Position numbers and translations under genes: made by a program. This document shows, piece by piece, positions 1-64,000 of a DNA stretch of 64,000 nucleotides. The notes under the pieces were generated by a model. The model was not told the DNA's origin. It did no database searches and saw only the letters and a program-made list of their open reading frames with translations. This DNA comes from Pholidichthys leucotaenia. Its lineage: Eukaryota. Every line of letters starts with the position of its first letter. Position 1 is the first letter of the stretch. The stretch covers positions 342,451,700 through 342,515,699 of the forward strand of contig CM035838.1 in assembly GCA_020510985.1 (NCBI GenBank). Direction: 5' to 3'.

Positions 1-560
1 GTTTCGCCAGACCATGTGGACCACCAAGTACTTTGTGTGACAATCCAGCGAAGCGATGAATCTGGTCGGGTTTCCTTGTTCTAATCCCTCAGGTACTCCC
101 AGTAGCCAGAGGTTGCATTGTCTTCCTCTGTTCTCCAATTTGTCCACTTTCAGCTGTAGTTTATCGTACTCATTGCTCAACTCTGTGTATCTGTCTCCAT
201 GGTTGCCATGCAAGCATCCTGGCTATTTAGTACATCCTCGTGTTCACGTATTTTCTCCTTACATTCTTCAAGGTCTGTTATAATTGAATCAATAGATCGC
301 TTGATTTCTTCTTGCAGACTGTCAACCTCTTCTTTAATAACCTCTTTAACAATGTCGCGAAAGGCTTGCAATGTGCTTGTATCGATAGCAACCTTGCTAG
401 CAGTAGCTGTAGTTCTGTTAGCCTCCAATTCCGGGATGGTGGGTTGCCCTGCTTTTGTGGCTGATTTTGAAGGCATTTTCACCAAAAGTGTTGACTCTTA
501 TCCGTGGTCATCAAATACGGCTTCTTTTAATCACTTTGTACAAATTATTTAATATTTCTG
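1..560 (-). mobile_element. L1-like LINE ORF1 fragment, running off the window start
   Basis: Reverse-strand translation gives a coiled-coil segment (ORF 177..485) followed by the L1 ORF1 signature 'LENRGRQCNLWLLGVPEG' (compare the consensus LExRSRRNNLRIxGxPE). A frameshift sits near position 180. Confidence 0.5.
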
Positions 561-744
561 AGCAAAAATGTTGGGATCTCATGACTCACACATCTACTCC
601 ATAACGCGCCCCTAGTGGCTCCAACCTCTAGTCCACTTCTGACCTGGGGCGCATGTGGCAAGGCCTGCAACACATCACAGACTGCAAGAGGACCAACAAC
701 AGCACAACAAGCTCCACAGACAGCCTGCCGGACGATCTCAACAT

Positions 745-1256
745 CTTTTACACCCTGTTAAAACCCTGATTCTTTGATTGAGAGGTCACATGTAAAGTAA
801 GCAGTGCTGGGTTCAGTGGGACGCAGCTCCCTCGGGAACATCATCAGACTGACCCCGACTTCCGGGTGTAACTTACATTTGACTTCGTGGGTTGGGCCAA
901 CCCCATACAATAGGATGGACTTGTACGCAACCGTCTGATTGGCCAGTTTAACTCTGACGTGAACATGCCATCCGCTATTCACCTTAACTATCCCCTAAGA
1001 TGTATTATGAAAATGTGTGTGTGTGAGTGTTGATTTGGGTGTGCAACTAATGCAATAGACCTGACTAATAGAATGGAGAAAGAGAAGAGGGCTCTGAGGC
1101 CACGCCTGATTCCTGTTTATCAGATTGTGATTGCTTAACACTTCGATTTGTAGTTTAACACTTTTAACATATTTGTTCATAAGAATGCAAACAAAATATG
1201 TGTAGAGCATAATGGGAGATCACCTACAGAATTATTATTTTGGCACTCTAACTTTT
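745..1256. repeat. Unclassified interspersed repeat (copy 1); second copy at 14543..15095
   Basis: About 510 bp at roughly 85% identity to 14543..15095. Both copies start with 'ttaaaaccc' and end with 'ttttcatgaccctttc'. No coding signal. Confidence 0.55.
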
Positions 1257-2477
1257 CATGACCCTTTCCCATACATGGTGTGAGATACGCTAACGGTCAT
1301 CAGATGGTGAATAAGGTAGGTCCCTACATTGTGTGTCAACCCAGTCAGTCAGCCCAAAGTAGGTTTGCACCATTGGTTCTGGTACCCTTGCTCCTCCCTT
1401 ACGGACACCCTCAGCATGGTGCAGCGATGTCTAAGAGGGCATACCGAGGCAATACGTCTTTGTCCAGATGAACTGCAGCAGCGGCTCCTTGTGAATTCAC
1501 ATAATTGTCCTTGCTCACCAAGTCCTGCACTCCCACCGAGGTCTCCCCCAATCATCATGTGAATAGTTCTTTGTATGGTGGAGTGGATCATGTGGGGGTC
1601 ATAAGGTCGAACAGGTTCAATCCACGAAGCCCATGAAACATTTTGTCCACCAGTTGACCTTTGCCAGGGCTCACATCATTCAGCTGCAGCCATCACATGG
1701 TTACGACAGGGGTTTGACCTTCCTCTGTGTCTGCTTCCTGTATCCACAGCTATGGAGCACAGTCCCATCTCGTAGACATACACCGGTACCATTAGAAGCA
1801 AAACAAATGTGTGCTCTTGCTCTCAGAGGCACATCTCGTTCCATGAGGTTTATAGGTCAGTCGGTGTATAATCAGTGGAAAGTAGACAACATCCAGTCCA
1901 GCCAGTGAACAGTTCAGTGATACTGTCCCAGGAATACCACCTACTGGTGTATAGTCAGTGGACAGAGGTAGAGAGGCTGGTGTTGATGAACCTCGAGCCC
2001 CTGTGCCCACCGTAGCTGCATAGGCCTTGTCTCCCACTGTGAGGGGTAGCGTTGGATCAGAAAATGCTGTCTCCTCCGTATGGCTGATCTGACTGCACCC
2101 CGGGTGCTGGAGGTGCGGTGGGTGTGCATGGGTACCAGTCGCTCCTTCTTCTAGGGACTGAAGTCGTACAGTCACTAGCCCCATGACCTCCTGTTCTACA
2201 TTGCAGGCACATGTCTCCAGGTGGGTGTGATGGTCTGGTGCCCCCCTGTATGCACTTCCCCCGCACCCTACACCTTTGCTGGGGTGTCAACACAAAGGGC
2301 TCGGCCGGGACAGGATCAATAATGGCCTGAGGGGTTGTCACTGCAGAAGCCTGTACTGTTTTATCCTTATTCACTACATCTGTAGTTGACAGTGTACTGT
2401 TGTGTTACTGGTGTAAGTGATCTCCCATTAGCTTATGAGTGTATGGTTGTCGGCTATGTGCAAGCTACCAGCAGTGG

Positions 2478-2576
2478 TTGTGTTGTGATAAGTGAGCTGG
2501 GTAATGAGACCTATGTGTTTAGCAGTGGGTTCGTTGTGATGAGTGAGCTGGGTAATGAGACCTATTTGTTGCAGTG
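2478..2576. repeat. Local tandem duplication (~50 bp x2)
   Basis: 'agtgagctgggtaatgagacctat(g/t)tgtt' occurs twice in direct tandem. Confidence 0.5.
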
Positions 2577-4490
2577 TAAGTAGGTAGCAAACAAAATTGT
2601 TCAAAGTTAGGAGATATCCTTATCCATGCTTGTTGTATTCGTGCCTCTAGAGCGTCTAACCTTCACAATTATCCTGCCTACCTAACCGCAATTAGCATGA
2701 TGTAAATAATAACACAAGAATACTATAAGTTTCACACCCCTACGTGTGTGTGGTAAGCTATGTCGGATTCATGTGTTATCAGTAGCACATTGTGTTTACA
2801 AATAATCCGTAATAGCGCAATGGTTTTCTTCGTCATCATCCTCCATCTTGGGGTCTTCAGCATCTCCTCCTCCGGGCTCAGCAATTGGTTTCTATTAGGA
2901 GGTATGAGATGTGCAAAATTTGCTGATGACTACCACTGTGGAAAATTGCATTTGGAGGTTTAGCTCATTCATCAATATGTGTGATTCTGGCATACAATGA
3001 GCCCAAAGAGTTAGAGCTTCGTTCTGGGCATCTACACATATGGTCTATAGTGTCATACTCGGCTCCTTGTATTAGACCTACATCTGTTTAATCTTTTTAC
3101 CATAACAAATTTTGAATTTGCTGCAAATTTTCTCCTCCCCTCGTTTGTTAATGTTGAGATTGGTCATGTAGGAGATTTCTGGGTGTCAATGTGCACAGCC
3201 TTTTGTGCTGTGGTTACCCAGTTAAGAGACAGTGCATATGGTTCTAATTTAGGAGAATATTCTATCTTAAGGTCAGGTGTTGGCTTTCCATGGATGGCTA
3301 CATTTCCCAGCAGAGGTGACAAAATGTCCAACATTTCCCAATCCATGTGTTTGGGTCTAACCAGGGAGATGTGCGGAACCCCCCATTGGTTAAAATGTCT
3401 CTTATCCTCTTCAACTAGGACAATGGATGCTTCCACACATTTCCTTGTTTACTAGTACAAGTTTTATGACCAATCTGGAGGATGGATTTGCAAAGAACGG
3501 TTGTTCATAATGTTACACCCAGGAGGGGCGAAGGGGAGGAAGGATGATTTGAGCCAAGCTGTTAGACTTTGCAGCGACTGTTTATTGACTTCTCCCAGCT
3601 CACATGGCACGGCACATCACTATACACAGCACATCGCTAGACATCATCTTGTCTCAACACTCGCTCTCTCCGTCTCTCGACGTCTCTCTCGAACATTCTC
3701 GGGAACACTCCTCACTAGAGCGCCTACACTCTTCTTCTATGGTGTTCTCTAACACTACACAGTGTCTTAACATTACTGAGCGCCACCTCTGGCGTAGAAA
3801 CGCTACTACTTCCATTGACAGCTCATATCTAGACAATGCATATTCAGTCCTTTAATACATTCCCTATAAATGCTCCCATTTACTATTAATCATTACTTTA
3901 TAGTCTCTTAGGTACATTTATTAAGAATCTTCACATTTGCCATTAGCATCTAATCCACACTGTTTCTGAGGGTTCACTAGAGGTTATCCAAAATTAACAC
4001 TTTCCTACACTCACCCCTCAAAAAGTTAATGTCGTCCCGACATTACACCTTTCTGAAAACAGTAGTTTTTTTTTTCCTTTTCTTCTGTCAGTTCACATTT
4101 GGTAATCATGCATTACATGTTAAGTAGGGTATCACTACACAGGAGTCAGAGTTCATTAAAGTCTATAAAGATGCCACTGGTAATTGTCCATAGTACAGCA
4201 TGTATCTCCTATTCCATGCAATACATTTGCAGAAGAGGTCTTTGTGCACGATAACCTTCAACCGCTCCATCCATCATGGTGGGTATCTGCATCTTTCCTG
4301 AGAGTAAGGATACTCAATCTAGTCATAGCCTACCAAATAAACCTTTGTGTGATGCCTGTGCCTTCGTAACATACTGCAAGTCTCTTTTTGTGTTTTTAAA
4401 TTTTTTTGTTCTTTTTCAATTTTTTTATCAACCATCACAGTAACTACCAAGTTACTTTTCAAGACATTTATGTCTGACCAATGGTTATCT

Positions 4491-7400
4491 TTAGCTTCTA
4501 CACCTTTTTTCTAGACAGATGAAGTGCAATGAAGTGCTAGGTTGGCCTAACTTATCATAAGTCAATCTCAATGGCTGTTTTCTTATTCTTGAAGGATACG
4601 TTTTAACAGGAATCTCGTCAGGTCCCTCCTGGTCACTGGAACTGGACTCCGACACCTCATCACTCTGGTCCTCGTCTGCCTCAGCTGGATCTGGAACCAC
4701 CGGATCGTCGACCTCTGGTGCCAGCTGCACCTGCGTGACGTCATCTGGGTCCTGGTCCTCATCCTCCGGAGTAGTGTCATCATGCGGGTAGAACTCCGGT
4801 GCATCGGCTCTCAGTGGACGCTGCTCTTGATCCTTCCCAGCTCGTAATCCGATTATGGCATTCCAACCCTCTTCATCTTCATCATCCGCGTTGCTTTGTC
4901 TGTCCACATGCCTTTGTCTTTTAGAGTCTCTTTCTCTCATATTCTTAGAGGCATGCTTCACTGTTTCCATGGGAAGAAAGTCACATGGTAACAAAAGGTT
5001 TCTGTGTATGACCCGAGTGCGTCCCTTGCCAGTTTCAGGTCTGATTTCATATACTGGACTGTCTGGGTACTTCTTTTGGATCACGACATACACCTTGTCC
5101 TCCCAGTATGATCTTAGTTTTCCTGGCCCACCTTTTTCGGTCAAGTTTCGAACCAACACTCTGGATCCAGGGAGTAATTCAGCACCGTGAACCTTTTTAT
5201 CATAAAGTGCTTTACTTCTCATCCCTTCTTTGTTTGCTGTTTTAGAAGCGAGTTTGTAAGCTTCAGTCATTGTAGCTCTCCACTTTTCAGCATAGTCTTG
5301 CTGAGAAACACTCTGCTCTCTTGTTGTGAGACCAAACATCAGATCAATAGGCAACTTTGGACTACGACCAAACAACAGAAAATATGGTGCGTACCCTGTA
5401 GCTTCACTACGCGTACAATTATAGGCATGAACCACTTTTGCCAGAGAGGACTTCCAGTCTTCCTTAGTTGCTTCAGGCAAATTTCTGAGCATTGCCAACA
5501 GTGTACGATTAAATCGTTCCACCTGCCCATTCCCTTGGGGATGGTAGGGCGTTGTTCGGGACCCCTGCACACCACTGTACTCTTGGAGTTTTGCAAAAAG
5601 TTTATTTTGGAACTCTCTTCCCTGATCATGATGGAGTCGTGTGGGGAAGCCAAACTTGAGGGCAAAATCTCCAAAGATCTTCTCAGCAGCGGTGTGCGCA
5701 GCTTTGTTACGACATGGGTAAGCCTGGGCAAAACGAGTAAAATGGTCCATTACAACCAGGATATACTCATATCCTCCTTTGCACTTCTCCAAATGCAGGA
5801 AATCCACTGACACTAATTCAAATGGGTACGTGGTGACAATGTTAGTCAGTGGTGCCCTTGTTATCTTATTGGGACGTTTGTTCTTCAAACAACTGCAAAC
5901 TCTCGTGATGTAGTGCTCCACATCTCTTTGCATATGAGCCCAATAAAAACGCTCTCTTATCAAGTTCATCACTCTCTCTACCCCTAAATGACCCATGTTT
6001 TCATGGAGCTCTTTGAACACGAGTTTGTGAAACTTCTGGGGTAGGAGTAGCTGGTCATGTGTTGCTGTTCTCCTGTAAAGCAGTCCATCATCTTCCAAGT
6101 ACAGCTTGTGCTTTTGCCTGACTAGAGCTGCAATTTTACTGTTGTGCTGCTTTACACTTCTTGGCCATTGTTTTGACAACACGTAGCGCAACACCTCTCC
6201 AATCACGGAGTCTTCTTCTTGAGCTCTTTTTATATCAGTCTTTGATATTTCAGCTATAGAGCTGGCTTCTTGGTCTGCTTCACTAATGAGAGTAGAAATG
6301 GTGACTGGGCAGAGCCATGGTTCATTTTCTTGTGACTTCACCTTGACTGCCTGTGTCACACAATTCATCACATCAGGATCAACATTCTGGGTGCATTTGT
6401 TCATGTACTGCTCCATATCTAGGGGCATACGTGAAAGTCCGTCTGCATCTCCGTTTGCTTTTCCAGGGCGATACTTAATCACAAACTGGAAATCAGCTAG
6501 TTCTGCTACCCACCTCTGTGTGGTTGCATTTAACTTTGCGGTGGTAAGCACATACGTTAGGGGATTATTGTCCGTATAGACAGTGAATGGTGGAGAATAG
6601 TACAGATAATCCCGAAACCTCTCACAGATGGCCCACTTCATGGCAAGAAACTCCAGCTTCCCTGAATGAAGGTGGTAGTTCTTCTCTGAATTTGACAATG
6701 TCCGGGAGCCATATGCTATCATCACCAGTTTGTCTTGTTGTCGCTGGTATAACACCGCCCCAAGCCCCTCCTGTGAAGCGTCACAGTGTAAAATGAAGGG
6801 TTCTTCAAAGTTCGGGTAACCTAACACTGGGGGTTGGGTAAGAAGGTCAACAAGCTGACAAACTACTGCTTGATGCTCTGAGCACCACCTGATCACATGA
6901 GATGAGGGTAAGTGGCCACCATCGTTCTTTTTGACATGTTTCTTTAAGTTTTTCTTTGCTTTGTCTGTGTGGTCTTTAGCCAGAAGGTCGTAAAGAGGCT
7001 TTGCTATACGAGAGAAGTTTGGAATATAGCTACAGTAATATGAAATAAAACCTAGCAGTTTCCTTAGCTCTCCCACAGTGGAAGGTTGCTGCTGTTTGAG
7101 TGTCTGCACTGGGGCAATGTCCGCAGGGTCCATGGTGTAACCCTGTCCTGTTACCATTTTACCAAGAAAACGTACCTGCTGCTTGAATAACTCACATTTC
7201 CGGGGAGTCAACTTCACTCCATGACTTTGATAGCGGTGCAGGACGCTTCTCAGGTCTCGCAAGTGATCTTCAAAAGTCTGTGAATGAACAAGGTTATCAT
7301 CGAGGTAAGGCAGACAAACATCATCTCTCAACCCCCACAAGCACTCCTCCATAGATCTTTGGAATGCTGCTGGTGCTGAGGACAAACCAAATGGAATCCT

Positions 7401-7535
7401 TACCCACTCGAACAAACCCCAGGGAGTGATAAATGCAGTGAGGGGCCTACTCGACTCTTCCAGGAAACCCTGATGATACGCCTTTCCTTGGTCGAGGACT
7501 GAAAACCACACACTCCCACTTAGACTGTTCAGCAT
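4491..7535 (-). CDS. Ty3/Gypsy-type pol polyprotein (RT, RNase H, integrase), 1014 aa, 5'-truncated
   Basis: RT motifs '[10 protein letters not shown]' and 'LPYLDDNLV'. RNase H '[17 protein letters not shown]'. Integrase HHCC zinc finger '[11 protein letters not shown]…[16 protein letters not shown]'. DDE core 'VDFLHLEK…VVMDHFTRF…HHDQGREF'. Confidence 0.85.
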
Positions 7536-7553
7536 ATCCTGAATGGGAGGGCA

Positions 7554-8594
7554 GTGAACCAGACACCGATTCCATTCTCAGGGTGGGTCGAAGTCACATT
7601 TAAGCTGCCGACAGTTAGTCGCCCACCGGTGGAACTCCTAGTTCCTGTGCTAGTGGTGAAGGAGGACGGAGTGGCAGAGCCACCTATCATTGGGTTCAAC
7701 GTGATTGACCATGTCCTGACGATGGGCATTAAATCCCCTTGCGCCATCAGTGAAGCTGTTAGCGCAGCCTTCTCATTTGACTGTAAGAAAACAGAGGTGT
7801 TTTTGAAAGTGATGCAAAGTGAGGAGGATAGGCTGGGGGAAGGAATGGTAAAAGTTGGCAGTGAGTTGGTTACCATCCCTGCTGGCCAAACCAAAACAGT
7901 CAAAGGTTGTGTCAGAGCAGTCGCACTTCCAGACACACAAGACGTCTTATTTGAGCCGAGTCAGTACACCCAGTTACCAGAGGGTTTGCAGATGCAAAGT
8001 GGGTTGGTGCAGTTATGGAAAGGGAAGCGATCAATGTTCAAAATACCTATAACAAACAGTACGTCCCGTTTTATCCAGCTGCCCGCTAAAACCATTTTGG
8101 GGGAAACGCAGAGAGTTAAAACTGCTTATCCGGCAGATATTAGACCCCCTGCTGTAAACCAAGCGACCGTCGACCCAACGACGAGTGAGACAGGAAGAAC
8201 TAAAGAGACCGAGATGAACTGTGCTGTCAAAGAGACTATGGACATGTGGGACCCTCCAGTTCCCCTTGATCATCTCTCGCCCATACAGCAAGAGCAAGTA
8301 AAACAGCTACTACGGGAGGAACGGCAAGCGTTTTCCCGTGATGAGTATGATGTAGGGACAATTCCCTCTTTACAGTTGAAGATCCGACTCAAAGATCACG
8401 ATCCTGTCAAAAAGACTTATGTTTCTGTTCCCAAACCACTTCATAAAGAAGTAAAGGAGTATTTAGAAGACCTGCTTAACAGGGGCTGGATCACCAAATC
8501 CAAGTCATCGTATTCCAGTCCAGTTGTCTGTGTGCGAAAGAAAGATGGAGGTCTGCGTTTGTGTTGTGACTTTAGAGAATTGAATTGCCTATAG
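7554..8594 (+). CDS. Gypsy-type protease / RT N-terminal fragment (346 aa), opposite strand to the adjacent pol
   Basis: Ends with the canonical RT start '[23 protein letters not shown]'. Reads on the + strand and abuts the minus-strand pol ORF, which begins about 30 residues further into RT. Confidence 0.7.
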
Positions 8595-8789
8595 TATGTG
8601 GGGTACAATGCTACTTTTACAGATGTTGATAGGTATTCTAGTGGTAGCTTGCCATTTGCAGATTTTACTATTACTTTTTCTGACTTTGAAAAGTCCTGTA
8701 TGTCATTACCTGAAATTACTAATTCACATGCACCTGCGTCACACGATTTTAATCGGAGTTCCCTGGACCTCAGACATTACTTCTGGTTA

Positions 8790-10560
8790 ATTCAATTCAA
8801 TTCAATTCAATTCAACTTTGTTTATATAGCGCCATTTCACAACAACAGTCATCTCATAGCACTATCAACTGTAGGGAGGACCCCCACAGTTGCAGAAAGA
8901 CCCCAGCAATCAGGCGATCCCCTGTGAGCAAGCACTTGGCGACGGTGGAGAGGAAAAACTCCCTTTTAACAGGAAGAAACCTCCAGCAGAACCAGGCTCA
9001 GGGAGGGGCAGTCATCTGCTGCGACTGGCTGGGGGGTGAGGGGATAGAGAAGAAGAAAAGAACAGACATGTAGAGAGCAAACAGCACGATGGGGACTCAA
9101 TCTATGGGAGAGAACAAACAAATGTTAATGACCAGCAAAAAAAAAATATTTCATAGAGAGTGAGGAAAGGAGTGAGGCCCAGTGCATTACTGGAGGTCCC
9201 CCGGCTGACTAAACCTATTAGCAGCATAACTAAGGGAGGGTTCAGAAAACACATGATCCCTCCCTAATTGTAGGCTATATCAAAAAGGTAGGTTTTAGCC
9301 CTATTCTTAAAAACAGAGATCGAGTCTGACTCCCGAATCCAGATTGGCAGCTGATTCCACAGGAGAGGAGCTTGATAACTGAAGGCTCTGCCTCCCATTG
9401 TACTTTTGGAGATTCTAGGTATTACAAGTAAACCTGCATTTTGGGAGCGTAGTGCTCTGTTAGGATGATACGGTAGTATCAGATCTTTTAAATAAAAAGG
9501 AGCCTGATTGTTTAGAGCTTTGTAAGTAAGAAGAAGGATTTTAAACTTAATTCTAAACTCTATGGGAAGCCAATGAAGGGAGGCCAGAACCGGAGAGATA
9601 TGATCTCTCTTTCTAGTACCTGTTAAAACTCTTGCTGCAGCATTTTGGATCAGCTGAAGACTTTTTAAAGATGTTTTAGGACAACCTGATAATAAAGAAT
9701 TACAATAATCTAATCTCGAGCTAACAAAAGCGTGGATCAGCTTCTCAGCATCACTCTGAGACAAGATGCTCCTAATCTTGGCAATATTACGCAAATGATA
9801 GAAGGCAGTCTTAGAAACAAATTTAATATGTGAATTGAAGGACAAATCCTGATCAAAAATAACTCCAAGGTTCCTCACAGAGCTATTAAGAGAAAGAGTA
9901 ACTGCATCCAAACTGAAAGTTTGATTTGGAAAGGAATTTCTAAGGTTTTTTGGACCAACAAGAATGACTTCAGTCTTATCTGAATTTAATAGCAGGAAAT
10001 TACAAGTCATCCAAACTTTGATTTCCTTAAGACAGGCTTCTAACTTGGCTAATTGATTAGTATCATCTGGCTTCATTGACAGGTATAATTGTGTGTCATC
10101 TGCATAACAGTGAAAATGTATACAGTGCTTTCTAATAATGTTGCCTAACGGAAGCATATATAAACTAAAAAGAGTAGGGCCAAGCACAGATCCCTGTGGA
10201 ACTCCATGACTAAGCTTTGAGCTGAGAGAAAACTCATCATTTACATGAACAAACTGGAACCTATCAGATAAATAAGATCTAAACCACTGCAACGAAGTTC
10301 CATTAAGTCCAACATAGTGTTCTAATCTATCAAGTAGAATATTATGATCAATAGTATCAAAAGCTGCACTAAGATCTAAAAGGACAAGTACAGAAACTAG
10401 TCCATTATCAGATGCAATGAGGAGGTCGTTAGTGACCTTCGCTAAGGCTGTTTCAGTGCTATGATGGATTCTAAACCCAGATTGAAACTCCTCAAATAAA
10501 CCTAGCACTATTGTTACTATTAGATCAGAGTCAGATAAATGGAAGATGTCTGCTATTTTC
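8790..10560 (-). mobile_element. L2-clade LINE, 5'-truncated
   Basis: RT ORF 9264..10508. The 3' end carries a 'gcgctatataaa'-type motif and a (TTGAA)n tail at 8790..8830, as in teleost L2/Maui elements. Confidence 0.7.
9264..10508 (-). CDS. LINE reverse transcriptase (C-terminal two-thirds), 414 aa
   Basis: '[20 protein letters not shown]', '[13 protein letters not shown]', 'YADDTQLY'. Confidence 0.8.
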
Positions 10561-12879
10561 TAATAATTTAATTTTTTGCTAATTTTCTGTATATGTGTAG
10601 AAGTGAGTCCACTTATCTGTTTTGGTCTTAAGCATGCAGTCCAGTTTTTCTGTAGTTGATGTGGATCATGGTTGCCTCCCCTCCCAGCGGCCGGTCTCGC
10701 CATCACTCAGTTTTCATTGTGGGTGCGTTGGCTCCTCCTGCCCCACTGCTGTCCCCCTCTCCTCCTTTGGGCTTCCTTTGATAAAAAAAAAACAGATTCA
10801 TGGGGAGCCTCAGGCCCCCCGTGTGTCAGCCATTCCATAAGTAAGTGCAGGTTTTCCCTTCAAATTTTGTTTTCCTTTCTTACCTAGATACCCAAAACCA
10901 ATCTGTTAATGTCTTCAAATTTAGTACACTGCCAAACAATATTTACAAGTGATCCAGACCAGCTGAGAGTTTTGTGTAAATAGTTTGCTATTATTCTAAG
11001 CTTAGTTTTCACTAAATAGCTATATTTTATCTGTCTGGTTCAAGTCTAAGAGTTTAATCCTTATAAACTAGATTCCATACCTTGATCTAGGTCATAATTA
11101 ATAATAGTTGAACATTATCATTTCATCTACATCCAAATCATATCAGATGCAAAGGATTCTGAACCTTGTTTTCCCAGTAACACAACGACATGCTGCTCCA
11201 TCATTCTGTAGGACAGTGCTGTGAGAAATGTCTTGTCCTGCTACTTGACCAACTTACATAGGATCAGATGGATATGATTCTGATTTTTATTGCTTGACAT
11301 GAGGTGTGCACCTTGCTTCTAGGTTAGGGTGCAGAGTTGGATGAATAAGGAGAGAAGTAATCCTTATTTCTACATTATATTGTGAATTTTTAGCTAGCGT
11401 AATTTTCCATTGCTTTTTAAACTCAAATTGTTGACGTATGTCATAATGTTCTGCAAAGTGGGGGAGTCTCAGGTCAGTGCAGTATAAGTCTTGGAAGTAG
11501 ATCACGGTGCCCAACTACCGGTGGCGGTAGTTTTAGGCGCCAGTTATGCAATCCTTAATTCTCGTGAACACGTGCTGACTATAGCTGATTCATGAATACT
11601 GTTTATGCACACTTAGAGAACATATGAATATCTTGCTGAATCGAATGGCTTGTTAGTACTAACACAGCTTCCTGGCAAAATACATATGGCTTACGCAGAC
11701 CAACACTAAAATGTTCATGAATATGATTCAGTATTTGAGACGCTATCAGAAGGTGAATGGAAAGTAGCAATATAATTTATTTTACGTATGATCAGCTGAT
11801 CATCTATGGTCCATCTTTCGATGTCCCTTTGTTTTACATTCTTTTACTGTAGACACGGAGGGAGGAGGGGGTCGTTAGGCAATGGCGTGGAGAGGGAGGG
11901 TGGACACAGCCAATTCCAGCGGGCCTGAAGAGGAACTCACACGGCCGCTGGGGTAGGGAGGTGATCCACAGCCACCACCATCGTCTCAGATTAGTAGAGA
12001 AACAGACAAGACATTAAACAGCGTCTTTTTGTCCTTTTTTCCGTTTTTATCGTGTTTATTAATTAGTTGGCTTTTGTTCTCACCGTTGCAGCATAAGTCT
12101 CTTATTCTTATGTTTTTTCTTTCCTTCTTCCAATCGTTTCTCCATACTTTTCTCTTGTATCCTGCACAAAACTTAAACAATTCATCAGCCTTCAATTTTT
12201 CTCTAAAATCAAACTTCCTTTTCCATTTTCTGGGGTGGTGTATTTAGCGTGGAATACCTGGCCCCTGTGTCGACCATGCACATGTAATCTCGACCATCCA
12301 CTGTCAGTTTTACTAGGGGTTTGAGAAATAGATCTGTGGGACACAGAGCCACCTGCAATCATTCCTCTTTCCTGCATTTGTTTCACCCATCTGACAAATG
12401 TTTCTCTTCCTTTCTTTTGATCAGCGTCCGGCACTTTTGTCAACCATTTAGCCATTGTCTGAGATAATATCGCCCCCAGGGAGCTGGGTTTACAGGCCTG
12501 CCATTGTTCCATTGTTCCTCGCCACATTTCATACAGGTATTACTCGTACCCCCTTTGTTGCTACCGAGTGACGTATTGTCCGTGTGTCTAGACCCTAACA
12601 GGAAGCTCCTACACAAAAGCTAGCTTTCTGTGCGCCTGTTAGCTGGGACTTGAAGCCAGTCTTAACACACGTTTTAACCCAGAACAACAGTGGTACCGTA
12701 CCTGCTTACACTCCTGCTACTCTAATCCACCCCCCGGTCTTCACACTTTCACTCAAAATCGGCCTTGCTGTATGTAATTCCTAATCAGTCTTGACTGCTT
12801 GGTACACATACAGGAATACAGTAAAATATCAAGTGAGTGATGAACCACCCCACATTTCATGAAAACACTAAACTTGTCC

Positions 12880-13030
12880 CTGTGTCCTCATGCCGCCATC
12901 AGTGTGTGAATGTGTGTGTGAATGGGTGGATAGCAGGATCTGTAAAGTGCTTTGGTCATCTAGAGATGAGAATAAAAGTGCTATAGAAGTGACTGCCATT
13001 TACTGTTTACCATAAAGGAGGCAAGCTCTC
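12880..13030 (+). repeat. SINE-like fragment with an L2-type tail motif
   Basis: 'gccgccatcagtgtgtgaatgtgtgtgtgaatgggtgg…ctgtaaagtgctttgg…aagtgctatagaagtgactgccatttac' resembles the common teleost SINE 3' domain. Confidence 0.35.
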
Positions 13031-13859
13031 TCATGCAGCAACAGGTCAACCTCTTTTATTTTTCCTTATTTTTCCTTTTTTCTTCATTTAAATGACCCCA
13101 CTTTTATATATTCTCCACCTAGGATTTTCTACCGATTTATGAAAGAATGCACTTCCTATAGTTGTCCACAAGATGGAGGCACTGTACTCAAGGAGGAGAA
13201 GATACAGTGACGTTGCTTGAAGGCGTTCCAAGATGGCGTTTACCTGCACATGCGCACTGAATGCCACGTGGCCGCCTCTGCCATGTGCAATGTGGACGCA
13301 CAATATAACCACAAAGTCCATTGTCCACAAGCCACGACTTGTTTTTCAATGAAACTGGAGCACTGCCTCCTTAATTCAGCTGTAAACATGCAAGAATAAC
13401 CTTACAACTTTAATTTAGCAATCCATTTTAATACTGTTACCTCAAATAATCTCCTCTCAGTAACCTTTATCATGTTTTAGACAATCTCTCAGCTCCAAAA
13501 GAGTTGGGGGTGAATTACCCCCTCCATTGTGAAAAAAACACGGTGAGAAGAGTGCCGTTTAAGTTAAATCATACTATGGGAAAAGGTTAGTAGATATTTC
13601 CAGCCCCCGTTATTTCTCAAACCACATATTTATCCCCTCAAGACACAGAATTAACGCAGACATCAGCATGCACAATGTGGACAATACAAACAAAGGTTAT
13701 TGTGTGTCCTTCCCTGCCACAAATTTGCATGTACTCTTTTTCTCTTTGCTCTAACTTTTATGTAGAGGGTACTTTCATCGAGCCTCATCAGGTCATTGAT
13801 ACAAGAGGTATCTTATCATAAAGTTCAGTCTTATACTGATTTTAACAAGCTATCTTTAT

Positions 13860-14200
13860 TGCTGTGTACAGTCACTCACTAATGATGGTTAAAAGATTCT
13901 TGTGTTGTACCGTAAATCATCATTATTTTTATTATTATGGACAGTCGCTCACTAATGATGGTTAAAAGATTCTCACTCTGTGCCTTAAATTATTACTATT
14001 TTTATTTTTACTTAGTGATGTTATTTAAGGTTTTGCATTAGAATTAATTCTTTTACTCACTCATGGATCAAATTTGAGATCTTGTATTGCTACATTTCTC
14101 ACTCACTGATTAAGTTTGAGATTCTTATAATGTATTAGAGTACCTTATTTATGCTCACTATTGATGTAAAAAAGATTCTCGCACTGCAAATCTTCCTTAT
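13860..14200. repeat. Degenerate minisatellite (~60-bp unit)
   Basis: Repeated 'ctcactaatgatggttaaaagattct…' units with variants. Confidence 0.4.
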
Positions 14201-14542
14201 TCATAAAAAACGGCTCTTTGATCCTAGGACATTTCTTCACTCTCCCTCGTGTGAGACTATATGATTCATGCCTTACATGTGACCATTGATTTCCATCACA
14301 CAAACAATTTCTCTGGAGTTTAAATTTTTATTCCCCATAAAATTTGGAGGTCGGCTATACCCCTTAATCAGACAACTGTAAATTTAGTATGGCCAAAGTG
14401 CAGAAATTTGTGTAAAAAAAAAAAAAAGGTTTTCTGCTTACCTTTTTGTTTAAGGTGCCACAGTTGTCTAAGAAAGGGTCCTTCCAATCTGTTCCGGACT
14501 CGCCTCAGAATAAGTCAGTCTGGGTCACAGCACCAAAATTGT

Positions 14543-15095
14543 TAAAACCCCCGATTCTTTGATTGAAAGATCCAAGAATAAGCCAGTGAATTCTTCTGAG
14601 ATACAATATTTATTCAGAGGTTGCATGTAAAGTAAGCAGTGCTGGGTTCAGTGGGACACAGCTCCCTCGGGAACATCGTCAGACTGACCCCGACTTCCAG
14701 GTACAACTTACATTTGACTTTGTGGGTTGGGCCAACCTTGTACAATAGGATGGACTTGTACACAACCGCTGACTGGCCAGTTTAACTCTGACGTGAACAT
14801 ACCATCTGCTATTCACGTTAACTATCCCCTAAGATGTATTATGAAAATGTGTGTGTGTGTGTGAGTGTTGATTTGGGTGTGTAACAAATGCAATAGACCT
14901 GACTAAGAGACTGGAGAAAGAGAAGAGGGCTCTGAGGCCACGCCTGATTCCTGTTTATCAGATTGTGATTGCTTAACACTTCGATTTGTAGTTTAACACT
15001 TTTAACATATTTGTTCATAAGAATGTAAACAAAATATGTGTAGAGCATAATGGGAGATTGCCTACAGAATTATTATTTTGGCACTCTAACTTTTC
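14543..15095. repeat. Unclassified interspersed repeat (copy 2 of the 745..1256 family)
   Basis: Aligns to 745..1256. Ends exactly where the Rex1-like RT ORF begins. Confidence 0.55.
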
Positions 15096-16121
15096 ATGAC
15101 CCTTTCAACCTGCTTTGAGACCACCAGCTACAGTGCAGAGAGGAGACACACACCCATACACCCTCCCCCTCCACTAACAGTCTCAACAGGCCAGGTAAAC
15201 AAAGCACTGAGGAATATCAACCCCCGCAAGGCAGCAGGACCAGACAACATCCCTGGGCGGGCCCTCAGAGCATGCACTGCTGAGCTGACCGATGTCCTCA
15301 CATCCATCATCAACCTCTCCCTCAACCAGAACATAGTCCCCTCTTGCTTCAAAACCACAACCATCATCCCTCTCCCCAAAAGGAGCCCGCCGACCTGTCT
15401 GAATGAATACAGACTGGTAGCACTCACTCCACTTATCATGAAGTTCTTCAAGAGAGTGGTGCTGCCCCTCATTCAGGACAGCATACCGGATACCCTAGAC
15501 CCCCTGCAGTACACCTGCCAGCCCAACAGGTTCACCTCAGATGCCATTGCTGCAGCACTCCATTACTCTCTCTCCCACCTGGAAGATAAAGACTCCTACA
15601 TTAGGATGCTCTTTGTGAACTACAGCTCCACCTTCAACACGGTCATCCCCCACAAACTCACCGACAAACTGTCTTCACTTGGCCTGCACCCCACCCTCTG
15701 CAGCTGGCTACTGGACTTTCTAACTGGCAGGCCCCAGTCTGTCAGGATGGGTAACAGGACTTCAGCCAGCATCATCACGAACACAGGTGTCCCACAGGGT
15801 TGTGTTCTCAGCCCCAACCTCTACAGCCTCTTCACCCATGACTGTGCTGCCTCCCACAAGGACAATATCATCTTAAAGTTCGCAGATGACACAGCAGTGA
15901 TAGGACGCATCACTAGTGACGACAAGACATCCTACAGGAGGGAGGTGGCCAGCCTGGTGTCATGGTGTCCATCCATCCATCCATCCATCTTCTACCGCTT
16001 TTCTGGAGGTCCGGGTCGCGGAGGCAGCTGTTCAACGAGAGAAGCCCAGACTTCCCTCTCCCCAGCCACCTGCTCCAGCTCTTCAGAGAGAAGGTGTTCC
16101 CAGACCAGCTGGGAGACATAG
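15096..16121 (+). CDS. LINE RT, N-terminal part
   Basis: 'INPRKAAGPDNIPGRALRAC', 'GVPQGCVLSPNLYSLFTHDC', 'FADDTAVIG'. Confidence 0.8.
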   Translation: MTLSTCFETTSYSAERRHTPIHPPPPLTVSTGQVNKALRNINPRKAAGPDNIPGRALRACTAELTDVLTSIINLSLNQNIVPSCFKTTTIIPLPKRSPPTCLNEYRLVALTPLIMKFFKRVVLPLIQDSIPDTLDPLQYTCQPNRFTSDAIAAALHYSLSHLEDKDSYIRMLFVNYSSTFNTVIPHKLTDKLSSLGLHPTLCSWLLDFLTGRPQSVRMGNRTSASIITNTGVPQGCVLSPNLYSLFTHDCAASHKDNIILKFADDTAVIGRITSDDKTSYRREVASLVSWCPSIHPSIFYRFSGGPGRGGSCSTREAQTSLSPATCSSSSERRCSQTSWET

Positions 16122-16637
16122 TCTCTCCAGTGAGTCCTGGGTCTGCCCCGGGGTCTCCTCCCACTGGGACGTGCCCGAAACACCTCATGTGGGAGGCGTC
16201 CAGGAGGCATCCTGATCAGAAGCCCATACCACCTCAACTGGCTCTTTTCAATGTGGAGGAGCAGCGGTTCTACTCTGAACCGCTCCCGGATGACTGAGCT
16301 CCTCACCCTATCTCTGAGGGTGAGTCCAGCAATCCTACGGAGAAAGCTCATTTCAGCCGTTTGTATCCGTGATTTCGTTCTTTCGGTCATTACCCAAAGC
16401 TCGTGACCACAGGTGAGAGTAGGAACGTAGATTGACTGGTAAATCGACAGCTTTGCCTTAGAACTCAGCTCCCTCTTCACCACAACAGACCGGTACAACG
16501 TCTGCATCACTGCAGATGCTGCTCCAAGCCGTCTGTCAATCTCTCGCTCCATTCTCCCCTCACTCGTGAATAAGACCCCAAAATACTTAAACTCCTCCAC
16601 CTGGGGCAGGAGCCTGTCCCCAACCCGGAGAGGACAA
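15969..16637 (-). mobile_element. 5'-truncated L2-clade LINE 3' fragment nested in the Rex1 LINE; 13-bp TSD GGTGTCATGGTGT
   Basis: ORF 15992..16645 is the RT C-terminus. It ends in an (ATGG)n tail ('ccatccatccatccatcttctaccgc'). The direct repeat GGTGTCATGGTGT sits at 15956-15968 and 16638-16650. Removing the insert restores 'VSWCEDGNLTLN'. Confidence 0.75.
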
Positions 16638-16779
16638 GGTGTCATGGTGTGAGGACGGCAATCTCACCCTCAACACGGACAAGTCAAAGGAGATGAGAAT
16701 GGACATGAGGAAGAGGAGGAGGAGACCCATCAGCCGCTGTTCATCTGGGAGCTTGAGATGGAGAGGGTGAGCAGCTTTA

Positions 16780-17678
16780 CCATATTTTCAGGACTCTAAG
16801 TCACACTTTTTTTCATAGTCTGGCTAGGGGTGCGACTTATATATTAAAACATTTCACATGTTCGTTATTTTCACACTGACAGCCGCGAGAGGGCACTCTA
16901 GGCTTGTGTACCAGCATCTGCTGCACCTGTACCACTGACAATTTAAAATGTAAACATTACCGGTAACAACTTAGGCTATAAAGACAACTGAGAAAGACCG
17001 AACACAAATGCCCCCCAAAAGAAAATCATATTCTGCAGATTACATGCTGCAAATAGTGAAATATGCAGCCGAAAATGGTAATCGAGCAGCAGAAAGAAAG
17101 TTTGGAGTGAGCGAGAAACTTGTGAGGGACTGGCGGAAAGCAGAGGTTACTCTTACTGCAATGAAGAAAACAAAAAAAGCTAATCACGGGCTAAAAGCTA
17201 GATGGCCACAGCTAGAGGAACGAGTTCACAAATGGGTGCTTGAACAACGTGCTGCCGGGAGAGGCTTGTCAACGGTGCAGTTACGTCTCCACGCTCAGGT
17301 AGTTGCCAAGGAGATGAATATATATAAATGACTTTGCGGAAGGACCTTCCTGGTGTTACCGCTTCATGCAACGCAAAAGCCTCTCCATCAGAGCACGGAC
17401 AACGATGTCCCAAAAACTGCCAGCAGACTTCCAAGCCAAGGAATAACCATCAGTGTGTTACGTTAGCATACCGCACACCTATTCAGCCTGCTGTTCTCTA
17501 TTCTATTATTACTATAATTTGCCTTTCAAGATGAAATGTCTGTTCTTGGTGTCGGATTTTGTAAAATATATTTCCCCCAAAAAGTGTGACTTATATACAT
17601 TTTTTTCTTCTTCATTATGCATTTTTTTGGCTTGTGCGACTTATACTCCGGAGCGACTTATAGTCCGGAAAATACGGT
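16780..17678 (+). mobile_element. Non-autonomous pogo/Tigger-like DNA transposon nested in the Rex1 RT
   Basis: ~26-bp TIRs (CCATATTTTCAGGACTCTAAGTCACAC / rc ACCGTATTTTCCGGACTATAAGTCGC). Removing it restores the LINE frame 'VSSFKILGH'. Carries a psq/CENP-B HTH ORF. Confidence 0.6.
17008..17331 (+). CDS. psq/CENP-B-type HTH DNA-binding domain (pogo/Tigger transposase N-terminus), 107 aa
   Basis: 'PKRKSYSADYMLQIVKYAAENGNRAAERKFGVSEKLVRDWRK'. Confidence 0.6.
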   Translation: MPPKRKSYSADYMLQIVKYAAENGNRAAERKFGVSEKLVRDWRKAEVTLTAMKKTKKANHGLKARWPQLEERVHKWVLEQRAAGRGLSTVQLRLHAQVVAKEMNIYK

Positions 17679-17792
17679 AGATACTAGGGCATCCACAACA
17701 GCGATGACCTTACATGGACACACAACACCACAGAGCTGGTTAAGAGAGCTCAATAGTGGCTGTACTTTCTCAGGAGGCTGAAGAAGTTTGGC

Positions 17793-18140
17793 ATGTCCCC
17801 CAGGATCCTCAACAACTTCTACAGCTGCATCATCGAGAGCATCCTGACTAACTGCATCACTTTGTGGTATGGCAGCACCACTGCCCTGGACTGCAAACGC
17901 CGCCAAAGAGTGGTGAAGACAGTGGAGAAGACCATCAGGACTCCACTCCCCTCTCTGCAGAGCATCTACCACTGCAGAGTCCAAAGGAGAGCTGATGCCA
18001 TCCTCCGAGACCCCACCCACCCCCAGCACAGAATGGTCACACTTCTACCCTCAGGCCGGAGGTACAGAAGTGTGAAATACAGGACAACCAGACTGAAAAA
18101 CTCCTTCTTTCCCACTGCCATCAGACTCCTGAACAAATAA
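17793..18140 (+). CDS. Rex1-like LINE RT, C-terminal end
   Basis: 'GMSPRILNNFYSCIIESILTNCITLWYG…FFPTAIRLLNK'. Confidence 0.75.
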   Translation: MSPRILNNFYSCIIESILTNCITLWYGSTTALDCKRRQRVVKTVEKTIRTPLPSLQSIYHCRVQRRADAILRDPTHPQHRMVTLLPSGRRYRSVKYRTTRLKNSFFPTAIRLLNK

Positions 18141-18369
18141 ACTCCCAAAATTCCGCAACACAGCTTTGCAAATAGTAACTCACACACCGGTTGCTAAATT
18201 AGCACATTTGTACAGTGTACATAGTCTCACCCCATCTGATGTCCATATCAACTCTGCTGCTAATTGTCATATACAGTCTACTGGTATTATCATTACAGAG
18301 AAATTCGCACACTGGGTGCTAATTTGTAATTTGTATACTGCTCATTTGCACACTGTACATAGGCTTATG

Positions 18370-18657
18370 CTGTGGAGAGTGTAAATAACGAGACTGATTC
18401 ATGAAGCAGACGACTTTATTCACTCTCTCATCAGTCATACACAGGAAAAGCATGTCTCAATACACCATGGGTTCTCCTTTTATACAAACCGCTCATCTCA
18501 CATTTGCATGACATTTAACATCACAATACATTCATCCTTTCTCACCCCAACTCCTTCTTCCTGCTATCTCACCATGATCTCCCTAGCTATTGTTCTCCTC
18601 TGTTTACCCTCTGCATCCAGTCTGAGATGATTAACCCAGTCTCTACACCTCTCTATA
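18370..18657 (-). repeat. Copy A 3' LTR
   Basis: Matches 22702..22771 plus 31579..31798. Confidence 0.75.
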
Positions 18658-18692
18658 CGCCCCCCCCCCCCCCCAGAATCTCAGACAGAGTT

Positions 18693-19661
18693 TCAGTCCT
18701 CACGTCCTTTTGGCTTCATTCTGCTCCCATATCTGCTGTAACGGGGGTTCTCCGCCTCCGCGGCGTTGCTGTGCCAGCGGGGGGCTCCTGGGGGTGTGTC
18801 TGTCTGCGGGTCGGTCATGGCGAGGGGGGAGGAAACTTCGATTTGCCCGTGTGGCTGCTCTGATGAATCGTTTACCTGGGGAGTTCTCTGTGGGGGTCTT
18901 CCACGCCGAGGGGCCCGAGCCAACAGCACTTGCTCATCCACCACTACAAAGGCGGGCTTAAATCTGTCTATGCATATTTTCTCCCGACGACCCCCCAAGT
19001 CTAACAAAAAATGTTTGTCCCCTGGTTCCAGCACTCTGAACGGGCCATTGTAGGGTGGGCGCAATGGAGGGCGGTGGGCATCGTGCCTGACAAACACAAA
19101 TGCCACGTTCTTCAAAGTTTTTGGCACAAAAGCACGTGGAAAACAGTGGTGGGCCGGGCCTGGCAGCGTGCCTGTGTCTGCACTATGCTGCAAACGCTGA
19201 GAAGGGCAGCTGTCCGGCGCAGGATTATCTGGCAAAAATTCCCCAGGCAGCCGCAGTGGCTGAGAAAAAACAAGCTCTGCCGGGGAAGCCTCCAATTCCT
19301 CTTTTGGTGCGGAACGCAACCCAAATAAAACCCACGGCAACCGGTCTACCCAATTTGCATCCGTCAGCAAAGCCCTGAGCGCTGCTTTCAGTGACCTATG
19401 AAAACACTCTTATAACCCATTGGCCTGTGGGTTGTACGCGGTTGTGCGATGAATTGCAACACCCAGGCTGCGGGCCATCGTGGACCACAGGTCGGAAACA
19501 AACTGAGGGCCCCTGTCGGACGTGATGTCCGAAGGGATTCCAAAACGCGCCACCCATGTCGTCAAAAAAGCGCGCTCCACATCTGCAGACGTGGTTGCCG
19601 CCAGCAGGACTGCTTCTGGCCAGCGTGGGTGCGGCCCACCACTGTCAGAAGGTGCGTGCAC
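18693..19661 (-). CDS. Copy A integrase (core and C-terminus), with frameshifts
   Basis: '[21 protein letters not shown]…AYNPQANGL', '[32 protein letters not shown]'. Confidence 0.75.
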
Positions 19662-19843
19662 CCCTGCGATGGCGGGAGGGGGCCCACGAGGTCCACGTGA
19701 ACATGGTTGAACCGCTTAGCTGGTATACGAAACGGCTCCAAAGGAGCCTTCGTGTGTCTGTGTACTTTGGCTCGTTAGCACGCTACGCAGGCTGCAGCCC
19801 ACTCTTTCACTTGTTTGCGCAGGCCTGGCCACACGAACTTCGC

Positions 19844-21934
19844 TCACACCATTTTGACTGACGTGCGCACTCCTGGGTGCGCCAGAGCGTGAACTGACTC
19901 AAACACGCGGCGGCGCCACGCGACTGGGACCACTGAGCGCGGGCGTCCCGTGGAGACGTCGCAGATTAGGGGGGCTTGCTGTCTTGCAGTACTCTGCTCT
20001 CCAGCCTTAACCCTGTTGGTCCAGACTGGAGACTGGAGCGTGCGCATGTCCATATCGCTAAGCTGCTCTGCGGCCATGGCTGTGTAATCTATCCCCACGC
20101 AGACCGGGGCCACTACTGCGCGCGAGAAGCAGTCCGCCACCACATTCAGTTTACCCGACACATGCTGAATATTGGTCGTAAACTCCGAGATCGTGGCCAG
20201 CTGTCTCTGCTGCCGGCCCGACCATGGTTCCGAAACCTTGGCCATCGCGAAGTCAACGGCTTGTGGTCCACGAACGCGGTGAAGCTGCACCCTTCCAGCC
20301 AGAACTGGAAGTGGCGTATGGCCAGGTGGAGAGCCAGCAACTCTCTGTCGAACGCGCTGTATTTACGCTCACTGTCGCGCAAAGCCCTGCTGAAAAAAGC
20401 GAGCGGCTGCCAAGAACCAGCAACACGTTGTTCCACGACAGCCCCTATGGCCACGTCCGAGGCGTTGGTACTGAGCGCTATCCGGGCCGCCGGGTCTGGG
20501 TGCGCCAACAGTGCGGCATTTGCCAGGGCTGTTTTAACCTCAGAGAATGCCTGCTCTCGCTCCGGAGTCCATTCGACTCTATCCGCCAGTTTCCGTCTCT
20601 TGAGCGCGGCGTACAATGGCTGCATGAGTTGAGCTGCCCGGGGGAGGAACCGGTTATAAAAATTAACCATCCCCAAAAATTCTTGCAGCGCGCTGACCGC
20701 CTGAGGCTGGGGAAAATTCGCCACGGCGCGCACTTTGTCGGGCAAGGGTATCGCTCCCTCTGGTGAGACGCGGTGCCCCAAAAAATCAATCCTCGTCACA
20801 TCGAACTGGCATTTCGCCGGGTTGATTATTAACCAGTGCTCCTTCAACCTCCGGAAAACCGTCGTGAGGTGGGTTACATGTTCGTCCTCGGACCCACTGG
20901 CCACCAGGATGTCATCCAGGTAGACGAACACAAACGGGAGATCGCGCAACACCACATCCATCATGCGTTGGAATGTCTGTGCCGCTCCTTTTAATCCGAA
21001 GGGCATGCGTAAAAACTCAAAACAAGCCAAACGGAGTTATTACCACTGTTTTGGGTACATCCTCCGTGCGCACTGGGACCTGGTGGTAACCACGGACCAG
21101 GTCTATTTTAGAAAAAATGCGTGCTCCGGCGAGGTGAACGGAAAAATCCTGAATATGGGGAATCGGGTAGCGGTCGTGCGCTGTGGCATTATTCAATCTG
21201 CGGAAATCACCGCATGGTCGCCACGATCCCTCGGCCTTAGGGACCATGTGTAGTGGGGATGCCCATGTGCTGTTCGATCGCCTGATGATGCCCAACCTTT
21301 TCAGGTTGGCAAACTCCTCACGCGCTATAGCCAGTTTAGCTGCGTCCAAGCGGCAAGGCCGTGCGAAAACGGCCGGCCCAGTGGTGGTGATAAAGTGTTC
21401 CACCTCGTGTTTAGTGATGGCCGCCGAATACGTCGGGACCGTGAGTGCTGGAAACTGAGTGAGCAGTGTGTGGAACTTACCGTCTGGAGCCGTGACGCTG
21501 GCTTGTGTTATTGGCCCGGCCCCTCGAGCTGTACAGGGGAGAGAATCAAAAGACAGTGCATTAACCAGGCGCCTGTTAGCCACATCAACTAGTAACCCAT
21601 GTGCACACAGAAAATCAGCTCCCAGGATTGGGAAACTCAGTGCCGCTATGACAAAAGTCCACTCGTACATACGGCCGTGTAGGGATAAAGTCAGTGTTCT
21701 CTCACCAAAAGTCTTAATGCCCGAGCCGTTTACTGCTACCAGCCCGGGGTTGCTAGGTCCTGCCAGCCGGTCGGTGTAGGATGGCAGGATGATGCTCTTC
21801 TGGGCTCCAGTGTCTACAAGGAAGCGTCTCCCCGAGCGCAAGTCCGTCACGTAGAGCAGCTTGTTCTCTTCACCAGCGGTCACAGCTGCTCCCGACTGCC
21901 GACCTTGGTGTTTCCTGAGCGCTTGAATTGGCAC
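19844..21934 (-). CDS. Copy A protease, RT and RNase H (several ORFs, frameshifted)
   Basis: Protease 'FLVDTGAQKSIILPS'. RT '[35 protein letters not shown]' and 'VFVYLDDILVAS'. RNase H region '[25 protein letters not shown]'. Confidence 0.8.
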
Positions 21935-22680
21935 GGTGGCACAGATTTGCGTGCGTTCTTTCCGAAGTGGCGGTGGTAGAAGCAGAGCATGTCTCTCTGG
22001 CGCTCCCTGGCCCCCACTGCCGCTACCGTTGGTGGCTTCTCGCCTCCGCTGGTCGTCTCGCTGGGTTCCGACACCGCCGCGTTCACTGTGAGGGCTCTGG
22101 TGGTGAGGATGAGCCGATCTGCCTCCTGGGCTAGTGCATGGTAGTCACGTGCGGCCAGCAACAGCGAATTGGCAAGAACCGCTCTGGCCACTGTTGGGAG
22201 GTTCCGGAGGAAAAGGTGGGCAAACAGAAAATGCCCGTCGTCCGTACCCATTAACGCCAACATCTTCTCCATCAGTTCAACCGCCGAACCATCTCCTAAC
22301 TCGGAGTGCCTCAAGAGCCTCTCTGCTCTCTCACAGTCCGAGAGCGTGTAGCGTCGGGTCAGCGCAGCCTTGAGAGCCTCGTATTTGTCGTGGGCTGGAG
22401 GCTGTTCGAGCAGGCTCGCTACTTACTGAGACGTGCGAGCGTCCAGCGTTGTGACCACATAGTAATACTTGGTGTTGTCTGCCTTTATTCCCCGGAGGGC
22501 AAACTGAGCCTTGGTGTGGTGGAACCAAGAGCGTGGGTTGTGCAGCCAAAAGTCCGGTAGTTTGACCGAAACAGCGCACGCGTTGCTGGGAGTTCCTGTC
22601 CAGGCCGTCTCTGGGATGTTTGCTGCGTCACTGGGGCTTCCCCTCCAGGCTGACTCCGGGGTTCTTTCTTCGTGTTCCAT
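21880..22680 (-). CDS. Copy A gag (N-terminal DUF1759-like motif plus a Cys knuckle), frameshifted
   Basis: 'VKLPDFWLHNPRSWFHHTKAQFALRGI'; 'CFYHRHFGKNARKSVPPCQFK'. Confidence 0.7.
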
Positions 22681-22786
22681 AATTCGTCAAATTGTCACCA
22701 GTGTGGAGAGTGTAAATAACGAGACTGATTCATGAAGAAGACGACTTTATTCACTCTCTCATCAGTCATACTAGTCCATGGGCCCA

Positions 22787-22935
22787 GACCAGATTTTTGG
22801 GTTATTGGTACCACTCAAAGAATCAGAATCAGAATCAGATTTATTGCCATTGTTCATGTAGTACACAAACTAGGAATTTGTCTCGGTGCAATGCTGCAAC
22901 ATTAAACATGATAAAATAAAAGAAATAAACTATAC
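22787..22935 (-). mobile_element. Rex1-like LINE 3' UTR with (TGATTC)n tail; the same LINE fragment continues at 27661..28750
   Basis: Minus-strand 'caataaatc(tgattc)3'. Separated from the LINE body by the copy-B insertion. Confidence 0.55.
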
Positions 22936-23564
22936 TGTAGAAGAGCTTGGAAGAACGAGGCGGTGTGATATATAAACCAAAGTTTATTATCAGCTCCTCT
23001 AACAAGTCTCATCTAAGTGCAGAAGCAGAAGCAAGAAAAGAGATCGAATACCTCCGGCTCTGTGAACTTATACTTGCACATAACAAAAGACATGCATATC
23101 AAAGGCTGACATCCCTCATTATCTTAATCCCCCCATTGTCTCCGTACTCCTCCTCATGGCCCTGGGGGGTGAGGGCAGCTCCTCCGGTCTCCACCGCAGT
23201 GTCTGGGAACGTCTTTGTTCTTCACTGGCGGTTGAGAGTCTTTGTCCTTTCTGAGGTGTGAAGTCGCCTTACATATGTAATCACCAAACATTCCCACATG
23301 CTTCAACATATGTAGGTTATGGAATATATGATTAATATAGCCCACAGCCCCCCCCCCAAACGACTAAGAAAAGGACAATAGAAAATTCACAGTTTAAGAT
23401 CATTACTATGACATACTAACTGCTATACCTCTTGCCACAGAAGAAACTTTCCAGCAGCCATGCTCCTAAGAGAGTTCAGTGGTAATCATAACAGCATAGT
23501 AAAATCACAAGTCAGTCCTAAACTGTTACAGCACAATTAGTGAACAACTGTTGAGTAGTTTGCA

Positions 23565-24707
23565 TCAGTCCCTGTGCTGTCTGGGTTTTAATCTTCTCCC
23601 GAATCTGCTGTGGGTCCGCTTAGGCGTCCTGCTGGGACCTTCCTGTAAGGAATCTGCAGCTTGGGGAGGAGAGTGATTATTTGTTCCCTGCAGGGGGGCT
23701 GAGTCTTTTCTCTTGGGGGGTCTACCCCGCCGAGGTGCTCTCGCCAACTGTGCAGGCTCATCTCTCAACAAGAAGGCAGGTTTAAGTCTGTCAATGCTGA
23801 CTGTTTCTTTTCTATCCCCAAAATCAAGCACAAAGTGTTTATCACCAGGTTCAAGCACTCTGAATGGCCCATCGTATGGTGGGCGGAAAGTTGGTTTTAA
23901 AGCTTCATGCCTAACAAAAACAAATTCAGCGTTTTTTAGAGCTTGGGGGACAAAAACCCGTGGAAAAGAGTGATGTGCCGGTCCGGGGAGAGAGTCCGGT
24001 CCGTTGCTGCCTAAAAACCTCGAGGCTGGAAGATGCCCTGGCTCTGGGTTCTCTGGTAAAAATTCACCCGGGAGCCTGAGAGGTTGTGCAAAAACTAATT
24101 CTGCAGGAGAGGCGTCTAGATCCTCTTTAGGCGCAGCACGCAACCCCAATAAAACCCAGGGAAGTTTATTTACCCAATTTGTATCCATTAGTGAGGCTCT
24201 GAGGGCGGCTTTTAAAGACCTGTGAAAACGCTCGCATAACCCATTAGCCTGAGGGTGATAAGTGGTGGTGCGGTGAATTGTTGCCCCTAAGCTGCTGGAC
24301 ATGGCTGACCAAAGCTCCGAGACAAATTGAGGTCCTCTATCGGACGTGATGTCCAATGGGACGCCGAAACGTGCCACCCAGTTTGTCAAAAAAACGCGAG
24401 CGACTTCCTCCGCTGTGGTTGCCCCCAGAGGGACTGCCTCTGGCCAGCGCGTGGTGCGGTCTATCATTGTTAACAGGTGTGTGAAACCTTGGGAGGAAGG
24501 TAGTGGCCCCACGAGGTCAACATGAACGTGGTCGAACCTTCTAGCAGGGATTGGAAAAGGCTCCAGAGGGGCTTTTGTGTGTTTGTGTATTTTGGCGCGC
24601 TGACAAGAAATGCAAGTTTTTGCCCATTCTTTTATGTTTTTGCGCAGGCCCGGCCACACAAACTTTTCGGCGACCATTTTAACCGAGGCACGCACACCTG
24701 GGTGCAC
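23565..24707 (-). CDS. Copy B integrase (380 aa)
   Basis: HHCC '[11 protein letters not shown]…[12 protein letters not shown]'. DDE '[11 protein letters not shown]…[11 protein letters not shown]…[10 protein letters not shown]'. Confidence 0.85.
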
Positions 24708-26655
24708 GAGGGAGTGAATTGAGTCGAAAATACGGCGGCGCCATGTGGCTGGGACTAACGGGCAAGGTCGGCCGGTTGAAATATCGCATATTAGGGGGGG
24801 GCACGCCGTCGCGTAAGCCCCTTTCCTCCAGCCTTAACCCTGTTGGTCCAGACAGGAGTGCGCGCACGTCCGCGTCACTGCTTTGTTCCTCTGCCATGGC
24901 TGCATAATCTATCCCTGCATGGATAGGTGCTGCGTATGTGTCCGCGTTAGTGAAGAGTTCTGCGGCTGAGGCAGTATAATCTGTCTCCTCGTGCTCTGGC
25001 GATGTCACAGTGTGAGAGAGGCAGTCTGCTACCACGTTAAGTTTGCCTGCCACTTGTCGAATGTCTGTGGTGAACTCTGAAATCGCAGCCAGCTGTCTTT
25101 GTTGCCTGCCTGACCATGGTTCTGAAAGTTTAGCCATTGCAAAGGTGAGCGGTTTGTGGTCTACAAAAGCCGTGAAACTCCGCCCTTCTAACCAGAACTG
25201 GAAGTGGCGGATGGATAAATGAAGCGCTAGCAGCTCCCTGTCAAAAGTGCTGTACTTACGCTCAGTTTGGTTTAGCGTTTTGCTGAAGAATGCCAAAGGT
25301 TGCCAGATCCCGCTGACATGTTGTTCTACAACTGCCCCTATAGCTAGGTCCGAAGCGTCTGTGGTTAGTGCAATGCGGGCCGAGGGATCGGGGTGAACTA
25401 ACAATGTGGCATTAGCTAGAGCGCTCTTTACTTCCGCGAAGGCGTGTTCGTGCTCCGGGGTCCATTCGACCGCGTTGGAAGCTTTCTGTTTTCTGAGCGC
25501 GTCATATAAGGGCTGCATGAGCTGAGCTGCGTGGGGGAGGAAACGGTTGTAAAAATTAACCATTCCTAAAAATTCTTGCAGCGATTTGACCGTTTGTGGC
25601 CGTGGGAAATTTTTTATCGCGTGAACTTTGTCTGGAAGTGGAACTGCCCCTTTCAGAGAAACTCTGTGTCCTAAAAAATCAATTTGCGATACGCCGAATT
25701 TGCATTTGGCTGGATTGATTATTAACCCGTGCTCTTCTAGTCTCTGAAAAACCGTGGTGAGGTGCTGCTCGTGTTCTTCCTCAGACGAGCTGGCTACCAG
25801 CATGTCGTCGAGGTAGACGAAAACAAAAGGAAGGTCGCGTAATACTGCGTCCATCATCCGCTGAAAAGTTTGAGCAGTGCCTTTGAGGCCGAAAGGCATC
25901 CGCAAAAATTCAAAAAGGCCGAAAGGGGTTATTACCGCTGTTTTAGGAATGTCCTCTGCTCGAACTGGGACTTGATGATAACCGCGGACCAGGTCTATTT
26001 TTGAAAAAATGCGCGCACCCGCCAGATGCAGTGAAAAATCCTGAATGTGAGGAATTGGGTAGTGGTCATGCGCTGTCGCATTGTTTAATCTGCGGTAATC
26101 TCCGCACGGTCTCCAAGAACCGTCGGATTTCGGAACCATGTGAAGTGGCGAGGCCCAGGGGCTCTTCGAGTGTCTAACAATGCCTAATTTTTCAAGGGTA
26201 GTAAACTCGTCCCGAGCTATGGTGAGTTTGGCCGCATCTAAGCGGCGAGCTTTGGCAAATACGGGTGGGCCCGTTGTGGGAATAAAGTGTTCAACCCCGT
26301 GTTTAGCCACAGTGGCTGAGAATTTGGGAATTGTGAGTGCTGGAAATTGGGTGAGGAGTTGCTCAAACTTACCTCCTGCCGTGGTGACGCTAGCCTGCAC
26401 CGGTGGTGGAGAAACTCGGGCTGAGCAGGGAATAGAAGCAAAGGACAGTGCATTAACCAAGCATCTATTCGCTAGATCAACTAATAACCCGTGTGCACAC
26501 AAAAAGTCTGCGCCCAACAAGTTAAAACTCACCACCGCTACAACAAATATCCATCTGTAGTTGAGGCCGTGGATGTGGAGGTGCAGGCTCTTTTCGCCAA
26601 AAGTGTCAATGCTGGAGCCGTTGGCTGCCACCGCTCCGTTGCCCCGGGTGCCCAT
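24679..26655 (-). CDS. Copy B protease, RT and RNase H (658 aa)
   Basis: '[12 protein letters not shown]', '[30 protein letters not shown]', '[12 protein letters not shown]', '[24 protein letters not shown]'. Confidence 0.85.
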
Positions 26656-26658
26656 GGC

Positions 26659-27294
26659 TCAATCTGCTTGGGAGGGCATGACGAAACTCAGTTGAGCTCC
26701 TGTGTCAATAAGGAACTGCTTGCCGGTGTGTCCGTCCGTCACATATAACAGCTTACTGTTCTCGCTGAGAACCGCTGCCGTTAACAGCTCTCGGCTTTGG
26801 CGTTTAAATTTGCAGGGGGGAACACATTTGTGAGCCTTCTCGACGCGAAGCGGTGGTGGTAATAACAAACATCGCTCCGTCTGTTACGTTTTGGCCGTGT
26901 CGCTGTCACCGTGGACTGGATCTGCTCCGTGGGTTGAGGCTCACCGTGTAAACTGGGCTTCAGCTTGTTGAAACCACGAGGCAGGGTCTTCCTGCCAGAA
27001 GTCCGGCAGCTTGACAGCAACAGCATTTGTGTAGACCATCACTGCTGTGTCCGCAGGGTGAGAATGCCTTGCCTCGGCTCTCTCAGCGGCGCTGGTGCTC
27101 GGTTGAGCCCTCTCTATCACTTCTGCCGGGGGGGAACGTCGTCCATCTGTTCGCCTGTCTGCGTGGGCGCCGGCGTCTGCCTGGGTCACCACAGATGAGT
27201 CGATCGCGGGGGAACGCCTCAGGTCCATACTCGCGTCAGGGGTCACCAGTGTAGAAGAGCTTGGAAGAACGAGGCGGTGTGATATATAAACCAA
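26659..27294 (-). CDS. Copy B gag (split across 2-3 frames)
   Basis: 'AVKLPDFWQEDPASWFQQAEAQFTR'; a Cys knuckle 'CYYHHRFASRR'; 'LLYVTDGHTGKQFLIDTGAQLSF' begins the protease. Confidence 0.7.
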
Positions 27295-27660
27295 AGTTTA
27301 TTATCAGTTCCTCTAACAAGTCTCATCTAAGTGCAGAAGCAGAAGCAAGAAAAGAGACCGAATACCTCCGGCTCTGTGAACTTATACTTGCACATAACAA
27401 AAGACATGCATATCAAAGGCTGACATCCCTCATTATCTTAATCCCCCCATTGTCTCCGTACTCCTCCTCATGGCCCTGGGGGGTGAGGGCAGCTCCTCCG
27501 GTCTCCACCGCAGTGTCTGGGAACGTCTTTGTTCTTCACTGGCGGTTGAGAGTCTTTGTCCTTTCTGAGGTGTGAAGTCGCCTTACATATGTAATCACCA
27601 AACATTCCCACATGCTTCAACATATGTAGGTTATGGAATATATGATTAATATAGCCCACA

Positions 27661-28750
27661 TATACATGCAATAAAGTGTAGAATAAGAGTGAGTAATACT
27701 AGTCAGCAGTTTAAATATATTAGCGAGCAGCAGATAATGTGGAGAACCATATAGTGCAGTCGGTAATGCAGGAAGAAAACAGTGATGAATGACATGAGTC
27801 TGATTGAGCTGCTGTACATAGTGCACGAGAGTCAATAAGTCACTTAGTGTTCAGCAGTCTGATGGCAGAGGGGAAGAAGCTGTTCATGTGACGGGAGGTT
27901 TTAGTCTGGATGGACCAAAGTCTTCTACCTGAGGGGAGAGGGGCAAACAGTACGTGACCAGGGTGTGAGGGATCGGCTATGATCCGGCCAGCACGCCTCC
28001 GGGTCCTGGAGATGTACAGATCCTGGAGAGATGGGAGCTTGCAGCCGATCACCTTCTCAGCAGTGCGCACGACGCGCTGCAGCCTTAGTCTGTCCCTGGC
28101 AGTGGCTCCTGCGTACCACACGGTTATGGAGGTGGTGAGGATGGACTCGATGATGGCTGTGTAGAACTGCACTAACATCTTGGTGGGTAGCTTGAGCTTC
28201 CTCAGCTGCCGCAGGAAGAACATCCTCTGCTGGGCCTTTTTGATGAGGGAGCTGATGGTCGGCTCCCACTTGAGGTCCCTGGTGATGGTGGTGCCTAGGA
28301 AGCGGAAGGAATCAGCAGTGGTGATGGAAGAGCCTGTGAGGGTGAGGGGGGGCAGAGGGGTTGTGACTTTCCTGAAGTCCACAGTCATCTCCACTGTCTT
28401 CAGAGCGTTCAGCTGCAGGTTGTTGTTGTTGCACCAGGACGCCAGCTGGGCCACCTCTCTCCTGTAGGCGGACTCGTCGCCGTTGGAGATGAGCCCGATG
28501 AGGGTGGTGTCGTCCGCAAACTTGATCAACTTGACAGACTGGTGGCTGGAGGTGCAGGAGTTGGTATAAAGGGAGAAGAGTAGGGGGGAAAGTACACAGC
28601 CCTGGGGTGATCCGGTGCTGATGCTAGCAGAGTCTGAGACAGTCTTTCCCAGCCGCACATGCTGCCTCCAGTCCGTCAGGAAGTTGGTGATCCATCTGCA
28701 AAGGGAGTCAGGCACGTTGAGCAGGGACAGCTTGTCCCGGGACAAATTCT
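27661..28750 (-). mobile_element. Rex1/Babar-like LINE 3' half (RT C-terminus plus 3' UTR), 5'-truncated, inside element X
   Basis: ORF 27840..28745: 'GSPQGCVLSPLLFSLY', 'FADDTTLIG', '…NSFFPSAIRLLNTK'. Confidence 0.75.
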
Positions 28751-29271
28751 AGTGACAAGGGACAAATTCTAGTGATGCATTTTGGAATGGCCTATATCTG
28801 TGGATGATATTTTGCCATGATAGCAATTCCAAAGTAGTAGCTTAGTCATAGCTATCAGGCATTGAATATGATGCCCCATAAATCACAAAATCTGAGGCTG
28901 CGAATTTTTGGAATGATAATACCAACACATATTTACCCTATTAATGAGCAGTTACTTGTTATTACAGCATATCTGAGATACAAATAAAGCACAAAAAACA
29001 ATTTTGACAGTTGGTATTGTAATACTGTGGCATTGCAAAGCACTTCCAATAGAGTACTATAGCGGCTAGTATTAGTCTGTGTCCGAATCATCTATTGCTG
29101 CTTCTTCATAATTGCAGAAGTGAATGTTATTAGAGGATATCTGAGATACAAATGAAGCACAGTAAACAGTTTTAACAGTAGATTAATGCATAATTATTGT
29201 AGGATTACAAAGTAGTCTCCTAGCAAAAGAGTAGTATTCCATTACAGTACTGTAACAGGTAACTAGTAGAT

Positions 29272-30942
29272 CTATTCATCTGTGTCCGAATCATCTGCTA
29301 CTTCATAAGCTTCGCCATCTTCATCTTCTTCCCTCTGGTTGCTGCAGGTCTGCAGTTTGCACATGTATGTGCATTTCAGCTGGTTCATCAGGCACACACA
29401 GTCTGGAAGTTTACAGACGCGGACACATTTGCATGACAGCAACTGCAACACGGCCTCTGGCGCGGGTGATCCACGCATCCACTCAATGGTCAGGTTGTCT
29501 TCCTCATCTGTTGTCCACCCACAGCTCTTTGGGTTGGGACAACAGGTTCCCTCTCAAGGCGGCACCGCCATATCGCAGCCTGGTAGTTGGCCCAAAGCAC
29601 ATGCATGTGCAAACAGTCCTTGCATGGTGGCAGCTGGCTGGACTCCACATCTCCCCGTTTTGCATAGAAGAGGTGGTAGCGGAGATCACTGACATTGCGT
29701 ATGGTGGAGGAAGATTCATACATGCTTCATTGGCTTCACCTTACCATTGGTAATGGCATATACCAAGTCCTGGCCAAATGAGCTGCAGAGATGCTGGATT
29801 CTGTCAGATGGGTTTGAGCGGTCTGTTGAGCCTGTCAGCAGTGTGTTCAGGAACCTGGTCACTGAAGAAGGAATGACCGCATGTTCCGACATCTGAGGTG
29901 GCCATGACTGTCTGTAGTCTTGCTTCTTGATGTCACCTCTCATCTGCAGTGCTGCCTTGTCGATGATGTCCTCACTCCTGTCTGATTCCATGAGTTGCAC
30001 CTTTCTCTGGAGTATTTGGTATGCCTTAACAAGCTCTGGCATAGAAAGGCTGTTGGGATACACAAGTAGTTTCCCATTGTCATCTTGAGTGATTTGCAGG
30101 GCTTCTCCAAACTCAGCTACCAGTTTGCGTCGGATGTGTTTCTTGGTCGAGGCTTTCACTGTTTCCACTCCAAGAGTAACCATGCCCTCGACCAGTCTGG
30201 CTGTGAGGTTGGTCATTGGCACCACATCAGGGTTGACAAACAGTTCTTCTCTTACGTAAGAGAAAAGGTCATTGTATGACTGTTGCTCTGCAGCTTCATA
30301 CTCAGCATCAGTATCAGTTGGAGCAGCACTGGCACCTTTTCCACTGTCCTGTGTGGTGGTGCTTGAATCCTGTGTGTACTCACGGTAGCAAGTCCGGTGG
30401 TAATGACCTTCCGCTGCCACGAGGTCTCTGCTGACGATGGCAAGCATTCTGTTGTCCAGTTTACTGACAGCAGCCTTTCGGACTTTCTCATCGGCACGCA
30501 GTTCAGTGCACTGGACCAGAGGATCTCTAGTCCTATCTCCTTTCAAGTACTTGCTGGTCTTCTCACAGAAGATGCACTCTGCCTCATAAACCCTTGACTG
30601 AGATGGTGCTGGCCTCTGTGACTTTTTTCTTTCCGTTGAGCTTTTGTTTTCTTCTGTGCGCCTCTGCTTGGAAATTATAGCATCGAGGTCCCTTTTCATG
30701 GTGAAAATGCTTCGGCATTTCCGGTGGTAGGCCACAGCTGGTATGGCATCATCTGGCAATCCTTTTGCTAGGTCCAGGATCGGAGCATGCTGTCTTATTT
30801 CAGCGGCTCTCAGCAGGGTTTTCCAGGAGTTGATGTCCTTTGGAGATACTAGTTCTTCATCTGAAGATGAGCAATGGATTATGCAATCAAGGCGTGCGCG
30901 CTTGGGTGCCGTGCCACTCCCTGCTTCTTGGGTGGAATCCAT
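29272..30942 (-). CDS. Unclassified ~550-aa protein-coding region inside element X (408-aa ORF, then 77-aa and 68-aa ORFs after apparent frameshifts)
   Basis: Two modules C-x2-C-x~50-YHR-x-C ('CIIHC…AYHRKCRSIF' and 'CIFCEK…HYHRTCYREY'). An acidic/serine linker. The C-terminal region 'LFYAKRGDVESSQLPPCKDCLHMH' and the CXC-like cluster 'CKCVRVCKLPDCVCLMNQLKCTYMCKLQTC'. No DDE, RT or tyrosine-recombinase motifs recognised. Confidence 0.45.
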
Positions 30943-33491
30943 TTTCAGTTAGGTACATTCATCCAGACCTGCAATGACACCAGGTACTGGTAAATTATCT
31001 CATGTAATTAATTGCATCAATTGAAATTGGCATTGAAATTACTTATTCTTGTCTATAAAGTTGTACACTATTATTCTGGTTTCGTTTTTAATTAAATGTT
31101 GCGATCCTCCAGAACTCCAGTTTCTTTTGGCACACTATAAAAGATAACATTTAATTAATTTTCTTAACTAAGTGATAACCAAAATAAGTCTTAAATACAC
31201 ATTTATATTGACTTGCCTCGCGGCGCTCCACTGGAATGCGAAAATGTGCTGAAATCAAAAATAAATCGTACTTTCTCCCTCAAGAAAAACCTGAAAAGTA
31301 GAAACTGAAAAAAAATTAATATTGGAAACTATCCAAGGTCAATTTCTATTAGCATTTTGTACAGTAAAAGGGAGAATAATTCAGAAATACCAGCATGTGA
31401 TATTAGGCGTCATGATAATTTTACTTAAAAAAAGGAGGTGCCGTGTATCATGACTAAGCTACTCATTTGGAAATGCTATCATGCCTTAATACACATATAT
31501 AGGTCCTACAAACAAAATGGCACCATAGAGGTTTTGTCCCTTTTAGTGGTACCAATATCTGACTCGGCCCATGGACTATACACAGGAAAAGCATGACTCA
31601 ATACACCATGGGTTCTCCTTTTGTACAAACCGCTCATCTCACATTTGCATGACATTTAACATCACAATACATTCATCCTTTCTCACCCCAACTCCTTCTT
31701 CCTGCTATCTCACCATGATCTCCCTAGCTATTGTTCTCCTCTGTTTACCCTCTGCATCCAGTCTGAGATGATTAACCCAGTCTCTACACCTCTCTATAAT
31801 GCCATCTCAGGTTCATATCATCTCTAATGTCAATATACCACTGTCCCACTATAGTCACCCAGGGAATTTAAATTTTCATTCTTCTTGTTTCCTCTAGTTA
31901 TTCTGTGGTTTGGTCTGTGTTATTACCTCATTAGTATCGTTGTGTACCTATTACCTTGGCATCGGAGAGCAGAGTAAGAATTTTATTGCTCAGGAAATGT
32001 TGCATTTCTTAATTGTGCACATGATAATAAGGCCTTTGAATCTTTGAATCTTATTGTGGCTAGTCATACAGTGACAAAAGTGATGGTAAGACACCACGCG
32101 TAATTACTATGGACGGAGAAACCATGAGAGTTAAGCAGTGTCCTGTAGTAGACCAACATGTCAACTGGCCATATAGCGGCTTGTAACATTTCAGTTTGGG
32201 TGAAAAGTTTTGCTGGACGTTACTAGGAAAGGAAGCCTAGCAGACAGCTAGCATCTACAGCAGACTGAGTCACCATTCACCTGTCATCCAAAAGCCATGT
32301 TCCTGAAAATACAAACCTCAATTCCAATGAAGTTGGGACATTGTGTAAAATGCAAATAAAAACAGAATACAATGATTTGCAAACCCTTTTCAATCTATGT
32401 TCAGGATATTTAAAGTTAAAACTATTGTTTTTTGTTGTTGTTTATTTTTGTTTTGTTTTGTTTTTTTAATATTCACTTATTTTGAATTTGATGCCTGCAG
32501 CACATTCCAAAAAAGCCAGAACAGGGGAAGAAAAAGACTGGGAAAGTTGAGTAATGCTCCAAAAACATCTTTTTGGAGCATTCCACAGGTGAACAGGTAA
32601 ATTGAAAACAGGTGAGTGTCATGACTGAGTATAGAAGGAGCATCCCTGAAAGGCTCAGTCATTCACAAGCAAGGATGGGATGAGGTTCACCACTTTGTAA
32701 ACAACTGCATAGGCAAATAGTCCAGTAGTTAATTTAGGGATTTCATCATCTACAGTCCATCAAAAGATTCAGAGATCTTGAGAAATGTCTGCACATAAGC
32801 AGCAAGGCCCAAAACCAACATTTAACGCTTATGACCTTCGATTCCTCAGGCAGCACTGCATTAAAAACCAACATCATTCTGTAAACAATGTGGGCCACCT
32901 GGGCTCAGGAACACTTCTGAAAACCATTGTCAGTTAACACAGTTCATCGCTACATCTACAAGTGCAAGTTAAAACTCTACCATGCAAAATGAAAGCTATA
33001 TATCAACAACACCCAGAAACGCTGTCTATATGGCTCTGGGCCTGAACTCATCTGAGATGGACTGACAAAGTAGAAAAATGTGTTGTGGTCTGACAAGTCC
33101 ACATTTCAAATTGTTTTTGGTAATCGGGGACGTCGTGTCCTCGGGGCTAAAGAGGAAAAGGAGCATCCAGATTCACTTAAGGGCCTTTTCCACTAGCCTC
33201 GCTTAGCCCTACACCGCACCACTCAGCCCGCGTTTGAGCATTTTCCATTAGCCCCAGCACCGGTTAGCAGGCGCTATTTTAGTACCTGATCCAGGGCAGG
33301 GTCTAACTGAGCTGAGTAGGGCTGAGTATGGCTGTGATGTGACTTTAACAGACTGGTCGCCGCTGATTGGTCAGGTCGTAACGTCACGAAAGCGACTTTT
33401 TCTGCTGAATCTACTACACCACCGCCATTTGTAGTTGTTCAGCCAGTGAACACAGTGCGCCCCTTTAATACAGTATTTTCACACTCTGAAG

Positions 33492-35220
33492 ATGTCTTCT
33501 CGTAAGGCTATCCCCTGGTCAAACGAGGAGGTGCGCAATTTTCTTTCTATATTAGCCGACGATCGCATCCAGCGCGAGTTGGACGGATCTACTCGAAATG
33601 AAAAAATATACCAGCAGGTGTCCGGGCAGATGGGTTCCCAAGGGCACATCCGTACTGCCAGACAGTGTTGGGAGAAGCTGAAAAAGCTGAAAAGCGATTA
33701 CCGAGCAGTGAAGGACCACAATGCTCGAAGTTCAGCGGATCGGAAGGAGTGGAAGTGGTTCCCTGAGAGACATTGGGCTCGACACGGCCTTGGAAACCGT
33801 GGATGGTGAGTGTTGTTTTGATATTGCGCGTCTTTTCGCCAATTTATCCTTTCTGTGCCAAGCTCACTGTTTTTAAGAAATAGGAAGGTTGTTAGATTGT
33901 GGGTAATGGTTGTTACTGAGGCTTGCCTATTGTTTTGCAGCCAACTGCAGATTCACGCTTGCTTTGTGTTAAGTATTAGCGCAAACAAAACGCTGAATTA
34001 CGCTTATTGTATTCCGGTTAAAAACTTTAGAGTGTTGTGTACATGTTGCACTTTGGTGTTAAGTTTTAAATTGCGTGCATTTTCTTTCTAGAATCGCAGT
34101 TCATATCACAGGGGTCCACCTCAGTGGACATGGACACACCGGACTCTCCTGCGTCTGCCTCTGCCTCTGCGTCTGCCGGAGCACCAGCTGGATCGACTCC
34201 GATGTCAGCCACATCACCAGCTCCATCTGGATCATGTTCAAGTGCTGGTAAGGCACAATAACCACGATTTTTTTTTTTTGTTGAAACAGGTCCAGCGGAA
34301 ACCAGGGTCGAAAATCCATCCATTCATCCATCCATCTTCTACCGCTTAATCCTTTACGGGTCGTGGGGGGGCTGGAGCCTAACAAGTTATGTACCAAATT
34401 GATTAATGCAATTTCCTGTAGCTGCATATTAATTAATTGAAAATGTCTTTTTAAATCTACAAAAAGGTTATTCTTTGGTCTTCACTTATTATCGGTGTTC
34501 AACAACCCAGTCCCATTTTTAGGTGTGGTGATTGAAGTGCTGTTGTAACTCCTGTTTTTAGAAAAACAAATAAAGCTCATGAACTGCCGTTGAAATCAAC
34601 ATGCTTCATTGAAATGCTTCGCGTCAGCTGACTGTATTAACCCATTCAGATTTCTGCGGCCACACTACAAGCAACTATTTTAAACATTACCCATCCATCC
34701 ATCCATATTCTTAATCTTAATCCTTTTTAGTTTTGCAGGGTGGCTGCAGCCGAAGACAGCACCCTGCGTGTTGCAAAATCCGCTCTACTGAGGGGCAGCA
34801 ACATGACAGTTCAGCAATGAAGCATAATATAATAGTGACATTCCACCACAGACTTTCACCAGTGTAATTCCATAATATATGTAGTGATCCAGCTTTAACA
34901 ACCATGCCTTTCTGTCTTTCAATGTAGCCAAGAGGAAAAGGAACAACTCCATCGCTGACCTTACATCAGCGATGGTCAACATGCATGACGAGGAGATGCG
35001 GCTCTTGGAACGGCAACATGACCAGCGGCAAGAACACCATCAGGAGTACATGCAGCATTTGCGACAGGTGGCCGCAGATGTGCAGGCAGATGCGCATGAA
35101 GCCCTGGAGCAGGACACTGTGTTACGAAGGGAAGAGCTCGCAGAGATGTCATCATTCAACAGAGATTTCCTGACCCTATTTGGCAGGCTTGTGGACGCAT
35201 TTAGCAGTTGGCATGTCTAA
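33492..35220 (+). CDS. Harbinger-type Myb/SANT-like (MADF/trihelix-like) DNA-binding protein gene, probably 3 exons
   Basis: Exon 1 (33492..~33806): 'PWSNEEVRNFLSILADDRIQRELDGSTRNEKIYQQVSGQM…ARQCWEKLKKLKSDYR' with a GTGAGT donor. Exon 2 (~34100..34249) is Ser/Ala/Pro-rich. Exon 3 (34930..35220) has a KRKRN nuclear localisation signal and a coiled C-terminus 'MVNMHDEEMRLLERQHDQRQEHH…' with a TAA stop. Exact splice phases are unresolved. Confidence 0.55.
34316..34390 (-). repeat. L2-clade LINE 3'-tail fragment in the intron
   Basis: 'ccatccatcttctaccgcttaatcctttacgggtcgtgggggggctggagcctaac' matches the tail of the nested L2 at 15969. Confidence 0.6.
34690..34800 (-). repeat. Diverged L2 3'-tail fragment
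   Basis: 'cccatccatccatccatattcttaatcttaatccttt…gcagggtggctgcagcc'. Confidence 0.4.
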
Positions 35221-37185
35221 CCATGTCTCCCCACGCCCAGTCTGTTTTTTTGTTTGTAAATTTTGCTTCTGGAATAAAATTGTATTGTTTGCATCAAAAG
35301 TCTGGTTTATCTGTTATGACACCGTATGAGAAAAGCCAATAATTACATACACATTCCATTCTCTGTTCACTCCACATGCTGCTGTTCATCAGGTCAGGTG
35401 TATAGCCTTCTAATGGTAATTTAATTTTTAACAACACAACGAAACGTAATGTCTTGGTAAGTTTTTTTTTTTAAATTTTAAACAAATTTGCAATGCTGAA
35501 TCCATTTCTCTCGAACGGGTACATTTTTTAGGTTATAAGCAGTTGTACAGGTGTACTTTAACTTGTACAGTAGACACTGATAAAAGTAAGTACATGTAAA
35601 TTGAATGTTGCATCACCAGTCAAAATTTAATAAATTAAGAAGGAATCTAGCAAAAATTTGGCACTAATGACAGTAGACACATCGGACGAGACACAACTGT
35701 GTTTTTGTGGCACACAACTGTTATTACCTACAAGTTGTGCAAAATTTATATTCCCTTTTCCCAAAAATTAAAAATCAATTTGTAAGTAAAAGTGAGAGAC
35801 CTTTACATGGGAATATGACATGTATCAGCACATGATTTATAGTTCAATTTGCATTTCCACCTAAGCAAAAGTGGCTTGTCGAGCTGGATTTTTGTGAAGA
35901 TGGCCTGTGCGGTGTTTCTGCATGTAATTACATACCTGTCAAGTGATACGGTTTCGCCGTATTTTAATACGGGGAAAATGCAATTTTAGCAAATACGGGC
36001 GTATTGCCATTTCTGTACGCCAAAAAGAAAAATATGTGGGAAAAAAAATTATTGAGAATGTGGAGGAACACGTCTTGTGTGTGACCCCCACAGCGTACGG
36101 GGCTGGCAGAGCGCTCAGCATGAGCAATTATCACAACAGTGAGAAGTGTGGACTGATCATTATGCTGATGGCCTCACACCTTCTGTTGTCCTGCTGCTCC
36201 GGAACAGAAAGGAATCTTTGGATGGATAAAGGCTTCTCCAGAGGGCCCTACACACTCCTTCTGTGTTCCATGTAGGAAGAGTATAAAAGTGACTGCATCG
36301 GGGATTTTCGACCTGAAGTCGCACTTCGCTACACAGGGCCACAAAAACTGTGTAGCCAAATCGAAAACGTATCGATCGATGGATGAACATTTTCAGCCAG
36401 TGAGAGAACCGACGCCTTCCACATCCAATGCATCACTAGCAGAAGTGATGGTTTGTCATTTTGTGGCAGAGCACAATCTACCACCATCGGTGGCAGATCA
36501 CTTCTGATCTGCCACCTGATCTGATCTGCCACTTCAGAAATGCTAGAGTCAGCAAAGGCTGCTTCTTGGAACTATAACAAGCAGCATCAGTGAACATTTT
36601 CTTGTTTCAAGTTCATCCAAGTGCATTAGTGTAACAAAGCTGACAATTAAAAACTCTTTAATTCAAAGTGTATATACAGTATCTAGCTGACAGTTAAGAA
36701 CTATATTCAGAATAATTCTTATTGTGTACTTTCAAATTAAGCAATCTACCTTGTGCTAATGTAAATTTGAAAAATATTTTTTATTTATTTTTATTTATTT
36801 ATTATTAATATCATTTTTTTTATTTTATTTTTTTTGTGCTACTTGACTTATTATTTTCACATTACCAAAAAGTTATGGCTCAAGATTGTGTCCATATAAG
36901 TGTACATTTGAATAAATATGTTTGAAATAGTTCATGTTGCAGTTGCTGTTTGTTTAGTTTTTTTTTTCCTTCAGTTTTCTTTCATCTGCCGATAAATACA
37001 GTTTTTAAGTACTCAGTACAGGTGTGAAAGCCCCCCCAATAAGGGAGGCATGAGGTATGCCTTGACAGGTATGTAATTACCCGTACCTTAACAGATAAGC
37101 ATTATGAACAACAGAGGACAGGTAGATGGAGCATGCACAACATTTTATTTACAAAAAACATTTTTGAAATATGTATGCACATAAA

Positions 37186-38345
37186 TAAGATAAGATAAGA
37201 TAAGATAAGCCTTTATTAGTCCCACAACGGGGAAATTCCAGGATTGCAACAGCACAGGGATAGCAACACTCAGAGCAACAATCAGAAGGCAAGAAAAAAA
37301 AAAAAACAAGCAAGCAAGAGCAGCTAATATACATATGTACATATTACTATAAAATATATATATACACACACACACAGACACACAGTGCAGAGCATTGTAG
37401 CTGGATGGAATAAATATATGAATATGTAAACACACAGTGCGGAGCAATGTAGCTAGATGGAATAATATGTAGATATATAAACACACAGTGCGGAGCATTG
37501 TAGCTAGATGGAATAAATATATAGATATATAAACATAAACACACCCAGTGCGGAGCATTGTAGCTAGATGGAATAAATATGTAAATATATAAACACACAC
37601 AGTGCAGAGCATTGTTGCTAGATGGGATGAAACAGCACAACCGTCTACTTAGTTATCCTACATGGTATGATTATGTACCCATACATATTCTCACTCTCCA
37701 TAGCGACCGGTATTTTCCTAGTTGTATGCCGGAGGGGACCATTGTGTAAGTCTATTGCATCTTTTGCATTCAAAAAACTATTAGTTTGTTACATCTTTTT
37801 GCTATCTCTGCGAGCAGCCCTGCTTAGGTTGTACAGTCTGACAGCCGTTGGTAGGAAGGACCTGCGAAACCTCTCGGTTGTGCACCTAGGATGATGTAGT
37901 CTGCTGCTAAATGAGCTCCTCAGTGCATTCAGTATGTCCTGCATAGGGTGGAACTCGGACTCCAGCAGAGATGACAGTTTAGCCACCGTCCTTCTCTCTC
38001 CTATCTCCTCCACCAGATCAAGGCGCTGCCCCAGGACAGAGCTAGCTTTCTTGATCAGTTTGTTCAGTCTCTTCCTATCGGCTGCAGTAATGCCACTGCC
38101 CCAGCAGACCACTCCAAAAGTGATGGCTGATGCCACCACCGTGTCATAGAATGTCTTCAGCAGCGCGCCTTGTACACCAAAAGACCTGAGTCTCCTTAGC
38201 AGGAACAGCCTGCGCTGTCCCTTCTTGTAGAGTGCGTCAGTATTGTGTGACCAGTCTAGTTTATTGTTCAGATGAACACCCAGGTACTTATAGGCTGTCA
38301 CCATCTCGATGTCTGTTCCCTGTATATTTACTGGTGCTGTGAGGG
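37186..38345 (-). mobile_element. Rex1/Babar-like LINE 3' fragment with a tandem-repeat tail, inside the Harbinger
   Basis: ORF 37789..38304: 'YKYLGVHLNNKLDWSHNTDALYKKGQRRLFLLRRLRSFG…FLPTAVRLYN'. A 3' (AAGAT)n repeat at 37186-37210 and ~58-bp tandem repeats at 37370..37630. Confidence 0.7.
37370..37630. repeat. ~58-bp tandem repeat x5 (LINE 3' tail satellite)
   Basis: 'acacagtgcggagcattgtagctagatggaataaatat…' repeated. Confidence 0.6.
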
Positions 38346-38380
38346 GTTGTCCTTGTCAAAATGTGGACAAAATTACATTT

Positions 38381-38570
38381 CTACCTATTGCTAGACAAGT
38401 ACTGCATCACAGCATCTCGTATATCGGCACCCTGCTCCTCTGCTCCCTGGGTCACTGCCACCACTGGTTCATCTACTGCATCATCCAATGTAGTGTCATA
38501 CGTCTCTCCATGACTCTCACACAGATTATGCAGAGCACCACAAGTCAGCACCATAGATTTCACCAGTTTC
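38381..38570 (-). pseudogene. Harbinger (PIF) DDE transposase C-terminal remnant
   Basis: 'KLVKSMVLTCGALHNLCESHGETYD' matches the conserved 'ACCVLHNxC' C-terminal box of HARBI1-type transposases. The upstream catalytic region is absent. Confidence 0.5.
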
Positions 38571-40266
38571 ATGTCACAGTCATTCCTCTCTCCTTCCTCC
38601 TTCCTTCTCTCCTCGTCATCAGCCATTTTCTTTGTTGTGGAGGATTTGGTCGCGTGTTTCACGTCACGAGAGTGTGGCGCCGCCTTGCTGTTCAAGAAAT
38701 CCCACCCACAGCAGGTGTGCCAGCAGGTGTGCCAGCAGTAATGTCGAAAAGCAACCGAGGCAGAACCGAATCGAAGTGAGTCGAGTCGGGTTTTCTAATC
38801 GGGGCTAATGGAAAAGCGCCTTTAGTGTGTTGGTGCCCATGGCATGGGTAACTTGCACATCTGAATCAGAATCAGAATCAGAATCAGAATCAGCTTTATT
38901 GGCCAAGTATGCACAACACATACAAGGAATTTGACTTTGGCTAAAAACTTGCTCTCGTTGTTCAAGTGAAGGATTTAAATAAGGATTCAATGACAACCAG
39001 AGTATGTACAGTAAATTACAGTCTGTCCACGTTTCTATAAAAGGATGCAAATATATACAGGAATATATGCAGTTATTTACTCGGACTAACCACACTTTGC
39101 AGAAATATATGAAAAAATATACAATAACACAGTATTTCAATGTGGACTCAGATTCAGTGATATAATGTGAATGAAGTAAAAAGCAGTGTGAGAGTTATGT
39201 GAAGGGACCATTAATGCTGAATGGAAACATACAGGTTTTGGAGCAACGTATGCTGCCATCCAAGCAACGTCTTTTTCAGGGACATTCCTGCTAACTTCAG
39301 CAAGACAATGCCAAGCCATATTCTGCAAGTGTTACAACAGTGTGGCTTCATCATAAAAGAGCACAGGTACTAAAATGGCCTGCTTGCAGTCCAGTCTACT
39401 GAATTCAAGTTGTACATCAACCAAGAAGGGAAAAGAATTCCACCTATAAAGCTTCAACAATTAATGTCCTCAATTCCTAAATGCTTATTAATTGTTGTTA
39501 AAAGGAAAAATGATGTAACATAGTGGTAAATATGACAGGGGCATGCCATTTGCAAACAAACTTGCTATTTGCAAGCAGCTATTTTGCTGCTATTTGCAAA
39601 CAAAAAATTACAAAGTGTATCAGTTTGAACATTAAATATCTTGTCTTTGTAGTGTATTCAACTGAATAAAGGTTGAAAAGGATTTTCAAATCATTGTATT
39701 CTGTTTTATTTACACTTTACACAATGTCCCAACTTCACTGGAATTGGGGTTTGTACAATTAAGTAAGATGAATCAAAGTCTTCCTTATCTATAAAGACAA
39801 ACTGTTTGTCCGACCGTCAGTGATTAAAGAAAAAGAAACATTTTCCTCAGGCCAAAACATATCCTATGGTTTTCTGTCAAAGGACCTTTTATCCTGTCAG
39901 CCATTTCTCCTCCAACTCCACCCTCTCCAAACAGAGAAAGAAGCGCTTGCTCATAGTGCTGCAGTGATTAGTAGATTAATCATCTAGCTGATCAAAGGAA
40001 AACTTAATAGCAACCAATGTGATAATCATCTATTAACTTATGCACCCATTTCCAGTAAAAATTTAAAAATGTATAATTGTTTTGGGTTCCTAAGCATGAA
40101 CATTTGCCACTTTTTTTGTTTATTGCATTACAAGTGTAATGATTTTTAGTTCTTTACATTTGTTTGTAAAATCAACACATTTGATGACAACACCTAGAGC
40201 TCTGAGATATTGTGATGGGCATTATTATTGTTTAATGTATTTGAGTAGCATGTAAAAATACACTGG

Positions 40267-42883
40267 GTGTTATGTATGGTAAAATACCTTGGTTGAAAGA
40301 TGAAGCAAGATGACTGGATGAATACAGCTTTATTGAAGATGTAGAACAGCGGTAACACGGTAGGCACCTGGCAGAGGGCACCTGTCAAAGGCCACAATAT
40401 GGATGCCCTCTGCTATATATAGGGCGGTGACGTGACGTGACGGGAAATGCACGTCACTACACCGCACTTCACAATAATGTGCCAAAACATATCACATTCT
40501 CCCCCCTTCCCCTTTAGAAAAGTCCAAAACCATACACACAATTGACCTCCCCCCCAAAAAAAAAAATTAAAAAATTTGGGACCCAAATCACGCACTAACA
40601 TAACGAAAAACAATGTACTAAAATGGCCTAACGCATTCACACAACCTAAAATAGGGCTGACGGGTGGACTACCGTGCAGCCCGCACAGCGGGGTGGATTA
40701 TTTTGCTACCCAATAAACTAAAAACAGTCCATACATAAACAAATCACACACCGTGCTTCTAAACTAAAAAAATGCACAAAATAATCCCATTTTACAACAT
40801 ACATGCATTAAAACTCAAGAACTATGAACAGATAATTATTTACAGCACTGTTCCTTGGGCAGAAGGAGTAGAACCGGCATGGGGGGGCCCAGGGCAGCCC
40901 CTCAGCAAGCGCGCCACTGGAAGCAGCAGACCCCCAGGACAATGGTTGATCTTCCGTATGAAAAAACCTCGCTTCTTCACTACAGACACCTGCTCCCATC
41001 TAGCCCTGTCACCTGAAGTCTCTTCCCGGACATGCCAAAGCCGACTGGCATGCTTCGCCAAGCCGTTGGACAACCTGAAGTATACTGCGCCCAGCTTAGC
41101 CACTATGCGCAGACACCCGTGATGTTTAGCTGGCTGTCATCTGGCCCATCTTTCCCATGGACGTTCACCCCAAACCAAGTCCAAAACCCTCAGCGGGGCC
41201 CGGTTTGGCCTAAAGTGGTGGTGCTGAGCATGCGGTTCCTCCATGCTTGTCGGTCTGGCCCCAACCTCTTCTAAAGCCGTCATAGTGTTCACCATCGTAG
41301 CTGTAGACCCTCCACTGCCTGCGGCCAAGCTCCAGAGGCATCTGGGGATAGCACATTGATGTCACTCTCCGGCGCAGGCACCTCGCCGCCACGCTTGGTA
41401 CCCCCCTTTACCGTTTCCTGAGTGCCAGCACCGAGACCCTCCTGCGCTGAACCTTAGTGAAGCTGGTTCTGCTTGACTGCCATGGTGTCTGTTAGCTCTT
41501 TGTCTCACACATTGTCCACCAGAACCAGAGGGTTCCACTGGCCACAACTCAACCATTCATTCCCAGCGTTGTCTTTTATGGCGAAACACAGTCCGTAAAA
41601 CAAGTCACAGCCCATGAGGTTATCGCCTCGGGCTGTCACGTGGAACGTGAAGTCAACCATCGTTGCAGATTTGTACCGAACCGTTAACTCCAAAGTTCCA
41701 ACCGTGCACAGCCTGCCGCCACCATACAGCGGCGTTGTGTTACCTCTTATCCTGTAGTGGGGTAAAAATTCCTCACTGTGGCCCAATTCAACAATGACTT
41801 CAACAATGCTCTCGTGTCAAGCAGCAGTGGCACCTCCACGCCATCCAATTCCACTGTGCAAAACGTGTACCCGTTGGTACTGGGGGACACCGTATGGATG
41901 GTTGTCGTGGGTGGGCGGAGTGATTTCTTCCGTGGGCTCTCCGGTTCAGATACACGGCACACTCTAGCATAATGGTTCATGCATCCACACCTGCTACAAC
42001 GTTTTCCCCTAGCTGGGCAGCCCTTATCCTTATCGCGGTGTGTCGCAGACCCACAACCCTTACACAGGGGTTTTCCCGGGGCAGACCTTCAGCTGGCAGC
42101 GTTGGCTTCCGTAGTACCATCGTTCAAGCTATCCTCACTATCCAAATCTGCAACATTTGCCATGGCAGGAGACTCCAGCGGCTGCCATGACTGGCACCAG
42201 GTTAGCTCTGAAGCTAGCTTGTCTGCGGCCTCCAACTGGAGAGCTAGCTCAACAGCTGTGGCTAAAGTTAAGTCATTGGGCACCGTGAGTAGCCTAGTCT
42301 GCAATGCGACGCTACATGTGTGCTCCTCAAGCTGGTCACGTACCATTTCATCTTCCAGCGGCTCAAAGCTACATTCGCTAGCTAGCTGCCTCAAGTCGGC
42401 GACAAACTGATGAATAGGCTCACCTCCTCACTGATGTCACTGCCAAAAACAAATCCTCCAGACAGTCACGCTATCCGGGGTGTGAAAGTGGTTGGCTAGC
42501 AGCTCCACGACGTCTTCAAAAGAGTCCGAAGCCCCGAGTGTGCACAGGACTCGCTGGCCCTCAATACCAAAGTTGTGAACAAGTAGCGCACGTGCTCTTA
42601 GCTTGTCGAGCTTACCCAGGTTCAGCGCGGTGATTTACTTCTCGAAAGCCTCAAACCACATGGGCCAAGGCACCAGCAGTTCACCCGGGAGCTCGAGAAA
42701 GGGGCGAAGTGGTGTGATACACACCTCCATGAGTTAATCCTCGATCGCCAAATGTTCTGTATGGTAAAACCTTGGGTGAAGGATGAGGCGAGATGACTGG
42801 ACAAACACTGCTTTATTGAAGATGTAGACGGGAATGGGAAGTGCACATTACTACACCGCACTTCACAATAATGTGCCAAAACA
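40267..42883 (-). mobile_element. LTR retrotransposon D, internally deleted (gag and protease remnants only), TSD CTGGG
   Basis: LTRs 40267..40498 and 42758..42883 ('TGTT(A/C)TGTATGG…TATCACA'); the 3' LTR has about 90 bp extra. CTGGG at 40262-66 and 42884-88. PPT 'ggggaagggggggagaa'. PBS 'TGGCGATCGAGGA'. gag 'LEDEMVRDQLEEHTCSVALQTRLL'; protease 'PLLLDTRA'. Confidence 0.7.
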
Positions 42884-43337
42884 CTATATCACACTGGGCA
42901 TTACATATTTCTTGAGATACAATAATAGAACAATGGTTTCATATTTAAATGTCATATACAGACGTGGACAAAATTGTTGGTACCCCTCTGTTAATGAAAG
43001 AAAAACCCACAATGGTCACAGAAATAACTTGAATCTGACAAAAGTGGTAATAAATAAAAATTCTATGAAAATTAACCAATGAAAATCGGACAATGCTTTT
43101 GAATTGTGGTTCAACAGAATTATTTTAAAAAACAAACTCATGAAACAGGCCTGGACAAAAATGATGGTGCTCCTAGAAAAGCTTGAAAATAATGTGACCA
43201 TAGGGACATGTTCAACCAAGATGTGTCCTCTAATTAACATCACAGGTGTCTACAAACTTGTAATCAGTCAGTCGGCCTATTTAAAGGGTGACAAGTAGTC
43301 ACTGTGCTGTTTAGTGACATGGTGTGTATCACGCTAA

Positions 43338-44375
<1,038 letters not shown>

Positions 44376-44428
44376 GTCAAGGGTACCATCATTTTTGTCC
44401 AGGCCTGTTTCATGAGTTTATTTTTTAA

Positions 44429-45914
44429 CCTCTTGCACTCCGTTGTACCGCGGGCGGGCAAGTCTCTGCGTCCTAGGGCGCACGAGAGCGCACTCGTGCG
44501 CTCTCGGACGCATGACGCATGATAGAGATACTGATGGTGGTGATTTAGTTGGTGTAGGCCTCCAAGCGCTACTGAAAAAAAAAACTGCAGACACAGCCGC
44601 AAACAGATTAGTTCATCTGATTGACCTCTCATTCGACTAATAAGAGCCTTGAATTGGGTTTCTGAAACCTTGAAGAACCAATGAATGAAAACCTAGGAAG
44701 GAGGACCCGCCTACTGTGAATGCAGGAGCCAATTGAAGCACAGAAGTTCGGGCTGGGTGAAAAGAGATTTACTGTTGCAGCAGATGAAAAAAAAGGACGC
44801 TGGACGAACCTGCTACAGATCCAGCAGCATGGAGAACACCCACAAGTGGGACTTGCACTCATTCCAGCAGAATAGACGTTTAGGATTCTCTTCCGTCATC
44901 ATAGACCGACGGAGGCCGACGACAAAGGTCGTAAATCATTCACCAAAACCGCAATATTGGAATTATGTTTTGACCGGGATCCACGAGCGGACCAGCGTCG
45001 CGTTCGTCTGACAATGGGGAAGAGAAGTTCGCCAGGACTCTGCTGCTGTGAAGAGGTAAGGTGTTATAAGCTAAATTATTATTTCTCCCTGAAAACTGTA
45101 ATCCAAAAATGACTTTTGACCGATCGGTAAATTACAACTGTACGGCGCACGAAGTACGAAGTGCGTGCGCCGCGATAAACGGTTCATTTGCCGTGTTCGG
45201 ACCGTGAACGCACCCCCCCCCCCCCGCTGCAGAAGAGGAGCGGGGGGGGGGGTTCATGGTCTGAACGCCCCCGGTCCGTGGGGGGAAGCCGCGCTGACTG
45301 CGCAGCGGTCGCCACATAGCCATATGAGTCTATTCCGTCATGTAGCGATGGCCGTCCTCTGTAGCGAGGGGGGGGACAACCCCCCCCACACACACACACA
45401 CACAGACACAGCCCTGAATGTGACCTTTCATTAGAGCCCAAAATGAAGATTCTACATTGAATTATTCAAAAGTTACAGACGTTTTTCCAAACTGTGCCAT
45501 TTGACACAGTTCTAAAATGCCTGGGAACAGCCTGAGAACAAAGCTGTGTAAAATATTCATTTTTTGTGGTATTGTTACAAAATTTGGACCTCAGCTGGAT
45601 AACACTTGGTTCTACATTTCTGTTGCATTTTCCAGCCAGATCGGACAGCTGTGTGTTATTTGCAAGCATTTGTATCCAAAAAAACACTGTGGCCAAATTT
45701 ATTTTCTTCAAGTTCAGTATGTTTAGATGACTGTAACTCAGTGGCTGGAGCATGTAGAGAGATTATGGATTTTTTGCCAAAAAATTCAAAGTGTTTTCTT
45801 TTAAATGAGACCAACCCCATGAAGATGATGCAAAGGGTTGAAGAACAGCTTTCGATTTACTTTGGGCACGTTATTTTTTGGCGTTTTTAGGAAAATTGCC
45901 CGGAGTGCAAGGGG
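44429..45914. mobile_element. Non-autonomous TTAA-specific (piggyBac-like) TIR element nested in the Tc1 right TIR
   Basis: TIRs 'CCTCTTGCACTCCG' / 'CGGAGTGCAAGGGG'. TTAA at 44425-28 and 45915-18. Excision restores the Tc1 TIR 'tttattttttaaaataattc'. The interior has a G/C-tract palindrome and (CA)n. Confidence 0.6.
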
Positions 45915-46689
45915 TTAAAATAATTCTATTGAACCACAATTCAAAAGCATTGTCTGATTTTCATTGGTTAATTTTCATAGAATTTTTTATTTATTACCAC
46001 TTTTGTCAGATTCAAGTTATTTCTGTGACCATTGTGGGTTTTTCTTTCATTAACAGAGGGGTACCAACAATTTTGTCCACATCTGTATATTTAAGAACCG
46101 ACATTCACAAAATGGTAAAAAGTATATGACCACATTAGATTGTTTTGCCCAAATATTTGGAAAAAAAGTTCTGAGAAATAAAGACTGTATTTGACTATGG
46201 CTGTAATTGTTCAATATATAGGTATAGCATCACAGTTTTGCAAGTTGTTTTTATTTATTTATTTATTTTGGTTTATCATTTTTTTAATTATCAGCACATT
46301 CAGTAACTTTTTTTAAATCTGAAAATCTCATCTTCAGCAGTTATCACAAAGTGACATTTTAATGAAGACTAAATTCATTGAGAACAAGTACTTTTCATAT
46401 CAATTAAGTGTTTCAAAAAATCCTTTATATCCAAAGATATAGTACAAATTTAGACCCCTTACCTATTTTCTGGGCTACAGAAGTGTCAACTAATGACAGC
46501 TTGTCCTACATACAGTTCCTATTGATTTATTTTGTGATACTCAATGTTTATTCTAACTTTGAAGCAAAATTAAATGAAGCTGGTTAGAGTGAAAAAACAA
46601 CATAAAAAAAAACACCAGCTGATCAAAAGTTGTATACCCCCATCAAAAATTCAAGAACAAAAAAATATGTATCTCTCTCTTAACATATA

Positions 46690-47630
46690 GGGCTGTATTT
46701 TGATGGTCATCAATGCATTTTTGTGCCAGATTTCCCACCTTTACACCAGTGTTTTCATTAGTTTCTGTCAGCACATTGTGTGTTTGTACACTCTGCATCA
46801 TGCCATCCAATTACCAGTAGACAGTCCACCAGCTTTGTACTGAGAGAAGGAGGCTCATTTCAAAAAGTGAACAGTGTAAATGCACGCCTTAAATTGATAC
46901 ATTTCAAATGGTTAATGCGGATGTATGTTACACCGGAGGAGTTAAATAGATATAACAAAAATATACCAGATACATGCACAAAATGCATGGAAAGTAAAGG
47001 AACCCTATTTCATTGTTTATGGGAATGTAGATTAATAAGAATGTTTTGGGAAGAGGTGAGGGTAACAATTGAAAAAATAATCTCAAAACAAATCATACTG
47101 AATCCTAAACTGTTTTTGTTGGGTCTGTACCCAGAAAAGCATAATTTTAATAAAAGTGAAAGAACATTCATAGACCTCAGTTTGCTTAATGCCAAAAAAT
47201 GTATTGCACTATTATGGAAAAAGACTCATAGACCAGATGTGACTCAGTGGTTAAGACAGATGTTAACAAACCTTCCATTAGAAAGAATAACATATATACT
47301 GAAATCAAAGGAAACTGTGTTTGAGAATATATGGAGACCTTTTATTGATTATGTAAAAAATTTAAACATAACTCTTGAAGAAGAAGGTGAATGATGTGTG
47401 TGGACCTTGTAAATTCCAAACTGGTGAACATAATATGTATACTTATGTATTGGATTGTCTAGACTAAACAGAGGAGCATTGTTGAAGACTTGATTTTGTT
47501 GGTGGTTGTTGGTGTTTTTAGTGCATTTTTTTTTTTTTTTTGTAGTACTTTAGCGTTAGTGTTTGTTTGTATCATGTTTGTTAAAAAAAAAAAAAAGGTT
47601 CAATAAAGATATTGTGGAAAAAAAAAAAGT
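46690..47630 (+). mobile_element. L1-clade LINE 3' fragment (ORF2 C-terminal domain, 3' UTR and poly-A)
   Basis: ORF 46780..47394 with the Cys motif 'CTKCMESKGTLFHCLWECRLIRMFWEEV' typical of the L1 ORF2 C-terminus. A-rich tail at 47585-47625. Confidence 0.65.
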
Positions 47631-49600
47631 GAACAGTGCAAAGTCTGTACATCTTAATGAGCTTTATTCCCTAATCCCAGTTAGCAACATTGGCTAACAA
47701 GCTTGCTGCTACCATGTACAGAAAATGTTCAGAACATCCTAAAAATACAGGGCTCACCTCTACCTCACTGTAAGAAAAAAAAAATCTTCTCTCCTCTCCT
47801 TCCTCTTGTTTAAATTCTTTTTACTACAATTTTTCTTTCTACAAATTATCAGAAAAAAAACTTTGGGCGACAGCTGCTGTTTTGAGACAAGTTTATCTGG
47901 TTGGAAAGTCTTTCATAATGAAAGGACAAAGAAGCTGTTCTGAAAGCGTCTCAGAAGTATACGCTTTAATAGAAATCCCTGCATTTGTTTGTCCATTTTT
48001 ATTTCTTCTTCTTCTTCTTGTTTTTAGCAGGATTAAGCAAAAATTACTTCAAGTATTTTCATGAATTTCTTTGCAGGCTAGGTATAGCACAAGGAACACA
48101 GTTGGATTCTGGCGATTCTGCCTGCAGGAATGTTTTAAACATTTAAAGGTGAGTGAGACAACATTGTGACCTCCAGGCCAGTAGGTGTCACACTTAATCT
48201 TACAACACTAATATTGTACTGCTTGGTAGAGACAAACATTAACACGCAGTGCAGACTATTTTACAGTCTCAGTTCTTTGGTGAATACGAGCCAGATGCAG
48301 CATGTCAAACGAGGACTCTTGTGGGATGAAGTCAATATGCGGCGATGAAACTTGATGTCAACCTAGTTCTACTATTAGCTGTGACATCCTTACCAGCCAC
48401 CGTAGTTTCTTCATCCAACTGCTCAGATGTCCAAAAATATTATTGTTTTGAACCGGTCAATTTTTTTCCAAGTATTTTTTCATCAAAACTTTTTTTTTTT
48501 TTTGAAGAATATAAAGATTTTAATTCTGCACCTTTCCAAACATTTTAATGATGTATTTGTTTTGAGAACTTTTTTTTAAGTATAACATTTGTTTTCATGA
48601 AAATACATTCCAGTACATCTTTAAAGCACTACAGAGATTTTATTTTTGAAAAATTTCCTAAAGTATTGATTTGTGTTTGTGTGTGTGTTGGGGGGGGGGG
48701 GGGATACACTGATTTCAGAATGTGGAAACTTTTTTTTTTCCTGTTCATTTTTTCCATTTGGCAGAAATCCATTGCAGCAGCAGAGAACTAATCGCTGCAT
48801 GGATCTGAAACAGAATTTCCAACTTGAAAGTCTATGGGCAGTGGCTCACTTTTGGCAACAGCCTCTAATGGACTGTAGAGAAACTGCAGTTTTTTGTACT
48901 TACTCTCTGGGTTCACATTTCAGGCCCAAAACTGCTAGTTGGTGTCAACCAGTTAGCGTAGTAAAGGTAGTTACAATACAGCTACCTGACACTGACACAC
49001 CAGTTCATGTGCATAACATGAGCAAAAATGTTGGCATGCTTCACATCAATCCACCATTATTGAGAAATCCCAGTAAAAGGCAAACTTTCCATAAACCCGT
49101 AGAACTGAAGATGGTTCTTAGGTAAAGCTCTTTATTATTTTTTTTTAATATTATGTAATCGTGTAATATAATTATGGATAATCTTTTTTTGAGTACGGAA
49201 AACCAGTGATGAATGGCTTTCTGTGGTATGTTTGTGACATTCTAATTGAAAACTATCAATAAACAATCTAGTTTGTTTTGTTTGTATACCATGTTTTATA
49301 ATAAATCATTCACAAAAACGTGGGGTCAGAACTCCAATACAAAGGCACCAAGGAGACTGGTGAACTGATTAGAGAAGATGAAGAGAAAACTATATGAGAG
49401 GAGACATTTGGAGAGAATTACAGTCAACCTTGAAAGATTTCATTAGTGCGCCCTGATTGAGTTATGTGATCGACGGACTGAGTTACAAAGGAGCCACCTC
49501 TTCTGAAACCTCTTGGCTGAAGTCCCATCTGTGCTGATGTCCTCTGGGATAAAAGTCCACTCCTAACGACCTGAGGTGTAGCTCATCTTTTTAAAGGATA

Positions 49601-50922
49601 CAGTTGCAATCAAAATCCTTCAACCCCCACCACAAATTAGGTTTATTGGCAAAATGTACAAACTAGCAGCTGTTTGCAGTAAACAAATCAAACAAGAAAA
49701 ATTTAAATGGCTCAACACAGCTAATTTTACAAGTGGTTTCTCCAAATTCAACACAAGCTGTCACCTTTAATGACTACTGCAGCCGCAAAGTTAGTCAACC
49801 CCTTCATGGCAAGCCTCTTGAGTATGACCTGCTGCAAATGTGATGCATAGCCAGACACCAGCCTCTTAGTCCATTCCTCATGGGCAAAGGCCTCCAGTTC
49901 ACTCATATTCTTGGGTTTGTGTGCTGCAACTGCCTTTTTCAAATTTTAGTTTTTCAGTGGAATTCAAGTCAGGCAACTGTGATGACCACTCTAGTATCTT
50001 CCAGGACTTCTGAGACCAAGCCTTGGTGGACTTTGAGGTATGCTCGGGATCATTGTCCTGTTAGAAGGTCCAATGATTCCCAAACTCCAGTTCCTCACAG
50101 ACGGCATAACATTTTCTCCCAGAATTTCTTGATACGTGATTGAATCCATCTTACCCTCCACATGCCACAGAGGAAGCAAAGCAGCCTCAGAGCATCACTG
50201 AGCCACTGCCATGCTTCACTGTAGACAGGGTGTTCTTTTCAACATACGCTTCATTCTTCCTCTAGACATACCGCTGATCCACAGGCCCAGAGAGTTCCAG
50301 TTTTGTTTCATTACTCCACAGAACAGAATCCCAAAACCTCTTTGGCTTATTTAAAAAGTTTTGAGCAAATTGGAGCCGACTTTTTTTGTGCTTTTGGGTC
50401 AGTAGTGGGGTACATCTTGGATTTTAGGCATGGAGCCCTTCGGTGTTTAGTATGTGCCTTACTGTGGAAACTGAAACATACCTGCTGCCACCAAGTCTTG
50501 CTGCAGGTCTTCTGCAGTCAGTCGAGGGTTTTTGATTACCTGCCTCCTCTGGGGTCTGGTGACAGCTGATGATAGCTTCCTCTTTCTGCCACATCCAGGT
50601 AGTGTAGCCACTGTTCCTTTACCGTTAAACTTATGAACTATGTTGCAGTGCCTGGTGCAATTAAAGAAGCTTTTGATTGGCTGCACACCTGATCTGCAAA
50701 TGTGTGCCACTATGAGGAATTTTGTTCAGGGGTTGAATATTTTTGAGACTGCAGTAGTCATTGAAAGTAGGATTTAGTGTTGAATTTGGACAAAATCGTA
50801 ACATCAGTTTTATTTAACTAAACTGTTCTTGTGTAATTCACTTATTGCAAACACTTCAAAATTTTTAAATTTTGCCAGTAACCTAAAATGTAATGGGGGA
50901 TGAATAATTTTGATTGCAACTG
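49601..50922 (-). mobile_element. Tc1-like DNA transposon, degenerate
   Basis: Termini 'TA|CAGTTGCAATCAAAAT…' on both ends. Transposase remnants 'IVHKFNGKGTVATLPGCGRKRKL…NPRLTAEDLQQDL' and 'LEAFAHEEWTK…ASHLQQVI'. Confidence 0.75.
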
Positions 50923-51128
50923 TATGCATTCTCACCCTGGTGGTTTCATATCCATTTTTTGGTAACACTAGCTCTACCTTTGGTGTCTTGTTAAAATGTA
51001 ATTAAAGTTTAAAACATCCTGAGGGATCCTGTGGTTAGATATTCTGCTACTTTGGGAGACTCAACATGACTGTACCTTTAGCACACTAGCACAGGAGAGG
51101 GCAATGGTTTTTTGTTTGTTTGTTTTTT

Positions 51129-53361
51129 TTAGTAGACTTGTGGCGGGTTGGTGTAACCCCCACAACAGACTGGACAGACACAGCGCTCGGCTAGAGCAAT
51201 TAACAGAACAGTGAAATGTGTGTATTAATGTCTACAGGCAGCCCCGCTTCTTCTGGCTCACTACTGTGATGTTAATGTGCCTTTCATGCATTGTGTTCAT
51301 GCGTCCTGTCCTTACTGTGACCTAGAGACTGAGATCAATATGTAGATGTGCCTTGTAACCTCTTTGTCTTCCAGCTGGAGCAGAGGCCAGCAATCTGCCT
51401 ATTGTGATGTATGTCTCTCAAATGCAAATGTCTCATGCCTGTTCCGCAATCTCTTTGATCATACCAACTGCTGGGGAATGCTCTTTTATGTATTGTTGTA
51501 GTTGGGTATATACTGTATACTGCACTGTAATCCATGCTCATCCTCTCATTCACTCACTCTTCAGCTGCTGCTGCAGACACACACTTTGTGTCTCCTCCTC
51601 TGAGAGCCTGAGGATCCCGCTCCGGTCTGCTCACACTTGCACCGGAGCGGGGATCCTGTGAAGGCGGTATGATTTAATAAACTCTACTTAAAACCTTCAC
51701 CAACGCTGCCTTATTTCATGCCGCTTCACTGGTGACCCCGAACATGCACACGTTTTGTGCATCGCAACCTTCTGGTCTGGACATCCACGCTGAACCAGCC
51801 GAGGGACACAAGACGTCTCCTCCCTCTCGCCGCTCCAACGCACCATGACCTGAAGGCAGAAAAGAACACGTTGACAATGAACGCAGCACCCGGCAGTGAT
51901 GCTCCGACAACAAGTGAACGCAGCAGCTCCCTTCTGCTTCAGGGAACTCTCTGGACATCACTCACGACCGGGAAAGCCGCAGCAACTTCATGGTGAGATC
52001 TGCACGCCTAGACCGGCACATCCACGCTTGGACTGGCCGCTCTCACAGCTTCTGACACATGATTCTGTGTCTCCTTACGAGAGCGCACGCACCTCGTCCT
52101 TTCTCCACAACGGCGACCTCCACGGCCGATGGAGCACACGTAGACCTGAACGCACCATGACCCATCTGCTGCAACTACAACAGGGATGATTAAGCTCCCT
52201 GACCCTGGCTTTTCCTCTCCAGCTGGCCCACCCACGCACGGAGCCCCGGCACACGCACCGGGGAGTTACGAGGACGGCGCACCACGCACGGGACACATAC
52301 GGCTCCACTGACTGCCTTCCTTCTGCTGCACACTGGCCCTTCAGGCTTGCTCGTACACCTGAGGTACGCAGCTTGCTCACTGGATTTTATGGTCTTAGCC
52401 ACGGCACACAAGGGGAATTCAGCTGTCTGCGGTTCCCGAGGCTTTAGGGTTGCGCCTGCACCTAAAAGTCAAACACGCCAAGTCCCTTTGCTTCCTTTTT
52501 TTTTTTTCCTTACAGCCGCTCCTGTTTTTCTTCACGGCCACGAGAGGAGTCAGAGACTAATTTTTCTTCTTGTGATCTCCGCACGCTCAACGGGACAGCC
52601 CCTCGACGTCGCGGACCAACAAGCAATTTTTGCGCGGCTCGGACAATTTCACTGCTCTCGGCCGGCACTTACCACCACCCCCCCCTCCACCTGCACAGAG
52701 CTTCTCCTGCTCGCTGCCCAAGCTGCATGATCGAGACCTCGGCCGCCTGCTGAGCCCTCTGGGAGGGAGCGTGTGGCGGGTTGGTGTAACCCCCACAACA
52801 GACTGGACAGACACAGCGCTCGGCTAGAGCAATTAACAGAACAGTGAAATGTGTGTATTAATGTCTACAGGCAGCCCCGCTTCTTCTGGCTCACTACTGT
52901 GATGTTAATGTGCCTTTCATGCATTGTGTTCATGTGTCCTGTCCTTACTGTGACCTAGAGACTGAGATCAATATGTAGATGTGCCTTGTAACCTCTTTGT
53001 CTTCCAGCTGGAGCAGAGGCCAGCAATCTGCCTATTGTGATGTATGTCTCTCAAATGCAAATGTCTCATGCCTGTTCTGCAATCTCTTTGATCATACCAA
53101 CTGCTGGGGAATGCTCTTTTATGTATTGTTGTAGTTGGGTATATACTGTATACTGCACTGTAATCCATGCTCATCCTCTCATTCACTCACTCTTCAGCTG
53201 CTGCTGCAGACACACACTTTGTGTCTCCTCCTCTGAGAGCCTGAGGATCCCGCTCCGGTCTGCTCACACTTGCACCGGAGCGGGGATCCTGTGAAGGCGG
53301 TATGATTTAATAAACTCTACTTAAAACCTTCACCAACGCTGCCTTATTTCATGCCGCTTCA
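51129..53361 (+). mobile_element. Element E: non-autonomous LTR retroelement (TRIM/LARD-like) with near-identical 600-bp LTRs
   Basis: LTRs 51129..51728 and 52772..53361, above 99% identical, TG…CA. PBS 'cTGGTGACCCCGAACATG' directly after the 5' LTR. PPT 'ctgggagggagcg' before the 3' LTR. TSD (A)GACT. The ~1.04-kb interior has no gag/pol. Confidence 0.75.
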
Positions 53362-53596
53362 GACTCACCAATTTTTACAAAGCATAAACAAAGATTCACA
53401 GATTTTCCAAATATTCAAAAACTAGTCACAGTTTACAACAGATACACAGTATCACTAGCTATAAAGAAAAATCTACCTCAATGCCATTTAAAAATTCAGT
53501 CCAGTCTCACCAAAATGTGTACAAATAACATGGTTTCTCACCACTTAGAAATTATGGAGCATGTGCACAAAGAAATAAAGAAATGAATTTTTTTTT

Positions 53597-53770
53597 TTTT
53601 TTTTTTAGATTTAGTATACTTTATTGATCCCCAGAGGGGAAATTGAGGGTCATCCACCACCTGGATGGATGAAGCAGCCACGATACGGCGCTATCCCTTG
53701 ACCATTCACACACACATTCACACCTAGGGCCACTTTAGAGTCTCCAATTAACCTAACCTGCATGTTGAAA
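53597..53770 (-). repeat. SINE/LINE-tail-like fragment beginning with poly-T
   Basis: 'ttttttttttttttttt…ggccactttagagtctccaattaacctaacctgcatgtt' resembles a common teleost repeat tail. Confidence 0.35.
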
Positions 53771-54295
53771 TGAGAAAGAAGGTGGTGCATGATGAAGTCG
53801 GAGCTAATAAATGTTAAGAAAAAGCAACTTTTCATACAATCATTGCACAGAGGAAAAAGAAGTCTGAGAAAATGGTGCATGCGACCATCGACGCTGCCAT
53901 TATTTGACAATCTGTATAATTACTTGGGTTATGATGAGCCATAAAATGTTCTGTATGTGCTCCCTTCCTCAATATTCTTTTGAATTTGGACCGTTGTTTA
54001 TCCGATTCACTTTTGAAGTTGTGCCGCCATAAACAGGCAGAGTGGAGCAGCAATGAGAACCAGGAAATGTGAAGGAGGAGATAAAGTGGACCAATCACAA
54101 CGGTCTGTCACCTGATGTGTACCTCTCCTCCTATAGAGGTGCACATCAGGTGATGCAGGGGGTTATTGCTCTGTTGCCACCGCAGCTGCGTCGCGTAAGT
54201 CCAGCTTTAGAGCAGTCCAGTGGATCTCCATGAAAAAAGTTACATCAAGGACCCAACAAAAAAGGTTTCTGGAGTGAGAGAGGGGAAAGGAGTGA

Positions 54296-54365
54296 GACTC
54301 ACTTCAAAAGAGTGAGCTCTTAGCGCTTAGCGCTGTGAGCGCTTAGCTGTGAGCGCTTAGCGCTG
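54296..54365. repeat. Minisatellite (GAGCGCTTAGC-type units)
   Basis: 'agcgcttagcgctgtgagcgcttagctgtgagcgcttagcgctgttagc'. Confidence 0.6.
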
Positions 54366-54399
54366 TTAGCTCAGAAGCGAATATTACCTTTACACCGGG

Positions 54400-54850
54400 G
54401 TGGAGATCATTGAGAGATCCCTGAGTGATGATAAAATGGCCAGATCTCCAAACAATCTTTCAACAGTCACCAAGATCTCTCAATGATTTTCACGGAGCTC
54501 AAGCATCCTCAAAGTTTTGTCCAGTTCCAAAACAATCAATGATCTCCAAAGGGAAGTGATCTCTCAATGAGCACTAAACGATTTGATCAATCTCCCAGTG
54601 AGATCTCTCAGCTATCTTTCACTGAGCTCTATTGGTCTTTCATTAAACACTCAGCAATCCCTCAATGATCTCTCAGCCATCTCTGCCTTCGGGCTGGAAA
54701 AATTTGGCATTCATTGAAAGATCACAGAGATCATTTGGAGAACAATGAGATTGCTGAGTGCTCCTTGAGCTCTTCTTAACCACTCAATGTCATTGATCTC
54801 CCAATGATCTCTCAGCGATCTTTCAATGATCTCTCAGTGATCTGTTATCC
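54400..54850. repeat. Degenerate tandem array of ~20-25-bp 'ATGATCTCTCAGYGATCT' units
   Basis: Recurrent 'gatctctcaatga', 'tctctcagcgatctttcaatgatctctcagtgatc'. Confidence 0.5.
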
Positions 54851-55945
54851 AGGTGACGTTTTGGAGACAGGAACAATTTTCCAGGTGACAGCGCTGCTGG
54901 ATAACATTGTAAACCTAAGCATGATGGCATTTTAGGATTTCCACAGCAGGAAGAACACAGCTGCAGAAGATATAAAGGTAGGCCCCTCTGCAACCCACTC
55001 GGATAGTGAATTCACATCTTTTCACATTTACACCAAGTTAACATACATTTGTGCCACATGAAAAATTTGTGAGTTTGTTTGGTGTGAACACATCTTTAGT
55101 CTTACCTGGTTGGTTTCTAGTGGTCTTAGTTTTATTCTGAAAGTGTTTGTTTACTTTGTAAAGTATTTTCCTATCTGTCCTTAGTAATGATCCTCAGTTG
55201 CTTTTTTCTCATGTGCAATTATCAGTTTTCCATGGCATTTAGCTTGAGCCCCACCTTATGGCATCATTAGACCCTCTCTAAGGCTACGGTCACACTGCAG
55301 GTCTTATTGCTCAATTCCGATTTTTTGCTGAGATACGATTTTTTTGTGTGGGCGTTCACATTATACTTTAAATGAGACCCCCATCAGACTGGAGTACGAA
55401 CGGTCTCCAGCTATGAAGTGACCCGCATACACAGAAGAAAACGTAATGTCAGACACAGCGCTGTTAGCGAAACTAAATATGAGCCCCGAATGACTGGGCG
55501 GGGGACAGAACTTCTTCACCTTTGATGCAGCACAGCAAAATAAATGTTAAAAACGTTCAGAAATGTTTATGCACAAAATAAATGAGACCAGCTTCATTCC
55601 TCTACAGGCCAGATGACCGCTGTGATCAGCTCTGGTTTAACAGAACTGATCGATTAAACAACCCTCTTTAAAATGAGACCCTGTGTCTCAATGGGATTGC
55701 CTGTGTAAATAAGGTTAATAATAAATAATCTTAGCGATTACAATAGGGCTCTTGCCCTAATAAACAGCACAGATCGTACCAGCGGCGTAACACCGGTCCT
55801 GCACAGGAGCCACCAGAGACTCCCCTCTCCTGGACTGTGTTTTCGTATGCCCCTATCTGGCCATTCCGCTCCACAGTCATTTACATATTATATGGGTTCC
55901 CTACACCGCGCCCCCCCCCCCCGCCCCAGAGTCTCAGACTGAGTG

Positions 55946-57154
55946 TCAACCCTCACGTCCTTTTGGCTTCAGTCTCTTCCCATATCTGCTGTAACGAGGG
56001 TTCTTCAACTCCGCGGGTATCTGGCTGCAGGTGGGCAATGGCGGGGGGGGGGGGAGACATTCGACTTGCCCATATGGCTGCTCTGATGAATCGTTTACCT
56101 GGGGAGTTCTCAGTGGGGGTCTTCCACGCCAAGGAGCCCAAGCCAACATCACTTGCTCTTCCGCCACCACAAAGGCGGGCTTAAGTCTGTCTATACATAT
56201 TTTCTCCCGACGACTCCCCAAGTCTAACAAAAAATGTTTGTCCCCTGGTTCCAGCACTCTGAATGGGCCATCGTAGGGTGGGCGCAATGGGGGGGCGGTG
56301 GGCATTGTGCCTGACAAACATGAACGCCGCGTTCTTCAAAGTTTTTGGCACAAAAGCGCGTGGAAAACAGTGGTGGGCCGGGCCCGGTAGCGTGCCTGTG
56401 TCCACGCTATGCTGCGAACGCTGAGACAGATGGTTGTTCGGCGTGGTATTATCTGGTAAAAAATTCCCCGGGGAGCCGCAGTGGCTGAGAAAAAACAAGC
56501 TCCGCCGGGGAAGCCTCCAAATCCTCTTTTGGTGCGGAACGCAACCCTAACAGAACCCACGGCAACCGGTCTACCCAATTTGCATCCGTAAGCGAAGCCC
56601 TGAGCGCTGCTTTCAGTGACCTATGGAAACACTCGCATAACCCATTGGCCTGTGGGTTGTACGCGGTTGTGCGATGAATTGCGACACCCAGGCTACGGGC
56701 CATCCCGGACCAGAGGTCTGAAACAGACTGAGGGCCCCTATTGGACGTGATGTCCGAAGGGATGCCAAAACGTGCCACCCATGTTGTCAAAAAGGCGCGT
56801 GCCATGTCTGCGGACGTGGTTGCCGCTAGCGGGACTGCTTCAGCGTGTGGTGCGGTCCACCACTGTCAGAAGGTGCGTGAACCCCTGCGATGGCGAGAGG
56901 GGGCCTACGAGGTCCACGTGAACGTGGTCAAACCTCTTAGCCGGTATACGAAACGGCTCCAAAGGGGCCTTTGTGTGTCTGTGTACATTGGCTCGTTGGC
57001 ACGCTACGCAGGCTGCAGCCCACTCTTTCACCTGTTTGCACAGGCCTGGCCGTACGAACTTCGCTCCCACCATTTTGACTGACGCGCACACTCCTGGGTG
57101 CGCCAGAGCATAAACTGACTCAAACACGCAGTGGCGCCAAGCAACTGGGACCAC
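55946..57154 (-). CDS. Copy C integrase (fragmented)
   Basis: 'CVACQRANVHRH', '[28 protein letters not shown]', '[15 protein letters not shown]', '[32 protein letters not shown]'. Confidence 0.75.
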
Positions 57155-57179
57155 CGGGCGCGGCCGTCCCGTGGAGACG

Positions 57180-59164
57180 TCACAGATTGGGGGAGGAGGG
57201 CGGGGGGCTTCCGTCTTGCAGTACTCTGCTCTCCAGCCTTAACCCTGTTGGTCCAGACTGGAGCGCGCACACGTCCGCATCGCCAATCTGCTCTGCGACC
57301 ATGGCTGTATAATCTATCCCTACGCAGACTGGGGCCGCTGCTGCGCGCGAGAGGCAGTCCGCCACCACATTCAGTTTACCCAACACATGCTGAATATCGG
57401 TCGTAAACTCCGAGATCGCGGCTAGCTGTCTCTGCTGCCGGCCCAACCATGGTTTCGAAACCTTGGCCATCACATACGTTAGCAGCTTGCGGTCCACGAA
57501 TGCAGTGAAACTGCGCCTTTCCAGCCAGAACTGGAAGTGGCCTATGGCCAGGTGGAGAGCCAGCAACTCTCTGTCGAATGCGCTTTACGCTCACGGTCGC
57601 GCAAAGCCCTGCTAAAAAAAGCGAGCGGCTGCCAAGAACCGGTGATGCATTGCTCCACGACGGCCCCTATGGCCACGTCTGAGGCATCGGTAGTGAGCGC
57701 TATCTGAGCCACCAGGTCCGGGTGCGCCAACAGTGCGGCGTTTGCCAGGGCTGTTTTAACCTCAGAGAATGCCTGCTCCCGCTCCGGAGTCCAGTCGACT
57801 CTGTCCGCCGGTTTCCGTTTCTTGAGCGCGGCGTACAATGACTGCATGAGCTGAGCTGCGCGGGGGAGGAACCGGTTATAAAAGTTAACCATCCCCAAAA
57901 CCTCTTGCAGCGCCCTGACCGTCTAAGGCCGGGGAAAATTCGCCACAGTGCGCACCTTGTCCGGCAAAGGCATCGCTCCCTGCGGTGAGATGCGGTGTCC
58001 CAAAAAATCAATCCCCGTCATGCCAAACTGGCATTTCGCTGGGTTGATTATTAACCCGTGCTCCTCCAACCTCCGGAAAACCATCCTGAGGTGGGTTACG
58101 TGCTCGTCCTCGGACGCGCTGGCCACCAGGATGTCATCCAGGTAGACAAACACAAACGGCAGATCGCGCAACACCACATCCATCATGCGTTGGAATGTCT
58201 GTGCCACGCCCTTTAATCCGAAGGGCATGCGTAAAAACTCAAACAGGCCAAACGGAATTATTACCGCCGTTTTGGGTATGTCCTCCCTGCGCACCGGGAC
58301 CTGGTGGTAACCACGGACCAGATCTATTTTAGAAAAAATATGCGCCCCAGCAAGGTGAATGGAAAAATCCTGAATTTGGGGAATCGGGTAGCGGTCGTGC
58401 GCTGTGGCGTTATTCAATCTGCGGAAATCTCCGCACCATCGCCACGATCCCTTGGCCTTAGGGACCATGTGTAGTGGGGATGCCCATGGGCTGTTTGAGC
58501 ACCTAATGATGCCCAACCTTTCCAAGTTGGCAAACTCCTCACGCGCTATGGCCAGTTTAGCTGTGTCCAGGCGCCGAGGTCGTGCAAAAACGGGCGGCCC
58601 AGTGGTGGTGATAAAGTGCTCCACCCCGTGTTTAGTGATGGCCGCTGAAAACATCAGGACTATGAGTGCTGGGAACTGAGTGAGCAGTGTGTGGAACTTA
58701 CCGCCTGGAGCTGTGACGGCTAGCGTTGTTGGCCCGGCCCCTCGAGCTGTACAGGGGAAAGAATCAAAAGACATTGCATTAACCAAGCATCTGTTAGCAA
58801 CATCGACTAGCAGCCCGTGTGCACACAGAAAATCAGCGCCCAAGATTGGGAAACTGCATGCCGCTATGACAAATGTCCACTCGTACATACGGCCGTGTAG
58901 GGATACAGCCAGTGTCCTCTCACCAAAAGTCCTAATGTCCGAGCCGTTTGCGGCCATCAGCTCGGGGCCGCTTGCTCCCGCTAGCCGGTCGGTGTAGGAC
59001 GGCAGGATGAGGCCCTTTTGGGAGCCGGTGTCTACGAGGAACCGTCTCCCCGAGCGCGAGTCCATCACATAGAGCAGCTTGTTTTCTTCACCGGCGGTCG
59101 CAGCTGCTACTGACTGCCGGCCTTGGCGTTTCCAGAACGCTTGAATTGGCATGGTGGCACACAT
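57180..59164 (-). CDS. Copy C protease, RT and RNase H (413-aa ORF plus fragments)
   Basis: 'FLVDTGSQKGLILPS', '[30 protein letters not shown]', 'VFVYLDDILVAS'. Confidence 0.8.
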
Positions 59165-59891
59165 CGGCGTGCGTTCTCTCCAAAGCGGCAGTGGTGGGAG
59201 CAGAGCGTGTCTCTCTGGCGCTTCCTGGCCCCGCTGCCATCGCCGACTCCTCGCTTCCGCTGGTCATCTCGCTGGGTTCCGACACCACTGCGTTCACTGT
59301 GAGGGCTCTGGTGGTGAGGATGATCCGATCTGCCCCTTGGGCTTGCGCACGGTAGTCACGCGCGGCCAGCAACAGCGAGTTGGCCAGGACCGCTCTTGCC
59401 TCTGTTGGGAGGTTCCAGAGGAAAAGGTGGGCAAACAGAAAATGCCCGTCGTCCGTGCCCATCAACGCCAACATCTTCTCCATCAGTTCGACCGCCGACC
59501 CATCTCCTAACTCGAAGTGCCTCAGGAGCCTCTCTGCTCTCTCACAGTCTGAGAGTGTGTAGCGCCGGGTCAGCGCGGCTTTGAGAGTCCCGTATTTATC
59601 GTGGGCTGGAGGCTGTTTGAGCAGGCTCGCTACTTGCTGAGACGTGCGAGCGTCCAGCGCTGCAACCACATAGTAATATCTGGTGTCATCTGCCGTTATT
59701 CCCCGGAGGGCGAACTGAGCCTCGGTGTGGAGGAACCAAGACTGCGGGTCGTGCAGCCAAAAGTCCGGTAGTTTGACCGAAACGGCGCACGTGTTGCTGG
59801 GGCTTTCCGTCCGGGCCATCTCTGGGATGCTTGCTGTGTTGCTGGGGCTTCCCATCCGGGCCGACTCCGGGGTTTTTGCCTCGTGTTCCAT
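59088..59891 (-). CDS. Copy C gag (267 aa)
   Basis: 'VKLPDFWLHDPQSWFLHTEAQFALRGI'. Confidence 0.75.
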   Translation of the reverse strand: MEHEAKTPESARMGSPSNTASIPEMARTESPSNTCAVSVKLPDFWLHDPQSWFLHTEAQFALRGITADDTRYYYVVAALDARTSQQVASLLKQPPAHDKYGTLKAALTRRYTLSDCERAERLLRHFELGDGSAVELMEKMLALMGTDDGHFLFAHLFLWNLPTEARAVLANSLLLAARDYRAQAQGADRIILTTRALTVNAVVSEPSEMTSGSEESAMAAGPGSARETRSAPTTAALERTHADVCHHANSSVLETPRPAVSSSCDRR

Positions 59892-60449
59892 AATTCGTCA
59901 AGGGTCACCAGTGTGGAGAGTGCAAATAAAGAAACCAGACTTGCACGGCAGGTGAACTTTATTCACTCTCTCACTTCATTCATACACAGAAAAAGCATTC
60001 TCCTCATACACCAGGGTCTCTCCTTTTATATCACCACACTCCTTCCCCCTGCTGTCTGAGATCTTGCATCACAATACATTCAACACATCATCCCCCTACT
60101 GTCCCCGCAGCTACTCCTTCCTGCTGCATCACTGTAACTTCTCCCATCACAATACCTATTGTCCTCATCTGTTTAATCCCCCACGCTCTACCGGCAGACG
60201 GACTATTTGCCTCCCCTCTGCTTCCAGTCCGAGATGATTATCCCAGCGTGGGTTCCCTACACCGTGTTTATTTTGTACCCCAGTCAGTTCATTTTCTCTG
60301 GTGCTTTGCCACAGCATTTTTTTAAATTATGTAATAAATCTTAGTCTTCTAGATTATTGAAAAGTTACTTTACTCCGGGAGGACTTTCTATCAAATGCAT
60401 TTAGTCTGTGGTTAACAAAATATAAACTCTTCATAAATATAATCCAATA

Positions 60450-62026
60450 TAGCGGGGAAAATAAGTATTGAACACATCAACATTTTTCTCATTAAACACA
60501 TTTCTGATGGAGCCATTGACCTGAGATTTTTACCAGATATCAGTAACAACCCAAGTGATCCATACATACAAAGAAATCAAGGCAACTGCATTCACAGAAC
60601 AAGTTATAGTTAATAAAGTGGAATGGCACAGGGTTAAGTATTGAACACGTGAAGAAAAAGCAGTACAAAAAGGCATAGAAAGCCAAGAAACCAGCTGAAG
60701 TCCATCAGAATTTAAGAAGCCATCCCATCCACCATCAATGCAAATTAATTTCAGCTAGTTAAGTCCTGACCAATAGCCTTTAAAAAGGTCTGTGAATATC
60801 AGATTGTCACACCATAAGAACTCATGATGGGTAGAAACAAAGAGCTCTCTCTAGACCTTCACAACCTTATTGTTGCAAAACATAATGATGGCATTGGATA
60901 CAGGCGCATTTCTAAACTGCTGAATGTTCCAATGAGCACTGTTGGAGCCATCATTCGGAAGTGGAAAGATCATCATTTTACCATAAACCGGCCATGACCA
61001 GGAGCTCCTCACAAGATTTTTGACAGAGGAGTCAAAAGAATTATCAGAACAGTTATCTAAGAGCCAAAGACCACTTGTGGAGAGCTCCAGAAAGACCTGG
61101 ACTTAGCAGGTACTGCTGTTTAAAAAAATAAATAAATAAATAATAATAATAATAATGCACTCAACAGACATGGGCTCTATGTTCACCCACCTCGCAAGAC
61201 TCCACTGCTGAAGAAAAAGCATGTTGAAGCTCATTTAAAGTTTGCTACACAACATGTGGACAACCCAGTAAAATAGTGGGAGAAAATAGTCTGGTCAGAT
61301 GAGCCCAAAATTGAACTTTTTGGATGCCACAACACAGCATGTTTGGAGGAGAAAAGGCACTGCACAGCCCATCATGGTGTGGGGGTGTTTTTCGGCACAT
61401 GGTACAGGCACACTTCATATAATTGAAGGAAAGATGAAAGGACAAATGTACAGAGACATCCTTAATAAGAACCTGTTGCCATCTGCCAAGATGTAGAAGA
61501 CGAAATGAGGGTGGACATTTCAGCAAGACAATGATCCCAAACACACAGCCCAGGAAACTCAACTGACTCCAGAGAAGGAAAATTAAGCTGCTAGGATGTC
61601 CCAGTCAGTCACCTGACCTGAATCCAATTGAAAATCTATGGAATGAACTGAAGATCAGAGTTCATAGAGGACACCCACGGAACCTTCAGGATTTGAAGAC
61701 GGTTTGTGTGGAAGAATGGGCTAAAATCACTCCTGAGCAATGCCTGTGCCTCGTTTCTCCATACAGGAAGCTGTTATTACTAACAAAAGCTTTGCTACTA
61801 AATATTAAATGAATTTCACCAAGCATGTTCAATACTTATCCCATGTGTCATTCCCCTTTATTAAATATAACTTGTTTTGTGAACACAGTTGCCTTGCTTT
61901 CTTTGCATGTATGGATTACTTGGGTTGTTACTGATATCTGGTGGAAAATCTCAGGCCAATGGCTCCATCAGAAATATGTTCAACAAGGAAAAATGTTGAT
62001 GTCTTCAATACTTATTTTCCCCACTG
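60450..62026 (+). mobile_element. Tc1-like DNA transposon, degenerate
   Basis: Termini 'ta|TAGCGGGGAAAATAAGTATTGAACAC' and 'GTCTTCAATACTTATTTTCCCCACTG|ta'. Transposase remnants 'MGRNKELSLDLHNLIVAKHNDGIGYRRISKLLNVPMSTVGAIIRKWK' and '[35 protein letters not shown]'. Confidence 0.75.
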
Positions 62027-62798
62027 TATAACCAGAATCATAAAGGAATATTTTGTTAGCCATAGAAGAAGAACAATGGTTTTAACTCTAATTTCAATGA
62101 AATAAAAATAAATTCAATAAAATAACTAAAGCTGCAGTCATTTCTGATCAGAACAATTACCATGTAAAAACAAATATTAACAACCAGTTTATGAACACGT
62201 CACAGCTTCCCTATCACAGCAGCTTAGTTTTCCTTATATATTACATTTATTTTTAAAGTGCTTCACTAAACATATGAGGAACAGAGCTGGTTACAAATGA
62301 AGGTGGGTATGGCTGTGTAGTTGTGCATGTACATGTTGGACATATGCATATGTGATTTAACTAGTGTGCATGTATATGTTGGACATATGCATATGTGATT
62401 TAACCTCACGATGAAGGAGACGCAGAGTCTGAGCCCCCTGCGGAGGACAGCGAGAGAAGACATAGGTGTGGACAGAAGACTTCCTGACCTCTGAGGCTCG
62501 AGAGGAGAGAGGGGGGAGTAATGTAAATAAAGGGATGATGAATGTGAATAAAGGGATTGTGATGGGGATGTGTGACCTCCCCTGCGAGGGAGATTCCTTT
62601 ATGTGAGAATGTTTAAAAGGAGGACTTTGGTGTGTTTCCTCCTCTTTGTTTGCTGCTCAAGAATGAGAGCAGACTGTGGGAATGATTGCTTGAAATAAAC
62701 TTGAATTAAATGCAATTCAGTTTCGTTATTCAAGGCTCCCCACAATTGGAGAAGGTCTCAGGGTCCCGGACTCACAGAGTTCAGTTCTGGCGAGCGCA

Positions 62799-63524
62799 GT
62801 GGCCGTCAAGCTGCCTGATTTCTGGCAGGATAACCCACGGTCGTGGTTCCTGCAAGCGGAGTCTCAGTTCGCGCTCGCAGGAGTAACGGTGGATGACACT
62901 AAGTTCCACCATGTCATCGCTAAACTGGACAACAGCACAGCTCGGTGTGTGCAGAGCTTGGTGGAGCAGCCACCCGCGACCGGCAGGTACGACAAGCTGA
63001 AATCCACCCTCATTAAGTTTTTCACCCCCTCGGCCAAAGTGAGGGCGAGGAGGATCCTGTCTTTGCTAGACCAAGGAGGACACAGGCCGAGCGCCTTGAT
63101 GGAGGAGATGATACAGCTGAGAGGGTCGGACAACGATGATTTCCTCTTCCAGTTCATCTTCCTCTCCAACCCCCCGACGCATGCGAGAAGCACGCTGGCC
63201 GGCAAGAAGTGTCACACCCTGGAGGAGTTCCGGGAGCTGGCCCAGGAAGCAGATGGGATTCTGGACGCCTGCGGCGGGCAAGCAACCACAGCGGCGACCC
63301 AAGACAGCGGGGAGCCAGAGGCGGCAGACCCAGGTTGGCCGACGACGGCGGCAGCACGGCCGCGACGAGGTGGAGCCAATGGTCCGGTGGCAGAGGCGCG
63401 GCCCCGACACAGCGGAGGAGAGGATCTCTGCTTTTACCATCGGAGGTTCGCTGATAGGGCACGCAGGTGTGTGCCGCCCTGCAACTTCAAGAGTTCGGGA
63501 AACGGCAAGACCGGGGGTCGCTAG
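62799..63524 (+). CDS. Copy F gag (241 aa) with a Cys knuckle
   Basis: 'AVKLPDFWQDNPRSWFLQAESQFALAGV'; 'CFYHRRFADRARRCVPPCNFK'. Confidence 0.75.
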   Translation: MAVKLPDFWQDNPRSWFLQAESQFALAGVTVDDTKFHHVIAKLDNSTARCVQSLVEQPPATGRYDKLKSTLIKFFTPSAKVRARRILSLLDQGGHRPSALMEEMIQLRGSDNDDFLFQFIFLSNPPTHARSTLAGKKCHTLEEFRELAQEADGILDACGGQATTAATQDSGEPEAADPGWPTTAAARPRRGGANGPVAEARPRHSGGEDLCFYHRRFADRARRCVPPCNFKSSGNGKTGGR

Positions 63525-63529
63525 CAGCT

Positions 63530-64000
63530 TCGACTCTCGGAGAAGGCAACAAGCTGCTCTACATCACGGATACGGGCTCCGGACGAGAGTTCCTCATAGA
63601 CACCGGAGCCCAAGTGAGCTTCATCACCCCAACATACGCGGACCGGGTGGCTGGACCCCGCGGTAGCGGAGCTACGGCGGCAAATGGCTCGAGCATCAAC
63701 ACCTACGGGAAAAGGACCTTGCCTTTATGCTTACATGGCCGCACATATGAATGGACTTTTGTAATAGCGGCGGTGAGTATCAACATGTTGGGCGCGGATT
63801 TTTTGTGCTCACACAATCTGTTAGTTGATCTTGCTAATAGACGGCTGGTAAATGCACTCTCTTTTTACTCTCTCCCCTGTGCAGCTCGAGTGTCCCCGCC
63901 ACCAGCACAGACCCACGTCGCTACAGCAGGTGGTAAGTTTCACATACTCCTCACCCAATTTCCAGCACTCACTGTGCCCACTTTTTCAGCGACAGTCGCG
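63530..64000 (+). CDS. Copy F protease / start of pol, truncated by the window end
   Basis: 'KLLYITDTGSGREFLIDTGAQVSFITP', '[31 protein letters not shown]'. Confidence 0.65.

Follow-up and report, generated by a model that had tools for sequence, protein, structure and literature searches.

A young non-coding LTR retrotransposon with CsRn1-type terminal signals in the fish Pholidichthys leucotaenia

We analysed a stretch of 64,000 nucleotides from Pholidichthys leucotaenia (the window), in which a compact LTR element, here called E, occupies 2,223 bp of the plus strand (51139–53361) in the neighbourhood of several Gypsy copies. Three of these lie on the minus strand, namely copy A (18371–22771, with its remaining 5′ LTR at 31578–31798 and the parts of that LTR separated by an 8.8-kb nested insertion), copy B (22936–27660, with 411-bp LTRs that show two differences and a target site duplication (TSD) of GTATA) and copy C (55893–60261, 87.6% identical to A, with a CHCC Gag and a truncated 3′ LTR). 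All three are defective; in B the open frame of gag is broken and the CHCC motif is spread over more than one frame. No intact helper was found within the window. It also holds a further member of the same clade, F, which nevertheless has a different primer binding site (PBS), and an unrelated LTR element with another PBS and other termini.

By sequence, the Gypsy copies around E and the related elements of other fishes are members of the CsRn1 clade of Ty3/Gypsy, because they have a CHCC Gag, a tRNA-Trp PBS, 4-bp TSDs and TGTGGYG LTR starts. The published hallmarks of CsRn1 are a PBS for tRNA-Trp that reads TGGTGA(G/C)CCCG(T/A), a CHCC Gag and 4-bp TSDs, that of PwRn1 being GGCG (PMC2582038), and teleost CsRN1 elements measure 4.3–4.6 kb with LTRs of 174–302 bp (PMC11117352). 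For comparison we used six CsRn1 loci (L001–L006) from other fishes: Kryptolebias, Mugilogobius, Entelurus, Oryzias and Sarotherodon. C, F and L001–L005 carry the Gag signature CX2HX9CX3C, and B and L001–L005 the LTR start TGTGG. The LTRs of A, C, F and L001–L006 end in ...CCACA and those of B in CTTCTACA. TSDs of 4 bp (ATAT or ATGT) flank L001, L002 and L004, and that of B has 5 bp. The best protein matches, from cichlids, Pholidichthys, Kryptolebias and others, are 66–72% identical to the pol of B and 60% identical to the gag of C.

Element E is bounded by two LTRs of 590 bp each (51139–51728 and 52772–53361), which are alike at 588 of 590 positions (99.66%); both mismatches, at 51302 and 51445, are CpG to TpG changes. 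The LTR has the TG...CA form, running from a putative integrase-recognition motif TGTGGCG (51139–51145 in the 5′ copy) to its 3′ counterpart CGCTTCA (51722–51728), and a perfect 4-bp TSD, GACT, stands immediately outside both LTR ends (51135–51138 and 53362–53365). Near-identical TG...CA repeats, a TSD of 4–6 bp, a PBS and a polypurine tract (PPT) make up the structural marks of an LTR retrotransposon, and all are present here. E is a recently inserted LTR retrotransposon, its youth being evident from two LTR differences in 590 positions. An earlier note on this DNA had proposed a recent insertion of a 2.2-kb LTR element with LTRs above 99% identical and a 4–5-bp TSD, and on each of these points it agrees with our measurements, the element being complete and sharply bounded. 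The direct repeats it reported are real and its end at 53361 is exact; its repeat length of 600 bp and its start at 51129, 10 bp early, needed correction.

The 5′ LTR is followed by a 1-nt spacer, C, and then by the PBS TGGTGACCCCGA at 51730–51741 (spacer and PBS together 51729–51741). All 12 nt of this PBS are complementary to the 3′ end of vertebrate tRNA-Trp, CCA included, which supplies the primer tRNA that the earlier note had sought. The antisense of the tRNA-Trp 3′ end is given as TGGTGACCCCGACGTGAT... in bioRxiv 10.1101/400127. A tRNA-Trp PBS is not exclusive to the CsRn1 clade. At the other end of the interior the sequence GGGAGGGAGCG (52761–52771), which we read as the PPT GGGAGGGAG (52761–52769) followed by CG, adjoins the 3′ LTR. 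Upstream of it stands CTGAGCCCTCTGGG, which resembles the corresponding sequence of C (CTGAGACTCTGGGG) and that of A. An ATG lies 14 nt past the start of the PBS, as it does in L003.

Within the LTR, a TATA-like box (TATATAC, 51507–51513) is the presumed core promoter, and the U3/R border would fall some 25–30 nt downstream of it. A poly(A) signal AATAAA (51676–51681) stands 47 nt before the LTR end. Single-sequence folding predicted an R hairpin at 51610–51657, its stem about 16 bp long. The folding energy of 51595–51670 was −38.1 kcal/mol (z = −3.4 relative to shuffles, for one sequence with no covariation support), and a second predicted stem, of 14 bp (51658–51672 with 51715–51729), encloses the AATAAA (z = −4.6).

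The whole interior (51729–52771, 1,043 bp) consists of 35% C and 58% G+C with a CpG o/e of 0.81; such a GC- and CpG-rich interior between AT-richer, CpG-poor LTRs parallels the pattern in A, B and C. The region between PBS and PPT (51742–52760) is devoid of long ORFs, Pfam matches and protein homologues, the longest ORF of E being one of 127 aa with a TTG start. Pfam searches of the interior in six frames gave zero matches at E≤1, phmmer with the longest open frame (175 aa) gave 0 matches among 1.84 billion representative proteins, and tblastx of the interior against the Gypsy copies of the window gave nothing. The CHCC Gag motif is absent from the translations of E. Sensitive blastn and nhmmer detected no similarity between the interior and the remaining window or the six related fish loci, ARAGORN found no tRNA in E, and Rfam gave no match at gathering thresholds and no relevant one at E≤10. 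E is non-coding and non-autonomous, with neither gag nor pol, and the description in the earlier note of a PPT without gag or pol thus holds. Every cis element required for reverse transcription and integration is present. In the CsRn1 clade gag begins 14–21 nt into or after the PBS and pol extends almost to the PPT. Since no trace of such gag or pol is seen in the interior, E did not arise from a CsRn1 element by simple internal deletion, which points to an independently evolving parasite lineage.

When the masked window was searched with the LTR and interior of E (blastn and nhmmer), the sole match was a 135-nt fragment on the plus strand at 36061–36195, about 78% identical to the first ~127 nt of the LTR (blastn E = 2.5e-10, nhmmer E = 1.5e-9). 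The similarity starts exactly at the TGTGG terminus, and the fragment may be the remnant of a related LTR; a zinc-finger-like ORF beside it had no Pfam match. None of 10 ORFs of E was present, on exact look-up, in a sequence collection that does not include the source genome, and a homologue search with an 85-aa ORF encoded in the LTR, in collections of the same limitation, found nothing. DNA patterns from E were also absent from viral, metagenome and prokaryote genome contigs, a result of little weight given that these contain no fish genomes.

We then compared E with the CsRn1 clade, for which the published LTR ends are 5′ TGTGGYG and 3′ MSYYAMA (PMC3601003, Table 3). The TGTGGCG of E fits the 5′ consensus fully, and among the eleven LTR clades of that study it matches CsRN1 only. 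The first 9 nt of its LTR are those of the Entelurus element L003. At the 3′ end CGCTTCA agrees with 6 of the 7 consensus positions, the exception being a T in place of A. This terminus, ...TTCA, differs from the ...CCACA found in almost every clade member sampled. AATAAA lies 47 nt from the LTR end in both E and B, 44 in A, 46 in C, 43 in L002, 41 in L003 and 45 in L004. A layout of CA, one nucleotide and TGGTGAC is common to E, A, B, C and L001–L006. Both E and B read CA-C-TGGTGACCCC and diverge beyond, A having TGGTGACAATT and C TGGTGACCCTTG at the PBS; the earlier note had given the PBS of E as the same as that of B and close to those of A and C, as we find. The PBS of E also fits the published CsRn1 form.

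A profile of the U5/PBS junction, built solely on five elements that represent CsRn1 in other fish species, gave four nhmmer matches in the window: C (7e-5), E (1.5e-3), A (1.7e-3) and B (3.7e-3), with the next best at 3.7. The score of E is thus on a par with those of the genuine Gypsy copies. A corresponding profile of the PPT junction did not single out E (E-values of 4.9 to 22) and has no power, as it misses A and C when these are withheld from its training set. With blastn, tblastx and nhmmer the LTRs and interior of E could not be matched to A, B or C, and its LTR body and interior likewise showed no detectable similarity to the six CsRn1 loci of other fishes. Local alignments of E with the LTRs of A, B and C scored z = 1.6 to 3.7 relative to shuffles, which is uninformative, as B cannot be aligned to A or C either. 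The earlier note had suggested comparing the internal region and packaging signals of E with the leader of B; the two diverge past the PBS, and we detected no packaging or leader region common to E and any of A, B and C. The LTR divergence of E (0.34%) is comparable with that of B (0.49%) and A (about 1%), compatible with activity in the same period.

E thus resembles members of the clade (CsRn1, PwRn1, AgCR, teleost CsRN1-1 and -2) in its tRNA-Trp PBS, 4-bp TSD, TGTGGYG start, MSYYAMA-like 3′ motif and an AATAAA about 41–47 nt from the LTR end. Unlike them, it has no gag or CHCC motif, no pol and a TTCA rather than CACA 3′ end, and its 590-bp LTR exceeds the 150–410 bp of CsRn1, being two to three times as long as fish CsRn1 LTRs. 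By protein criteria (the CHCC Gag and pol phylogeny) E cannot be classed as a member of the CsRn1 clade, and it carries the cis signals of the clade only.

Because the priming and integration signals of E match those of the adjoining CsRn1 elements, it most likely borrows their enzymes. We consider E to be a young non-autonomous LTR retrotransposon that is probably mobilised by CsRn1-clade proteins, with a probability of roughly 0.7. From its signals we infer the following course for its transcription, its packaging and its choice of helper. RNA polymerase II would initiate downstream of the TATA-like box that the 5′ LTR has at 51507, and the transcript would cross the 1-kb interior and be polyadenylated past the AATAAA of the 3′ LTR. 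This RNA would enter particles made of Gag from an autonomous CsRn1-clade Ty3/Gypsy element. There, cellular tRNA-Trp would pair with the 12-nt PBS one base beyond U5 and prime the minus strand, with transfer via R, and the GGGAGGGAG tract would prime plus-strand DNA. The integrase of the helper would then recognise TGTGGCG...CGCTTCA and insert the copy with a 4-bp duplication, GACT in this case. E shares with its presumed helpers just short terminal signals, roughly 30–40 nt in total.

The earlier note had gone further, proposing mobilisation in trans by the very Gypsy family found beside E; the cis signals do match at the level of the CsRn1 lineage, and the tie to a specific family is unsupported, as the LTRs and interior of E have no detectable similarity to A, B or C. 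B, a candidate helper family, has in common with E the spacer C, TGGTGACCCC, the TGTGG LTR start, an AATAAA that lies 47 nt before the LTR end, and LTRs of much the same age. In A and C the points of agreement with E are the spacer C, a block of TTATTT at 12 nt from the end of U5 and, upstream of the PPT, the sequence CTGAG..CTCTGGG. However, these features do not discriminate between families, because they are clade-wide and are carried by the elements from Kryptolebias, Mugilogobius, Entelurus, Oryzias and Sarotherodon. With neither LTR nor internal homology between E and A, B or C, and with all three candidate helpers in the window defective, mobilisation by exactly the family of B or of A and C is possible but doubtful.

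E might instead be a one-off dead relic, in which the interior of a single autonomous insertion was replaced or scrambled after integration and no propagating family exists. The window contains a single full copy, and none turned up in the collections searched, among which the source genome was not included. Against this, LTRs that differ at just two CpG sites leave a short time for such a replacement, which would need about 4 kb of gag-pol to be lost and 1 kb of unrelated sequence to be acquired while PBS, PPT and both junctions stayed intact. The diverged fragment of a related LTR 15 kb away (36061–36195) also suggests that this type of LTR is repeated in the genome. We therefore judge a relic of this kind unlikely.

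A third reading is that E owes both its origin and its mobility to an endogenous retrovirus, or to some other LTR lineage with a tRNA-Trp primer, rather than to a CsRn1 Gypsy element. The U5/PBS junction of Rous sarcoma virus (RSV) reads ...GGCTTCA-TT-TGGTGACCCCGACGTGAT, and E resembles the alpharetroviruses (RSV/ALV) in its tRNA-Trp primer and in a U5 that ends in ...GCTTCA. A 590-bp LTR with a TATA box, a predicted R hairpin and a stem around AAUAAA is also more retrovirus-like than the 150–410-bp LTRs of CsRn1, and a 4-bp TSD fits gamma- and epsilon-type retroviruses as well. However, in RSV the spacer is 2 nt, the PBS is complete at 18 nt, U3 starts with AATGTAGTC..., the TSD is 6 bp and the host is avian, whereas E has a 1-nt spacer, a 12-nt PBS match, a TGTGGCG start, a 4-bp TSD and a fish host. 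Alpharetroviruses are not known from fish. The 1-nt spacer is that of the CsRn1 clade, the AATAAA spacing is that of B, the CsRN1 motif alone among the eleven clades of PMC3601003 matches the 5′ end, and neither Pfam in six frames nor phmmer found a retroviral coding remnant in E. A retroviral origin is accordingly quite improbable. Finally, a segmental or tandem duplication in place of a transposable element, the check that the earlier note had named, can be dismissed, because the sequence outside the repeats is not duplicated: they stop exactly at TG and CA, the flanks beyond are unrelated except for the 4-bp TSD, and PBS and PPT stand where expected.

E has no ready name among non-autonomous elements. 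The earlier note had called it TRIM/LARD-type, and its size fits neither class. TRIMs are under 1 kb (1.5 kb in an extended definition) with LTRs of about 100–250 bp (PMC10886601, PMC13570524), limits that E exceeds with 2,223 bp and 590-bp LTRs; LARDs exceed 4 kb and have a long non-coding interior (PMC13570524), and E is below that size. The range of 1.5–4 kb has no name for non-autonomous elements (PMC13570524, PMC10886601). E does share with the continuum of TRIMs, 'long-TRIMs' and LARDs two LTRs, a PBS, a PPT, a TSD, a lack of coding capacity and, presumably, reliance on an autonomous partner. Many TRIM and LARD families likewise have little or no sequence in common with an identifiable partner (PMC10886601, PMC13570524), although the elements in this comparison are from plants and E is from a fish. 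The TRIMp3 elements (Cassandra, Helenus, Ajax) are, as E would be, non-coding LTR elements mobilised in trans, and animal Helenus has 4-bp TSDs (PMC10886601). Unlike them, E has no tRNA- or 5S-derived sequence in its LTR, which carries a Pol II-type TATA box and AATAAA.

E could, tentatively, stand for a lineage of vertebrate LTR elements without coding capacity that parasitises CsRn1 Gypsy elements with an LTR of its own, about three times longer, a structured R/U5 and a foreign interior. That the signals common to such a lineage and its helpers would be the att ends, the 1-nt spacer with the tRNA-Trp PBS, and the PPT is an equally tentative proposal. If multi-copy and active, it would offer a natural system for the minimal cis requirements of mobilisation in trans in fish, and it might be the first CsRn1-dependent non-autonomous family to be described from vertebrates; if abundant, it would reveal how short a sequence a parasite must have in common with its Gypsy helper. 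E remains an ordinary genomic parasite that leaves the current understanding of retrotransposon biology unchanged. Its importance lies chiefly in annotation: TE annotation based on proteins would overlook this genuine young LTR element, which deserves a catalogue entry as a non-autonomous element with signals of the CsRn1 type. Recent insertion polymorphisms of an abundant family could serve as markers. The predicted empty site of the present insertion, joined at 51138/53362, reads ...TTTTTTTTAGTAGACTCACCAATTTTTAC....

Element E, a non-coding LTR element of 2,223 bp on the + strand (51139–53361), is bounded by direct repeats of exactly 590 bp (5′ LTR 51139–51728, 3′ LTR 52772–53361), each beginning with TGTGGCG and ending with CGCTTCA. 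The LTRs are 99.66% identical, their two mismatches (51302 and 51445) both being C>T within CpG, and a perfect 4-bp target-site duplication, GACT, flanks the pair (51135–51138 and 53362–53365). An earlier note had described 600-bp repeats over 99% identical with a 4–5-bp duplication. The repeats, their near-identity and the duplication are real, but the repeats measure 590 bp, the duplication 4 bp, and the start had been placed 10 bp too early; the rest of that description is accurate. Since the left and right flanks beyond the repeats are unrelated in a comparison within the window, a segmental duplication as their source, which the earlier note had raised, is excluded. One spacer base (C) separates the 5′ LTR from the primer binding site (PBS), TGGTGACCCCGA (51730–51741, +). 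Its 12 bases are perfectly complementary to the 3′ end of tRNA-Trp including CCA, the human antisense of which reads TGGTGACCCCGACGTGATTTGAAC (bioRxiv 10.1101/400127), and this identifies the tRNA that the earlier note had left to be named. The PPT it had reported is present on the + strand as GGGAGGGAG followed by CG (52761–52771), directly adjoining the 3′ LTR.

The 1,043-bp interior is C-rich (58% G+C, 35% C; CpG observed/expected 0.81). The Pfam, ORF and protein-relative searches agree with the claim that E carries no gag or pol: six-frame Pfam searches of the interior gave no match at E-value ≤1, no ORF exceeds 127 aa (that one has a TTG start), and a search of 1.84 billion representative proteins with the longest open frame (175 aa) found no relative. 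Likewise, tblastx, blastn and nhmmer found no similarity between the interior and the rest of the window or six related loci. Donor-like splice signals lie at 51992–51998 (GGTGAGA) and 52362–52368 (AGGTACG), and at 52496–52515 the stretch formed by a T12 run and CCTTACAG after it looks like a polypyrimidine tract with an acceptor. These could reflect chance or be the relic of a spliced ancestor; on the opposite strand, the T12 run could be the A-run of a retroposed insert.

The window is a nested cluster of teleost transposable elements. Gypsy copies A (18371–22771), B (22936–27660) and C (55893–60261, 87.6% identical to A) lie on the − strand, and a fourth CsRn1-type copy, F, runs on the + strand from about 62.4 kb to the window end (region 62300–64000). 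The 5′ LTR of A is split (22702–22771 and 31578–31798) by an 8.8-kb insertion, a LINE with RVT_1 and ALKBH8_N ORFs (27661–31577 plus 22772–22935) in which B is nested. The Gypsy copies encode a Gag with a DUF7041 domain and, arranged in the order typical of Gypsy, RT, RNase H and integrase, and the closest matches to their proteins are 60–72% identical. We compared them with six loci (L001–L006) from Kryptolebias, Mugilogobius, Entelurus, Oryzias, Cirrhinus and Sarotherodon. Common to window copies and relatives are the Gag signature CX2HX9CX3C (for example CFYHQRFGAKARRCIPPC), an LTR start of TGTGG(Y)G, an LTR end of ...CCACA followed by one spacer base and TGGTGACCCC..., a gag ATG 14–21 nt past the PBS start, a G-run PPT with a GC(T)G end, 4-bp target-site duplications and a spacing of 41–47 nt between AATAAA and the LTR end. 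These are the published CsRn1-clade hallmarks, namely a CHCC Gag, a 4-bp duplication and a tRNA-Trp PBS, TGGTGA(G/C)CCCG(T/A) (Bae et al. 2008, PMC2582038), with LTR motifs for integrase recognition that read TGTGGYG at the 5′ end and MSYYAMA at the 3′ end (Benachenhou et al. 2013, PMC3601003, Table 3). Teleost CsRN1 elements are about 4.3–4.6 kb long with LTRs of 174–302 bp (PMC11117352). The Entelurus aequoreus locus (L003, GCA_033978785.2) holds a complete 4.2-kb CsRn1-type element at 60350–64593 (170-bp LTRs, 99.4% identical), which public annotation has fused into an ankyrin-repeat gene model (protein P0027).

Reading frames are broken in A, B and C, all of which are defective. In B the gag ORF (26660–27230, −) ends soon after entering the DUF7041 region, and two different frames each hold part of the CHCC motif; with LTRs 99.5% identical, B therefore reads as a young but defective copy. 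In F the LTR ends ...CCCCACA at 62744, the DUF7041 gag begins at 62799 and the CHCC motif lies at ~63429. No tRNA-Trp PBS is found in F, the LTR being followed by A-TTGGAGAAGGTCTC, and primer choice thus varies in the clade within this genome. Because F combines a CHCC Gag with another PBS, the PBS type is characteristic of the clade, not strictly diagnostic.

E has the non-coding hallmarks of the CsRn1 clade. Its 5′ TGTGGCG matches the clade motif, its first 9 nt are the same as those with which the Entelurus LTR begins, and its 3′ CGCTTCA fits MSYYAMA at 6/7 positions. It shares the layout of a 1-nt spacer and 12-nt tRNA-Trp PBS, an ATG 14 nt past the PBS start, the 4-bp duplication and, between AATAAA and the LTR end, exactly the same 47 nt as B. 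Five other-species elements only were used to train an nhmmer profile for the U5/PBS junction; run on the 64-kb window, it found exactly four sites, in C (7e-5), E (1.5e-3), A (1.7e-3) and B (3.7e-3). The next-best match had an E-value of 3.7. The PPT context of E, CTGAGCCCTCTGGGAGGGAGCG, resembles that of C, CTGAGACTCTGGGGCGGGG...GCG; this likeness is only suggestive, since a PPT-junction profile had no power (A and C, once left out of training, were not recovered). Another, older LTR element (774–15106, −; LTRs about 94% identical, 774–1268 aligned with 14609–15106) has a 1,014-aa RT-RNaseH-integrase ORF, an LTR start of TGAAAGGG and a PBS-like TGGTGCTGTGACCC. Its PBS and termini differ from those of E, and its cis signals are unrelated.

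E departs from the clade in LTR length (590 bp versus 150–410 bp) and U5 terminus (TTCA versus CACA). Its LTR body could not be aligned with that of A, B or C, a weak test since B is unalignable to A and C too. Its interior has nothing in common with the window's Gypsy copies, and the comparison, which the earlier note had proposed for the leader of B, showed no shared leader or packaging segment. E has clade-type cis signals in common with this Gypsy family, but no LTR or interior homology that would tie it specifically to the family as its mobiliser, the earlier note's proposal; copies A, B and C in the window are defective. A retroviral origin is a minor rival: the Rous sarcoma virus U5/PBS junction, GCTTCA-TT-TGGTGACCCCGA..., resembles that of E, whereas the 5′ att motif, 1-nt spacer and AATAAA spacing all favour CsRn1. 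A simple deletion derivative of a CsRn1 element is ruled out because such elements have almost no non-coding interior, and a Cassandra/Helenus type is rejected since no small-RNA-derived segment was found in the LTR. The interior is either foreign or diverged too far to be recognised, and E would thus be a non-autonomous lineage of its own. The label TRIM/LARD-type holds for E by function, as a non-autonomous LTR element, but by size it fits neither class (TRIM <1–1.5 kb, LARD >4 kb; PMC10886601, PMC13570524). E adds to a familiar category of elements; its value lies in annotation, and its wider interest is low.

With LTR divergence of 2/590 (0.34%), both differences at hypermutable CpG and none elsewhere, the insertion is recent, as had been claimed. 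If teleost DNA changes, as is commonly assumed, by a few times 10^-9 per site per year, the age would be well under about 1 million years, though this general rate may not be the host's. B (2/411) and A (3/291) are about as young, or slightly older, compatible with overlapping activity. The only E-related sequence found in window searches is a 135-nt fragment (36061–36195), which matches the first ~127 nt of the E LTR at about 78% identity, the similarity starting exactly at TGTGG. Beyond the window, exact ORF look-ups and DNA pattern scans of protein and DNA collections that do not include the source genome gave no match. The fragment hints that this LTR type is present more than once in the genome; it may be what is left of a related LTR, or a sequence captured into the U3 of E. 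The fragment lies within an apparent 7.4-kb element with 95-bp inverted repeats (32310–32404 and 39662–39755). Just downstream of it, an ORF at about 36230–36510, whose CxxC...HxxxxH motif resembles a zinc finger, has no Pfam match.

From the observed anatomy a cycle can be proposed in which Pol II would transcribe E from U3, the transcript would be polyadenylated in the 3′ LTR and packaged by a CsRn1-clade Gag, tRNA-Trp and then the PPT would prime DNA synthesis, and integration would create the 4-bp duplication. The predicted folds, which have a single sequence behind them and no covariation support, would suit a leader of retroviral type. The predicted leader RNA (51540–51900) is far stabler than shuffled sequence (z = −5.7), with an R hairpin at 51610–51657 (−38 kcal/mol, z = −3.4) and a 14-bp stem pairing 51658–51672 with the last U5 bases and enclosing AAUAAA (z = −4.6). 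The PBS is predicted to be unpaired between this stem and a small hairpin (51744–51762).

Among other repeats in the window, a Tc1/Sleeping-Beauty-like transposase ORF (43368–44375, 335 aa) lies in an element at 42954–46090 with 176-bp inverted repeats, 97.7% identical (42954–43128 and 45915–46090). About 1 kb downstream of E, 54400–54860 holds degenerate direct and inverted repeats of 11-bp period, of the GATCTCTCAAT/GAGATCATTGA type.
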